In this document: positions 1 to 64,000 of the stretch, one piece after another | How positions within the stretch are numbered: the first letter of the stretch is position 1 | Layout: each line of letters starts with the position of its first letter | Origin: Sminthopsis crassicaudata | Lineage: Eukaryota | Direction of reading: 5' to 3' | DNA: 64,000 bases | Assembly (NCBI RefSeq): GCF_048593235.1 | Contig: NC_133622.1 | Span: 246,144,055 to 246,208,054 of the forward strand | Translations under genes and position numbers: made by a program | Notes under the pieces: generated by a model | The model's database searches: none | What the model saw: the letters and a program-made list of their open reading frames with translations, nothing else | What the model was told of the DNA's origin: nothing

Positions 1-1130
1 AATCCTTAGATTGTCTCTCCTAGATCTATTATCCAGATCAGTTGTTTTTCCTAGGAAGTATTTCCTATTTTTTTCCTATTTTTTCATTTTTTGGTTTTGT
101 TTGATTCTTGAAGTCTTAATGAGTCATTCACTTTAATTTGTTCAGTTCTAATTTTTAGTGTATTATCTTTTTCAGTTATCCTTTTAAGCTCCTTTTGTAT
201 TTGGCCAGTTGAATTGTTTTGTTCATTGTATTTTTTTTCCATTTCGCAAATTTTGTTTTTCACTGAATTGGTATCTTTTTCATATTTATTTTGTAAGGAG
301 TTATATGATTTTTCCATTTCATCAAATCTATTTTGTAAGGAATTATATACTTTTCCCATCCCTTCTTGCAAAAATTTCATTTTCTTCCCCCAATTTTCTT
401 CTAACTCTCTTTTAAGATGCTTTATGAAATTTCCCCCCAAAAGCCTTGTGAAATAGGGTCCAGCTCATGTCTCCCTTTGGGCTTCATCTGGAGTTGATTT
501 GCCTTTAGGAACCTCAGGATTTGAAATCTGTTCTTTCTCTCCATAAAAGCTGTCTATTATGAGAGCTCTTTTTTTTTTTTTTTTTTTTGTTCATTTTTTT
601 TTAAGGCTTGAAGTCTGCTATTAATGAGAAGGAGTGACAGTTGCTTTAGTTTGCCCTGGGGCAGTTCTGCTGCTTGACTTCAGGTGCTGGGTAATTGCAG
701 CTAGGTCCCACATTCTTCCAGGGCTCAGTGGTTTACAAATTGCCTTTTGTAGCAAATCTGTCAAACCATCTGTTTCCAACCAGAACAAAGTAGCCTAAGG
801 CTCAGAAGATTTCCAGGTGTGTGGAATACTCTGATTTCCTACCCCAGCTTCTTGCTCCAGTCTCCTTGTGCTGCGGTCTGGGCTTGGCAGACTGTCCCCC
901 TGTCTGGTTGAAACAGACCTATTCTAAAGTTCTTCCAAGGTATCTTCTCCTGGAAATGTGTAGTACTCCAAATATTTTTGCTTTTTTTGACTCGAAAACC
1001 AATTTAGAGCCTTAATCTGCTGTTGGTTTGAGAAAAAGTCAGAGAAGTTCAAAGAAAGTTGTGCCTGCTCACTACCATCTTGGCTTCCTCTCCTCCCATT
1101 CCAAGTCATCGCACATTCTTGCTGTTTTGT
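1..1130 (-). mobile_element. L1 (LINE-1) 5' portion: 5' UTR plus frameshifted ORF1 remnant
   Basis: ORF 84..440 is a heptad-rich coiled-coil sequence. Reverse complement of 1..60 reads YFLGKTTDLDNRSRRDNLRI, matching the L1 ORF1p LENRSRRNNLRI motif in another frame. The left end runs off the window. Confidence 0.85.
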
Positions 1131-2060
1131 GAACAATGTATTCCTGATTCTGTTTGTTTCACTTGCATTAGTCTGTGTAAATCCTTCCAGGCCTTTTAAA
1201 TATCAGTTTGTTCTTCATTTTTTTTATAGAACAATAATATTACATTATCTTCATATACCATAACTTATCCAGCCATTTCCCAATTGCTAGGCATCTACTA
1301 ATTTTCCAATTCTTTGTTACCCTGAAAAGAGTTGCTAAAAATATCTTTGCACATGTGGGTTCTTTTTCCTTCTTGATGATACAATTCTAGTATTTCCTTG
1401 GGATAGAGACCCGGTGAATCTATTTGTTTTTTAAGGTTTCTAGCAGAACTTCTTTGTGGTGGTAAAGAACTAGAAATTAAGGAGATGCCCATCAGTTGGG
1501 AAATGGCTAAAAAAGTTGAAACATATAATTGTGGTAGGATTCTATTGAGCATAAGAAATGATAAGCACAATAATCTTAGAAAATATATGGAGAGACTTGC
1601 ATGAAATAATGAAGAGCAAAATGAGTAGGAGCAAGAGAACATTGTATATAATAACAGCAATATTGCTTTAAGAATAACTGTGATGGAATAAGTTGTTTTG
1701 TCTATTATAAATGCCCAATTACTATAAAAGACATAAGAAGAAAGAATCTAGAGAAAGAACTAATAAATAGAAATATGCATTAGATAACTTTATATGCACA
1801 CACATATATAAACATACGTATATATGTGTACATACACATATATATTATTTGTGTCTAATGTTAGCCATTACTGGGTGGAAGAAAGAGAGAAAAAAAGGGA
1901 AAAAGACATTTATATGATAATTTTGTTGTATATTTAAAAGAAATAATAAGTTATGTATAATGGATTTGAAGTTTCATGAGCCATCATCTTTTTATTTTAC
2001 TACATTATGGAAGGGTTTGTTTTACTCTTTAAATTAAAAATAAAACGAATTTTTATAAGA
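1130..2060. mobile_element. Two decayed L1 ORF2-3'/3'UTR fragments in opposite orientation (about 1130-1415 minus, 1420-2060 plus)
   Basis: Both resemble the L1 3' sequence at 62800-63120 (gatgcccatcagttgggaaatggct-type motifs). Boundaries are approximate. Confidence 0.65.
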
Positions 2061-3321
2061 GAGAATGAACAATGAGGACCCCTAGACAAATATTCCTAGA
2101 TTTATCCCTGAACTTATCTTGACATTCTTTCATATTCTGAAAACAATTTAAAGAAAAGGATCCATCTCCATCTAATCCACTTAAAGTGAACATATTGGGC
2201 TGAAATTCACCTAGATTAGATTCTCTTAAACTTTTATCAGAAATAAGCTTTCCCAGTTGAGTGGGATCCTAATCAGGATTGAGGAGAATATCTCATTGTC
2301 AGCTAAGTCCTTCACAAGCATTGGTTTTGTTTTAAGGAAGTAAAAAGAGGAACTTTGGAGCCCATATATAACCATGGTTATTAATACAATAAGAAAATGA
2401 TAATTTTTTTCAAACTGGTGTATGAAACAGTTGATACATCTACTAAGCTCTTGGCCACTAGTTTAAAACTTTGCCATCAAATGGAGCTATCTAATCCCAG
2501 TTCTGCCATGAACAAACAAGTTGACTTATCTTTTCTGTGCCTGCATTTTCCCCTCTATGAAAAGAAGTTTGAAATTGGCTAGTTCATGCATGTGAATTTA
2601 TATTTCCCAATTAGACTCAAAGGTTGTTCATGAGTCACTTTATCAAACAACTCAATTTTCCTGGTACCTTTCCTGTGGAAAAATGTCTATATGAACAAAA
2701 AATATCAAGTTGTTGTTTTTCCATATAGCATTTATTTAAATTTTAACCTTTCCTATGTGGAGATAATCTTTTCAAAATCAAATATTTTCTCAGATGACAA
2801 GCCTTCCACAGAACATATCTTCTTAATTCTCTCCCTTCATAAAAAAGAACAATTTAATTTAAATAGCTTTAATGCTTCTGATGACTACATTACAATTCAT
2901 ATTTTCTGGATTATTTTTTATGTTTTTGCCTTAATTTTCACAATTCTATTTCATTATGTAATAGACTGAGGCAGGTTTTCCTAGTGTTGGCATTTATTTC
3001 TTATTTTATATTGGAGATAATGGGAAAATTACTATTTCTTTTTTCAAACTTAAAATCATAGATTTTTAAGTGCAAAGGTGCTTCCAGAATAGTTATGTTA
3101 TTTCAAACTCATCATTTTACACATGAAAAACTGTAGCTTAAAACATTTAGATGAATTGTATAGGTCACAGAGGTACTACTATGTGGTAGAGATAGAATTT
3201 AATACTGGTTATCTCCAAACCCCCTTGACATCTGAATTCTGAGATGTGATTTTTTTTTTTTTGGCTTTATATTGCCTTTTACAATGCTACCCCACCATTT
3301 CCTGGATCTTTTCTTATATAT

Positions 3322-3323
<2 letters not shown>

Positions 3324-3363
<40 letters not shown>
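3324..3363. repeat. (TG)n microsatellite
   Basis: Uninterrupted TG run seen directly. Confidence 0.98.
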
Positions 3364-3364
<1 letters not shown>

Positions 3365-3426
3365 TGTGTACACACACTTTTTCTGCCATTCCCTGCCCCT
3401 TTCTATACCAGTTTTTTGATTTATCT

Positions 3427-3834
3427 NNNNNNNNNNNNNNNNNNNNNNNNNNNNNNNNNNNNNNNNNNNNNNNNNNNNNNNNNNNNNNNNNNNNNNNNNN
3501 NNNNNNNNNNNNNNNNNNNNNNNNNNNNNNNNNNNNNNNNNNNNNNNNNNNNNNNNNNNNNNNNNNNNNNNNNNNNNNNNNNNNNNNNNNNNNNNNNNNN
3601 NNNNNNNNNNNNNNNNNNNNNNNNNNNNNNNNNNNNNNNNNNNNNNNNNNNNNNNNNNNNNNNNNNNNNNNNNNNNNNNNNNNNNNNNNNNNNNNNNNNN
3701 NNNNNNNNNNNNNNNNNNNNNNNNNNNNNNNNNNNNNNNNNNNNNNNNNNNNNNNNNNNNNNNNNNNNNNNNNNNNNNNNNNNNNNNNNNNNNNNNNNNN
3801 NNNNNNNNNNNNNNNNNNNNNNNNNNNNNNNNNN
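3427..3834. other. Assembly gap (N run); other gaps at 5463-5606, 6045-6182, 20494-20641, 34942-35073, 51999-52211
   Basis: Runs of N seen directly. Confidence 0.99.
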
Positions 3835-3901
3835 CAAGTGACTTGCCCGGGGTCACACAGCTAGGAAAATATTAAGTTTCAGAGACCAGATTTGAACTCA
3901 G
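3835..3901 (-). mobile_element. CORE-SINE (WSINE1/Mar1-like) fragment truncated by the gap
   Basis: caagtgacttgcccggggtcacacagctagga...gatttgaactc matches the SINE at 41914-42054. Confidence 0.75.
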
Positions 3902-3904
3902 TTA

Positions 3905-5462
3905 TGTACAAATATATATATTTCACTTAACAGGGAAAGGAGAGAATAAAGAAAAATGAATTTTATATTAAAGCTTTTTATTTTCAAAATACACGATATT
4001 TGTGGAAACATATAGAGAGGAATTGCACATGTTTAATATATATATTGGATCACTTGCCTGCCTAGGGTGGGGTTAGGGAAAAGAGAGAGAAAAAAAATCA
4101 GACACAAGGTTTTGTAAGGGTGAATGTTGAAAATTATTCACACACACACACATATATAAAATAAAAAGCTTTAATTAAAGGATTGTGATTATCTCAAATT
4201 GAAAGGTTTTTATATACAAATATAATTAGAATTAAAAGGGAAACAAGTAAGGAAGAAAAAATGTTTGTTTTTAACAAATTTTAACATCCAAAACATAAAG
4301 TGAACTGATTCAAATTATATTAAGAGCCACCCACAAAAAGATAAATCAGCAAAAGATAGAAATCGGCAACATTCAAATGAAGACAGTGAAATTGTGGGCA
4401 ATGACATAAAAAATAATGACAGCAATCCATACTCAACTCTGACTTTATCTCATGTATGTTAGCCTGAGAAATTTTTTTAAAGGAAAATTGTAATTGTTGA
4501 AGGTGCTATGGTAGTAAAAACACACTAACTTGATAGAATCAATTGATTCAACTTTGAATTATCTCATTCTTTAACAGACAATAGCAAGGTTTTGGCCCAA
4601 GTTAGAACACAACAAGAAAAGAAGGAAAGGTGGGTGACTCAAGGGGAAGACATATGCACAGAAATATTTATAGAGGCACTTTTTGTTATTAGAAAAAAGT
4701 GAATAGTCATCAATTGAGGAATGGATAGATAAAATATGGCATATGATTATGTGGAATATTAGGCTTATATGAAATAATGAAAGGTGGATTCAGACAAATC
4801 TGAGATGATTTGTATGAACCAAAGCAGAAAAAAATTAGCAGAAAAAGGAGAACACAATGCTGTTTGTCACATGACAAGATTAAATGATTGTGAAATACAT
4901 AACCATTCAATTTAGCCAGCCAAGATAGTGGAGGAAAAGTAAGAACTTGCATGAGTTCTCCTTCCATCCCTTTCAAATCCCTTTAATAATGAATCTTAAA
5001 TAAATTCTCATGTAGTAGAACCCACCAAAAGATAGATTGAAACAGTTTTCTAGCCCAACACAGCTTATAAGGTAAAAAGGAAAGGTCTGTTGCATCAGAG
5101 TGAAAGTCCAGGGCAGGCTGGGCCTCCAAGACCAGGTCTTATCAAACGAGGGAACAAACCTTGTGGAGGCTGAATCATTGGCGACAGGGGAGTTTTTAAA
5201 CCTTTCAGCCTATGGGTGCTTGTACTTGGATCTGAGTGGCAGTCCTGGGCCTTGTCCCAGAGTGAGGAAGAGTACTAATATAGCAGAGCTTGAGGCTGCA
5301 GGAGAGCAGGAACCCTGGATATATTTCTAGGGTTAAAAAGAATTCTTGTGATTTCTCATAACCAGTGCATCATACAGGAGAGTAAAAAAACATACCCCTC
5401 TCTAGCTCATACCACCTTGGAAGAGTCAAAAATTTATAAAATCCCAAAAGTATTCTGAAAAC
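3905..5462 (+). mobile_element. Patchwork of old L1 3' UTR, ORF2 and 5' UTR remnants
   Basis: Similar to L1 pieces at 35600-35900, 60540-60670 and 20880-21170. No intact ORF. Confidence 0.5.
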
Positions 5463-6445
5463 NNNNNNNNNNNNNNNNNNNNNNNNNNNNNNNNNNNNNN
5501 NNNNNNNNNNNNNNNNNNNNNNNNNNNNNNNNNNNNNNNNNNNNNNNNNNNNNNNNNNNNNNNNNNNNNNNNNNNNNNNNNNNNNNNNNNNNNNNNNNNN
5601 NNNNNNTCATTTAATCTTGGATTGGATAGCTACTAGTTGATTGATACTGGGGAGATCATAGGAACACTAAGATTCTCTCTCCTAATCTGAGAAATACAAA
5701 TCAGTTTCTCTCTGTATCAAAAAAATTATTGTAAGGTAATCATTTTGGAAATTTGGAAATAACATATACATTGGAGATTGTATATTCAATTATTCAAAAT
5801 GTGATTTGTACTTTAGGGAATAAAACTTTTTATTTTGGTACAGTATATTAGGTCATTAAATAATATTGAACTGCTTATCTTATACATGTATACTAGCATA
5901 TGACATGTATACACGTATCTGGGTTTGTTATTATTATAGCAGCTATAAGCTCAAATAAGACTTTAGGGACAGCATATATGTGTATGAATACATATATCTT
6001 TAAATCTAAATGTATATCCATATATTTATTTATATATATCTGTANNNNNNNNNNNNNNNNNNNNNNNNNNNNNNNNNNNNNNNNNNNNNNNNNNNNNNNN
6101 NNNNNNNNNNNNNNNNNNNNNNNNNNNNNNNNNNNNNNNNNNNNNNNNNNNNNNNNNNNNNNNNNNNNNNNNNNNNNNNNNNCTTTTGCTATGGCTGAAA
6201 TATGAATTTTTTTTAAACATCTGATAGATTTGATAGATTTTATCATTTTATTTCTTAGATTATATGTTTCTTGAAAGTAGGGTTAGTTTTTTTGCCTCTT
6301 ATTGTATGCCCAACATTTATTAGTTATTTATTATTAATAATTATTAACACTATAGGAAAACATAATTAGTATAAAATAAATTTAGTTGGACTTCATTGTG
6401 GATAAAATTAAGGATTATATGGAAAACTCTTATGGATTTTCAAGA

Positions 6446-6552
6446 CCCCAAGGACTTGACATGGAAATGCAATGTTTTAATAAGACTAATGAAAAAAAGT
6501 CAATTTTCTTGTTTATGAAAGACACCACTCTGTAGTTAATTATACTCAAGAG
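6446..6552 (+). promoter_or_regulatory. Candidate OR promoter module for OR gene 1 (O/E site, homeodomain site, HD-O/E composite)
   Basis: CCCCAAGGA (6446-6454, fits YYYCARRRR), TTTTAATAA (6475-6483), TAATTA-T-ACTCAAGAG (6537-6552). Same order and spacing as the copies upstream of the other ORs. Confidence 0.6.
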
Positions 6553-7729
6553 AAGGACCAAAGAACCCATAGTTACTAAGGAGGTAATGTGTCCCCCTTG
6601 GCTTATCTGGATAACTTATGAATCTTTTTTTTTTCCAGATACTTCTAAGGAATGTATTTTATCATGATTAGCAACACTATTTCAGTGAAACCATCAGGAT
6701 CACATATTATTACTTTCATTATTTCTCTCCTCTTATTCTTCCAGAGAGGAGTGAAGAAAGGAGATTCAATCATATTTCTACCATGCTAAGACCCAAATCA
6801 AGACTTTGGAGAAAGAAGAAACCCTCCATGTTATCTAATCATATGTTTTTTCTCTTTTATTTCTTTTTGACTGGTTAGGTTACAAGTTTGATCCTCAACG
6901 AGTTATTAATTTCCGAAGAGAAAGGATGATAATGTAGAAAGTGTGCTGGACTTCAGTTAAGAAGACGAACACATGAAATTTGTCTCCAGTAGTGATTTCC
7001 TATGTGATCCAAGGTAAGTCAACTTTTCTAAAATAAAGAAAATCCCATTGTGTATATCTCAAAGTGTTGACTTAGATATCTTGAATATGAGGCTTTTTAA
7101 AAGTTGTATGAATATCAAGATATTAGTAAATGTCAATTATTAATATTACCACTACATCATCATTATCAACATCATCATCATCTTCATCATAAATTCAAAA
7201 TATTCTTGACTTTTTTTTTGTCTGTGACCCTAATGCCTTATGCAGTCTACTGAAACCTGGGACTATGAAGGACAAAAATTGAATTGAAATATTATCTGTC
7301 CATTGATCATTTATTTATTTACCACCTTATACATTTAACTATCTATCTTAAATAGATATACAGATATAATCCTTAAATAGAATATAGAAGTCATCTTTGA
7401 GCACTTGAACTTCAAGAGAATGGCAGTTGTTGCTAGCTCTGTAAATCTCAGTACAAAGGAGAATTCTATTGTCTGCGAAAAGTAAATGGGTATTTGGGAC
7501 CTTTTTACCAGGAAAGCATAAAAACTGTACAATGAATTTTGACTAATTATTATCTTATGTGGTGATAAAGCAGGGCTCTGAAAATCTCTGGTTTGAAGAA
7601 AAAAAAGATCATTTTAAGCATAAGAGCATTTGAGAAATGAATTGAGCAAAGGGAAGGGATATTAAACAAGTCAGATCTAAAGTATCTAATTTCTCTGAAC
7701 TTTAAAAATATGAAAAAGTTATTGAAGCA

Positions 7730-7990
7730 ATCAACCAATAAATATTTACTAAGTGCCTGCTATATGTCAAGCACTGTTGCAAAGTGCTAGAGATAATAGA
7801 TAATAAAGAAGCAAAAGATACTTTCTTGGGAGCAGCTAAATGGGGTAGTGGATAAAGCACCAGCCCTGGAATCAGGAGTTCAATTTCAGCCTCAGACAGT
7901 TAATACTTCCTATCTATATGGTCCTGAGCAAGGCACTTAATCCCAATTTCTTCCCTAAAAGAACTTAAAATTTAATAGGAGAGACATGGA
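7730..7990. mobile_element. L2/MIR3-type 3' end (minus) interrupted by a WSINE1-like SINE (plus, about 7828-7960)
   Basis: aataaatatttactaagtgcctgctatatgtcaagcactg is an L2-type tail. gggagcagctaaatggggtagtggataaagcaccagccctgga is a tRNA-derived SINE head. Confidence 0.65.
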
Positions 7991-9083
7991 CAAAAATATA
8001 TAGAAAACAGCTATTTCTAGGTAAAATAAAGGATTAATATAGAGAAGGCACTAGAATTAAATGAGTGGAATTACAGCTTATTTATTTATTTACCCTTTCG
8101 AGTTCATAGATATTTTTAAAGAATTTTTTTCCCCATGAAAAGTATATTCTTTGGATTTAGGTGAATAAGGATAAAAAAAATCTAATAAAATAGAACCCAA
8201 AAGCTATCTTTGAGCACTTGAACTCCAAGAGAATAGTTGCTGCTATTAAAAAAAAAAAAACAATGTAAGGTATTGGAAAGACCTAGGAGTTAAAGACACT
8301 GGGTTGTCTTTCTGATCTTTATATTAGCAAATTGTCATTTGCCATGAGACATATTGCTTTCCTGTGGATTCAGTAAAAATATTCAGTAAAAAAATGGTGT
8401 TGACCAAAAAAAAATTTAAGGAGTCATAAAATTTTAAAATTTTTTGTTTTATTCAGTAACTGAGATAGCAGAATTTTGACTATCAATGTGAATTAAGGAG
8501 AAATTTGGATGATTCACAAAATATAGGCCTTGAAAATTAGGAAAAAACATGTAAGTACTAGAATTTGAAATCTATAATGGAATGATTTAAACATCATAAT
8601 ACATTTCATATTTTATTGTAATTTTGATAATTCAATCTATAGGTAATCGCATTTTTACATATTATATTATTATATATGTGTGACATATAATTTTTATTAT
8701 AGTTTATGTTATATATTAAAATATAATAAGTGTTTTTATCTTCTCCCCTTCCTCAGTTTTCTTGCCTGTGTTTTGGAGACCTTCCTCTTTGATGTATTTG
8801 AATTTGTCTTTCCTCATAGTTGCTCTTTGTCTATCTGCCCTGCTGCCATCAGTTTAATGTAGTTTATGACAGTTTCTGTAATATCAGCTGAATTCATGGA
8901 TCAGCATTAGAATCGGCGCCTTCATTTTCAGCATTGCTCCAGCTGTGTACAGAATAGATGGAACCTGGTTCTCTTTGTGAAGTTTTTGAAAGGAGGAGAC
9001 AAGGAATTTCATTTTTCTCATTTCTTTGCTACCCTATTTCGGCTGTACTTTCGATCTCAATAATTTACTGGGAGCTAGCAAGT

Positions 9084-10061
9084 ATGGTCAACTTCACCAT
9101 CATCACAGAATTTCTCCTTGTCAATTTTGCCAGCATTTGGGAGCTACAGGTTCTTTATGCTATGTTTTTCATTCTGATTTATCTATCAACTTTGATGGGG
9201 AATTTCCTCACCATTATTGCTATTATCACTGACCAACACCTTCATGCTCCAATGTACTTTTTTCTAAGTAATTTATCCCTGTTGGATATGTGTTACATAT
9301 CAGTCACTCTTCCCAAATTCATTGTTAATACCCTGATAGACACTCCATCCATCTCCCTCCTGGGATGTATGGCTCAAATATTCTTAATTTTGTTTTTTGG
9401 AGGAGCAGAATTTGCTTTCCTCATGACCATGTCCTATGATTGTTTTGTGGCCATCTGCTACCCCCTGCACTATGGGGTCATCATGACACGAGCCCGGTGC
9501 TTTTGGGCAGCAATTGGCTCCTGGTTCACTGGCTTTGTCTATTCTGCCCTACACACAAGTAACATGTTTCGTTTGCCCTTTTCAGGATCCAATGTGATCC
9601 ACCAGTTTTTCTGTGATATACCACAGATATTGCGGATTGCAAACTCCGATGTATACAATACTGAATACCTACTACTTGCCATAAGCTCATGTTTTCTATT
9701 ATTGTGCTTTGTCCTTTTAATTATATCATATGCTCACATCTTCTCTAGTGTACTCAAGATCCCCTCCATGGAAGGACGCTACAAAGCCTTATCTACATGT
9801 TCCCCTCACTTGATTGTCCTTCTCTTATTTCTCCTTTCTATAATTATTTCAGTCTTGGGGCCGACATCAGACAGCTCACCGGTTCAGAACCTTCTTATTG
9901 CCATGGCTTACACAGTACTGCCCCCATTCATGAACCCTATCATTTATAGCTTGAGAAACCAGAAGATCAAAGTTGTGTTGATTAGGATAATCCGAATGGC
10001 TTTATTTCCCAAGAAGGATGTGTCTAGCCCTAAGAAAATTAAGAGGACAAAGAATGTATAG
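9084..10061 (+). CDS. Olfactory receptor, family 14-like (OR gene 1), 325 aa, with R-to-C in the DRY-equivalent motif
   Basis: OR motifs GN, LHAPMYFFLSNLS, MSYDCFVAICYPLHY, FFCDIP, KALSTCSPHL, PPFMNPIIYSLRN. Start placed at MVNFT (ATG 9084) by homology to the paralogs; the frame is open from 8958. Confidence 0.93.
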   Translation: MVNFTIITEFLLVNFASIWELQVLYAMFFILIYLSTLMGNFLTIIAIITDQHLHAPMYFFLSNLSLLDMCYISVTLPKFIVNTLIDTPSISLLGCMAQIFLILFFGGAEFAFLMTMSYDCFVAICYPLHYGVIMTRARCFWAAIGSWFTGFVYSALHTSNMFRLPFSGSNVIHQFFCDIPQILRIANSDVYNTEYLLLAISSCFLLLCFVLLIISYAHIFSSVLKIPSMEGRYKALSTCSPHLIVLLLFLLSIIISVLGPTSDSSPVQNLLIAMAYTVLPPFMNPIIYSLRNQKIKVVLIRIIRMALFPKKDVSSPKKIKRTKNV

Positions 10062-10329
10062 CTAGGGTATTGAATATGCAAAAAGGCACAACAGCTAGAC
10101 TTAAAAAATGAAAAAATGAACCTGTCAGTCATTTCTTCCCTTTGATTCACAAAAGAAGTATAAGAATATCCTCAAAAATCAAAGCTAAGACAATTAATGC
10201 ATGGAAATGAATGACTGAACCATTTTTAAAGATCTAAATATGTAATAGGTGATGATATCTATAAATTAATCCATCCAAACATGAACCCATTTTGCTTTAA
10301 TGCTATAAGTAGAGACCTGGGAATTTACT

Positions 10330-13041
10330 GGAAATAGTGGATTCCCATCATATGGAGAATGAATGAACAAATTGGCATATTATATAATGGGCTATTATTG
10401 GTCTCTTTAAACATGAAAGAGAGAATAATAGAAACCTGAGATAACTGATGCACAGAGAATTGAACAGAACTGGGAGCACCATCTAGCAATGACTGTAGCA
10501 TTAAAAAGGAAAAGAGTAAGAAAGACAATTGTTTGATGCAATGACCAAGTATGACTCCAAATGGCTGATGAAGAAGCTTGCTAATTAGATAGATGATGGA
10601 CTTTAAAGATAGAGAATTAATCCTGTATTTCCAGGCATAGACAATGTGTAGATATGATTTTATTTTTCATTCTTTCTTTTTTTTGAGTAAATTTTAAAAT
10701 TTATTTTAAATGTAAACGTAAAACAAGAAAGAAATAAAAAAGAAAGCATCGTCATATAGCAGAACATGAGAAGATTCAATATAAAACAAATTTCCATTTC
10801 AAGAAAAACTATATTAAAATGTTACACATTGTTTTGGAAACTGTCCAACTTTTTTGTTATGTTTATTTTTTTCTTTTCTTCTTTACTATTCACTTTCTTC
10901 TTTATTTTTCCTTTCTTCTCCACTACCTCCCCACCTTAAAAAAGATAACAATTAAGTGTATATGTACATACATGTATAGATTTAGATATACGTAAACATA
11001 TACACATATATATTCATACAGATAAATGTAAGATTATGCTATGCTTATTTCTATTTGTCATCTGTTCCTCTGAAGATTGATAGCATTTTCTTCATAAATT
11101 ACATATATATGTTCTCTTTGTGAATTTTTGCTCATATTTATTGATGTCTCACAAGACAAGAATGATTATTTAAAAATAAAAATAAGTTTAAAGGTCCATA
11201 CTTCTTTTCTTGTTTCCATTAAAAGTGAAATACCCTTTGTGACTGGCGGCATTTTGTGCATATAATAATTGGGGCAATATAAGTGTCAGGTCATGAAAAC
11301 CTTGGTCCAACATGACTGAAATGAAGAAAAAATGAAGGGCCCATTTTCTTTCCCAAAACTCTGATATAATTATCTTTGCAACTTAATCAATAACCTTTTA
11401 AAGTTTAAATTTCTTCTAATGCTCACAACATTTTTCCAACCCAGGGCAACTTAGATAGATAGAAAAGAGATGTCTGTAGTCACTTTGAGTGAAGAATGGC
11501 TGGGAGTGGGGTAAGATTGTAGGAAGATAGGGATGGGTCTTGTATAGCAGCTACAGAAGTAACAGGAGAAACAGGAATACTCAGTATCTAGGGATGGCAG
11601 AGCAATAGAATACCCTAGTCAGAAAGCTATTTTACAAGATTCACATGTTGGCACTAGGCAGGATTTCGTGCCATTTGGCACTCCTTGAACATATTACACA
11701 GTTCTGGATTGTAATTGGGGGGAACAGAGATGCAGTCACAATTACCAGGAACAGGTGTCATACCTGGATAAGGACCAGAGCACAAAGCCAGAGGGCAGTG
11801 ACCATACTTCTCCTTGGATCACATCACCATGGAAGCACCAAAAAGGTCCCCAAATTGAGCTATAGAAACTTAGATCAGCCATTCCTCCAGAATTGAACAG
11901 AGCTTAAGCCCAACATAAAGTGCAATGTCAAGTAAGAGTCTGGAAAAGGAAGCATACAACCACCACCACCACCACACCACCACACCACAAGTCTGATTAA
12001 AAAGTCTGGAAAAAAATTTATAGTGACAGGAAAATGATCAAAAGCCAAACAGATTTTTGAAAAGGACATAAGATAAAGCAAAAGGGAGGGGAAAACACAA
12101 TGTTAACTGTGAATGGAATGAACTCACTCTTAAAACTGAAATGGAAAGAATAAAAATAAGCAACAAGGTAAGAGAACTCTCACTTTTGCAGGTGATATGA
12201 TGATATACTTAAAGAACCTAAGAGAATCAGCAACAACAATGACAAAACTTATCCGAGATGACAAACTTAACAAAATTTTAGGAAATAAAATTGTTGTTTA
12301 GTTGTACCTGACTCTGTGTCCACATTTCAGGATTTCTTGGCAGAGATACTGTAGTGAATTGCCATTTCCTTCTTTAGCTAATTTTATAGATGAGGAATTC
12401 TCCCTAATTTTAGGCCTGGAAATCTACTCACTATATCACTTAAATGTTCTATAAAATATAAAGTAATAAACTCACACAGATGATCATAATTTCTATATGT
12501 TAGCAACAAATCCAGCAGAGATAGAGAAATTCCATTTAAAATAATTGTAGGCATTGTAAAATACTAGGAAGTCTGCCAAGAGGCACACAGAAACCATACA
12601 AACACAATTACAAAATAATTTTCACATGAATCATATCTAAAGAATTAGAAAAAATATTAATTTTGTGGGTAGGCTAATAAAAGTGATAATTCTACTTAAA
12701 TTAATTTACTTATTCTCTGCCATACCAATCAAACTATCAAAAAATTACAGAGTTAAAAAAAACCAAAATTCATCTGGAATAACAAAAAATTAGCTATATT
12801 AAGGAAATTAATTTGAGAAGACACTACAGCCATTGTTCTTCCTCTGTGGTTGGGCTGAGAGGGTCATGGTGTTACAAATATTGAGAAAGTTCATTTGAAT
12901 ATTCTGTCCACTATGAATCTTTATATTTAGTATTGATGTTACTCAATTTACTATGATACTTTTTAGAAAGAGGTAGTTTTTCTCCAAATCTCTTTTATTT
13001 AGGTTTGTTTTGTTCTTGCTTAATCTGTAATCACCATTGTT

Positions 13042-13075
<34 letters not shown>

Positions 13076-13440
13076 ACATCTGAAGCAGGAAAGATTCTTC
13101 TCCCTTATTTTAATTCTGTGTGTCTCTTGATTTCAAATGTTTTTCTTGTAAACAACATATTGCTGTATTTTGGTTTCTAATCCATTCCGTTTTCTCCTTT
13201 TTTTTTTTTATGGGTGAAGTCATCCCATTCACATTCATAGTTATAATTTCTCTGCATTTCCTTCTATTCTACTTTCTTCTGCTTATACTTCTTTCTCTTT
13301 ATATCCTGTCCTTCTTCTCAAGTCTGTTTTGATTTATTGCCTTTTAAAAAAATCTGCCCTTCCTTTTTATTATCTCCCTCCTCTTTCCTTTTTCCTTTTA
13401 TCCTCCTACTTTCCTGTTTAGCAAAAGAGACCTAAAAAAG
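10330..13440. mobile_element. Mosaic of old L1 fragments (3' UTR, 5' UTR, EN and ORF2 pieces) plus a Mar1/MIR-type SINE at about 12290-12430
   Basis: atgttaactgtgaatggaatgaactca resembles the L1 endonuclease LNVNGLNS coding motif. Boundaries are approximate. Confidence 0.55.
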
Positions 13441-13815
13441 AAATGTTAAATAATAAAATTTAAAAAAGTAAATTAGGAATTATGAATAAATGAATTAAAC
13501 ATTTAAAAAGCATATTCATTGTTAAATCACATTATCCTGTGAAAATGAGTCATATTATTTGCATCTATTCCTCTGATTGGACTCTTTGACTGGAGAGCAG
13601 AGCCATGCTGCTTTTTTCCCCCTGGGAGCACCCAACACAGTCTTCTTTTAATTTTCTACAAGTTGCACTGCCTTTGCATTTTTCCTTTATCCCCTTGTGC
13701 TAAGTTCTGTTTCCCCTTCATCTTCCCCTACTCATTTCTTTACACTTAACAGAGTTCCTGATATCCAAGAGGCATTCAGTAAATGTTTATTGACTATTGA
13801 TTAAGACTGACAGAC

Positions 13816-13922
13816 TCCCAGTGGCCTATTCTTATGTGGCTGATATTTTAATAAGACTGAAGGGAGAACTTTTTTCATTGGATTGTTTATAAAATAGATT
13901 CTTCCCTAATTATTCTCAAGGG
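13816..13922 (+). promoter_or_regulatory. Candidate OR promoter module for OR gene 2
   Basis: TCCCAGTGG 13816-13824, TTTTAATAA 13846-13854, TAATTA-T-TCTCAAGGG 13907-13922. Confidence 0.6.
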
Positions 13923-16900
13923 CTGGGCGAAAAAATTCATAGCAACCCAGAGCATGATGATGTTGATATTGAATACTCTGGTGATTTCACAGCACCTTCT
14001 ACAAAAGACATTGGGCAATATATTTCACCAAGTTCTGTAACATAAAAATCACCAAAATCTCCATAGTGATAGTAGGTTCAGAGGTTTAGACTTGAGTACC
14101 TTGACATATTTTTGAATCTGCCCATCAGGATGGAATAAATTGATGAGGAATGAGATAATGTACAGATTATGTTTAGAAATGTAAGTAGATGGAGAACTGT
14201 GACAAAGACAACATATACTGTAAAGTATGCACATCAGAACGAATAACTCAGGTATTTTCATTGTGATTGTCATTATTTTTCTTTGTGACCATGAGTATGC
14301 TCAGGTGCTTAATGTATGAAGTAATGATCATGGAGATGATTTCTCTGTGATTCTTTTGTGTGTATGAGAAGTGATTTGGTGGCAGTACAGATGGTATGGT
14401 AGGTGAAATTAATCTGAATTTTACTTCTGGCTTGTCTGAGCTGTATAATCATTTCAGCTTCCCTCTGAGAATATATTCATTCTTCCTGTATGTATCAGTT
14501 GTACATGCTTATTTACTTGCTTTTTCCTTCTAGTTTACTCTAATTTCATGGAGGTCAGGGATTTCTTTACCTTTTTTTTTTTTTTCAATCCCATGTTTAC
14601 CACAATATCTGGGACATGATAGACACTTAATAAATACTTGTCAGTTTACTGTAAGTTGACTATGCATAAGCTTTAGCATCTCTGAGCCATTACCATACCT
14701 GTAACATGTGCATAGCATTATCTTTGTAACTCAGTCATGTGGAGATGGTATGTAAATATACTTTGTGAATATCAAGAGTCCTATGACAAATGAAAAATGA
14801 GTCATAATTATTGTTCTGATCTCTGATTGTAGACCATAGCTATATCTTCATTTAACTGAAATTTGTACCATTGAACACGAGGAGAGCTTGGCAAGAGTGA
14901 CAATTCCTTGTTGCATTTTGTTTGTAGCATAGTCTTTATGATGAAACCTGGTAGACATAGGAACTATATGTCGATTCTAACTTTACTTTTTTGTTTCCCC
15001 CATCCTTTTCTGTGTAAATTATTTTGCTGCAAAAAAGATGAGTTGGACTTTTGAATAAATTCACTGGAGAGAGTGCTGAATTTGGAAGCAGAAGACAATT
15101 ATTTAATTCTGGCTTTGTAATTTACAAACTGGAAAAATTAGAGTCAATTATTGTTTGTCTCTGTTGTAGAAATAAAGTACTTGGAAAATTGAACTTTAAA
15201 CTTCTAGTTTTGAGTTTCTGCTCCTATGATCATGTTTGAAATAGATATTCAGATAAAGACGATGGACTTCACTGAGAGCCTCAGCAATTCCCCAGCTATT
15301 TTCAGATAAAGTGTATGATCTTCAGTTGCTCTTTCTGTTGGAAGCTACTTTTGAATGACTTGAAATCGATGATAGCCAGTAGGTCCCCTAGGTTCTTCTA
15401 ACTGGAAAATGGACATTTTTATGTGTAGGAAATAAAGCAGTGAAATTTCTCAGTGAAAATTAAAATTAGGAGGTTGATGATATGACCTGAAACCCTCTAA
15501 ATTGGTATTTTATCATATTATCAATGGGTAATTCTAGGTCTCTGACATCTTTCTCAAGTCTGGAGCATAATACATATTTTGTTTATATAAGTGTGAGTAT
15601 ATTAATGTGTATAGGTTTATATCTATTATAAGTGAATGTATATAGATATATCTATACACACATATACTATATATAGTAAGATTGTGCTAAATCATTAAGG
15701 GCACTGAATTTTGACAATATTGTTTAAATGATTGAATTGTGAGACTTTGTGATGGGATATTTGGAAGGTTGGAGAATTAACTCCAATGTTATCTTGGGAA
15801 TTCAGATTTGTGGAAAAGTTTGGAAAGAGGCTGAAGTCTAGAAGAGTGTTTGTGGTTAAATGGAAGGGGGATACAGATCTATTTATCATCTGTCTATCTA
15901 TCATCTATCTATCTTCCTATTTATCCATCATCTGTGTCTATCTATCTATCACCTCTATAATATATGAGCATATAAACATTGTCATGTATATAAAATACAT
16001 ACTATATATATTTATATATGTAACATTTGTATATAGATTCATACACACGTATATGTATATCTACATGTAATTCCCACAATGTTTTTATGGCTGTATGTAG
16101 CTTCCATCTTTTATATCTATTAATTTATTGTCTATCATGTATCTCTCAAAATGTGTATTTGTATATCCATATATTGATCGCTATCACTACTTCCATCTCT
16201 ATCTCTATCATCTGCATTTCTACTTATACCTCTATGTCTGTCTTGCCTATCTATAAAGTAGACATAGTTTACTCTCCAGTATGTCCCTATAGAAGTAAAA
16301 TCAGAACACCACTCCTAATTCTTTTTTTAAAATAAATTATCTAGTACTATAGTTCTTATGGTAGTCAACCTGGAGAAACAGATTACTTTCACATAATAAG
16401 AAATATTATGCAAAGATTATAGCAATCATAAAAGATGACTTTGGTAGGGGTAGTGCAGATTATTGTCCAAAGCACTAATTTAATAGATGCTCAGTCTGAT
16501 GCCAAAAGGGAGAAATGAAAGGGTCACCCTAAAGTGAAATCAACTCTAAAAATCAGATCTCTTGAATTCCCACTTCCATCATTTGATCATTAAACCAGAT
16601 GGAAGATACATACTAGTCTGGTCTTTTCTGACTTGGGAGAAAGGTGCCTTCCTGGAAAAAGGAAAAATCTTACTCAGCTTATTTACAGAAAAGATACTCA
16701 TTTGAGTGATGATAAATTTATTAAATAGGGATTTTCATCCAGAAGAACAAAAAAGGCTTCTGCTAGCCATTTAAGTTTGAGGGCAGAAATGGGACATCTG
16801 TTGCTTTTGTGAAAGCAAAGTCACAATTGTGGACAGTCTTAACAAGAAGGTGGGAGCACATCGGAATAGTAAAACATTGATCAATTGCTTACTTTTAAAC

Positions 16901-17102
16901 TCGGAATTAGAGATTTTGAAATGCCTGGCAAGTGCATAAAGAAAAGGACCCCAGAGATAAGCAGTAAAGAAAACAAATAAATATATGAAGAATATTTTGG
17001 AAGTGATGACATTTCCATTCTTTCATTTTTTAAATGTAAGCCTATGACATAAATCTTAAATAATATATAGATATTGTTTAAGATCATATTTAAGATATAA
17101 TA

Positions 17103-17298
17103 TATTTACTTAAATTACATATTAATATTTAAGATATAATATATATATGTAATTTAAGTAAATTACCTATATGTAGGTAATCTATGGCTGCACAAATTAA
17201 TATTTACTTAAATTACATATATATATTTAAGATATAATATATATATATATGTAATTTAAGTAAATTACCTATATGTAGGTAATCTATGGCTGCACAAA
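17103..17298. repeat. Tandemly duplicated ~100-bp AT-rich unit, each copy with two inverted repeats
   Basis: Arms tttacttaaattacatat (17105-17122) and atatgtaatttaagtaaa (17145-17162), plus palindrome attaccta-tatg-taggtaat (17162-17181). The unit repeats at 17201-17298. Confidence 0.9.
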
Positions 17299-17410
17299 AG
17301 AGAAAGAAGGACATCTGGGTTGCACATCTCAGGAGGGACAGGGACTGAATGCCACATAAGGAATTCACAATGAATTTAGGAAATGTAACGGAGGTGGTCC
17401 CAATATCCAG
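17283..17410 (-). pseudogene. Inverted 128-bp fragment of an OR14-like coding sequence (TM2-ECL1-TM3)
   Basis: Reverse complement translates LDIGTTSVTFPKFIVNSLCGIQSLSLLRCATQMSFFLFCAAI. By manual count it has 18 mismatches in 128 nt to OR gene 2 (18606-18733) and 18-21 to genes 3-5. Confidence 0.92.
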
Positions 17411-17424
17411 ACAGAGTAATTAAA

Positions 17425-17670
17425 CAGGTAGGTAGCACCATAAAGAGTGCTGGACCTGACTCCAAGAAGATTCAATTTCGTGAGTTCAAATCCGGTCACA
17501 GACAGTTAATTGGCAATGTCATTCTTGGCAAGTTACTCTTGTGTGCCTCAGTTCCTTATCTGTAGAAAGAACTGGAGAAGTAAATGGTAAACCAATCCAG
17601 TATCTTTGCTCAGAAAACCCCCAATGGGGTCATAAAGAGTCAGAAATGAAAAAAATGACTTAACATCAAC
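17425..17670 (+). mobile_element. MIR/Mar1-type CORE-SINE (paralogous copies near 28210, 40980, 52215)
   Basis: gagttcaaatcc B-box, gtgtgcctcagttccttatctgta core, gaactggagaagtaaatggtaaacc tail. Confidence 0.75.
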
Positions 17671-18407
17671 AGAGTAATCTACTGTTTCTAGTATTAGAAA
17701 TATTTGCATTTTTTAAATAAGAGGAAAACTGCATTTAGAGTCAGAATAATTGGTTTCAAATTCTAACTTTACTTCATACAAAGCACTGAATCTGTGTGGG
17801 TTCTTCTTTACCAATCTATGAAATAATATCTTCTATAAAATTAGCTTAAGTTATATAATGTTTGCATGTTTGCAAACTACTTTCCTGAATACAGGAAATA
17901 TGAATACAACATATGAAATATGCAATAAAAATAGGAATCTTTCCCTCACTTTAATCTTTCATTCTCTCTCTAATGAGATTTATATATATATTTACAAATA
18001 TATGTATTTAAGTGTGTATAAGTATATATGTATATGAGCACAATGGGTGTGTGTGTGTACATGCTCACATGATGAACTCTATTTCCCTCCTTAGTGATGA
18101 TAGCCTTCTTTATTATCTTTGCATTAGTATCATTCACTTTCCTAATGTTCATCGTGTATCACTTCCTCAATATATTTTACAGAATTAAGTATTTAAAAGT
18201 CTGTTCCAGAACTATTGGATGCAGCTCTGCCTTCAGTTCATTCTGGCCTTAAAATATAGTGTAATTTTGTTTTGGTTCAGGCTAAAGGGGACAAAATAGT
18301 TTTCAAGTTCTAGCTAAATAAGTATTTAATTCTTTCTCCTTTTAACACGTTGTTTAATTGCTATTCATTCTTATTTGTTTTTAATTAAACTACAGCACTG
18401 CAGCAGG

Positions 18408-19364
18408 ATGGGCAACTTGTCAATCATCACAGAGTTCCTCCTCATGGAGTTTTCCAGCACACGTGAGCTGCAGGTCTTACATGCTGTGCTGTTCCTGCTG
18501 ATTTACCTGGCAGCCCTTCTGGGGAACCTTCTCACCTGTGCTGCAATTATCACTGACACACACCTTCACTGTCCTATGTATTTTTTCCTGAGTAACTTAT
18601 CCCTGCTGGATATTGGATCCATCTCTGTCACACTTCCTAAATTTGTTGTGAATTCCTTGAGTGGTGTTCAGTCCCTGTCCCTCCTGGGATGTGCTGCCCA
18701 GATGTTCTTCTTTCTCTTTTTTGCAGCCACAGAGTTTGCTTTGCTTGTGGCCATGTCCTATGACCGCTTTGTGGCCATCTGTCAGCCCCTCCATTATGGT
18801 ATCATCATGACTCCAGCACGTTGTCTCTGGGCAGCAGCTGGCTCATGGCTCAGTGGGCTTCTTTATTCAGCCGTACACACAGGGAACATGTTCCGGCTGC
18901 CCTTCTCAGGATCTAATGTGATCCACCAGTTTTTCTGTGACATCCCTCATGTCTTGAAAGTCTCAACCTCGGATGTGTTTAATACTGAGTTTATATTAAT
19001 TGTAGTAAGCTTGTGTTGTTTGTCATGCTGCTTTGCCTTTTTAATTGCATCCTATGCTCGCATCTTCTCCAGTGTGCTCAAGATTCCTTCTGTGGAAGGA
19101 CGCTACAAGGCCATTTCAACCTGTTCCCCTCAGTTGATAATCCTCATGTTATTCCTCATTTCTATAATGCTTGCTGTCCTCAGGGAGGCATCAGACACAT
19201 CACCTATCCAAAACCTTTTAGTTGCAGTGGCTTATACAACTTTACCTCCCCTGCTGAACCCTCTCATCTATAGCCTGAGGAACCAGAAGGTCACAGCTGC
19301 CATGGGCAAGATGATCAAAAGGATAGTTTTTCCCTACACTTCCTTGAAAATATTAAAAAGTTGA
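18408..19364 (+). CDS. Olfactory receptor, family 14-like (OR gene 2), 318 aa, intact
   Basis: LHCPMYFFLSNLS, MSYDRFVAICQPLHY, FFCDIP, KAISTCSPQL, PPLLNPLIYSLRN. First ATG in frame is 18408; the track start at 18375 is a non-ATG codon. Confidence 0.96.
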   Translation: MGNLSIITEFLLMEFSSTRELQVLHAVLFLLIYLAALLGNLLTCAAIITDTHLHCPMYFFLSNLSLLDIGSISVTLPKFVVNSLSGVQSLSLLGCAAQMFFFLFFAATEFALLVAMSYDRFVAICQPLHYGIIMTPARCLWAAAGSWLSGLLYSAVHTGNMFRLPFSGSNVIHQFFCDIPHVLKVSTSDVFNTEFILIVVSLCCLSCCFAFLIASYARIFSSVLKIPSVEGRYKAISTCSPQLIILMLFLISIMLAVLREASDTSPIQNLLVAVAYTTLPPLLNPLIYSLRNQKVTAAMGKMIKRIVFPYTSLKILKS

Positions 19365-20879
19365 AAAGTATACATTTAGGGTCTCAAATGTGTGAGGTGA
19401 TACATTAGGTCATTTAGAAAAGACACCCAAAAACAGCGTCATGTAGGAAAATGCCTCATAGGGGAAATATTACATTGGGCAGAATGAATATGTTATTTAT
19501 TTTAGCATAACTTGAACCAACTTGTAAGTGCTTATTGACTATAGTGAAATAATCATGACACTAACCCATTGTCTCTGAGCCACATTGCCCTCAGAGGAAT
19601 GGATGGAACACTCATTGATCCCCTGTGAGAGCAGTAGGTTAGCTTAACCAAAAGCAGCCATCAAGATGGTTGTGTTGTTTCTACCCTAGATACGAATCTT
19701 GGCTTGTCACTTCCATTTCACATTTTTGTTTCCCTTTGTCTTTATGATGGTAGTGATCTTCTTTGCATGTTGAAGATGTATTCCTCATTCCAAACAGATA
19801 TAGTCAGATAGGCACACACACATACATACACATTCATGTAAAACACATGTGTACACATTTCCATACACATGTGTGTTTGTGTGTGTGTGCATGCTCTAGT
19901 TTTATGGGTGAGAATTTAAACTTTTTATTCCTTAAGTTGCTCATTTGTAACATGGCATGGTTGGCTTGATGATTTCTATATTGCCTCCATCTAAAGTTTT
20001 TAGTTATGATTTTGCAAAAAAAAAATTTCTTTATACATTAAGCTGGGATTGATATTCAAATACATCAACATTATACATTATGTGTCTTTTCCCTTTATGT
20101 TCTTATTGCATTTAATTTTCTACTGCACCTAGACAAATAAATTCCTTATCTCTTCTGGTAGATTCTCTGTTCACTTTCCAATAGCATATATCTAGGGCAA
20201 GTGGTACAAATATTGGTTCCTTTGAAGTAATCATGTGCATTTCAATTGTCACAGTATGAAATTACTATTATACAAAATATGCTGATGGCTTCTAGTTCAC
20301 GGAATATGTCCAGTCTGAAATTGAAAAATACACCCACCTCAGTGATTTAATTATTTAGTCTAATTAGGATTTAGTTAAATTTCTTGGTGACAAAGATATT
20401 TTCATTTTTATCTTTATGTCCTTAGCACTTTTTTTAGTTAGAATAGGTGCTTCATAAATTATTGTATATTAATTCCAAATTTCTTAAGAACTGNNNNNNN
20501 NNNNNNNNNNNNNNNNNNNNNNNNNNNNNNNNNNNNNNNNNNNNNNNNNNNNNNNNNNNNNNNNNNNNNNNNNNNNNNNNNNNNNNNNNNNNNNNNNNNN
20601 NNNNNNNNNNNNNNNNNNNNNNNNNNNNNNNNNNNNNNNNNTTTATTTCATGGGATACCATTGACAAAAATTTGATTAATTGGAGAAGAGAGAAATAGAG
20701 AGGTGGGAGGAGAGATGGGGGAGAGAGAAAGAGAGAGATAAAAAGGAAGAGATAGAGAGGGACAAATAGAAAGAAAAAAAAGGACAGAGGAAGAGAGGAA
20801 CAGAGGAGCAGATGAAGAGAGGGAGAGAAAGATTGCAGTATGAATTATTTATTATTATTATTAAATGATCATGAGTTAG

Positions 20880-23800
20880 ATGGCAAAGTAAAGCTAGGGA
20901 TTCCATTAGCTCTCCTAAATTCCCCTCTAAGCAACTTTAAAGTGATGCATAAAATCTGAATCTAGAATGGTATAAACAACAAAAAGTTGGAGTAAAGAAT
21001 TTTCCAGCCTGAAGCTGGAGAGGAGATTTGCAGGAAAGATCTATCTCATAAGGATGATGGATCAGGCTTGGAGTACAGTGTAGATTGAAATTTGGAAGTC
21101 GAATAGGGCCATGGGGCTGGCTATTTTCTTTCTAGGTTTGGGGACAAAAACTCACTATTTAGCTTTAAAATATGCTGGGAAAACTAGAAAGTCTTTTTGC
21201 AAGAAAATAGTATAGAAAAACATCTCACATCATCTATCAAGATAAAGTGAAAATGGGCACCTGATTTTCTCATAAATGGTAATACCATAAGCCAACCCAT
21301 GGAACATGGAATATTTTACTTTTCAAATCTTTGAAGAAGTGAAGAACGTATGATCAAACAAGAGATATATAACTTCATGAAATTCAAAATGGACAATTTA
21401 GATTATATGAAATTAAAACTTTTTTTGCACAAACAAAACAAATGCACCTAGGATAATGAGGAAAATAGAGACATGGGAAATAATTTTTATAACTGGCATT
21501 TCTATGAAAGACCTCATTTCTAAAATATATATTATGGTGAGCCAAATTGATAAGAATACATATCCTTCCCTCCATTAGTAAAGAGTGAAATATATGGACA
21601 GACAGTTTTCACATGAAGAATTTAAAGCTATTAATAGTCATATGAATAATGCTCTAAATCACCATTGATTAGAAAAATGCAAATTAAAACAATTCTGTGA
21701 TACCACTTAACACCTCATAGATTGACTTATGATAGAAAAGGAAAATGATAATAGTTGAATGAGTTAAAAAAAAAAGCTAATGCAGTGTTAACTGAAATGT
21801 GAACTGATGTGACTATTTTGGAGAACAATTTGGAAATATACCCAAAGAGCTATAAAATTCTGAATACCCTTTGATTTAGTATTAACACAACTTGATCTAT
21901 ATGCTAAATATATTTTTAAAAGGAGGATTTTGTATAAAAATATTTGTGGTGTTGGCAAAAAATTGGAAATGTCCATCAAGAGGGGAATAACTTAACAAGT
22001 TGTGGTATATAATTGTAAAAGAAAAATAATGAGTAGGATGATCTTAGAAAAACCTGGAAATACTTACATGAACTAATACAAAGTTAAGTGAACAGAATCA
22101 TGAAAACATTGGACACACTAACAGGACTAATGTAACATGATCAACTATGTTATGCTCAACAATACAATGCTCCAAGACAATTTCCTAAGGACATATGATT
22201 AAAAATGCAATACATATCCAAAGAAAGAAATATTTGGAGATCAAAGTAGACAACAATTCACTTTATTTCTTTTGTCCTTTTTTGGTTTCTATTTTCTTTC
22301 ACATAATTAATACCACTGAAATACATTTTTTGGTAACGTTTTGCTTTGGTTTTCTTGGAGGTCTTTGGGGCAGCCTTATTTTCAGCAGATTAAGCACCAC
22401 AAGAATAGCCAGATGCTAAAGTCCAAATCTTTATTGTTTCCTTTAAAGTCTTGTCTCCTTGCTTGGGGCTTCAGCTAGCTTTCTTAGAGGCCTTCTGGAG
22501 TCTTGGTTTCAGTGGAGAAGTGCAGGAGGCCAGGCCAGCCACTACAAGGCTGATGAAGATGGAAATCTCTCTCCTTTTTCTGAGAGCTTTAGCTCCCATC
22601 CTATATGCGCTATACTGAGTATAAACCAATCATTATATCATTAGGAAATTATTATTTGTTATAAGATAAAATCAATCATACCGAATTTAGAGAAATATTA
22701 AGCACCATACTAAACTAGATAACCATTGTATCATCAATTCTATTGACTTAACACTTTGTAAGAATCCTTGTTTCAGAGGTCTGTCCCATAATAATTTTTC
22801 ATAATCACAAATATATACACTATATGAAATTGCTTATCATCTCAGGGAGAGGTTATGGATGGGAGGGAGGAAGAGAATTGGTAACTCCTATGACATCAAG
22901 TTGTCCTGACATCTAGCTCTTTGGGAAAGGCAAAGTTAGATAATATATTTGGAACTACAAGTAGTGGAAAAGTTAAATGTATTAATACTTTTAAAAATAT
23001 GGATTGTTTTATTTATTTATAAAATGAGATATTCATGAGACATTGTTATTCAGTCATTTTCCAATATGGTCATATATCATGTTTACATGATAGAAAAGCA
23101 AAGTTACAAATGCAGGAAGGGATATGGAAAAATAGAGAACTAATGTACGATTGGTTGAGTTGTGAACTGGTTACGCCATTCTAGGAAATAATTTGGAGCT
23201 ATCATTACCGGTCTCTGTAACTGCATAATATCAATTTCACTTATAGAGGTACTTTATAAAGAAATCAAAGAAAAAAGGAAAGGACTGATCTATACAAACA
23301 TATTTACAGCAGTTTTTGTGATGGCAAAGAATTAGATATTGAAGGAATACTCATCAATTGAGAAATGGCTGAATTATTTGTACTATGTAAAGATTTTGAT
23401 GGAATACTATTGTTTTTAAGAGAAGATTAGAAGGATAGATTTAGGGATGATGTGAGATGTTGTTCTATACTATCTTATTGCAAAAAGACTTTCTAGTTTT
23501 CCCAGCATGTTTTAAAGCTAAAGAGTGAAATTTTGTCCCCAAAACTAGAAAGAAAATAGCCAGTCCCATGGCCCTGTTTGACTTCCAAATTGCAGTCTAC
23601 TCTGTACTCCAACTTGAATGAGTGGTTGTAGAGGAAACTGAGCAGAATCAGAAAACAGGAATTAAAAAAATATTTATTTATTTTTAACATTTAAATTATA
23701 GAGTTCTAGCTCATCTTTCTCACTCCAGCTCTTCCCCTGGCCACTGGAAATGCTAACAATTTGATATCAATGTGAAATCATGCAAGAAATAGATCCATGT

Positions 23801-24300
23801 CACCATTTCCCAAAAAGGAAGAAAAATAAGAAAGTAATAACAATTTATTTCAATTTGCACTTGAGATGATAATTTATTTCTATGGAGGTAGATAGCATCT
23901 TTCATCATAAATTCATTTAAAATCATCTTGGATCATTTCATGGATGACAATAATAAGTCTTTCACAGATATCATTGAATATTGTTTTTACTGTGGACAGT
24001 TATTGTATGGTTTAGCTTACTTCGCTTTGGAGCAGTTCATGGAATTTTTTCCATGGTTTTCTGAAACCATTCCCTTTATCATTTTTCTTAGCACCATAGT
24101 TCTCCATCACACTCATATGCATAGCTTGTTGTCATTTCTTAACTGATGGGCATCCCCTCAATTTACAATTTTTTACCAGAATAAAAGAGCATCTAAAATA
24201 TTTTTGTACATATAAGTCCGTTTCCTTTTCCTTTGATCTCTTTGGTGTACATACCTGAAAAGGAATGTTTAATACAATTTAAAAAGTAAGTTGGGAATTA
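20880..24300. mobile_element. Old L1 remnants (plus-strand 5' end and ORF2/3' UTR, then a minus-strand 3' piece), part of the duplication unit
   Basis: Collinear with 35100-38760 and 44760-48720; motifs such as caaaatggacaatttagattatatgaaattaaaac correspond to L1 ORF2. Confidence 0.65.
22331..22794 (-). mobile_element. Solo LTR, older ERV family (same family as 58515-58962)
   Basis: Absent from the paralogous L1 at about 36970. Begins TG and is flanked by ttttt on both sides. Its reverse complement aligns at both ends with the LTR at 58515-58962. Confidence 0.7.
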
Positions 24301-24640
24301 TGAATTAAGGAATTAAACATTTAAAAATAATTTTTTAAAACAAAATTATCCTGTGAGATTGACTTAATTATACTACTCACATCTTGTTATTAGTCTCTAC
24401 TCCTCTAATTGGAGGACAAAATCATGACTTGTAAAAATTCCCAATAATGGGGCAATCCAACACAGTCTTTTCAGTTCCTACTAGGTACACTTTCTTTGCA
24501 CTTCTTCATACCTTTGTTCTACATTCTGCCTACTTTTATTCCTCCCCTAATTTACTTCACACTTAGCAGAGTGCCTGGCATACAATAGGCATTCAATAAA
24601 TGTTTAGACTATTGGCTAAGATCTTCATGGGTTGAGACAC

Positions 24641-24748
24641 TCCCAGTAGCCTATATTTTATGACTGATATTTTAATAAGGCTAAAGGAAGAACATTTTTC
24701 ATTATGTTGCTTAAAATAGATTCTATTTTATTTAATTATTCTCAAGAG
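24641..24748 (+). promoter_or_regulatory. Candidate OR promoter module for OR gene 3
   Basis: TCCCAGTAG 24641-24649, TTTTAATAA 24670-24678, TAATTA-T-TCTCAAGAG 24733-24748. Confidence 0.6.
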
Positions 24749-27700
24749 ATGGGTCAGATAAGCCTTAGTATACAAGAATATGATGATGTTTATATTGAAT
24801 ACTCTGGTGATTTCTCAGTACCTTCTCTAAAAGATACTAGGCAATCAATATATTCCACCAAGTTCTACAATGTATGAATCATCAAAATCTTCACAATGCT
24901 TGTGTGTTCACAGATTTAGAGTTGAACAGTTTGTCATGTTTTTGAGTTTTCAAATGAGAGCAAGAATGAATTGGTGAGGGAAGTGATGGTTTTGAGATTA
25001 TTTTTAGAATTATAGGTAAATAATCCAATGTCAATGCCAACATATGCACATCAGAACAAATAACACAGGTATTGTCCATTTTATAGTGGTTACAATTATT
25101 TTTCTTTGTACTGATTTGTTTGCTCATGTGCTTAGTATATGAACTTAAAATCATGGAGATGATCTCTCAATGATTCTTTTGTGTGCAAGTCATTTTGACA
25201 TCACAGTGTGGATAGTATGTTGGGATGGAATTAAGACCTTAGCCTTAATTCTGTTTCTGATTCTTCTGATCTATGTAATCTTTTTTACTTCCCTTTGAGA
25301 TATTCTTCTATGTGTCAATTGTACATGCTTATTTACTGCAAGTTCATTGAGGGCAGGGAAGCCTTTGCCTTTCTTTGTAACCCTAGTATTAAACATAGTC
25401 TTTGGGACATGGTAGGCACTTAATAAGTGCTTATTAAATTATTGTAACTTGTCTATGCTTAAGCCTCAGACTCTCTGATCCCCCATTGCACTGCTGTAAC
25501 GGATACACAGTATTATCTTTGTAGCTCACAGAATCACATTGAATCTCATCAGAGATGACAGATATCGATATCTATATATCTATATAAAACATACTTTGTG
25601 AATACCAAAAGTCCCATGAAGATATGTCATAATTATTATTCTTATCTATGATCATAGACCCCCTACCTTCTATTTTATGCAAAATTATAATACTAACCAC
25701 AAGGAGGGTTGGGCAAGAGGGACAATTCCGTGCTGCACTTTATCCATAGTTTAATCTTTATGATAGAGTACTCCAAAAATTACTGGAGCACTGTATTACT
25801 GTGTCAGTTCTAAACACCTCTCTGTTTCCTCCATCCTCTCATATTTAATATAGTTTTTGTTGCAGAAAAGATTGTACTTTTGAATAAATCCACTGGAGTG
25901 AGTACTCAATTTCGAAGTAGAAGGCAGTTATTCAGTCTTGAAATTTTTATTTAGAATTGGGAAACTTAAAGTCAATCACTGAATGTCTCTTTTCTTCCTT
26001 TATAAATAAAGCACTTGAATAATTGATCTCTAAGCTTCCTTCTAGTTTTGAGTTTCAGCTTCTGTGATCATGTTTGAAAGAGACATTCAAATAAAGAGGG
26101 TCTCAGCAATCAGTGGCTCTATCCAGTGGAAACCACTTTTGAATGACTTTACGTAGATGTTAGCTAGAAGATCTCCTATTTTCTTCTAACTGGAAAATGA
26201 ACATTTATGTGGGTAGGAAATAAAGCAAATATTGCTTATTTATCAATGAAAATTAAAACTAGGAGACTGATGATATAAAGTGGAATCATCTACATTTGTA
26301 TTGTCTCATATTGTCTTCTGAGAATTGCAGGGTTCTAACAGCTTTCTAAGTTTTGGCTATAGAGAGGTAAAGAGAAACCTGGAGCACAACAATATGTATT
26401 TTGTTTATGTATCTGTAAGCATAACAATACATATTCTGTTTATGTATCTGTAAGTATGTTAACATGAATAAGTTTATGTTTATTATATGTGAATATATAT
26501 ATATATATAATTGGAAGGTAAGATTATGCTAAATCATTAAGGGCACTGAACTTTAGCAATGCCTTTCAAATGTTTGAATTATGAGACTAAATGATAGAAT
26601 ATTTGTAAGGTTGGAGAATTAGTTCTAATATTGATATGGAAGTTCAGTTTTGTGGGAAAGTTGGAAAAGAGAGTGAGGCTAGGAGAATATTTCTAAGTGG
26701 AAGGAAGATACAGATCTATGTATCTATGTATCTATCTATACATCCTTTCATCCATTCATCAATCCATCTTTTCATCTATCTATCATTGTTCATCATCTCA
26801 CTATGTTTATATTGATCATCTCTACAGATACATAAATAAATATATATAAGTATATAAACACTGTCACTTATATAAAATACAATATATATTTATTTATATA
26901 TATAAAACATGTGTTTATAGATAAATACATACATATATGTATTTCTATATATCACTCCCACATTATCTCTATAATTGTTTATAGCATCCATCCATATATC
27001 TAAGCCATTGAGTTCTCAATCATATATCTCTCAACATGTATATTTATATATCCATATATCTATTTCTATATTTCTTCCTATCTCTTTATCCCTGCCATCT
27101 CCAATTTTACTTGTACCTCTACCTCTGTCTTGCCCATTTATATTAGCAGACATGGTTTTCTCTCCAGCATATCCTTGTAGAAATAAAATCACAGCATCAT
27201 TCCTAATGCTTTTTTAGTCATTTTTCCTATCAATGAGCTATCCCTAATTTATAATTCCATAATTAGCTATTAGTTTATCCATATATGGATGACCTGGATA
27301 AATAGATTCCTTTCACATATTAAGAAATAGTATGCAGAGATTACAGCAATCATAAAAGTTGACTTTGCTAGGGACAGTGCAGATTATATTGTCCAAAGAA
27401 CTAATTTAATAGCTGCTCGGCCTGATGCCAAAAGAGAGAGATGAAAAGGTGAAATTAATGGTGAAATGCCTCAGGAAGGGGCAAAACCAACTCTAAAAAT
27501 CAGATCTGTTGAATTCCCACTTCCATCATCTGATCATTGAACCAGATGAAAGATCATGCTAGTCTTGTTTTTTCTGACTTGAGGAAAGATGTCTTTCTGG
27601 AAAAAGGAGAAACTTTACCCAGCTTATTTACAGAGAAGATACTCATTGAGTGATGAAAAAAAGGGAATTTATTAGGTGGGGATTTTCACCCTGAAGAACA

Positions 27701-28008
27701 AAAAAGGCTTCTGCCAGCCATTCAAGTTTGGAGGCAGAAATGGGACATCTGTTTCTTTTGTAAAAGCAAAGTCACAATCAGGGACAGTCTTATCAAGAAT
27801 AAAGAAGCCCATTGGAACAGTAAAATGTTAGCCAATTACTTACTTGTAAACTCAGAATCAGAGATTTTGTAATCCCTGGAAAGTGCATAAAAGAGTGGTC
27901 CCCAAAGATGAGTTTAGCAAAGAAAATAAATAAAGATAGGAAGAATATTTTGGAAGTGATGACATTTCCACTCAATTCTTTTTAATTTAAGCCTATAACA
28001 TAAATCTT

Positions 28009-28147
28009 TTTTTCCTTTTTTAAAATTAATTTTATAATTATAAAATTTTTTTGACAGTATATATGCATGAGTATTTTTTTTATAACATTATCCCTTGTAT
28101 TCATTTTTCCAAATTTTCCCCTCCCTCCCTCTACTTCCTCCCCTAGA
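28009..28147 (-). mobile_element. Severely 5'-truncated L1 3' end with 15-bp TSD
   Basis: TSD tataacataaatctt at 27994-28008 and 28148-28162. Body matches the L1 3' UTR at 62420-62570. Empty site in the paralogous unit at about 17043-17060. Confidence 0.85.
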
Positions 28148-29275
28148 TATAACATAAATCTTAAACTACATATATATTGGTAATTTGAATATGGGATAGA
28201 GTAATTGAGTGGTTGGTAGCATTGTAAAGAATATTAGACCTGAAGTCAGAAAGACTCAATTTCATGATTTCAAATCTGACCTCAGACACTTAATTGGAAA
28301 TGTCATGGAAGGCAAGTCACTCTTGTGTGCCTCAATTCTAATCTGTAGAATAAGTTGGAGAAGTAAATGGTAAACCAATCTAGTATCTTTGCTCAGAAAA
28401 CCCCCAGTGGGGTCATGGAGAGTCCGAATTGAAAAAGTGATTTACCATCAACAGAGTATGCACTGTTGCTAGTATTATAGATATTGGCATTTTTTAAAAT
28501 AAGAGAGACACTGCATTTAGAATCAGAATAATCAGTGAAGATCTAACTTTATTATTAATAGTCTTTGTTACTTCATACAAAACATTGAATCAATATGAGC
28601 CCTTATTTACTATCCTAAGATTTAATATCCTCAGTAATATTAGCTTAAATTGTATAATACCTGAATGCTTTCAAATGCCTTCCTGAATATAACTTATGAA
28701 ACATGTAATAAAAGTATAAATCTTTCCCTCATCCTAATCTTTCATTTTCTCTCTATGAGATTTATAGATAGATACATATAGGGATAAATATGTATATATA
28801 TACACACATACATATATGTATACATACATATATACTAATGGATATATACAAATATATTTATTTATTCATATACATATGTATATATTTATATATGTATACA
28901 TACATATGTGATCATAAACATGTGTGTGTCTATTTATGTGTGCACATGCTGACATGCATGAAATCCATTTCCACCTTTAATGGTGACAGCCTTCTTTATT
29001 ATCTTTGTAGTAGTATCATTCACATTCCTAATGTTCATCATGTATAACTTCTTCTGGATATTCTACAGGATCAAGTATTTAAAACTCTGTTGCAGAACTT
29101 TGGGATGCAGCTCTGTCTTCAGCTCATTTTGGCCTAAAATATAGTTTAATTTTGCTTTTGTTCAGGCTTAAGCTTCTATCTAAATAAGTATTTTAATTCT
29201 TTCTCATTTTCAACACATTTTTACTGCTACTCATTGGGTTATTTGTTTTCAGTTAAATTACAGCACTGCAGCAGG

Positions 29276-30223
29276 ATGGGCAACTTGTCAATCATCACAG
29301 AATTCCTCCTCATGGAGTTTTCCAGCACACGTGACCTGCAGGTCTTACATGCTGTGCTGTTCCTGCTGATTTACCTGGCAGCCCTTCTGGGGAACCTTCT
29401 CACCTGTGCTGCAATTATCACTGACCCACACCTTCACTGTCCTATGTATTTTTTCCTGAGTAACTTATCCCTTGTAGATATTGGGACCATCTCTGTCACA
29501 CTTCCTAAATTCATTGTGAATTCCTTGAGTGGTGTTCAGTCCCTGTCCCTCCTGGGATGTGCTGCCCAGATCTTCTTCTTTCTCTTTTTTGGAACAACAG
29601 AGTTTGCTTTGCTTGTGGCCATGTCCTATGACCGCTTTGTGGCCATCTGCCAGCCCCTCCACTATGGCATCATCATGACTCCAGCACGTTGTCTCTGGGC
29701 AGCAGCTGGCTCATGGCTCAGTGGGCTTCTTTATTCAGCCGTACACACAGGAAACATGTTCCGGCTGCCCTTCTCAGGATCCAATGTGATCCACCAGTTT
29801 TTCTGTGACATCCCTCATGTCTTGAAAGTCTCGACCTCGGATGTGTTTAATACTGAGTTTATATTAATTGTAGTAAGCTTGTGCTGTTTGTTATGCTGCT
29901 TTGCCTTTTTAATCACAACCTATGCTCGCATTTTCTCCAGTGTGCTCAAGATTCCTTCTGTGGAAGGACGCTACAAGGCCATTTCCACATGCTCCCCTCA
30001 GTTGATAATCCTCATGTTATTTCTCATTTCTATAATGCTTGCTGTCCTCAGGGACACATCAGACACATCACCTATCCAAAACCTTTTAGTTGCAATGGCT
30101 TATACCACACTGCCTCCCCTGCTGAACCCTCTTATCTATAGCCTGAGGAACCAGAAGGTCACAGCTGCCATGGGCAAGATGATCAAGAGGATAGTTTTCC
30201 CCCCAATTTTTGGAAAGTATTAA
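29276..30223 (+). CDS. Olfactory receptor, family 14-like (OR gene 3), 315 aa, intact
   Basis: Same OR motifs as gene 2; ATG at 29276. Confidence 0.96.
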   Translation: MGNLSIITEFLLMEFSSTRDLQVLHAVLFLLIYLAALLGNLLTCAAIITDPHLHCPMYFFLSNLSLVDIGTISVTLPKFIVNSLSGVQSLSLLGCAAQIFFFLFFGTTEFALLVAMSYDRFVAICQPLHYGIIMTPARCLWAAAGSWLSGLLYSAVHTGNMFRLPFSGSNVIHQFFCDIPHVLKVSTSDVFNTEFILIVVSLCCLLCCFAFLITTYARIFSSVLKIPSVEGRYKAISTCSPQLIILMLFLISIMLAVLRDTSDTSPIQNLLVAMAYTTLPPLLNPLIYSLRNQKVTAAMGKMIKRIVFPPIFGKY

Positions 30224-30666
30224 GAAGTGGAAGAATGTGCATTGGTGCTGTAAAATGTGCAAGGTGATACATTAGGTCATGTAGAAATGACACCAAAAAT
30301 CATATCAATGAGGAAATAACTCTTTAGGTAAAATATTACATTGGGTAGAATGAATTGGTATTATTTTAGTGTAACTTTGAACCACTCTGTAACTGGTCAT
30401 TTTCTGTAGTGGAATATTTATGATTCTAGCCCATGTCTTTGGGCAACTGTGTCCTCAGAGGAATGGATGAAACACTCATTGATCCCATGAGGGAACAGTA
30501 GATTAGCTTAACTAAAAGCAGCCATCAGGATGATTGTGTTGTTTCTACTCTTGATATGAATCTTGTCTTATCACTTCCATTTCATGTTTTTGTTTCTCTT
30601 TATCTTTAGGATGATAATGATCTTTTTTTTCTTTGCATGTTAAAAATATATTCCTCATTCCAAGTA

Positions 30667-31134
30667 TGTAACGAGCTGTCGTCTCTAGAAGCTGCTGGAT
30701 CGCTCTCTGGGAAGAGATCTGCTGTGTCCTTTACTCAAATCTCTCCGACAGATTCTTCTTCCTGTAACGAACCGTTGTCTCCAGGCAGTTGCTGTTAACT
30801 CTTGTCCAAAGAAGTGACTTCCCTTCCTGCAGAGAGCCCCGTCAAGCCTGATGCAATTCAGAGTCTTCCTTCTTGAATCCTGGCTCTGAATCTCCTCCAG
30901 CTCTTATCCTTCTCCAGGCCGATCTGCTCTCTGCGCCCAGTGCTGTCTCTTTTTATCCTCCCAGAGAATGGGCGTGGGATAATGCAAGGGCTTCTGGGAA
31001 GAACCACCCCAGCCAATGAGCTTGCCCCCTCTATCAAGTCAACCTGAGTTCTCACCTTGTAATTGTCCAGAAAACCTGAATTCTCACCTTGTCACCATCC
31101 AGACAACCTCAGTTCTCACCTAGTAATCCCAACA
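30667..31134 (-). repeat. 3' LTR (468 bp)
   Basis: Abuts the PPT. CCAAT box at 31013-31017, TATA-like ATAAAAA at 30950-30956, AGTAAA at 30730-30735 on the minus strand. Confidence 0.96.
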
Positions 31135-31150
31135 TCTCCCCCTTTCTTTT
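31135..31150 (-). promoter_or_regulatory. Polypurine tract
   Basis: Minus strand AAAAGAAAGGGGGAGA immediately before the TGTTGGG LTR start. Confidence 0.92.
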
Positions 31151-31435
31151 GATTTAGAACATAGGACAGTCATGACCTTGAAACATAAATCCATCAATAT
31201 GGGAAGTATTACAGATAATTACATAAATTACATAAGCACATAGTAACATAGTAACATAACACATGCTAGAAGTATATAACATAATCATAATCATAAATTG
31301 AAAATTTATAAATGTCCATAAGTCCATTGTCCATTAGTCTCATCTTGTGTGAGGAAGTCCAATGATTCCTGCTGGTTTTTTAAAGTTCTTTAACAGTCTT
31401 CTTATTATCCATGCTCTTTCAGTGTCAGATGTTTC

Positions 31436-31625
31436 TTAGATCTTCTCCTTTATTTTGAGGTCTTTCTCTTTTTCTGTCTCTCTCTGATGGATAAGGCGAA
31501 TATGACTCGTTGGCACCCATCTGATTCCTTCTCCTGCTGAAGAAATACAAGCAAACCCTCTCTCCCAGGCAGTTAACCTATCTAATTTCCTTCTATTTAC
31601 CACTTTCTAAATCTCTTCTCATCAT
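31436..31625 (-). pseudogene. pol: Remnant of the betaretroviral integrase C-terminal domain
   Basis: Reads MMRRDLESGK*K, then after a frameshift LDRLTAWERGFACISSAGEGIRWVPTSHIRL. This matches the W-R/K-D..G.W.GPD..WGRG.AC..W.P pattern of betaretroviral IN C-termini. Confidence 0.75.
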
Positions 31626-31632
31626 CTGACAA

Positions 31633-33456
31633 TTACATTGGAGTTGTTTGCACTGGGCACAGCCCTGTTGGTTTAAAAGGCCTGTATTCTCCCCAAGTGT
31701 AATCCATTTTTGCAATCTGATTGCCTTTTGACTGACTTATCAGGTAATCCCTTTCTGCCATGTGATTGCTTCTCTGCTGATTGATTAAATCAGAGTCCTG
31801 GCCTTCTAAAGGTTCTTTGGGTGTAACATCAGCTGCCATCATGCCCCAAGTCTTTTTTGCCTGGGGCCCTGGACCTGGGCCCCTCATCCCATTTCCCTGA
31901 ATTATTCTACACTCTGATGCCCAATGGAGTCCTCTGTTGCATTTTGGACATGGGGTTTTAGGTCTTCTCTCACCCTGTCTTCTCACTGTATCTCCATACC
32001 TACACTGAGCTCTTAGATGTCCAATTTTTCCACATTGAAAACATCTCCGAGTTTCTCTAGAAGGCCCTTGCCAGGAGGGACCCTGTCTTTCCACATTCAT
32101 CATTGTCCGGGTGTAAAAAGCATTTGTTCCCACTGTAGCACAGCGTCTTATGATCTCCTCTAAAGGAGCATCTTTGTCTAATCCCCATATAATTCTTTTG
32201 CAAATCTCATTGGCATTTTCCTTAGCCAGATGTCTGGTCATTATTTCTGTAGCTGAATTTTCTCCAATAGTTCTTTTGACAGCAGTTTGCAAACGTCCCA
32301 CAAAATCTGCAAAAGGTTCATTGGGACCTTGCTGTATTTTAGTGAAAGCCTCTCCACGATCTTTCTGTCCAGGAAGGACACCCCAAGCTTTTATTGCAGC
32401 CTTAGCAATTTGTTCATATATTGTCATGGTATAATTAATCTGTTCCGAATTCTCTCCATATTGACCTTCACCAGCTAAGTGCTCAAAAGTGAATTGTGTG
32501 TTAACTCCTATTTCCAAATTGCATCTGACTTGAATTTTACATAATTCATGAAATTCCGCAAGCCATAATAAATTTTCTCCAGGCTCCAGACATGTCCTTG
32601 CTATGGATTTCCAATCATTCGGGGTTAGGACTTCATAAGACAAACCATCTAGTAACATTTTGACATAAGCTGATGTAGCCCCATAAAGGGTACAACCTTT
32701 TTTCAAATCCTTAATTGTATTCAAATCTAAAGGTGCATATCTTCTCCTTTTTTTACCTACAGAGTCAGTATTTTCAATCACAGGATATGCATGTATAAAA
32801 TCACTTATATCCTGTCCTTCTCTCTTAGCTTTAACCAATGCTTTTTCTAATCTTGTCATAGGCTTAGGCTTCTTCACAGGCAATTCTGTTTGTGTTTCTG
32901 CCTCTTCCCCTCTTTCTTCCTCCATCTCTGAAGGTGGGGTTGATGTGGGCCTGTCAATAATCTGTTCTCTAGGCAGGGTTGAAGCTTCTTCAAGAGAATC
33001 ATACCATAATTCCTCATTTAAATCCTCTTGCTCTAGGGAAAGATCTTGATCTTTCCTTTTTTCCTCACACTTCCTCCTCTGTTCATTTTTAGAACTTTTC
33101 CTTCTCCTACAACTTGCTTGATAGTTTAAGGCTAATTGAACTATGTTGTAGATATAAAATACTTCTGCAGAAATTGAACGAGGCCCATTTTTTGCTTGAA
33201 ATTCTTTCATTTCATATCCCACTAGCTTCCATTTATCTACATCTATTTTTTCTTCCTCTAAGAACCAAGGGGATGTGCGTCTTAATGCAGCCAAGAGTTT
33301 AGCAATCTGTACCCAGGTTACAAGTAAACTCTGCTCCTCAATTATGTTGATTATACTCTCTATAGTACCACTCCTGAATGGAGCTGAGGTTGCGTCTGGG
33401 GCTGAGGTTGAGTCGGCTGAGGTCCAGGGATTGAATATAGCTAACATCTGCCCCAT
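31633..33456 (-). CDS. gag: Intact betaretrovirus-like Gag polyprotein, 607 aa (MA, CA, NC with two CCHC knuckles, C-terminal extension)
   Basis: MGQ myristoylation-type start, major homology region IQQGPNEPFADFVGRL, zinc knuckles CFQCGKIGHLRAQC and CPKCNRGLHWASEC, GNGMRGP tail motif. Confidence 0.96.
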   Translation of the reverse strand: MGQMLAIFNPWTSADSTSAPDATSAPFRSGTIESIINIIEEQSLLVTWVQIAKLLAALRRTSPWFLEEEKIDVDKWKLVGYEMKEFQAKNGPRSISAEVFYIYNIVQLALNYQASCRRRKSSKNEQRRKCEEKRKDQDLSLEQEDLNEELWYDSLEEASTLPREQIIDRPTSTPPSEMEEERGEEAETQTELPVKKPKPMTRLEKALVKAKREGQDISDFIHAYPVIENTDSVGKKRRRYAPLDLNTIKDLKKGCTLYGATSAYVKMLLDGLSYEVLTPNDWKSIARTCLEPGENLLWLAEFHELCKIQVRCNLEIGVNTQFTFEHLAGEGQYGENSEQINYTMTIYEQIAKAAIKAWGVLPGQKDRGEAFTKIQQGPNEPFADFVGRLQTAVKRTIGENSATEIMTRHLAKENANEICKRIIWGLDKDAPLEEIIRRCATVGTNAFYTRTMMNVERQGPSWQGPSRETRRCFQCGKIGHLRAQCRYGDTVRRQGERRPKTPCPKCNRGLHWASECRIIQGNGMRGPGPGPQAKKTWGMMAADVTPKEPLEGQDSDLINQQRSNHMAERDYLISQSKGNQIAKMDYTWGEYRPFKPTGLCPVQTTPM

Positions 33457-33624
33457 TTCAGCTATAAGAGATTCCTGGTTTAGCCCTTAACAAGTTAAGT
33501 TCCTTATTTATCTATTAGCACGCTCACTTAATCTTTAACAAAGTTTCCTCGTTACTCACGGTTCTGGGTCAGAGAGACTGAGATCTAGATCGGAAGCTTT
33601 TCCACTGGAATCAGGACTGTGTCT

Positions 33625-33642
33625 GTCCCTGTTCGGGCGCCA
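33625..33642 (-). promoter_or_regulatory. Second (internal) primer-binding site, tRNA-Lys3
   Basis: Minus strand TGGCGCCCGAACAGGGAC, 18/18 to the tRNA-Lys3 PBS used by HIV-1 and MMTV. Confidence 0.93.
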
Positions 33643-33693
33643 AATTGCAAAGGTCTGGTCTAGCTCTTCTTGTCAGAATAAGCAAAAGTCCTT

Positions 33694-33711
33694 GCCCCAC
33701 GTTGGGCGCCA
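33694..33711 (-). promoter_or_regulatory. Primer-binding site, tRNA-Lys1,2
   Basis: Minus strand TGGCGCCCAACGTGGGGC, 2 nt after the 5' LTR terminal CA; 18/18 to the tRNA-Lys1,2 PBS (MPMV type). Confidence 0.95.
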
Positions 33712-33713
33712 AT

Positions 33714-34178
33714 TGTAACGAGCTGTCGTCTCTAGAAGCTGCTGGATCGCTCTCTGGGAAGAGATCTGCTGTGTCTAATCAAATCTCTCCGACAGATTCT
33801 TCTTCCTGTAACGAACCGTTGTCTCCAGGCAGTTGCTGTTAACTCTTGTCCAAAGAAGTGACTTCCCTTCCTGCAGAGAGCCCCGTCAAGCCTGATGCAA
33901 TTCAGAGTCTTCCTTCTTGAATCCTGGCTCTGAATCTCCTCCAGCTCTTATCCTTCTCCAGGCCGATCTGCTCTCTGCGCCCAGTGCTGTCTCTTTTTAT
34001 CCTCCCAGAGAATGGGCGTGGGATAATGCAAGGGCTTCTGGGAAGAACCACCCCAGCCAATGAGCTTGCCCCCTCTATCAAGTCAACCTGAGTTCTCACC
34101 TTGTAATTGTCCAGAAAACCTGAATTCTCACCTTGTCACCATCCAGACAACCTCAGTTCTCACCTAGTAATCCCAACA
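33714..34178 (-). repeat. 5' LTR (465 bp)
   Basis: Identical by eye to the 3' LTR except taa (33776-33778) in place of ctttac. Confidence 0.96.
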
Positions 34179-36376
34179 CAAGTAGAAATAAATAGGCACA
34201 CGTACATTTACAATTCATTCATTTAAACATGCATGTGCAATACCTACACATGTGCACACACATGTGTTTGCATGCTCTAGTTTTCTGGGTAGGAATTTAA
34301 ACTTTTTGTTTCTTATTTGTTCATTTGTAAAATGACATGGTTGGCTTGATGAACTCTATTTCCTCTAAGGTTTTTAGCCATGATTTTGCCAAAATTTTTC
34401 CTCATACCTTAAGCTGGAATTAATATTCAATACTTTTAACTTTATACATTGTCTTTTTTAGGTATGTATTACATTAATTTTCCATTACACCTACATGAAT
34501 AAATGCCTTATGTATCTTGGTGGATTCTCTCTTCACTTTCCCAATCACATACATCTAGGTCAAGTGGTACAAATAATGGTTGTCTTGAAGTGATCGTGTG
34601 TACTTCAATTACCACTGTATGAAGTTACTATTATACAAAATATGCTGATTGGCTTCTAATTCAGGGAAAATATCTTGTCTGAAGTTAAAAATGCAACTAC
34701 TTCAGGGATTTGTACTAATTAGGGCTTTGTTAAATTCCATATAAGAAAGATATTTTCATCGTTGTCTTTATATTCCTAGGACTTTTATAAAGCATAGAAT
34801 AAGCATTTTATAATTTATTGTATATTAATTTGAAATTTCTTGAGAACTGAAGCCTTTTTTATTTAACTTTATATACACCTATCACTACTACTTAACCTAA
34901 AATCTCTTTCATGGGAGACTATTGATGAAAATTAATTATTTNNNNNNNNNNNNNNNNNNNNNNNNNNNNNNNNNNNNNNNNNNNNNNNNNNNNNNNNNNN
35001 NNNNNNNNNNNNNNNNNNNNNNNNNNNNNNNNNNNNNNNNNNNNNNNNNNNNNNNNNNNNNNNNNNNNNNNNNATGGATGGACAGAGAAGAGGCCTTTTT
35101 AAAATGCTCATGAGTTAAGTGGCAATGTAATGTAGGGACTCCCCTTAGCTCTCCCAAATTCCCTTCCAAACAACTTTAAAGTAAAGCATAAAATTTGAGC
35201 CTAAAAGGCATAAATGACAAAAAAATCAGGATAAAAGAATTTTCCATCCTGAGGTTGGAGAGGAGATTTGCAGTAAAGATTTCATAGGAGTGATGGTTAG
35301 GCTTGGAATGCAGTGTAGACTGCAATTTGGAAACCAACAGTGGGCCATGGGATTTGCTGTTTTTTTCCCTAGGTTTGGGAATAAGAACTCTAGCAAAATT
35401 TTTTGGGAAAACTGAAAAGCTTTTTTTTTTTTTTTTTTTTTTTTTTGCCAAAAGCTCATTATAGAACATATCATCTCCCAAGATAAAGTAAAAATGGGTA
35501 CCTGATTTTGTCACAAAAGTTTATTGGATCAACAAATTACAGGAGCATGGAATATTTTACTTGTCAAATCTTTAGAGAAGTGAAGAATTTATGACTAAGA
35601 TATAAATAACTTTATGAAATTCAAAATGGACAAATTATATTATATTAAATTAAATTTTTTTTGCACAAACAAAATAAATGCAACTAAGATTATGAGAAAA
35701 ACAGAAAATTGGGAGATAATTTTTACTACTGGTGTTTCTGTGAAAGGCCTCATGTATAATGCATGTAATGAGGTGAATCAAATTGATAAGAATATAAATC
35801 CTTCCCCCATTAATAAATAGTGAAAGGTATGAACAATTTTCACATGAAGAAGTTAAAGCTATTTATAGTCATATGAAAATACTCTATATCACTATTGCTT
35901 AAAAACATGCAAATTAAAACAACACTGAGGTATCATTTAACACCTCGTAGATTGACTCATGATAGAAAAGGAAAATGATAACAGGTGGATGTGCAGAGAA
36001 AAGGAGGATACTTTAGGCAGTATTAGCTGAGATGTGAACTGAAATGACAAATTTGAAGAACATTTTTGAAGTATGACTAAAGGGCTATAAAACTATGAGT
36101 ACCCTTTGTTCTAGCATTATAATTATTTGGTCTATATCCCAAATAGATTTAAAGAAAGGAGCAAGAGGAAGGACTTATTTATATAAAAATATTTATGTTG
36201 GCTCTGTCTATGTTGATAAAGAATTTGAAAGGCCCATCAATAGTGGAACGATTTAAGCAGTATATAATTGTAAAAAAAAAATAAAATAATGATAATGTTA
36301 GAAAAACCTGGAACTACTTATATACAAAGTTAACTGAACAGAATCATGAGAACATTGGACACAGTAAAATGAATAA

Positions 36377-36797
36377 TATTAAAGTGGAAAAGCATGGGAC
36401 TATGAGAAATAATCTTGAATCTTTGTAGTTAGAAGTTTATTATTGTTCTTCACTGCCTATTGCAGATGGTAGTTTTAACAACCCAGATGTACTGTCCTGA
36501 ATGATTTTGATGCCCTGATAAGCTTAAAGAAATACTGCTTGTTGCTGCTTGGGAATGACCCTCTTAGAGTAGTAACTTTTTGCCTCCTGTTTAGAATAGA
36601 AATTCTTTTATTATGACAAATGTATCAAGAAACATTTTGATGTCTCTCTCTCTTCTTTCTATATATATATGGCCCTGAGGCCACTCATGACTGATCCCTC
36701 CAGGCTTGGTGTTGGGGAATCAGTCCTGGCCAGAAATAAATGCTCTTAAAACTTCATTATTTTGATTGCCCTGTTTTTCTCTCACCTGGGTACTTCA
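36377..36797 (+). mobile_element. Probable solo LTR (~420 bp) inserted in L1
   Basis: Absent from the paralogous position at about 22130. Ends in CA with AATAAA about 60 nt from the 3' end. The 5' end and TSD are not clean. Confidence 0.45.
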
Positions 36798-37165
36798 ATA
36801 TAAGATGATCAACTGTGCTATACTCAACAATATAATGATCCAAGACAATTTTCTATGGACCTGTGATGAAAAATGCAATACACATCTAAAGAAAGAAATG
36901 AATGAAGATTAAAGTAGGCAATTTTTGTCCTTTTTTGGTTTCTATTTTCTTTCACAAAATTATTAACACAAATATATTTTTCATAATCACAAATATATAA
37001 ATTATATGAAATTGTTTATCATCTCAGGGAGAAGTTATTAATTAGAGGAAGGAAGAGAATTGGGAAGTTAAAAAAATTTAAAAATTAGTGCTAAAATTGT
37101 TTTTACATGTAATTGGGAAAAATAAGATAATAGAGAAAAAACAAAAATCTGAAGTCTGATGTGTA

Positions 37166-37212
<47 letters not shown>
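37166..37212. repeat. (TATC)n microsatellite
   Basis: Seen directly. Confidence 0.95.
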
Positions 37213-38836
37213 ATGTCCAGGATCATGTGAATCTTTGGGCAATTATATTGTGGTATAATATAGTGGCACTGGTGTAAAAGGCAAACAAATTGTTTTAACT
37301 TGTTGAAGTTGATTAAATATCTAAAATGAACATTAAATAAGAGAGCAGCTATCTTAGAGAATGTCACAATCTAATATCCAACTCCCTAGGAAAGAGGAAA
37401 TATATCTGAGAGGGATTCATCTCTGTTTATATCTAGCAGATAATCAAGAGGATCAAGAATCTATTGGTTCTGGTCTACCCAAATACCAACATTTGTTTAG
37501 CCCTTCCACAACCATTGGTTTTCCAATTGTTTGAGAATTTTGTCAGAATTTGTCAGAAGAACTTATCTGAAATAACAGAATGCATGGTTATTAATAGCAT
37601 GAAAAAATTACAAACCTGACAATGATATAAATGCAAAAAAAGGGTGAACTTTTTAAGACTGAAATCGATTTATCATTTTTTAGCTGTGTGCAACTCTCCA
37701 CGACTCATTTGCATTTTTCTTGGCAAAGATGCTGGAGTGGTTTGCCATTTCATTTTCCAGTTCATTTAATAGATGAGGATCTGAGGCAAACAAGATTATG
37801 TGAGTGGAAAATTGAGGAAATAATCAGGTTTTTTTCAGTTACTTTTCAGTTTCAGTCACTCTTTGTGACCCAATTTTTGTGTTTTCTTGCTCAGGTTACT
37901 GAAGGGATTTGCCATTTCCTTCTCCAGCTTATTTTTCAGATGAGTGAGAAAAACAGGGTTAAGTGACTTGTTTAGGTTTACACAGCTAGTAAAAATATAA
38001 AGTTAGGTTTGAACTTGGAAATTTGAGTCTTCTTTTCTCCACGCCAGCAATAAATCTCCTATGTCATCAAGTTGTTCTGACATCAAGTTCTCTGGAAAAG
38101 GCAAAATTAGATGATATATTTGGAATTACAAGTAGTGGAAAATTTAAATGTGTTAATAACTTTTAAAATTGTGAGTTGTTTTATTTATTAATTTATAAAA
38201 TGAGATATTGATGAGACTGTTGTTATTCAGTCATTTTTTCATATGGGTGATATGAAAAAATTTTCTAGTTCACTGTAGATTAAAGAAATGCAACGAAAAC
38301 CCTCAAACATTGAGGAACCATATCAGGTTAACTAACACGATAGAAAAACAAATGCAGGAAGGAATATGGAAAGATAGAGATACAATGTACTATTGGTTCC
38401 ACCATTCTAGGAAATCATTTGTAGCTATGCTTAAAAGTCTATACGATTGTGAAAGCTATCAATTTCACTTCTCGTCCTATTTCACAAAGAGATCAAAGAA
38501 AAAAAAATACTATAGATCTATGCAAACATATTTATAGTAGGCATCTTTGTGATGGCAAAGAATTAGATATTAAGAGGATGCTGTCAATCGAGGAGTATTG
38601 CATTATATGATTTTGATGGAATACTATTGTTCTGTAAGAAAAGATTAGAAAGATGGTTTCAAGGGGGAAAACCATGGAGTAACTTGTATGGATTAATATA
38701 GTGAGCTGAGTGGAATCAGAAAACAGGAATTTTCCAAAAAATATTTATTTTTAACATTTAAATTTTAACTTCTCTACTACTTATATTTAATAATAGAATG
38801 CATGATAAGCAGTAGCAGTACATTTTATGGCTGATA

Positions 38837-38916
38837 TTTTAATGAGGCTAAAGGGAGAACATTTTTCATCATGTTGCTTAAAAATATATTCTATTTTATC
38901 TAATTATTCTCAAGGG
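38837..38916 (+). promoter_or_regulatory. Candidate OR promoter module for OR gene 4 (upstream O/E part deleted)
   Basis: TTTTAATGA 38837-38845, TAATTA-T-TCTCAAGGG 38901-38916. Confidence 0.6.
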
Positions 38917-41913
38917 TTGGGTCAGAGGATCCATAGTATTCAAGAATATGATGCTATTTACATTGAATACTCTGGTGATTTCTCAGCACCTTCTCTAAAA
39001 GACACTGGGCAATCAACATATTTTACTAATTCGACAACATAAGAATCATCAAAATCTCCACAATGCCTGCAGAGTTGAATAGCTCGCCATGCTTTTGAGT
39101 CTTTAAATGAGAATAGAATGTATTGGTGAGGGAAGTGATAGTTTTGAGATTCATTTTAGAATTATAAGTAAATAGTACATCGACAATGACAACATACACT
39201 GGAACATACACATATCAAAACAAGTTACTCAGGTACTGTCCTTTTCATGATGGTTACAATTATTTTTCTTTGCTGATTCTTTTGTGTGAAAGGCATTTTA
39301 GCTTCACAGTGTGAATAGTATGTTAGGTTGGAATTAAGACCTTAGCCTGAATTCTGTTTCTGACTCTTCTGATCTGTGTAATCTTTTTGACTTCCCTTTG
39401 AGATTTTCTTATATGTATCAGTTGCACAAGCTTATTTGCTTAACCTAGCTGTAACATGTGCATAGTATAATCTTTGTAGCTCACAAAGTTATTCCGAGAC
39501 TTCATCGGAGATGATATATATCTATAACTATATATCTATATAAAACATACTTTGGGAATATGAAAAATTCCATGGAAACATGAGTCATATGGTTCTTATC
39601 TATGATCATAGACTCCAGTCTACCTTCCATTAATTGGAAAATTGTAATACTGATCACAAGGAGTGTTGAGCAAGAGGGACAATTTCTTGTTACACTTTGT
39701 CTATAATTTAAACTTTGTCATAGAGCACTCCAGAAATCACTGGAGCACATAGGAGCTGTGTATAAGTTCTAACTTCACTTCTTTGTTACTATCTATCTAA
39801 TCTTTTACTTACCTCTTTTTATATAGATACATATATATACACATAAATACATGAGTATATAAACACTCTTTCTTTTATATAAACACAATTTATTATAGCT
39901 ATACATGTAAGATACAATTATGTATATGTAGATACACACTCACATATCTGTACATCTGCATATCATTACATCAATACCTCAGTTATATTCTTTCATATTT
40001 ATTTCCTATTATCTATCTCTTTATATGTTTATTTAGATATCCACATATCCTTCTGTCTCTAACTATATTTCTCCATCTTTGCCTCTACCTTTATCTTTGT
40101 CTTATTCTATCTACATTGGTAGACAAAGTTTTCTCTCCAGCAGGTATCTGTAGACATAGAATCACCCTGACATTTCTAATTCCTTTTCTCAATTGATTAG
40201 CTCTTTCATTAGTTCATGCTTATAATAGCTGAGCTGGGGAGATAGATTCCATTCAAATGGTAAGAAATAGTATGCTGAGAATATAAGAATCATAAATATT
40301 AGCTCTGTTAAGGGCAGTATAGCATTCATTTTATAGATAATAGGACAGATTCTCAGAGGAAGCAAGAAGCCAGAGATGAAAAGGTGACCCTAAAGGTGAA
40401 ATGCATAGAAGGGAGTAAAACTAGCTTTGAAAATTAGATCTCCTGAATTCCTAGTTCTAGTTTCTCATCATTGAATCAGATGGAAAGCATATATTACCCT
40501 TAGCCTAGGTTTTCTCTGACTAAGGGAAAGGTCCCTTCACAAGAACAAAGAGAAACCTTATTCACAAATTTTTTTTTTCAGTGAATGAGGATTAAAAGGG
40601 AACATATTCAAGAAGAGCAAGGAACAAAAAATGTTCAAATTTATGGGCACAATTGGGACGTGTGTTTCTTTTACGAAAGCAGAGTCACTAATGGGTACAG
40701 TCTTAGCAAGAATGAGGAAGCACATCTGAAAAATAATATATTGACCAGTTGTTTTGTAAACTCAGAATCAGAGCTCTTGAAAAGCTTAGCAAGTGCAAAA
40801 AAAAAAAGGCTGCAAAAATGAGAATAACAAAGGAAATAAACAAAAATATGTGGAGCATTTTGGAAGAGATTTCATTTTTATTCTATCACATCCTTTTTAG
40901 TTTAAGTCCATGACAAATCTTAAACCATATGTATTGATTATTTGACTGGAGGATAAAGCAATTGAGCATCCAATAGCACTGCATAGCATTTCAGACTTAA
41001 AGTCAAGAAGACTCAATTTCATGAGTTCAAATCTTGCCTCAGATAATTATTGACAATGTGACCCTGGGCAAGTCATTTAACCCTATTTGTCTTAGTTCCT
41101 CATCTGTAAAATAAGCTGAAGAATGAAATGGCAACCTGTTGCAGTTTCTTTGCCAAGAAAAGCCCAAATTGGGTCATAGAATGTCAGAACTGAAAGATGA
41201 TTTAACAGCAACAGAGTAATCCTTGTTAATGTTTTCATAGCTCTTTGTATTTATTTTTATAAGAATGAAACTACTTTTATAGAGAGAATAATTGGTTTCA
41301 TATTCTGGCTTTGCTATTAATGGTTTTTGTTACTATGTACGAAACGTTGAATCATTTTGAGCTTTTGTGAAAAAATATTATCAATAAAATCAGCTTAATT
41401 TTAGTAAGGTTTTAATACTTTCAAACCACTTTTCTGGACACAAACCTATGAAATATGTATTAAAAGTGTTAAATTTTCCCTCATTTCATCTTTATCTCAC
41501 TATCTATCCTGATCTATAAATAGATGTATGGATAGACATATAATTATGTATGTATATAGCTACATAGATGTGTGTATATAAATACATGTATTTATATGTG
41601 TAAATATGCATGTTCTCACATATCTGTATTTATGTTTGCATGTACATGCTCGAAAGCCATTTCTGACCTTAGTGGTGATAGTTTTCTTTATTATCTTTGT
41701 AATTCACTTTCCGAATTGTTCATCATATATAACTTCCTCTGATCATTTTGCAAGGCTAAGCTTTTAAAACTTGGTTCCAGAACTATTGGAATTAGCCTCA
41801 TCATTTCTACACAAGCTTTGCTTTCAGCTGATTTTGACCTTAAAATACAGTGTAATTTTGCTTTTGCTCAAGTTTAATGGGACAAATTAGTTTCCAACTT
41901 CTAACTGAATACA

Positions 41914-42054
41914 GTTTTTTTTTCCTGAGGCTGGGGTTAAGTGACTTGCCCAGGGTCACACAGCTAGGAAGTGTTAAGTGTCTGAGACAGATTTGAACTC
42001 CGGTCCTCCTGAATTCAGGACTGGTGCTTTATCCACTGCACCAACTAGCTGCCC
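41914..42054 (-). mobile_element. Full-length WSINE1-like SINE with 13-bp TSD
   Basis: TSD ctaactgaataca at 41901-41913 and 42055-42067. Minus strand starts GGGGCAGCTAG with A and B boxes, a CORE segment and an A tail. Absent from the paralogous units. Confidence 0.9.
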
Positions 42055-42158
42055 CTAACTGAATACAATTTTATTTCTTTCTTTCTTTTCAACAGTTTGG
42101 GCCTCCCTGATACTTAAACTTTTATTTGTTTTCAGTTAAATTACAGCACTGCAGTAGG

Positions 42159-43085
42159 ATGAGCAACTTGTCAATCATCACAGAATTCCTCCTCATGGAG
42201 TTTTCCAGCACACGTGAGCTGCAGGTCTTACATGCTGTGCTGTTCCTGCTGATTTACCTGGCAGCCCTTCTGGGGAACCTTCTCACCTGTGCTGCAATTA
42301 TCACTGACCCACACCTTCACTGTCCTATGTATTTTTTCCTGAGTAACTTATCCCTTGTGGATATCGGCAACATCTCTGTCACACTTCCTAAGTTCATTGT
42401 GAATTCCTTATGTGGCGTTCAGTCCCTGTCCCTCCTGGGATGTGCTGCCCAGATGTTCTTCTTTCTTTTCTTTGTAGTCACTGAGTTTGCTTTGCTTGTG
42501 GCCATGTCCTATGACCGCTTCATAGCCATCTGCCAGCCCCTCCACTATGGTATCATCATGACCCCAGCACGTTGTCTCTGGGCAGCAGCTGGCTCATGGC
42601 TCAGTGGGCTTCTTTATTCAGCTGTACACACAGGAAACATGTTCCGGCTGCCCTTCTCAGGTTCCAATGTGATCCACCAATTTTTCTGTGACATCCCTCA
42701 TGTCTTGAAAGTTTCAACCTCTGATGTGTTTAATACTGAGTTTGTATTAATTGTAGTAAGCTTGTGCTGTTTGTTATGCTGCTTTGCCTTTTTAATCACA
42801 ACCTATGCTCGCATTTTCTCCAGTGTGCTCAAGATTCCTTCTGTGGAAGGACGCTACAAGGCTATTTCCACATGCTCCCCTCAGTTGATAATCCTCATGT
42901 TATTTCTTGTGTCTGGAATGATTGCAGTCCTCAGGGAGGCATCAGACACATCACCTATCCAAAACCTTTTAATTGCAATGGCTTATACAACATTACCTCC
43001 CCTGCTGAACCCTCTCATCTATAGCCTGAGGAACCAGAAGGTCACAGCTGCCATGGGCAAGATGATCAAGAGAATGTTTTTTTAA
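42159..43085 (+). CDS. Olfactory receptor, family 14-like (OR gene 4), 308 aa, intact
   Basis: Same OR motifs; ATG at 42159. Confidence 0.96.
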   Translation: MSNLSIITEFLLMEFSSTRELQVLHAVLFLLIYLAALLGNLLTCAAIITDPHLHCPMYFFLSNLSLVDIGNISVTLPKFIVNSLCGVQSLSLLGCAAQMFFFLFFVVTEFALLVAMSYDRFIAICQPLHYGIIMTPARCLWAAAGSWLSGLLYSAVHTGNMFRLPFSGSNVIHQFFCDIPHVLKVSTSDVFNTEFVLIVVSLCCLLCCFAFLITTYARIFSSVLKIPSVEGRYKAISTCSPQLIILMLFLVSGMIAVLREASDTSPIQNLLIAMAYTTLPPLLNPLIYSLRNQKVTAAMGKMIKRMFF

Positions 43086-44399
43086 AGAAAGAAATGTTGA
43101 TCCATGAAAACACAAAGATGCTGAAGAATATGTTTGTTAAATATGTAAGGTGACACGAGGTAGCCTAAAACAGGGAGAAATGAACCAAGAATAATAGCCC
43201 ACAGAAAATAGCCCTTTAGATGAAATGTTTCATGGGATGGAGTGAATCTATAATGTATTTTCATATAACCCAGACACATCCTACAAGGGGTTATTGTCTT
43301 TAGTGGAATTATCATGACATTAGCCCATCATCTTTGGGCAGTTGTGCCATCAAAAGAATGGAGGGAGCACTCATTGATTTCCCTCCCAGCCAATGGTAGA
43401 TAAGCTTAACAAAAAGTATCCATAAAGATGGTTGTATTGTTCCCCTCTCCAACTCCTTTTCACCTTAGCATATTTCTTGTCTTTTCAGTGTCATACTTTT
43501 GCTTCCACCCATCTTTATAATTGTCCTCCTTTTTTGCATGTTGGATCTTCAAATATATATATTTATATATATATAATATATATACATATACATACAAACA
43601 TTTCTATACATGTATGTATATATGCATACATAAGTATATACATACACATTAATTCTCTTACACATATACACTCATATATTTATGTAGAAGTTCCCTGGGA
43701 AGTTAAACTCTGTTTTGTAAATTGGCTTAGTTGTAAAATGAGAAGTTGGGCTTATTGACTACTATAGTACTTCTACCTCTATTTTGAAGTTATGATTTTT
43801 ATCAAATCTTTGCTCCTTTGTAAATTGTAAGTCATCTTTCATTACACCTGCTTTTATGATTTATTTATCTTTTTTCTCCTCTGTGTTTGCTGCATTTTAT
43901 TTTCTATTACATTTAGAAGTATAAATGCCTTATCTCTCCCGGTGGATCCTCTGTTCACTTTCCAATAGCATAAAATTAAGTCAATTGTTAAAAATAATGG
44001 CTTGCTTGAAGGGATAATGCATATTTAAGCTGTAATAATCTGAAATTACAATTATAAAAATGTAGTAATTGGTAATTGTAGTAAATTGTAGTTCAAGGGA
44101 AATATCTGATGTGAACTTAAAAAATGCAGCCACCTTAGAGGATTCATTAATTGTCCTCATTAGGACATTGTAAGCTCTTGATGGCAAAGACAATTTAATT
44201 TTTGCCTTTATATCCCTAGCCCCTAACACAGTTTTTTTAAAGCACACAGAAGTTGCTTAATAAATTATTATATATCAACTATAAGGATCTTGAGTACAGA
44301 AGCCTTCTTTTCTTTTTCTTTATATTTGCCTATCATCTAGCATAGCATCTCTTCCTTAGGAGTCAATTAATGAAAATGTTTCTAATTGAATAGCTGGAG

Positions 44400-44675
44400 G
44401 GAACAAGAGACAACAGAAGGAGAGAAGGGGATAGATACAGAGATATAGAGAGAAATAGATCCAGAGAGAGATAAAGAGACAAAGAGGCAGAGAGACAGAG
44501 AAAGACAGATACAAAGAAAAACAGAGACAGAGGCAGAGACAGAAGCAGAGACTAGAGACAGACTGACAAAGAAATATATACAGACACAGAGAAAGAGATA
44601 GAAAGACTGACAGATACAGATATAGACTGAGACAGAGACTGATAGAGATTGAGACAGAGAGATAAAAAGAGAGAT
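44400..44675. repeat. GA/GACA-rich simple repeat (paralogous tracts at about 20690-20835 and 55478-55635)
   Basis: Seen directly. Confidence 0.85.
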
Positions 44676-46370
44676 TGTAGTATGAATGAATAGTTAAATA
44701 GATGGTTGAACAGTATAAAAATGTATTTCCTTTTTGCCTTCTAAAAAGTTGGGATGGCAGAATAAAGGCAAGAATTTAACTGAGATCTCCCAAAGTACCC
44801 TCCAAATGACTTTAAAATTATGCATAAAATTGAATTCTTTAGTAGTATAACCAGAAAAAAGTATAAAAGTATTTTTCAACCGCAGACTTGAGATTAGGTT
44901 GGCAAGAAAGACCTGCCTCACCAGTATGTTGGTGACTCCTGAAGTATAATGAAGTATAGATTGCACCTGGAACATCAAGAGTGAACCATGGGATTGGTTG
45001 CTTTATTCCTAGGTTTTGGGACAAGAACACCATATTTTACAAAATTTCTGGGAAAATGGCAAAGCATTTTGTCTGAAACTAGATATAGAGAAATGTCTCT
45101 CTTCATATACCAAGTTAAAGTGAAAATAGTACCTGATTGAAACATAATTTTATAAAGTATAGGTGAATAGAATATTTTACCTTTCAGATTTATGGAGGAA
45201 GGAAGAATTTATGATCTAACAAGAGATAGATAACATTATGAATGACAAAACAGATGATTTAGATTACATTAAATTAAAATATTTTTGCACAAACAAAACC
45301 AATGCAACCCAAGATTAGGAGGAAAGAAGAGAAATGGGAAACAATTTTTACAGTCTTTGTTTTTGAAAAAGGCCTCATTTCTAAAATATATTGAGAACTG
45401 AATCAAATTCATAAGAAAACAAATCTTTTCCCCATTGACAAAGGATCAAAGGTTTGTATGTGAAGAAATTAAAGTTATGTATATTTGTATGAAAAAATAT
45501 TCTAATTCACTATTGATTAGAAAAATGCAAATAAAAATAATTTTGAAATACCACTTCATACCTAATAGGAATTTGCCATTTTAAAATTTTTTATTATTTT
45601 AATTTAAATTTATTATTATTATTGCATGAATCTAATAGGTTGACTCATATGATGGAAAAGGAAAATGATAATAGGTTGGATGGGATGAGAAAAAATTGGG
45701 ATATCAATGTAGTTAGTTGAGTTGTGAACTCAATGTGACAGTTTTGGAAAGCAACTTGGAAGTATGCCTAAAGTATTATAAAACTCTGCATACCCTTTGA
45801 TCTGGCAACACCACTATAAGGTCTATATCATAAGGAGATGACAATATAAGGGAGAATGGGAAGGACTAATTTGTATAAGATATTCATGGCAACTCTTTTT
45901 GTAGTGGCAGAGAATTGAAAATTTTCAGCAATAGGGGAATAGTTGAACAAGTTGTGGTTTATAATTGGAAAAAAAAGCAATGAATAGGAAAACCTGGAAA
46001 TACTTACATGAACTGATGCAAAATGAAGTGAACAGATCCAGAAGAATGGATATACAGTATATAGTATACAGCAAAGGACTACTATAACATGATCAAGTGT
46101 TAATAACTTAGCTGTACTCAACAATACAATGATCAAAGTCAATTTCCAAAGGACTATATGAGTCTGAATGCAGATGAAAGCCTACTATTTTTCACTTTAT
46201 TTCTTTTGTGTATTTTTTTTTATTCTGTGTTTTCCTTCACAACATAACTAATACTGAAGTGTTTTTCACTTTTACATATAGGACACACATAAAATTTATA
46301 TGAAATTTCTTATCTTCCCAGGGAAAAGAGACAGAAGGTAGTGAGAGAGAATTGGGAACTAAAATTATTT

Positions 46371-46538
46371 ATTTATTTTTTATTTTTTTATTATATATAT
46401 TTTTTATAATATCCCTTGTATTCATTTTTCCAAATTATCCCCCCCTCCCTCTACTCCCTCCCCCCGGTGACAGGCAATCCCATACATTTTACATGTGTTA
46501 CAATATAACCTAGATACAATACATGTGTGTAAATACCA
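46371..46538 (-). mobile_element. 5'-truncated L1 3' end with 11-bp TSD
   Basis: TSD taaaattattt at 46360-46370 and 46539-46549. Body resembles 62500-62630. Confidence 0.75.
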
Positions 46539-46568
46539 TAAAATTATTTTTTAAAAATTCTTGTTAAA

Positions 46569-46697
46569 CATATATTAGATTATTTACTGTTTTAGGATAA
46601 GTTTGAGGGGAGGGAAGGGAGGAAAAAAATGAGAACACCAGATGTTGCAAGAGTGAATGTTGAAAACTATGCGCATATTTTGAAAATAAAAAGCTAA
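46569..46697 (+). mobile_element. 5'-truncated L1 3' end of a different subfamily with 16-bp TSD
   Basis: TSD aaaaattcttgttaaa at 46553-46568 and 46698-46713. Body resembles 60560-60670. Confidence 0.75.
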
Positions 46698-49041
46698 AAA
46701 AATTCTTGTTAAAATTGTTTTTACATATAATTGGAAAAAATAAAAGATCATTAAAGCAAAAAACAAAAATCAGAAGTCTGATGTATATTCACCCATGACC
46801 ATGTATAACATTGGCTATTATATTGTGACATAATATAGTGGCTCTAAAAGGCAAGCAAATTATTTTTATTTGTTGAGGCTGATTAAATATCTAAAATTGT
46901 CAGAAAGCAAGAGAGAGCAGCAAACTTAGAGAAGATCACTCCTTAATATTCAATTTCCTTTCTAGAAAAGAGGAAAGGTCTGAGAGATTCCTTTTCTAGA
47001 GGGAAAGGGAGCAGAGAGGATCAAGAACTAATTGGTTCTATCCAATTTAAATATCACCATTTGTTTAGCTTTTTCATAGTCAATGGATTTTCAATCTTTT
47101 GCTGCTACAAGTGTTGCTAGAATGACTTACCTGAAATAATAGGATGCATGATAAAAGCTGTACCATAATAGAAACATTACATTGACAACAAAATAAATTC
47201 AAACATAAGTGTTAACATGTTTATAAGTGAAATTCAGTTTTTTCAGCCAGATCTTTGTGATCACATTTAAGGTTTTCTTAGTCAAAATATAGATTTGCTA
47301 TTTGCTTTTCCAGCATATTTTCTAGATTTGGAAACCAAGGCATAGAGAGTTAAGTGACTTGTCCAGGTTCACACTAGTGAGTGTATGAAGCCAGGTTTGA
47401 ACTTCAGAAGATTAATCTTCTTGACCCCAAGTCCAGTAATACATGTCCTATGGAAGTTAGCTTAACTCTCTGGAAAAAGCAAGGCAAAATGATTTGGAAT
47501 TATAAGTAATGGAAAAACCAAATGAATTAGCAAAGATTTAGAAAAAAGAAAATGGTGAATTATTTCACCTATTCATTTATTAAATGGGCCTTTAACATTA
47601 CATGATTGTTTATAATTTTTCTGTATTGCTATATGAAAAGATTTTCTAATTCACTATTGGTTAGAGAAATACAATTAAACTCCCAAATTAAACCCAAACA
47701 ATTAAACCATGTCATGTTTATCAGGTTAACTAACTAGATAGAAAAGCAAAATGACCAATGTTGAAACAGATGTGGAAAATCAAATACACTAAAGCACTGT
47801 TAGTTGAGTTATTTTCTGGTTCAAAGACCATAGGAAATAATTTGGAGCCATGCCCCAAGTTTAATGCAATTTTGCATAGCAGCATTACTTTTGGTGCTAT
47901 TTTTCAAACAGATCAATGAAAAAGAAAAGAGCTGATATATATATATATATATATATAAGTTGATAGTAACTCTTTTTGGAATGGCAAATAATTTGAAGGA
48001 ATGCCAGTCAATTGGGCATTCAGAACGAGCTGAGTAGAATCAGGAAGCAGATGATTTAGAAATGTATTATTATTTTTTTATTTTTATATTAAAAAATAAT
48101 GAGTTTTACATTCTCTCCCTTCCTCCATTCCTTCTCCTGGAAACTGAAAAGGGAAACAATATGATATCAGTTATACATATGAAACCATGGAAGATGTGTT
48201 CATAGTAGCCATTTCACAAAAAGGAAGAAATAAAAAGAAAGTGAAACGGATATAATTCGATTTGCACTTAAAAGTTTAAGTTTTTCTTTGAATGTAGATA
48301 GCAACTTTCATAATGAGTCTTAATGGAATTTTCTTGGATCATTATATTGATGAGAATAATTAAGTTTTTTACAGTTGATTATAATTGCAATATTGTTATT
48401 ATGTACAGTCATCTCATTGTTCTGTTCACTTTATTTTGCAGCAGGTCATGTAATTCTTCCATGTATTTCTGCATCCACAAACACATGCCTCAGCTTGCAA
48501 AATAATTTGGAGCCATGCCCCAAGTTTAATACAATTTTGCATAGCAGCAACATTACTTTTGGTGCTATTTTTCAAACAGATCAAATAGAATTTCTATTGA
48601 TGGGTATCCCCCCGTTTCCAATTCTTTGCCTCCATAGAAAGAGCTTCTATAGATATTTTGGTACATACAAGTATTTTTTTGTTTTCTTTGGTCTCCTTGT
48701 AGTATGGATGTATTAAAAGGAACATTAAATAATAAAATTTTAAAAAGTGAAATTGGGAATTATCAATAAATGAATTAGGAGGCAGCGAGGTGGCACAGTG
48801 GATAAACCTCTGATTGGAGAGCAGAGTCAAGACCTTCCATTTAATGGAGGAGTTCAATACAGTCTTCTCATTTCCTACCATTTGAATTGCCTTGTACTAC
48901 TCCCTCATACCCTTGTGCTAGGTTCTATCTGCCCTTCTTTGTTCCATAATTTCCTTCACAATTAAAAGAGTTCTTGGAATATAGTAGATATTCAATAAAT
49001 ACTTGTTGACTATTGACTAAGACCTGGATGAACAGAGAGAC

Positions 49042-49152
49042 TCCCAAGAGATTATATTATTATGACTGATATTTTAATGAGACTAAAGGGAGAATATGTT
49101 TCACTATGTAGTTTATAAAACAAACTTAGCCTTAACTAATTATTCTTAAGGG
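49042..49152 (+). promoter_or_regulatory. Candidate OR promoter module for OR gene 5
   Basis: TCCCAAGAG 49042-49050, TTTTAATGA 49072-49080, TAATTA-T-TCTTAAGGG 49137-49152. Confidence 0.6.
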
Positions 49153-52100
49153 ATGAGTCCGAGATTCCATGGAAACCCAGAGTATGATGATGTTTTCCAT
49201 GAATACTCTGGTGATTTCTCAACACCTTCTCCAAAAGATACTGGGCATTATATTTGACCAAGTTCTACAATGTAAGAGTCATAAAAAATTTCCAATGCCT
49301 GCAAGTTCAGAAGTTTATATTTGAATACCTTGCCATAGTTTCGAGTCTGCCTATGAGAATGGAATGAATTGGTGAGGAAAGAGATTGTCTCAAGATTATG
49401 TGTACAAAAATAGATAATCTAATGACAATAACTGGAATATAGATGCACATCAGAACAAACAACTGAGGTATTTTCATTATGATTGTGTTTCTTAGTGACT
49501 GTAAGTTTGCTCAGATGCTTCAGATGTGATCTCAAAATCATGGTGATGATCTGTCAGTGATTTTTTTATGTGCAAGGTGGTTTGGGATCCCAATGTAGAT
49601 AATATGATGAGTTGGAATTAATAGGACTTTAGTCTGAATACTCTTCTGAGCTATGCAATCTTTCAGACTTCTCTCTTTTGTACATACTTATTATATTGAA
49701 TATATTTATTTACCACCTTCTTTCTTCCATTTGGCTGTAAGTTCATTGAGATCAGGACACTCTTTGCTTTATAATTCCATTGCTTACCACAGTGTCTGGG
49801 AAATAGCTGGCACTTAATAAATGTTTGTTGACTTACTGTGATTTGACAATATTAATTTTACTCTCCCAGAGCCTCCCTAACATAACTCTAGTATGTGCAT
49901 AGTATTACATTTGTAGCTCAAAGAGTTATTATATTGTGGCTCATCAGAGATGATGTAAGTAACATACTTTGTGAACATCAAGAGTATTCTGGAAACATGA
50001 ATCATAATTATTGTTTTATTCTATGATAATATGTCCCAGTTATACCTTCCATTAAACATAAATTTATGCTACTTATCACAAGGAATGTTGGGTAAAAGAG
50101 TCAATTTCTTGTCACACTTTCTTTGCCTGTATTTTTGTTTTATGATGGAGTGCTCTAAAGGTAACTGGAAGACAAAAACATTCTGTGTGTCAGTCTAACT
50201 TCATTTCTTTCCTCCATCCCTTCATCTGTAAATTATTTTTGTTGCAAGAAAGATGAATTAGACTTTTGAACAAATTCCCTGGAAGGAGTGCTGAATTTGG
50301 AAAGAGAAGACAACTATTTAACTCTGACTTTATCATTTACAAATTGGAAAGCTTAAGAGTCAATTACTGCATGTTTCTGTTCTTCCTCTATAAATAAAGC
50401 ACTTGGATATTTCAGTACTAATGTGTTTCTGCTCCTATGATTATATTTGAAAGAGACTTTCATAAAGGGATGAATGGATTTCATTGAGGGCCTCAGCTAT
50501 TTCCCAGTATTTTCAAAAGGTGTATGTCCTTGAGTTATTTTTTCCAATGGAGGCCACTTTTGAATGGTTTGAAGTAGATGCCATATTTCCTAGTTTCTTC
50601 TGAATGGAAAATGGAAATTTGCCCATGCATGAAATGAAACAAATATTGCTCATTTTTTCAGTGAAAATTAGAATTAGGCTACTCCTGAAAAAAAACTTGA
50701 AACATTTTAAACTTGTGTTTTGTTATGTTGTCTTCTGAGCATATTAGGTCTGTGGCTTCTTTCTTACTTTTGGTTATAATGGGTGAAAGAGAAACCTGAA
50801 GAATAATACATAGTTTGTTTATATGTGTGTATTTGTGTGCATGTAAATGTGAATGTATATAAGTGTAAATGTGCTACAGTTGAATGAATACAGTTCTACT
50901 TATGTGGCAGGAGTTCTACTTATTGAATTCATGGTCACTGAGTTTTGGTTATGCTGCTGAAATGGTTGAATTATGAGTTTAAGTGCTGAGATATTTGGCC
51001 AGTTAGACACTCAATTCTGATGTTGACTTGAGAGTCCAGTTTTTGGGGAAAAGTTGGGAGAGAATGAGAACAAGAAGAGTATTTGTGGAGAAGTGGAGGG
51101 ATAATACAACTTCCTTCCTTCCTTCCATCTATCCATTCATCCATCCTCTTTCTATCTTTCTTTACATGTATACATGCACACACATATAAACATTGTTCAA
51201 ATAGAAACAACACATTTACATATGTGTAAAACACATTTATGTGTTTATAGACATATAAACATATATGTATATATCAACTGTCTCAATATCTCTATTGCTT
51301 TCTGTAGCATAAATTTATATATCTACCTATTCATTTATACACTATAATCTATCTCTCTGTGTATAGATATTTGTATTAGTATAACTATCTCTATCTTTAT
51401 TTTTATCTCTTTCTGCCTCTATCTTTCTCTATTTCTATTATCTCTACCTGTACCTTAATCTCTAGCTGTTTTGCTGATCTGCATTCAGAGACATAATTTT
51501 CATTGACTTCAGAAACAAAATCATAGTGCCATTTATATTGTTTTCCAGAGTGAATTAACTCTTGGGCTTAGTTGGGGACAGTGCAAGTTATATTTTCCAA
51601 AGTGCTAATTTTCGGGATACTGGGCCTGATCCTCAGAGAAGGCAAAAGAAGGAGATCGGTGAACACTAAGGCTGAAATGCCTAGAAAGGGGTAAAATGAC
51701 TCTAAAAAGGGGATCTCTTGAAATCCCAGTTTTATCTTCTGAACATTGAACCAGATGAAAAACTTATGCTAGTATTAGGTTAGGTCTTGTCTAATTAGGG
51801 GAAAGATGCCCTTGCAATAACAATAGGAAAAACCTTATTCTTATTTATAGCAATGATTCTCAGTGAATAAGAATAAAAAGGAACTTATTCAGATGGCACT
51901 TACCTTTGAAGGTTCAAATGTGGGCATACATTTTTAGAAAGCAGATTCACTAATGTGGATAGTTTTAGAAGTACACCTGAACAGTGATATTTTTGTCTNN
52001 NNNNNNNNNNNNNNNNNNNNNNNNNNNNNNNNNNNNNNNNNNNNNNNNNNNNNNNNNNNNNNNNNNNNNNNNNNNNNNNNNNNNNNNNNNNNNNNNNNNN

Positions 52101-53276
52101 NNNNNNNNNNNNNNNNNNNNNNNNNNNNNNNNNNNNNNNNNNNNNNNNNNNNNNNNNNNNNNNNNNNNNNNNNNNNNNNNNNNNNNNNNNNNNNNNNNNN
52201 NNNNNNNNNNNGTAGCATTCTATAGAGTGTCAGACATGAAGTCAAGAAGACTCAATTTTGTCAGTTCGAATCTAGCTTCAGACACTCACTGGTTGTATTT
52301 CCCTGGGCAACTCACATAACCTTGCTTGCTTCAGATCCTCACTGGAAAAGGAAATGGCGAACCACTCCAGCATCTTTGCCAAGCAAAATGCAAATGGGTC
52401 ATGGAGAGTTGCACACAGCTGAAAAATGACTTAACAACAATACTGAACAATCACTCTTACCACTTTCAAAGCTATTTTTGTTTTTTCCCGTAAGAAGGAA
52501 ATTGCATTTAGGGTAAGAAGAGTTGGTTTCAAGTTCTGACTTTACTACCAATGGTCTTTGTTACTTTGTTCAAAACACTAAATAGGTTTTGCCCTTGCTT
52601 TACCATCCTGTAAGATAATACTATTGATAAAATTAATTTTATATGTATTTTGAATTTTTTCACAGCAGTTTTCTGAATACAACCCTTTAAAATATGCAAT
52701 AAAAGTGTTAATCTTTTCCTCATCTTCATTTTTTTCTCTCTCTTTCACCCTCTCTCTTTCTCTCTCTAAATAGAAAGACAGAAGTAGATATATGTATAGA
52801 TATTGATTTATTTATATAGCTATAAATATAAATCTGTATATATAAATATATTTTATATATGTATTAATGTATATGTATGTGTTCAAATATGTGACTGTGT
52901 GTGTGTGAATACACAAGTATGAAATCCATTTCTACTCTTAGTGGAGATAGTCTTTTTTTAATTATCTTTATATAATGGGTAATTTCCTCTGGTCATTTTG
53001 CAGGACTAAGTATTTAAAACTGGGTTCCAGAACAATTGAACCTCTCTTAACCTCCTTATTTCTTTTCCCAGCTTAGTTTTCAGTTAGTTATGGCCTTACA
53101 TCATTACATACATTACAATAATGTAATTTTGCTTTTATTCAGGTTTAATGGGACAGAATAGCTTTGAAGTTTCATCTAAATAAGTATTTTAATTCTTCCT
53201 TCTTTTGAACACTTTTCTGTTCCCTGACACTTAAACTTTCATTTGTTTTTAGTCAAATTACAGCATATCAGCAGGG

Positions 53277-54218
53277 ATGAGCAACTTCTCAATCATCACA
53301 GAATTCTTCCTCACGGAGTTTTCCAGCACACGTGAGCTGCAGGTCTTACATGGTGCACTGTTCCTGCTGATTTACCTGGCAGCCCTTCTGGGGAACCTTC
53401 TCACCTGTGCTGCAATTATCACTGACCCACACCTTCACTGTCCTATGTATTTTTTCCTGAGTAACTTATCCCTTGTGGATATCGGCAACATCTCCGTCAC
53501 ACTTCCTAAATTTATTGTGAATTCCTTGTGTGGCATTCAGTCCCTCTCCCTCCTGGGATGTGCTGCCCAGATGTTCTTCTTTATCCTTTTTGCAGCCACA
53601 GAGTTTGCTTTACTGGTGGCCATGTCCTATGACCGCTTTGTGGCCATCTGTCAGCCCCTCCACTATGGCATCATCATGACCCCAGCACGTTGTCTCTGGG
53701 CAGCAGCTGTCTCATGGATCAGTGGGCTTCTTTATTCAGCTGTACTCACAGGGAACATGTTCCGGCTGCCCTTCTCAGGATCCAATGTGATCCACCAGTT
53801 TTTCTGTGACATCCCTCATGTCTTGAAAGTCTCAGCCTCTGATGTGTTTAAGACTGAGTTTGTGTTAATTGTATCAAGTTCATATCTTTTCTTATTCTGT
53901 TTTGCCTTTTTAATTGCATCCTATGCCCGTATCTTCTCCAGTGTGCTCAAGATTCCTTCTGTGGAAGGACGCTACAAGGCCATTTCAAACTGTTTTCCTC
54001 AGTTGATAATCCTCATGTTATTTCTCTCTTCTTCAATGATGGCAGTTTTCAGGGACACATCAGACACATCACCTATCCAAAACCTTTTAATTGCAATAGC
54101 CTATACCACACTGCCTCCCCTGTTGAACCCTTTCATCTATAGCCTGAGGAACCAGAAGGTCTCAGCTGCCATGGGCAAGATGATCAAGAGGATATTTTTT
54201 CAGAGAAAAAAATGTTAA
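53277..54218 (+). CDS. Olfactory receptor, family 14-like (OR gene 5), 313 aa, intact ORF with a divergent TM6 motif (KAISNCFPQL)
   Basis: OR motifs as above; ATG at 53277. Confidence 0.95.
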   Translation: MSNFSIITEFFLTEFSSTRELQVLHGALFLLIYLAALLGNLLTCAAIITDPHLHCPMYFFLSNLSLVDIGNISVTLPKFIVNSLCGIQSLSLLGCAAQMFFFILFAATEFALLVAMSYDRFVAICQPLHYGIIMTPARCLWAAAVSWISGLLYSAVLTGNMFRLPFSGSNVIHQFFCDIPHVLKVSASDVFKTEFVLIVSSSYLFLFCFAFLIASYARIFSSVLKIPSVEGRYKAISNCFPQLIILMLFLSSSMMAVFRDTSDTSPIQNLLIAIAYTTLPPLLNPFIYSLRNQKVSAAMGKMIKRIFFQRKKC

Positions 54219-57200
54219 TCCACGAAAACTTAAATATACTGAAGAATGTACATTTGGACTATCAAATGTGTAAGGTAACACATGAGGTAGCCTAAAACAG
54301 AGAGAAACGGCACCAAAAATAATAATACCCAAGAAAACAGCCTCTTAGATGAAATGCTACATGGAATGGAGTTAATCAATTACTTATTTTTCTTTATAAT
54401 AAATCCAACTGTAAGTGGCTATTTTCTATAGTGGAATTATCATGACACCTGCCCATTGTCTTTAGGAACCTGTGCCATCAAAAGAGTAGATGGAACATTC
54501 ATTGTTCTCCTGGGCAATGGTAGATAAGCTTAACCAAAAGTAGCTATCAGTCATGTTGTTCCCTCCCCTTTAACACATTTCTTGCCTTCTCGTTGTCATA
54601 CTTTTGTTTCTACCCATATTTATGATGGTCATGTCTTCTTCCTTCTTTGCATATTGAAGATCTATTCATTCTTCCACAATATAATCTAATCTATACAAAT
54701 ACACACACATATATATTCACATACACATGTATATGCATATATTTATACACACACATTCAAATAAGTATATATTAATTCCCTGGGAAATAAAAATCTTTTT
54801 TTCTCAATCCAATTATGAAATGTGTAGGGAGAGAGATTGGTGACTTGATGACCACTATAATTCCTTCATCTCTTGTTTGATGTCATGATTTTCCATGATA
54901 TTTTTCCTCATCCCTCAAGCTGCAAGTTATCTTTCATTACCCTTCATTTTATACATTATTTATCATTTTTACTTTTGCATTTTATTTTATTTTACATCTA
55001 AAACCACAAGTATCTTTTCTCTCCTGGTGGATTTTCTGCTCCCTTTCCAATAATATACACTTAAGTCAATTGGTACAAATAATGACTCTCTTGTGGTGAT
55101 TATGTGTATTTCAATCAGCACAATGTGAAGTTGCAATTATACAAATATACAAATTGGTTCTAGTCCAAGGAAAATATTTGATTTGAATTTAAAAAATTCA
55201 ACCACCTTAAGGGGTTCCTTATTTGTACTAATTAAGCCCTAGCCAAACTCTTGACAGCAAAGATTGTTGCATTTTTGCTTTTATATCCTTAGCACCTGAC
55301 AGTTTTAACAGTTAGTAGTTTAGCAGTTTAGTAGTTGCTTCATAAATTATTGTGTATCAATTTTGATCTTTTTGAGAACTGAAGCCTTCTTTTCTTTAAC
55401 TTTAAATTTACCTACCATCTAGTGCAACATCTCTTTATTAGGAGGGGATTTATGAAAATTTATTTCATTGATTGCTGGAGAGAGAACGAGAGAGCGAGAC
55501 AGAGACAGAGAGACACAGAGAGAAAGAGACAGAGACAGAAAGAGAGAGAGGCAAAGAGAGAGACAGAAAGAGAGACAGAGAGGGAGAAAGACAGAAATAG
55601 AGACAGAGAAAAAAAGGCAGAGATAGACAGACAGAGAAATTGTAATATGAATGGACTGATATATGGATTTACAGATTAATGGATGGACCTATAGGGAAAT
55701 AGCATTTATGAAGTGCTCATTTATTGCTTTTTTTTAGAACTAGATTTATAATGAAAGGACAAAATATAAAATTGAGGTCAGTTGTATATACCCAGAACAA
55801 TGTGGATTTGGGAGCCATTATACTGGGACATAATATGATGGTTGTGGTCTAAAAGGCAAGGAATTGTTTCAACGGTTAAGGCTGATGACAGATGAGTAAA
55901 CTGAGGAAAATAGGAAAGAGTAGACAGCAAATTTAGAGAAGATCATGCCCTAGTATCTATCTTCTCTTCCAGGAGAAAGGAAAGACCTAAGAAGGATTAG
56001 TTTCTGTCCTCTCTAGCAGGGAAGAGGGAGCAAGAAAGGATCAAGAACCAACTGGTTGTGCCCATTTAATCACCACCATTTCTTTAGCCCTTTATTACTC
56101 AATGGATTTTCAATTTTTTGCTATTAAAAAGATTCTAGAATTGACTAACATGAAATAATAGGATGCTTGGTAAATAGTAGTATGAAAATATTCTATACCT
56201 TGACAAATACAAAGAAAATCATTTACAAGACTTTTTAAATGCTGAGATTGTTATTGTTCAGGTGTTTACATCTACTATGGTTGGACTATTTCACAACTCA
56301 ACCAATGGTTCATCGGTGTCACTATTTTTCCACTTTCATTCCAGCATTTGTTATTTTGCTTTTCTATCATGCTAGTCATGTCTAGTTTATCATGCTGGTA
56401 AACATGAACAGAAGCTCAAAATTTGGAGTTTTAAGTTGCTTTTTTTAAATCAATAGTTATGTAGAATTTTTTTTTGTAAAACAATATCAATAAATGATTG
56501 AACAACAACAATTAAGTTTAATGTGTCATTTTATAAAGTAATTAAACAATTCACCATTTTCTTCTTAAAAATATTTCACTCACTTGGAGTTATAATTAAA
56601 TTGGTTGAGTTGTGAACTGGTCCAACCGTAGTAGAAAACAAGTTGGAGCTCTGCTCAAGGGTTTATACAACCACATGACCACTTCTAGAGCTATTTAACA
56701 AAGAAGACAAAGAAAAAGTAAAGGACTAAAATGTCCAAAATATTTATAACAGCTCTCTTGCAATGGTAAAGAATTAGAAATTGATAGAATGCCCATTATT
56801 TGAGGATTGGATGGACATGGACAAGTTATTGTATGTAATTATGATGGAATGCTACTGTGCTGTAAGAAATGATTAAGAGCATGTTTCAGAGAAAAAAAGA
56901 AAAAAAGACATCAACTAATGCAAAAAAGTGGAGGGAAATTTAAAATAAGTGCTATTTATTTTTAACATTAAAAAATTAAGTTCCCAATTCTATAGTGGTT
57001 ACTTAGAAAGCAAACAATGTGATATCAGTTATACTTGTGAAATCATGTAAGATGTATATCAGTTAGCTTCTAGAATTCATTTATTGTCTCTTTGGAGGCA
57101 GATAATATCTTTCATCAGGCATCTTTGTAATTTTCTTGTATTTATGAAAGTAGCTCAGTTTTCCAATGTTGGTTATCATTACAATATTAATTATATTTTG

Positions 57201-58192
57201 TACAATCATATTCTGGTTCTACTCACTTCACTTTCCAGTGGTTCATATATGTCTTTCCATGTTTTTTTCTGAAAGCATTCCCTTCACCATTTATCATAAC
57301 ATAATAGTTCTCCATTACAGCTATATGACACAGTTCATATAGTCATTTCTCAATTGATGGAAATCCCCCAAATTTCCAATTGTTTGACATGACATAAAGT
57401 GTTCTGTAAATATTTTTATATTTAAGTCTTTCTCATTTTCTCTGATCAATTTGGAGTAAAGACCTCAAAATGATGAATTTTAAATAGTAAAAAAATTAAA
57501 GTTAATTGCATATTAACCATTTAAAAAGCAACTTATCATACCCAGATAAAGAATGGATTGTGTCTAAATACAGACAGAAGCATACTTTATTTTTACTTTT
57601 TTTTCTTGAAGGTTTATTTTTTTCCAGAGGAGAAATCTTTGTTGTTGTTGTTGTTGTTGTTTTGCAACACGACTTTTATGGAAATGTTTTACACAAATTT
57701 CACATGGGCCTTATCAATGGAGTGGGTGTAGGGAAGAAGGGGAGAATCTGGAACCCAAAATTTTAAAATCAAATGTGCAAAGTTGTTTACTTGTAACTGG
57801 GAAAAATAAAAACATTTTAAAATATTAAAAAACAATTCATTGTGAAATCATATTATCCTGTGAGATTGAATAAACCATAACATTCACATTTTATTATTAG
57901 CACTTCTTTCTCTGATTAAACCCCCTGACTGGAAGGCAGAGCCATGACATCTAAAGCCTTCATTTAGTGGGGGAGACCAACACAGTATTCTCATTTACAA
58001 TAAGATGCTGTTTTCATATTTCTCACTCATCCTTTTGTGCTAGGTACTGTCTACCTTTCTTCCTCCTCTCATTTTCTTTATACTTAACAGAATGCCTGAT
58101 ATATAGTAGGCATTCAATAAATGTTTATTGACTACTGACTAAGATCCTCATGGACTGAGAGAGTCCTAATAATCTATATTTTATGGTTGATA

Positions 58193-60787
58193 CATATTTC
58201 CTCAAGAATATTTTACTTTTCCAAATACATAGAAAGAAAGTTTTCAATATTTGTGTTGGATTTTGTGCTCCAAATTATTTTCCTTTCTCTCTTATCTTTG
58301 TTTCCCTCAAGATGGCAAGCAATCTGATATATATTAATCATATAAAATCCTTTTATACATATTTCCATATTTATCATGTTATAAAAGAAAAATCAGAAAG
58401 GGAAGGGAGAAAACCATAAGAAAGAAAAAGCAAAGAACAACAATCTATGTTTCGATCCACATTCAGTATTTTTAGCTTTCCCACTGGATGTAGATGGCAT
58501 TTTCTATTCCAAGTTGTAGAGTGCCAGAACTTTGGAGAAGTGTATTTGAAACAAGGTGTTAACTCAGTGGAATTGATGAGATAATGATTCTCTAGTTCAC
58601 ATATATGCAGTATGGTATAATGATATAATCACTTTAGTTTGATATAATGATATGATCACTCTAGTTTGATATAGTGTTATAATTACTCTAGATTGGCTTA
58701 TATTCTGTATACAGAAATTATGTAATTATTATAGGGGATTTAAGGGTTGAAAGAACTGCGGATAAAGTCAGACTCAGACTGAGACTGGTCAAGACTGGCA
58801 GACTCAGACTGCTGGAGAAGACTGGGTCAGACAATGATAGATACAGACTGTGAAGGAGACAATAAAAACTTTGGACTCTATTTTTGTCCATTCTCATGGT
58901 GTCTATCCTGCTGAAAACCAAGGCTCTTCCAGAGGACCTCCAGAAAGTTAGCATTACATACACCAAGTCTATTGGAATTGTCTTGGAGAAGAGCTAAATT
59001 TAACATGATCATCATACAATATTGCTAATAATTGTGTACAATGTTCTCCTGGTTCTTCTCACTTCACTTAGCATCACTACATATAAATAAGTCTTTCCAG
59101 GTTTTTCTGAAATTGGCCTGCTCTTCATTTCTTATAGAAAATAATATTTCATTAATGAAAAAATGTAAATGAAGCTGTACCAGCCCATAACCTATATTAT
59201 AAATCAGTGGTCATCAAAACTATTTAGTACTGGCTAAGAAATAGAGTAGTGGATCAATGGAAGAGCTTCACTTCATAAACCACAATATTCAGTGACTACA
59301 GTAATCTAGTGTTTGATATACCCAGACACCAGCTTCTGGGTTAAGAACTCACTATTTAACAAAAATTGCTGGCAAAATTTTAAAATAATATGGCAGAAAC
59401 TTGGCATTGACCCACATGTAACACCCTACACCAAGAAAAGGCCAAAATCAGTTCATAATTTAGATAATAAAGAGTCAAGCAAATTAGAAAAACAAAGGAT
59501 GGTCTCTCTCTCAGATATGTGAAGAAGGAAGAAATTTGTGGCCAAAGAACTAGAGTACATTATGGAATTCAAAATGGATAATTTTGATTATGTTAAGTTA
59601 AAAAGTTTTTGTACAAATAAAACCAATGCAGACAAGTTTAGAAGGGAAGCAGTAAACTGAGGAAAATTAGGCTTCATTTCCAAAATATATGGGTAATTGA
59701 CTCAAATTTATAGAAAGACAAGCTGTTCTATAATTGATAAATCATCAAAGGATGTGAATAGGTAATTTTCAGGTGAAGAAATTAAAACCATTTGTGATCA
59801 TATGAAAAAATGCTCTAAATCACTATTGATCAGAGAAATGCAAATTAAGACAACTCTGAGGTACTACTACACACCTGTAAGATTGGCTAAGGTGACAGGA
59901 AAAGATAATGATGAAGGCTGGAGGGAATGTGGGAAAACTGGAATACCAATACATTGTTGGTAGAGTTCCGACCTGACCCAACTGTTCTGGAGAGCAAAAT
60001 GGAACTATGTCCAAAAGGCTATTAAACTGTAAATATCCTTTGATTTCAGCAGTATCTCTACTGGGTCTGTAGATATTGTAGGATCCCTTCTTGTAGGTCA
60101 AGGAACTAGAAACTGAGTGGATGCCTATCAGTTGGAAAATGGCTAAATAAGTTATCATATATGAATGTTATGAAATATTATTGCTTTATAAGAAATGATC
60201 AGCAGGATGGTTTCAGAAACTCCTGGAGAGACATGCATGAACTGATGCTAAAAAGTGAGCAGAACCAAGAACACATTGTACACAATAATAGTAAGATTAT
60301 ACAGTGATCAATTCTTATGGACATGGCTCTTTTCAACAGCGAGGTGATTGAGGCCAGTGGCAATGGCCTTGTGATGAAGAGAGTCATATGCACCCAGAGA
60401 AAGGACTATGAGGGCTGAGTGTAAATCACAACATATTTTCTTGCATCTGTTTTTGTTCTCATTTCCCCCTTTTTAATCTGATTTTTCTTGTGCAGCATGA
60501 TAATTAAAATATATAAAACATGACATATAAAACATATATTGGATTACTTGCCATTTAGGGGGAAAAGGGGAGGATAGGAGGGAGGAACAAAATTGAAACA
60601 CAAGGTTTTGCAGTGATGAATGTTGAAAACTATGCATATGTTTTGAAAATAAAAAGCTTTAAAATTAAAAAAAAAATTCTATTACATTTATATACCATAT
60701 AACTTATTCAACCATTCCCCAATGATGGATACCCACTCACTTTCCACTTCCTTGCCACTACAAAAAGAGTTGCTACACACATTGTTG
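58193..60787. mobile_element. Nested L1 block: a minus-strand L1 fragment containing a solo LTR and a plus-strand L1 ORF2/3' UTR piece (about 59160-60675)
   Basis: Interrupts the conserved promoter block, flanked by tggttgata (58184-58192) and tggctgata (60788-60796) as a probable TSD. ORF 59313..59522 is L1 ORF2-like. Confidence 0.65.
58515..58962 (+). mobile_element. Solo LTR (448 bp) with TSD CCAAGT
   Basis: TG..CA ends, CCAAGT at 58509-58514 and 58963-58968, AATAAA near 58861, three ~27-bp internal repeats. Host L1 sequence resumes across it. Confidence 0.85.
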
Positions 60788-60795
60788 TGGCTGAT

Positions 60796-60871
60796 ATTTA
60801 ATGAGATTAAGGGAGAACGGTTTTCACTTTGTTGTTTATGAAAAAGATTGTGCCCTAATTATACTCAAGGA
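60796..60871 (+). promoter_or_regulatory. Sixth copy of the candidate OR promoter module, with no OR downstream within the window
   Basis: TTTAATGA 60797-60804, TAATTA-T-ACTCAAGGA 60856-60871, followed by GAATACTCTGATGATTTC. Confidence 0.5.
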
Positions 60872-62415
60872 ATTGGTCAGAGAATCCATAAGAACCATGG
60901 TCATGATGATGTTTACCTTGAATACTCTGATGATTTCACCACACTTTCTCCCAAAGACACTGGGCAATATATTTCATAGTTCTATAAGAATTCCTAATTC
61001 CTCCTGAGTTGGGAATTTAAGGGTGTGGACTCAGAAGTCAGGGGAAGTAAGAGGCCTTAATATCTAACAGATTTAATGAGCCACTGCTCTTTTGTGAGGC
61101 AGGGTCTAGGGATGGGTATATTCCCAATTGTCAGGGCTACAAATCAAGATAAGAATGCAGTTTAAGGTCTTGGAAATCTTGGAAGTTCTGTGCTGTTTTT
61201 TTGAAAAGAAGAGAGTTGATTCCTCAATAAGCAAAGATCTTGAATCTTTTCCTTCCTAGTTTCTCCAGTCTTTATGGGGGAGGGGTGAAAGGGTCAGAGG
61301 GGGTGCACAGTATCAGAATAACCTACCCAGCTTACCGGCCCCTGAGGTATTTGGGTTGTCCTGAGATGAAGGGAAATAGGGCCCAAATTCCTACCAGGGA
61401 GCAGGACACTGGGGGCCAGTTCAGCTCCTGTGCTGTAGTTTTTCCAGTTTCCCTCCTACTCCAACTTAGGACAGAGACTGGGATCTCCTCAACCAGTTTC
61501 CTACAGGAGTCTAAGTGTGGGAGAAATTTTTAAAAAAGCACATCTGCTCCAAGTGTTTCTTTCAGGAGGCAGAAGTTGCCCTTAGAAGAGAAGAACTGAG
61601 TCTCAGGTTAACAAGATAAAGGGAAACCAACAGGTGTTAGAAATCAATTTTGGTCTTATAGATCTCTATTAATTGTCCAGTAACAGATAGATGACCAGGC
61701 TAAATAGTTATTTGCCCAAGCATTTAGGATACAATGATTACATATAGTTAGGCTAAAAACAGCAAGGTATGACATAATTGAATTGCATTAACAATTTTTA
61801 TTGACTATTGCTCTGATCTTAGAAATTGGTTACAGGAGGAAAAAATGCAAGAACATAAATTCTAAACAAATATTTATCATAACCTTATATTGATAGCAGT
61901 AAATAATTTGTCCCAATAAGTTCATAACTTAAAAAATTATCATATCCAAGTAGATGTTTAATAAGTGAACATTATTCATACAAATCAGTTTGCTTTTAAA
62001 ATCCCCAGTACATAGAAAAATATCCCAAATTGCATATTGTCCTTAACAGAAACATTTTCAAAAGGACAAGGGAAAAGAAAAAAAAACCTTATCATTTTAG
62101 AGGCTCTGACCCAATACAATACAATCTATTTAAACTTATACAGAATGTCCAATTCCACACAAGAGAATTCAAGAAGTTAGCAGTTAAACTTTTAACATAG
62201 GTTAAGTTTGAATTTTATTGCTATTTACCAATCTCTTTTACTTCAAAAGGAGTTAGCTTTGGTGGGTGTGTCTCCTAGCAGCAGGGAAGCCCTTTCAAGG
62301 TGGGTGGAGACAAATTAGTTAATCTGTTCAGTGGAGTTTATTGAGAGGCAGTAATTGGACCACAACTCTATAGCTTTTGTTCTCTTTAGGCATCCCTGAG
62401 AGATATGACAAAAAC

Positions 62416-64000
62416 TTTTAATTTTTTTTAATTTAATTTTTATTTTATTTTATAATTATAACTTTTTTTTTTGACAGTACATATGCATGGGTAATTTTTT
62501 TACAACATTATCCCTTGCACTTATTTCTGTTCAGATTTTTTCCCTTCCTCCCCCAACTCCCTCCCCCAGATGGCAGGCAGTCTTATACATGTTAAATATA
62601 TTACAATATATTCTAGATACAATATATGTGTGTAGAACCGAATTTCTTGTTGCACAGGAAGAATTGGATTCAGAAGGTAAAAATAACAGTTTACACTCAT
62701 TTCCCAGTGTTCCTTTTCTGGATGTAGCTGATTCTGTCCATCATTGATCAATTGGAATTGGATTAGCTCTTCTTTATGTTGAAGATATCCACTTCCATCA
62801 GAATACATCCTCGTACAGTATCATTGTTGAAGTGTATAATGATCTTCTGGTTCTGCTCATTTCACTCAGCAACAGTTGATTTAAGTCTCTCCAAGCCTCT
62901 CTGTATTTCTCCTGTTGGTCATTTCTTACAGAACAATAATATTCCATAACATTCATATACCATAGTTTACCCAACCATTCTCCAATTGATGGACATCCAT
63001 TCATCTTCCAGCTTCTAGCCACTATGAAAAGGCTGCCACAAACATTTTGGCACATACAGGTCCCTTTCCCTTCTTTAGTATTTCCTTGGGATATAAGCCT
63101 AGTAGTAGTATGGCTGGGTCAAAGGGTATGCACATTTTGATAACTTTTTGGGCATAATTCCAGATTGCTCTCCAGAATGGTTGGATTCTTTCACAACTCC
63201 ACCAACAATGCATCAATGTCCCAGTTTTCCCATAGCCCCTCCAACATTCATCATTATTTGTTCCTGTCATCTTAGCCAATCTGACAGGTGTGTAATGATA
63301 TCTCAGAGTTGTCTTAATTTGCATTTCTCTGATCAATAGTGATTTGGAACACTCTTTCATATGAGTGGAAATAGTTTTAATTTCATCATCTGAAAATTGT
63401 CTGTTCATATCCTTTGACCATTTATCAATTGGAGAATGGCTTGATTTCTTATAAATTAAAGTCAATTCTTTGTATATTTTGGAGATGAGGCCTTTATCAG
63501 AACCTTTAACTGTAAAAATGTTTTCCCAATTTGTTACTTCCCTTCTAATCTTGTTTGCATTAGTTTTGTTTGTGCAGAAACTTTTTAATTTGGTGTAATC
63601 AAAATTTTCTATTTTGTGAAAAATAATGGTCTCTAGTTCTCCCTTGGACACAAACTGCAGAGTCTTCTTCTATCTCTGGGAGTCCTCTCTTTTATTCTCC
63701 CAGAGAATGGGCGTGGGATAATGCAAGGGCTTCTGGGAAGAACCACCTCAGCCAATGAGCCTGCCCTTCCATCAAGTCAACCTGAGTTCTCACCTTGTAA
63801 TTGTCCAACTGAATTCCACCTTGTCACTATCCAGACAACCCGAGTCTCACCTAGTAATCCCAACAACAAACTCCTTCCTCCTCCACAAGTCTGAGAGGTA
63901 AACCATCCCATGTTCCTCCAATTTATTTATGATTTCGTTTTTATGCCTAAATCTTGGACCCATTTTGATCTAATCTTAGTATGTTGTGTTAAATGTGGGT
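62416..64000 (-). mobile_element. Relatively young L1: 3' UTR, A tail and ORF2 C-terminal region
   Basis: ORF 63022..63651 reads LKSFC...WENIF...TTLRYH...CWRGYGKTGTLMHCWW (L1 ORF2 cysteine-rich domain). T-rich tail at 62416-62472. Confidence 0.93.
63656..63865 (-). mobile_element. 210-bp solo LTR related to the provirus LTR, inserted in L1 ORF2, TSD ACAAAC
   Basis: ACAAAC at 63650-63655 and 63866-63871, TG..CA ends. 63685-63865 aligns with 30946-31134. Confidence 0.88.

Follow-up and report, generated by a model that had tools for sequence, protein, structure and literature searches.

How does a short, inverted piece of olfactory receptor (OR) coding sequence come to lie upstream of an intact OR gene whose own coding exon it complements, and does it have any effect on that gene? 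The question is raised by an array of OR genes in a 64-kb stretch of fat-tailed dunnart (Sminthopsis crassicaudata) DNA (hereafter the window), in which five OR genes (genes 1 to 5, g1–g5) all lie on the plus strand and all match the Pfam domain 7tm_4 (Table 1). In a word search of protein names, the relatives of the five receptors are annotated as "olfactory receptor 14I1-like". Genes 2 to 5 share 91–95% coding identity among themselves, whereas gene 1 is only ~72% identical to them. The fragment in question precedes the gene-2 coding exon by ~1 kb.

Table 1. Positions of the genes, of the inverted fragment and its empty counterparts, and of the neighbouring sequence features in the window.
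Feature	Position	Strand	Description
Gene 1	8958-10061	+	OR gene
Promoter-like block	13835..14040	+	Conserved in five array units
Candidate 5' splice site	14246..14259	+	CAG/GTATTT, exon end 14251, conserved in genes 2-5
AT-rich palindromic tract	17058..17282		Gene 2 only; abuts the left junction
Two ~100-bp tandem units	17102..17298		17102-17196 and 17200-17298
Inverted fragment	17283..17410	-	OR14I1-like coding sequence, 44 open codons; insertion proper ~127 bp (inverted-repeat search, blastn, tblastn)
Right flank	17411..17422		GACAGAGTAATT, collinear with genes 3 and 4
SINE-like element	from ~17427, core 17482-17504		Common to genes 2, 3 and 4
Candidate 3' splice site(s)	18370..18407	+	Conserved pyrimidine tract and AG acceptor(s) at 18395 or 18403, just before the ATG
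Gene 2 ORF	18375-19364	+	329 aa
Gene 2 coding region	18408..19364	+	From the likely ATG at 18408; OR14I1-like, 318 codons, intact, 7tm_4
Complementary arm	18606..18733	+	In the gene-2 coding exon, codons 67-109 from the ATG at 18408
Empty (pre-insertion) site, gene 3	28179..28201		Paralogue alignment
Gene 3	29234-30223	+	OR gene
Empty (pre-insertion) site, gene 4	40936..40958		Paralogue alignment
Gene 4	42126-43085	+	OR gene
Gene 5	53277-54218	+	OR gene

An inverted receptor fragment upstream of gene 2

An inverted-repeat search identifies the fragment and its counterpart in gene 2 as two arms of 128 nt, which are 86% complementary and separated by 1195 nt. The original prediction had described an antisense OR copy of this length, spacing and similarity, and its coordinates and figures prove correct in the inverted-repeat search as well as in blastn and tblastn. 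In blastn, the fragment gives an E value of 1.9e-37 and is 85–88% identical to the corresponding stretch of genes 3 to 5. When all five receptors are used as tblastn queries, exactly one stray OR piece is found in the window, namely a minus-strand match at 17410..17279 with 44 open codons, which aligns to residues 78–121 of the gene-2 ORF (residues 67–110 when counted from the ATG at 18408). In the genes, the counterpart of the fragment lies between the PMYFFLSNLS motif in TM2 and the MSYDRF motif at the end of TM3, and thus extends from the end of TM2 through most of TM3.

The fragment is 12–14% diverged from every local copy. Private changes are found at 9 of its 128 positions, seven of which alter the encoded residue, while its other variable positions form a mosaic of states found in genes 2 to 5, so that, as had been noted from the start, it matches none of the genes exactly. 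Metagenomes scanned for exact matches to the right junction and to a stretch private to the fragment gave 0 matches in both cases, and an Rfam scan of 16000-19600 gave matches at chance level only.

This divergence bears on whether the fragment could be an artefact of assembly, produced by a chimeric or inverted read segment. A segment of this kind is difficult to reconcile with a sequence that is distinct from all local genes and shows private changes, and whose edge is moreover duplicated in a slightly diverged tandem unit (described below). In addition, two samples from two studies contain 81–87% of the sampled words of 13700-19600, a figure that refers to the region and is not specific to the junctions. 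Judged from these features, an artefact appears very unlikely, to the point of being negligible.

Insertion polarity, junctions and route of insertion

On both sides of the fragment, the upstream region of gene 2 is collinear with those of genes 3 and 4. At the corresponding positions, both of these genes have an empty site, where a short sequence, alignable between gene 3 and gene 4, is free of any OR piece, which confirms the earlier observation that the fragment is absent from the paralogous positions. The counterpart in gene 5 is hidden by a run of N (51999-52211), and the comparison is therefore one of genes 2, 3 and 4. On both sides, the K2P distances of the flanks are 0.23 between genes 2 and 3, 0.37–0.40 between genes 2 and 4, and 0.36–0.41 between genes 3 and 4, which gives the order ((g2,g3),g4) and hence makes the empty state ancestral. 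By this comparison, in which both polarity and dating rest on paralogues within one genome, the fragment is a clean insertion of ~127 bp that is specific to the gene-2 lineage.

Tandem OR arrays often contain pseudogene debris, and the fragment, in which 44 codons have stayed open, could also be seen as all that deletion has left of a complete inverted OR pseudogene once located upstream of gene 2. However, no further OR similarity exists on either side, the tblastn match being confined to the 44 codons, and each flank passes directly into sequence that is collinear with genes 3 and 4, so that there is no room for a larger element. A remnant would need either two exact deletions or a precise excision in each of genes 3 and 4, and this origin is consequently regarded as decidedly improbable.

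The junctions themselves can be read against the two empty sites. The left flank ends with GGTAAT and the right flank restarts with GACAGAGTAATT, while ~8–10 bp of target sequence that are present in genes 3 and 4 are missing from gene 2. Possible microhomology amounts to 1 nt (T) or, with an alternative placement, 3 nt (TGG) on the left and to 1 nt (G) on the right, the exact junction being ambiguous after later divergence. Neither a target-site duplication (TSD) nor a poly(A) tract or signal is seen at the junctions in comparison with the gene-3 and gene-4 sites.

At palindromic AT-rich DNA, replication forks may plausibly stall or the DNA may break, and a tract of this type adjoins the fragment on its left. 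Folded as single-stranded DNA, it reaches -43.2 kcal/mol, compared with -18.3 +/- 2.7 kcal/mol for shuffled sequences (z = -9.3), and it has expanded from a short AT-rich sequence that is ancestral. The two tandem units found here differ by two substitutions and one 4-bp indel in ~95 aligned positions, and the first 16 nt of the fragment are present in both of them (17181-17196 = 17283-17298). Since the first unit ends with a copy of the fragment's edge, the tandem duplication is younger than the insertion. The tract is thus in part younger than the event that it adjoins, and may be a consequence of it or a coincidence rather than its cause.

Taken together, the missing TSD and poly(A), the small target deletion, the 1–3 nt of microhomology and the adjoining hairpin-prone tract support the suggestion in the original prediction of a templated insertion captured at a DNA break. 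In the proposed course of events, ~127 bp of OR14I1-like coding sequence would have been copied as the reverse complement into a broken or stalled site beside the unstable, hairpin-forming tract, replacing the ~8–10 bp of target, at a distance of ~1 kb from the gene-2 coding exon. Two routes can be envisaged, namely a DNA-repair patch in the manner of a class-2-type templated sequence insertion (TSI), or a switch during replication to the opposite strand of a receptor exon in the vicinity, possibly that of gene 2 itself, followed by a return; between these two mechanisms, the balance is roughly even. Afterwards, the fragment would have decayed as neutral non-coding DNA, probably inside the 5'-UTR intron of gene 2. 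In sum, an ancient insertion in the gene-2 lineage, by repair patch or by template switch, followed by neutral decay in a probable 5'-UTR intron, is the reading that we consider probable.

Both routes have precedents. Class 2 TSIPs, which are read as break-repair patches, are characterized by the lack of a TSD and of poly(A), by a microdeletion and by microhomology (PMC5110952). Like these, the dunnart insertion is a short stretch templated elsewhere that has no TSD or poly(A), shows a microdeletion and microhomology, and was transmitted through the germ line. It differs in that its template belongs to the neighbouring gene family and is possibly the exon 1.2 kb away, and in that the event is ancient and presumably fixed rather than a polymorphism. 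Furthermore, an RNA intermediate has been proposed for TSIs, which is less likely for a gene whose expression is restricted to olfactory neurons; because the fragment lies within a single exon, no splice mark could reveal an RNA origin. For the replication route, the four-point switch-and-return model describes the exchange of a few bases for a reverse-complemented copy of sequence close by (PMC5453318). As in replication template switching (FoSTeS/MMBIR; PMC5453318), the reverse complement of a nearby stretch would have replaced a few bases of the nascent strand, giving an inverted repeat capable of forming a hairpin. In contrast to such short switches, the copy comprises 127 nt and its nearest present template lies 1.2 kb away, which moves it towards the scale of FoSTeS/MMBIR, and a local donor is weakly indicated here (bootstrap 44). 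The type of event is thus already known, and the case is tidy but ordinary.

Age, donor and homogenisation of the coding exons

In a maximum-likelihood tree of 121 unambiguous sites, the fragment falls inside the clade of genes 2 to 5, beside genes 2 and 3, with a bootstrap value of 44. Its terminal branch measures 0.116, compared with 0.02–0.07 for the genes. Half of the flank distance between genes 2 and 3 amounts to ~0.115 per lineage and serves as the neutral expectation, hence the fragment has changed about as much as neutral DNA since the split of genes 2 and 3, an argument that is based on ~14 substitutions in 121 sites with a Poisson range of ~0.06–0.19. Within this one genome, no conservation of the fragment above the neutral level is therefore seen and, on the evidence of the paralogues, the insertion is old, roughly of the age of the duplication that gave rise to genes 2 and 3, with no sign of constraint.

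The coding exons have a different history from that of their flanks. Divergence at 4-fold degenerate sites among genes 2 to 5 is 7.5–14%, which is about one third of that of the flanks (K2P 0.23–0.41), and gene 2 has 13 private changes in 954 nt, with its reading frame intact. Both figures imply that the coding exons were homogenised after the units had separated, which would most simply be attributed to gene conversion. Such homogenisation explains the mosaic of states in the fragment, and it also means that the present exon of gene 2 differs from the exon as it was at the time of copying.

These considerations affect the choice of donor. The fragment contains no gene-2-private state, and the later homogenisation blurs the donor signal. 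While the original prediction had, on account of the mosaic, traced the fragment to another or an ancestral paralogue, such a donor is not required, as the exon that gene 2 itself possessed at the time would serve equally well. The donor may therefore be gene 2, through a local template switch, or a neighbour, or else a paralogue located beyond the window. A protein-level comparison with 120 relatives named no donor, the best matches (P0007, P0010, P0031) reaching 73%. A diverged paralogue outside the window, for example a gene like the extra dunnart paralogue P0007, could have been the donor, in which case the insertion would be younger than estimated above.

The predicted gene-2 transcript and the exon–intron duplex

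Whether the fragment could act on gene 2 depends on its place relative to the transcript. The promoter-like block upstream of gene 2 combines a homeodomain-type TAATTA site with an adjoining O/E-like half-palindrome (13906-13923), a pattern with 4 occurrences where 0.01 are expected. The site at 13914-13923 fits the O/E consensus at 8 of 10 positions and is hence O/E-like only; a search with the strict O/E pattern gave no match in gene 2. One copy of the block is located at 60786-60987, and the gene to which it belongs must lie beyond the window. O/E and homeodomain sites at most 200 bp from the start site are recognised hallmarks of OR promoters, and OR 5' UTRs usually have introns (PMC3247239). 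At the other end, the 40 nt that precede the ATG are nearly invariant in genes 2 to 5. The conserved promoter-like block, donor and acceptor together predict an intron at ~14252-18395, of ~4.1 kb, with the fragment inside it, ~985 nt before the predicted acceptor. The fragment is thus likely to be intronic in the predicted gene-2 pre-mRNA; of the earlier claim that both arms share one transcript, the part that stands is that these conserved signals fit an intron, while the placement of the fragment within it is a prediction from them. A further donor-like site, CAG/GTAGGT, is present at 17426/7 in gene 2 only.

In a minimum free energy (MFE) fold, the RNA of 17283-18733 is dominated by a long-range duplex between the two arms, in which 110 Watson–Crick and 10 G:U pairs and 8 mismatches make up the 128 positions and which gives -209 kcal/mol, so that the intramolecular duplex envisaged in the original prediction is feasible in silico. 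From here, the fragment could be understood as a functional self-antisense element, kept by selection, which pairs with the exon over 128 bp and thereby causes ADAR hyper-editing of TM2–TM3, delays splicing or keeps the transcript in the nucleus, or gives rise to small RNAs directed at the paralogues. The predicted intron that contains the fragment and the dominance of the duplex in the fold speak for this reading, as does the fact that ADAR sites in known genes are defined by exon–intron duplexes (PMC1920255, PMC3479170).

On the other side stands, above all, the branch length of the fragment, which equals the neutral expectation. Selection for pairing would be visible as a preference for G:U over A:C in the plus-strand RNA, yet the counts of 10 and 4 do not differ significantly (p = 0.18). 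Perfect 21-mers of the fragment number 0 in gene 2, 5 in gene 3, 4 in gene 4 and 0 in gene 5, the longest perfect run against gene 2 being 20 nt. The gene-2 ORF has remained intact, with its 13 private changes only, while neutral DNA changed by ~10%, which means that any effect of the duplex is not a strong block; the frame could also owe its preservation to gene conversion. Long double-stranded RNA is reported to be processed poorly in mammalian somatic cells (PMC11239679). Among the listed sequencing runs that contain the stretch, none is recorded as RNA. Selective maintenance of a self-antisense element is accordingly judged unlikely, and the functions that had been suggested for the duplex, namely editing, a block of splicing or export, and a source of endo-siRNAs, find no support in the neutral rate, the non-significant G:U excess, the lack of a perfect gene-2 21-mer and the intact state of gene 2. 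Nothing in the window shows that the fragment regulates gene 2. Of the 13 gene-2-private changes, 4 fall in the exon arm, where ~1.7 are expected, but the excess is unconvincing.

The known exon–intron cases of ADAR editing are short, imperfect and conserved, and in GRIA2 the complementary sequence is located in the downstream intron. The dunnart locus shares with the Q/R and R/G sites of GRIA2 and the I/M site of GABRA3 (PMC1920255, PMC3479170) the complementarity between an intronic sequence and a coding exon, here within one predicted pre-mRNA. Unlike them, the duplex predicted in the dunnart is long and 86% complementary, and its intronic arm is situated upstream and evolves at the neutral rate. 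A second comparison is provided by the hpRNAs of Drosophila and the endo-siRNAs of mouse oocytes, which come from hairpin or inverted-duplicate loci derived from genes or pseudogenes. Such hairpin-RNA and endo-siRNA loci (PMC3616710, PMC11239679) likewise consist of an inverted partial gene copy that is able to form double-stranded RNA with related sequence. In the dunnart, however, one arm is the own exon of a working gene, and the arms are diverged, with 0–5 perfect 21-mers per paralogue. Olfactory neurons, the tissue concerned, are not known for canonical RNAi.

A specific model can nevertheless be formulated, in which the fragment would pair with the nascent exon in those neurons that choose gene 2, leading to clustered A-to-I editing of TM2–TM3 or to lower gene-2 output. 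Alternatively, the donor-like site at 17426/7 would turn the fragment into an exon, such that both arms would be present in the mature mRNA. In either form, a repair accident would have created a natural self-antisense brake on a single receptor gene, which we regard as doubtful. On the evidence of the paralogues, the fragment is a neutral relic of a known kind, and its reading as a regulatory RNA has a low prior. If the duplex did form and affect the gene, it would represent an unusual natural test of a long intron–exon duplex on a singly expressed gene.

The locus is valuable mainly as a well-resolved case of a germ-line templated insertion, or of a long template switch, for which the paralogues in one 64-kb window reveal the empty site, the junctions, the relative age and the subsequent history. 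The fragment also represents a preserved sample of the coding sequence of the array that predates the later homogenisation, and as such it speaks for gene conversion that was restricted to the coding exons in the OR14I1-like array.

Coding exons and their surroundings in g2-g5

When the coding exons of four of the OR14I1-like olfactory-receptor genes, g2-g5, were compared together with their flanks, the divergence at 4-fold degenerate sites was found to be only 7.5-14%, whereas the introns and flanks of the same genes have diverged to K2P values of 0.23-0.41, a difference that points to gene conversion within the array that was restricted to its coding exons. Between g3 and g4 sits an open retroviral gag reading frame (Pfam Gag_p10, Gag_p24, Gag_p24_C and zf-CCHC_5). 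For a second open reading frame, which begins with GTG, no Pfam match was found.

Positions of the features in the window
Feature	Position	Strand	Length
g2 coding exon	18408-19361	+	
Splice-donor-like sequence	17423-17436		
g3 coding exon	29276-30220	+	
g3 insertion	28008-28148		~141 bp
g4 coding exon	42159-43082	+	
g5 coding exon	53277-54215	+	
Retroviral gag	31633-33456	-	607 codons
GTG-start reading frame	63022-63651	-	209 codons
Promoter-like block, fifth copy	60786-60987		

Insertions upstream of g2 and g3

An insertion present only in g3 lies 30 bp away from the site equivalent to the point at which the inverted olfactory-receptor coding copy entered upstream of g2, and these are independent insertions at the same spot in two paralogues. 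On either side of the g3 insertion stands one copy of the 13-bp direct repeat ATAACATAAATCT, starting at 27995 and at 28149, and the insertion resembles a retroposed fragment of a repeat. Downstream of the inverted copy, at a distance of 16 nt, g2 has a good match to a 5' splice site, CAG|GTAGGT, which is unique to g2; the corresponding place differs in g3 and g4. With this donor-like site, the copy could in principle form part of an exon.

A predicted sixth gene

The promoter-like block conserved among the array units recurs close to the window end in a fifth copy, 79% identical to that of g2, which implies a sixth array gene past position 64000. This predicted gene is perhaps that of the dunnart olfactory-receptor protein P0007, which shares 91% identity with g2.

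Follow-up and report, generated by a model that had tools for sequence, protein, structure and literature searches.

A young gag-only betaretroviral family in Sminthopsis crassicaudata and its possible division of labour with a gag-pro-fused helper family

The stretch of Sminthopsis crassicaudata DNA analysed here (64,000 nt, hereafter the window) contains a provirus that has kept an open gag but none of the retroviral enzymes, raising the question of how such an element is propagated and whether it needs the Gag that it encodes. The provirus occupies 3,512 nt of the minus strand (30667–34178) and is flanked on both sides by the 6-bp target site duplication (TSD) CAAGTA, found at 34179–34184 next to the 5′ LTR and at 30661–30666 next to the 3′ LTR. 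The 5′ LTR (33714–34178; 465 nt) and the 3′ LTR (30667–31134; 468 nt) are identical but for one substitution and an adjacent 3-nt indel, bearing out a preliminary description of the locus, which reported near-identical LTRs and a clean TSD. The sole long ORF is gag (33456–31633, minus strand; 607 aa), in which Pfam identified Gag_p10, Gag_p24 and Gag_p24_C along with two zinc knuckles, these being followed by a family-specific tail. The solved structures closest to this protein are the Gag entries 8c9m and 6hwi, which we take to be the Gag proteins of HERV-K and M-PMV. Between the LTRs pro, RT and env are all absent; the ORF, the Pfam domains and the LTR-to-LTR reading thus agree with the earlier account of a gag-only element with an open 607-codon gag. 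The beta-type Gag (p10 matrix (MA), capsid (CA) and two CCHC knuckles) and the 6-bp TSD are class II features, and the element also has what is presumably a lysine primer binding site (PBS), a betaretrovirus-like feature of the same class.

Two details of the preliminary description required revision. The leader that it reported is present, but contains two tandem PBS-like sites rather than one: the first adjoins the LTR (33694–33711, minus strand) and is presumably of tRNA-Lys1,2 type, and the second lies 69 nt downstream (33625–33642, minus strand) and is presumably of tRNA-Lys3 type. The rest of the leader (33457–33624, minus strand) is the presumed packaging region. The integrase C-terminal remnant (31436–31685, minus strand) is damaged as described, with one stop and one frameshift before it terminates at 31436, but does not start directly behind the gag stop. 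The junction at which the deletion joins the gag/pro-start region to the integrase C-terminus lies near 31686–31681 (minus strand; position approximate, with short microhomology), about 50 nt ahead of the stop, and the last ~16 codons of the gag ORF therefore derive from integrase. The AT-rich 3′ UTR of roughly 290 nt and the polypurine tract (PPT) described earlier were both found, the former measuring about 285 nt (31151–31435, minus strand) and the latter lying at 31135–31150 (minus strand).

We searched the genome (3.24 Gb in 8 contigs) for copies of the same family, here called G. A 24-mer spanning the junction gave 2,387 exact matches and its reversed control none; a tail motif gave 2,047 matches, and 843 places matched a particular variant of the stop region. 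From list overlap on part of contig C1 (67/82) we estimate that there are about 2,900 copies. Seventy-seven copies were read whole, these being the 37 best matches and the first 40 further contig C1 places of the 843-match list, a sample that favours the window copy's own subfamily. The elements are 3.2–3.6 kb long and contain gag only, gag being open over at least 565 codons in 28/40 contig C1 copies and 27/37 best-match copies. Two LTRs were present in 62 of the 77, and 53 of these 62 had a TSD of 5–6 bp, all TSDs being distinct within each sample. The LTRs were mismatch-free in 19 of the 62, with a mean divergence of 0.5–0.7%. The 2,387 exact junctions, together with the separate TSDs, indicate that G replicates in its deleted form, as the preliminary description suggested, and that the window copy is one young insertion. 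A post-insertion deletion private to the window locus is ruled out by the genome-wide junction matches. We also looked for an unfused autonomous parent carrying the G tail, and rejected it: none of 20 extra tail-motif loci ran into pro, 19 having the G junction and one another deletion.

Several further features of G copies were recorded. Among the few candidates in protein databases, G-type tails occurred only in records named fat-tailed dunnart, and a 607-aa relative is annotated by NCBI as a gene model. One run carrying a second organism label also contains 134 nt of the G tail region, identical throughout. The LTRs fall into length classes of ~375, 405, 435 and 465 nt, both in G and in the helper family A described below. 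In the tandem PBS region (33625–33711 of the window), the first site has a 19-nt variant in 25/77 G and 8/28 A copies, which may reflect the use of another tRNA or escape from silencing by tRNA fragments. An extra PBS behind the 3′ LTR, seen at 6/77 G and 3/28 A loci, marks head-to-tail arrays that share LTRs (L054, on contig C2 near 464.76 Mb, and L043, L051, L066, L076, L096, L172, L191 and L201).

To find a source of enzymes for G, we performed a genome profile search with RVT_thumb and IN_DBD_C, which identified three families with long pol frames. Only the family with a pol of 895 codons (family A) matches the G LTR, double PBS, leader and 3′ UTR, in line with the earlier proposal that Pol is taken from a helper. 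For the window copy, the 5′ LTR is up to 98% identical to that of an A copy, the second PBS-like site is present in A too, and identity with A is 94–100% in the leader and 98–100% in the 3′ UTR. Family A lacks env, is about 6.3 kb long, and carries RVT_1, RVT_thumb and IN_DBD_C in its pol region. We estimate its size at ~800–1,200 copies (one estimate being ~1,190), and G outnumbers it about 2.5:1. Its LTRs are mismatch-free in 7 of 22 two-LTR copies, 19 of which have a TSD, and both long frames are open in 8 of 20 position-sampled copies. Family A therefore combines the properties expected of a helper, with LTR ends, PBS and PPT in common with G and a similar age.

Comparison of the two families points to continuing exchange between them. 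G and A are 95–100% identical except in a core of ~350–400 nt at the tail and junction, where identity falls to 76–90% (about 31600–31950 of the window, minus strand; limits approximate); gag codons 1–505 of G lie within the 95–100% range. Judged from these alignments, the core of G is best read as an old deletion lying within continually exchanged flanks. On a CA-nucleocapsid (NC) tree of 95 rows (70 G and 25 A, rows with more than 30 missing bases being excluded), the A/G label changes 17 times against a mean of 22.5 for shuffled labels; at least 5 of these changes are forced by well-supported branches, on a bootstrap that had not fully settled. Two very different MA alleles are each present in both families. 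Recombination between A and G implies that their RNAs are co-packaged. Direct recombinants with a G tail and an A pro gave at least 9 exact genome matches for one motif form; the two that were read appear separate and recent, and in both of them stops close the overlap in the pro frame.

The second MA allele (~185 codons) is hardly alignable with the first as DNA and was found, in several length variants that keep the frame, in 28/77 G and 5/28 A copies (loci include L031, L034, L047, L054, L190 and L194; L048 has parts of both alleles). A third, gag-less form, in which the first PBS is joined directly to the start of the A pro region through short microhomology, gave 23 exact genome matches (loci L240, L243 and L245).

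Could another family serve G instead? The candidates would be the unfused sister family B or an env-bearing family resembling MEBrv1, and both have long open pol frames; in addition, the G tail resembles B over ~100 nt. However, neither the 300-nt LTR of B nor the MEBrv1-like LTR matches that of G, and outside the core G is 61–88% identical to B as against 95–100% to A. No recent G–B recombinant was present among the 77 G copies. We consider a helper other than A the least probable of the explanations weighed here. The families with pol frames of 887 and 907 aa were rejected as helpers, neither having an LTR that matches G. The 887-codon pol belongs to a separate young betaretrovirus family with a dUTPase (L168–L170 and L186), which by eye is the published MEBrv1.

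We examined whether the gag frame is under selection in G by scoring variants against the window copy and dividing them into those shared by several copies and those private to one. In codons 187–505 (73 copies), singletons comprised 100 nonsynonymous (N) and 42 synonymous (S) changes and 3 stops (omega about 1), whereas shared variants comprised 47N/39S and no stops (omega about 0.5; p=0.022). The tail (codons 506–607) was analysed in 96 copies, consisting of the full copies and 19 short loci, and is absent in this form from helper A. Here singletons were 75N/22S with 2 stops and shared variants 35N/25S with none (p=0.019). After removal of CpG sites the tail signal had p=0.005 in the gag frame; the two remaining frames gave p=0.34 and 0.70. 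All 7 gag stops were private to single G copies. Similarly, frameshifting indels in gag codons 187–607 were private in 20 cases and shared in none, whereas indels of frameshifting length in the leader and 3′ region were shared in 17 cases and private in 18 (p=1.3e-4 versus gag). The indel counts exclude codons 1–186 because of alignment artefacts in the divergent second MA allele (MA2), and MA2 copies were left out of the MA N/S count. No sign of purifying selection came from the region of the first allele (MA1; p=0.77, with 14N/4S among shared variants), and the old pro (−1) frame of the tail contained stops in 91/91 G copies.

A potential difficulty with this analysis is that G might be a passenger of non-coding type and that recurrent recombination with A might overwrite its gag. 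The 95–100% identity of gag codons 1–505 to A would fit such hitchhiking, as would the finding that 61 of 86 shared CA-NC variants also occur in A. CA-NC variants shared in G and unseen in 28 A copies show a weak depletion (15N/10S; 9N/4S in the position sample), and for this reason part of the CA-NC signal may have been imported from A. Yet purifying selection on the tail, which A lacks, is specific to the gag frame, and among 96 copies no stop or frameshift is shared, making hitchhiking improbable. The purifying signal is strongest in the tail and for frame-breaking changes, and is absent in MA1. The restriction of stops and frameshifts to private variants, and the depletion of nonsynonymous changes solely in the gag frame, with the G-specific tail included, indicate that the gag frame is under selection in G itself and is needed in cis. 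The earlier suggestion of selection on gag only is supported, and the sister copies lack the pattern that would have refuted it, a gag with dN/dS near 1 and many stops. An element whose gag is broken seems to leave no progeny, as cis-preferential packaging would predict.

An open gag could also be kept by the host, and the preliminary description raised the possibility of a dominant-negative Gag restriction factor. Fv1 and enJSRV are examples of Gag restriction factors. The intact CA and NC domains of the open gag, and the NCBI gene model for a 607-aa relative, would be compatible with a co-opted protein of this kind. The selection detected, however, acts on replicating lineages through shared variants, singletons being neutral (omega about 1), and Gag 1–505 is essentially the helper's own. 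The window copy belongs to a population of thousands of young, interchangeable elements rather than being a fixed single locus under host selection, and helper A is just as young (7/22 mismatch-free LTRs). We therefore regard that suggestion as unsupported; a restriction factor seems to us still more improbable than hitchhiking.

The organization of gag and pro in A bears upon what G contributes. Behind its second zinc knuckle, A has lost 11 nt, and with an additional in-frame loss of 60 nt this deletion brings gag and pro into a shared reading frame of about 785 aa, so that a single protein has both the Gag and the aspartyl protease domains; pol lies behind one further frame change. The fusing deletion was present in 8/8 A copies that had been selected through the pol ORF, and the fusion junction gave 793 genome matches compared with 826 for the A pro start. 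We read 18 pro-start loci that lack the exact junction motif: 14 had the same deletion (3 with an extra 1-nt loss), 3 were gag-less and 1 was truncated. Two further pro-start loci, chosen for an adjoining G motif, were G-tail/A-pro recombinants. The frameshift signal of A is degraded: its pseudoknot loop measures 3 nt instead of 14, stem 1 is weaker, and the −1 frame has a stop behind the slippery heptamer. In the window copy of G the gag-pro slippery heptamer and pseudoknot-like stems are kept (31843–31897, minus strand), the −1 frame behind them being closed by stops. No named fused Gag-Pro appeared in protein database searches, where the few candidates are not evidence of absence. In single copies, L185 (1,175 codons) and L228 (1,124 codons), pro and pol were found in one frame.

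Family B differs from A in this region. All 8 B copies examined are unfused, with the slippery heptamer, a 7-pair stem 1 and an open −1 frame, and 7 of the 8 have a 6-pair stem 2 with a 14-nt loop. B is ~7.1 kb long and its 300-nt LTR is unlike that of A, but the Pol proteins of A and B are 92% identical. The window gag ORF extends beyond the position of the B gag stop. A devil protein record also has an unfused tail (62% identity over the tail region), and the published MEBrv3 representative has gag and pro in separate frames (PMC11334065). Since B, the MEBrv3 representative and the devil protein are all unfused, the fusion in A is derived. The losses in the two families are complementary, A having lost part of the gag tail and G the pro frame. 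Given the fusion and the degraded frameshift signal, free Gag should be scarce in A, and it is all that G makes. We looked for a satellite like G in family B by the balance of gag-tail and pro motifs (739 versus 667; co-located in 54/100 and 54/95); by this test, which covers one family and one motif pair, there was none.

We consider it evenly balanced whether G forms one half of a two-component env-less system, partly mutualistic with A. Under this two-component model, G RNA would yield free Gag that preferentially packages G RNA, while A would provide protease, RT and integrase, and particles would hold the products of both families and often both RNAs. A alone would make about one protease per Gag; free Gag from G would restore an ordinary Gag:protease ratio and aid assembly. 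Because the main product of A is predicted to be a Gag-Pro fusion, free Gag from G would dilute the protease, so that G would be a partner and not a mere passenger. Such a division of labour is suggested by the structures of the two families, and a review states that capsid assembly in MMTV and HIV suffers when the protease is activated too early (PMC8537868). As a counterpoint, broken A copies or B could be further sources of Gag. A stricter form, which is possible but doubtful, is an obligately bipartite endogenous retrovirus in which A is the enzyme-rich, gag-pro-fused component and G the gag-only structural one, neither being efficient alone. Ribosomal frameshifting would then no longer set the Gag:Pro:Pol ratio, which would depend on how many copies of each of the two genomes there are and how strongly each is expressed, and A and G would behave as one recombining population.

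Wheat retrotransposons offer a precedent for such pairing. RLG_Cereba and RLG_Quinta consist of a single-ORF helper and a gag-only partner with common LTR ends, PBS and PPT (PMC11302176), and RLG_Sabrina/WHAM with Wilma is a similar combination (PMC9744471). In these accounts, two divergent Gag types have been swapped by recombination and the partner is proposed as a bulk source of Gag. The wheat elements are plant Gypsy elements, their helper is natively single-ORF, and the helper Gag barely aligns to that of Quinta as DNA. G and A, in contrast, are derived from a mammalian retrovirus, have lost the frameshift secondarily, and draw on one common gag pool.

The preliminary description, which proposed a parasite supplying its own Gag, missed the gag-pro fusion in the helper, and it is this fusion that places complementation beside parasitism as a reading. 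An in-frame fusion of Gag and protease is natural in the avian alpharetroviruses, among which we know of no gag-only partner; A may thus be self-sufficient, and residual slippage could give it some free Gag, in view of the stop in the −1 frame behind the slippery site. G would then be a pure cis-preferring parasite, akin to a defective-interfering element, that keeps gag so as to secure its own RNA and prevails over A in the competition for enzymes. We hold this to be somewhat short of an even chance, nearly as likely as the two-component model. Every genomic result on G fits it equally, and the excess of G over A of about 2.5:1 is typical of parasites. The bovine D-type elements likewise outnumber the C-type (PMC10924933), and a cis effect of an element's own protein is described for the mouse IAP element IΔ1 (PMC6466679). 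Parasitism leaves unexplained why a satellite accompanies fused A and none was seen for unfused B, and also the complementary losses of gag tail and pro frame.

These two mammalian systems resemble G in part. IΔ1 is a deleted, helper-dependent form of an env-less class II element whose own protein acts in cis, but its coding capacity is a partial gag-pol fusion, and it depends on gag and pol supplied in trans (PMC6466679); G keeps a whole Gag, and the altered frame lies in helper A. The ERVK[2-1-LTR] C/D pair of cattle, with which MusD/ETn and KoRV/recKoRV are grouped, shares with A and G an old divergent core, flanks that recombine with the helper and a commoner defective form (PMC10924933). 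The D-type elements have no intact ORF, unlike G with its selected full-length gag.

The system appears from sequence comparison to derive from dasyurid MEBrv3, with G and A as derived subfamilies. By eye, the Gag tail, Pro and integrase C-terminus are close to the deposited MEBrv3 representative, and MEBrv3 is likewise env-less, recent and very abundant (PMC11334065). The representative is 7.3 kb long with separate gag, pro and pol, a structure that B fits, whereas G has gag only and A is 6.3 kb and fused. The portion of the MEBrv3 text examined mentions no gag-only or gag-pro-fused subfamily, and the paper as a whole uses 'non-autonomous' 0 times (PMC11334065). More generally, the literature searched, which missed most subscription papers and repeat databases, contained no description of G or A.

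MaLR and plant TR-GAG are non-autonomous LTR elements with only a gag-like ORF. The MaLRs are class III elements with small traces of retroviral homology (PMC6466679). G is a mammalian gag-only endogenous retrovirus family for which population evidence indicates that Gag is required in cis, and betaretrovirus-derived A has succeeded after losing the gag-pro frameshift regarded as setting the protease dose. Should G and A prove complementary, they would represent a natural split of a retroviral genome into two cooperating segments, hitherto proposed mainly for plant retrotransposons, and whether G is parasite or mutualist could be tested from copy-number variation among animals. With ~4,000 young copies between them, G and A probably rank among the main present sources of insertion variation in this genome. 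In the window, the insertion lies 444 nt behind, and antisense to, the third of five open olfactory-receptor-like ORFs arranged in tandem on the plus strand (8958–10061, 18408–19364, 29276–30223, 42159–43085 and 53277–54218), one of which was confirmed by Pfam.

Follow-up and report, generated by a model that had tools for sequence, protein, structure and literature searches.

A Provirus with Two Primer-Binding Sites

The window analysed here, a 64,000-nucleotide stretch of the Sminthopsis crassicaudata genome, contains a tandem cluster of olfactory receptor genes (positions 9000-61000, in units of ~9-13 kb). Approximately 440 bp beyond the stop codon of one of these genes (29150-30223, plus strand), and on the opposite strand, lies a 3.5-kb provirus (30667-34178, minus strand) that is flanked on both sides by the target-site duplication TACTTG (upstream copy 34179-34184, downstream copy 30661-30666).

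All features of the provirus are read on the minus strand. Its 5' LTR (33714-34178) is a short-form LTR of 465 nt that begins with TGT, ends with ACA and is followed by AT. Next comes primer-binding site (PBS) 1 (33694-33711), a perfect match to tRNA-Lys(CTT), and the LTR end is set here in ~90% of the proviruses of the family. A 51-nt spacer (33643-33693) ends in CA-ATT, its CA being the end of a longer LTR form. It is followed by PBS 2 (33625-33642), which is perfect for tRNA-Lys(TTT), occupies the ancestral PBS position and sets the LTR end in ~10% of proviruses. The leader (33457-33624) carries a splice-donor-like motif at 33559 that is kept in older relatives and, judging by the motif, may act in splicing. 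The gag reading frame (31633-33456) encodes matrix, capsid and two zinc knuckles; a domain search identified p10 matrix, p24 capsid and both knuckles, the latter with scores below the Pfam cut-off. No long pol or env frame was found in this 3.5-kb copy. A polypurine tract (31135-31150) stands ahead of the 3' LTR (30667-31134), a short form of 468 nt with the same ACA end as the 5' LTR. The two LTRs are one substitution and one 3-nt gap apart.

The 18 nt of site 1 correspond to the last 15 nt of a host tRNA-Lys(CTT) gene with CCA added. When site 2 was extended by the T-arm letters that follow it in read-through copies (see below), the matching host loci were tRNA-Lys(TTT) genes in 7 of 10 fetched cases. 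The chance expectation for an exact 18-mer in 64 kb is ~2e-6. An Rfam scan of four loci gave no match. The first-pass annotation, made from the letters of the window, had described two perfect tRNA-Lys PBSs, Lys1,2 at 33711-33694 and Lys3 at 33642-33625 on the minus strand, and this description is exact. According to the textbooks, a retrovirus has a single primer site.

A Young and Highly Amplified Family

The junction of the spacer end with site 2 has 1,579 exact matches genome-wide as compared to none for a reversed control, and sequencing contigs from four runs of four studies cover both sites, with no single listed piece spanning the whole stretch. The junction count, the empty control and the contigs of four studies rule out that the second PBS is an assembly join, an objection that the first-pass annotation had raised. 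The dual PBS is a family-wide trait, and single-site derivatives are a minority. Both sites were perfect in 29 of the 30 closest copies, a set that is biased toward the query.

Our main sample consisted of the first 100 listed junctions, which were chosen for a perfect site 2 and lie on one chromosome arm. Both ends and a 6-bp duplication could be identified for 82 of them and 18 were unscorable; one duplicate was dropped, leaving 81. The family is young: 34 of 82 LTR pairs were without mismatch, and there were 268 mismatches in 35,126 columns overall (0.76%). Sixty-two of the 82 copies measured 3.0-3.7 kb, 12 measured ~6.2-6.6 kb and 8 had other sizes, with 40 of the 100 regions being only 7.5 kb long. 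Judged by size, the 3.0-3.7-kb copies are gag-only, while the 6.3-kb class has gag, protease, reverse transcriptase (RT), RNase H and integrase domains (one copy scanned). No env frame of at least 90 aa was found in one listed 6.3-kb copy, a search that covered intact rather than degraded env. In one 6.3-kb member the Gag and protease domains share a single reading frame; betaretroviruses usually frameshift between the two.

Class II (betaretrovirus-like) endogenous retroviruses have a lysine PBS and a 6-bp target duplication. The betaretroviral Gag, the lysine PBS and the 6-bp duplication, as read from the sequence, make the present family a probable member of this class. The family also resembles MEBrv3 (marsupial endogenous betaretrovirus 3), an env-less element that is described as highly amplified in dasyurids, with an LTR of 469 nt (PMC11334065), close to the 465 and 468 nt found here. 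From the same source, it seems that no other lineage of mobile retroelements has been as prominent in recent dasyurid history as this family. By eye, the likeness extends to the LTR end, the leader motifs and the start of Gag. The published representative differs, however, in its size of 7.3 kb, its single, Lys1,2-type site (by eye) and a leader about half as long, as compared to the 6.3-kb and 3.4-kb classes with two sites described here. The main text and supplement of that paper make no mention of PBS or tRNA (PMC11334065). We therefore call the family MEBrv3-like by eye, rather than a proven member.

Some copies depart from the common structure. Five of 30 fetched loci (L189, L190, L193, L195, and L213) are Lys3-only, site 2 following the young LTR without a gap, and the stretch CAATT(T)GGCGCCC that is common to both sites marks the deletion that yields such copies. 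In L127 and L141, part of site 2 is deleted. Seven family junctions (L202-L208) lie in tandem with a spacing of ~3 kb. On a 46-row tree a long internal branch (0.16) in leader-gag joins 15 of 46 young copies, which suggests that they have either a deletion in common or an alternative form of gag.

Short and Long LTRs

The right end of a retroviral LTR is fixed by the position of the primer. Among the 81 proviruses with target duplications, 73 had short LTRs that end before site 1. Lengths of 373-482 nt were recorded among short forms. The remaining eight had long LTRs, 68-69 nt longer, that end at the spacer CA and contain site 1 within both LTRs (95% interval for the long share, 4-19%). The first-pass annotation had predicted copies of this kind as products of priming at the second site, and they exist as proviruses and as solo LTRs.

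Further long forms were obtained from 30 spacer ends without the following A. Eleven were long solo LTRs with duplications, of which ten were perfect (one in a TA repeat) and one matched at 5/6 positions, and four were long 3' LTRs behind a polypurine tract; the remainder comprised 13 5' junctions and two older-subfamily spacers. A genome-wide count gave 242 long ends with C or G as the next base, as compared to 3,627 short ends, for which the pattern was looser. The long copies (three rows) were scattered without grouping on the 46-row tree. Long forms occur in both the 3.4-kb and the 6.3-kb classes, and the older subfamily also has both forms (L316 long, L315 short).

These data, all of them from genomic copies, indicate that both sites of the family are functional as primer sites. 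Short LTRs result when the upstream Lys(CTT) site is used, whereas use of the downstream Lys(TTT) site gives LTRs 68-69 nt longer with the first site inside. We infer that the short and long forms yield the same RNA, so that LTR length would be reset in every round. The copy in the window was primed at its Lys1,2 site, as had been claimed from its letters: the 3' LTR has the same ACA end and is followed directly by TACTTG. Switching between tRNA primers, raised at that stage as a possibility, is borne out by the two LTR forms and by the tRNA footprints of both primers.

Footprints of Both Primer tRNAs

When the plus strand reads past the PBS into the primer, part of the tRNA body is left in the provirus. 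Read-through of this kind was found at site 1 in 35 places, and the 30 that were fetched contained 28 Lys(CTT) and two Lys(TTT) bodies. At site 2 it was found in 17 places, all 17 with Lys(TTT) T-arm letters. The hypothesis that site 2 is dead, an assembly artefact or a one-off neutral chimera, had no finding in its favour and can be dismissed with near certainty, being refuted by these footprints, by the 1,579 junctions and by the long LTRs with target duplications.

Six of the 17 site-2 read-throughs had two LTRs and a duplication, and in all six the LTRs were short; the other 11 were untypable. In these copies, then, the ends were set at site 1 and yet the tRNA at site 2 was copied. Both tRNA bodies occur in one copy at L181/L293, and L167 is the mirror case, with a long 3' LTR and a copy of tRNA-Lys(CTT) at 5' site 1. 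On these footprints, it is likely that both primers acted in one copying event. The footprints fit one RNA or two co-packaged RNAs alike. Read-through copies are, moreover, aberrant events that may overstate dual initiation, and some of them could instead stem from a template switch to a tRNA that was bound without priming.

Primer cross-overs were seen at L159, L221, and L245, where tRNA-Lys(CTT) was copied at site 2 or a Lys(CTT) site is followed by a Lys(TTT) body. L160, L218, L229, L231, and L239 contain near-complete or complete tRNA-Lys(CTT) copies inside proviruses, some of them between head-to-head LTRs.

A Mismatched Allele of Site 1

Many copies (for example L076, L171, and L228) carry an allele of site 1 with one wobble and one extra base relative to the tRNA. 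The predicted duplex is weaker than that of the perfect site (-35.3 versus -41.8 kcal/mol), and pairing with ordinary tRNA-Lys(CTT) is possible; at L228 a whole tRNA-Lys(CTT) copy is joined to the mismatched allele. The allele contains a palindrome that we take to be E-box-like. Related variants are present in the oldest relatives, and L148 has exactly 18 nt of the mismatched allele at site 2.

The mismatched copies do not form a single clade, since the 46-row tree required 13 changes as compared to 13.5 for shuffled labels. A variant primer tRNA was also considered. Two patterns for such a gene gave 4 and 64 matches; every one of the 4 proved to be a family copy, as did the 20 that were fetched from the 64. 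T-loop-type flanking letters were present in none of the 64 pattern matches, the mismatched allele was present in none of 71 T-loop matches, and 12 matches in odd contexts were again family copies. This candidate was rejected, there being no such gene among the assembled sequence.

The allele was found in 29 of 72 short copies (~40%) and in 105 of 242 long ends. From work on HIV, a 50:50 inheritance of the PBS from tRNA and RNA is to be expected (PMC4549124). A reversion of 50% per round predicts the mismatched allele in ~22% of short copies, significantly fewer than the 29 of 72 observed (p = 0.0003). Either the primer corrects the site less effectively than expected, or copies with the allele have an advantage as templates.

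The persistence of this allele sets a limit to the frequency of full dual initiation, which as a regular event should have removed the allele; it is nevertheless present in 29 of 72 short copies. It could be argued that each site primes but that a single molecule is never primed at both, the mixed footprints being due to a pair of co-packaged RNAs with priming at different sites or to a plus-strand jump onto a bound tRNA. Template jumps are indeed common in the family, with read-throughs landing in gag, pol and inverted LTRs, and the survival of the mismatched allele in short copies speaks against frequent dual initiation on the same molecule. On the other hand, the typed site-2 read-throughs were short in six of six cases and site 1 was the perfect allele in ten of ten (p ~0.006 at a 40% allele share), as would be expected if the plus strand ran through copies of both primers. 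We consider it unlikely, though far from negligible, that the two primers never share a molecule.

The reading we prefer, to which we assign a probability of roughly 0.8, is that this is a young endogenous betaretrovirus-like family with two working PBSs and that a single template, or a single particle, is probably often primed by both tRNAs. In such cases the LTR ends would be set by the site-1 product, and the plus strand would cross the short site-2 product and copy tRNA-Lys(TTT), which would also keep site 2 repaired.

Origin of the Tandem Sites

Older relatives were found via a leader motif (193 loci, of which 30 were fetched). Twenty-one of the 30 have a single site, Lys1,2-type or decayed, at the position of site 2; eight are dual and one is Lys3-only. 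These single-site relatives overturn an idea drawn from the published MEBrv3 alone, that site 2 is the insertion.

In the older dual spacers, the 5' half can be aligned with the R-U5 region of the single-site LTR, beginning within the AATAAA of that LTR. For the spacer of L217 the match fell at the same position in 17 of 17 comparisons, with none of 300 shuffles as good; for that of L316 it was supported in 12 of 17. The shortened spacer of the window matched weakly (in 10 of 17 comparisons, at most 9 of 300 shuffles equalled it), and that of L305 gave no match to the old LTR. The 3' half of the spacer resembles, by eye only, the ends of newer LTRs. Decayed tRNA copies were rejected as the source of the spacer, an old LTR being preferred, since p ranged from 0.01 to 0.31 over eight spacers and the shared stretch was only 7-9 nt.

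On an unrooted 39-row tree, from which eight intended rows are missing, 14 dual rows and the Lys3-only row formed one starred group and 19 single-site rows formed another, with five long-branch rows outside both. LTR pairs diverge by 5.3-8.0% in six single-site copies as compared to 3.0-5.3% in four older dual copies. Two other older dual copies gave 9.5% and 11% from short or poor alignments, and 8 of 20 had no usable LTR pair.

Because the 5' half of the spacer is the R-U5 of an older LTR, it is likely that a new LTR with site 1 was grafted upstream and that the old poly(A) signal was destroyed. The recipient would have been a single-site ancestor of Lys1,2 type, and the poly(A) signal of its LTR the place where the new LTR and site 1 came in. 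The former R-U5 would have stayed as the spacer, and the former site would have become Lys3, before or after the graft.

The first-pass annotation had also envisaged a chimera, in which a body that was Lys3-primed from the start acquired a new LTR and a Lys1,2 site. The graft itself, and the derivation of the spacer's 5' half from another LTR, agree with our data. The Lys3-primed body is not supported: the 21 single-site relatives with an old LTR have Lys1,2-type or decayed sites without exception, exact patterns for a Lys3 form with that LTR had no matches, and the published MEBrv3 representative has, by eye, one Lys1,2-type site (PMC11334065). Three pattern searches for a Lys3-primed donor family gave no matches in two cases and a single singleton in the third. 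What could be cited in favour of such a body, apart from the old-LTR spacer, is L329, which is Lys3-only, has an LTR of the newer type and branches close to the base of the dual group; it is, however, a singleton, and we regard this version of the origin as rather unlikely. Nor did the join lie in CAATT(T)GGCGCCC, as had been suggested; it is found within the former poly(A) signal, immediately behind site 1. Grafting onto a Lys1,2-type ancestor is thus our preferred account, and under it the older copies preserve an LTR swap and a change of primer identity without a non-priming stage.

Comparison with Known Systems

Engineered HIV-based vectors with two PBSs were reportedly described by Voronin and Pathak in 2004, in a paper whose title reports frequent dual initiation. 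Like these laboratory constructs, the present family combines in one leader two complete sites that match different tRNAs and are each able to prime. Unlike them, it is natural, was amplified in the germline and has kept the arrangement while its LTR was replaced several times.

HIV-1 mutants with multiple PBSs have been described under forced primer change (PMC1084362). These likewise had tandem sites for different tRNAs that arose in reverse transcription, but they are presented as reversion anomalies in a cell line that were not isolated in PBMC, and not as a stable family (PMC1084362). The two-part PBS of Gypsy/Ty3 also places two tRNA-binding sites on one genomic RNA; there, however, a single tRNA is involved, and the second site is at the 3' end, is 11 nt long, is reported as dispensable for cDNA synthesis and in gypsy is not used for priming (PMC1635307). 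Here there are two tRNAs and two 18-nt sites that both prime, which sets the family apart from a bipartite PBS. In the HIV/SIV PBS-Lys3/Lys5 polymorphism, a site is inherited from tRNA or RNA and a variant site recurs, as with our mismatched allele. That case is described as one site with a variant tRNA (PMC4549124), whereas here no variant tRNA gene was found among the assembled sequence and the allele does not halve per round.

In the searchable literature, outside which lie Repbase, Dfam, subscription papers and bioRxiv supplements, we found no precedent for a natural element with two priming PBSs; to our knowledge, the other cases of two sites are limited to engineered vectors and unstable mutants. 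In the present family, the primer used can be read from each LTR end in thousands of young copies, so that primer choice, dual initiation and PBS inheritance become countable from genomes.

Why the Second Site Is Kept

The dual arrangement survived several LTR replacements, though a 69-nt deletion removes it. One possibility for its retention is that site 2 is kept mainly as an ancestral packaging signal or leader fold, and that priming is a tolerated by-product without benefit of its own. In MMTV the PBS sequence itself is reported to be needed for packaging (PMC8096270). Site 2 sits at the ancestral position and sets only ~10% of LTR ends, and copies in which it is partly deleted exist (L127 and L141). 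The change from a Lys1,2-type site to a perfect Lys3 site is left unexplained, however. We regard packaging as a serious contender that falls somewhat short of even odds. It is compatible with the dual-priming mechanism preferred above, as it concerns why, not whether, site 2 primes.

A more speculative possibility is that dual priming is itself selected and that both primers routinely fire on one template. The mismatched site-1 allele would then be kept by escaping tRNA-templated correction, perhaps dodging a PBS-binding repressor or 3' tRNA fragments. If this were true, the family would be a natural retroelement running two primers, with two LTR lengths from one RNA, but we hold it only tentatively and think it unlikely as a whole. 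Evasion of PBS-targeted silencing by the dual PBS, as the first-pass annotation had proposed, is doubtful. Repressors that bind PBS-Lys are known in mouse and human (PMC10602909), and since both sites are PBS-Lys, a second lysine site offers no obvious escape.

A family with two LTR lengths, one of which has a PBS inside, would confuse repeat annotation and the dating of LTRs. The embedded tRNA-Lys(CTT) copies account for about half of the 71 tRNA-like pattern matches and could be mis-annotated as tRNA genes.
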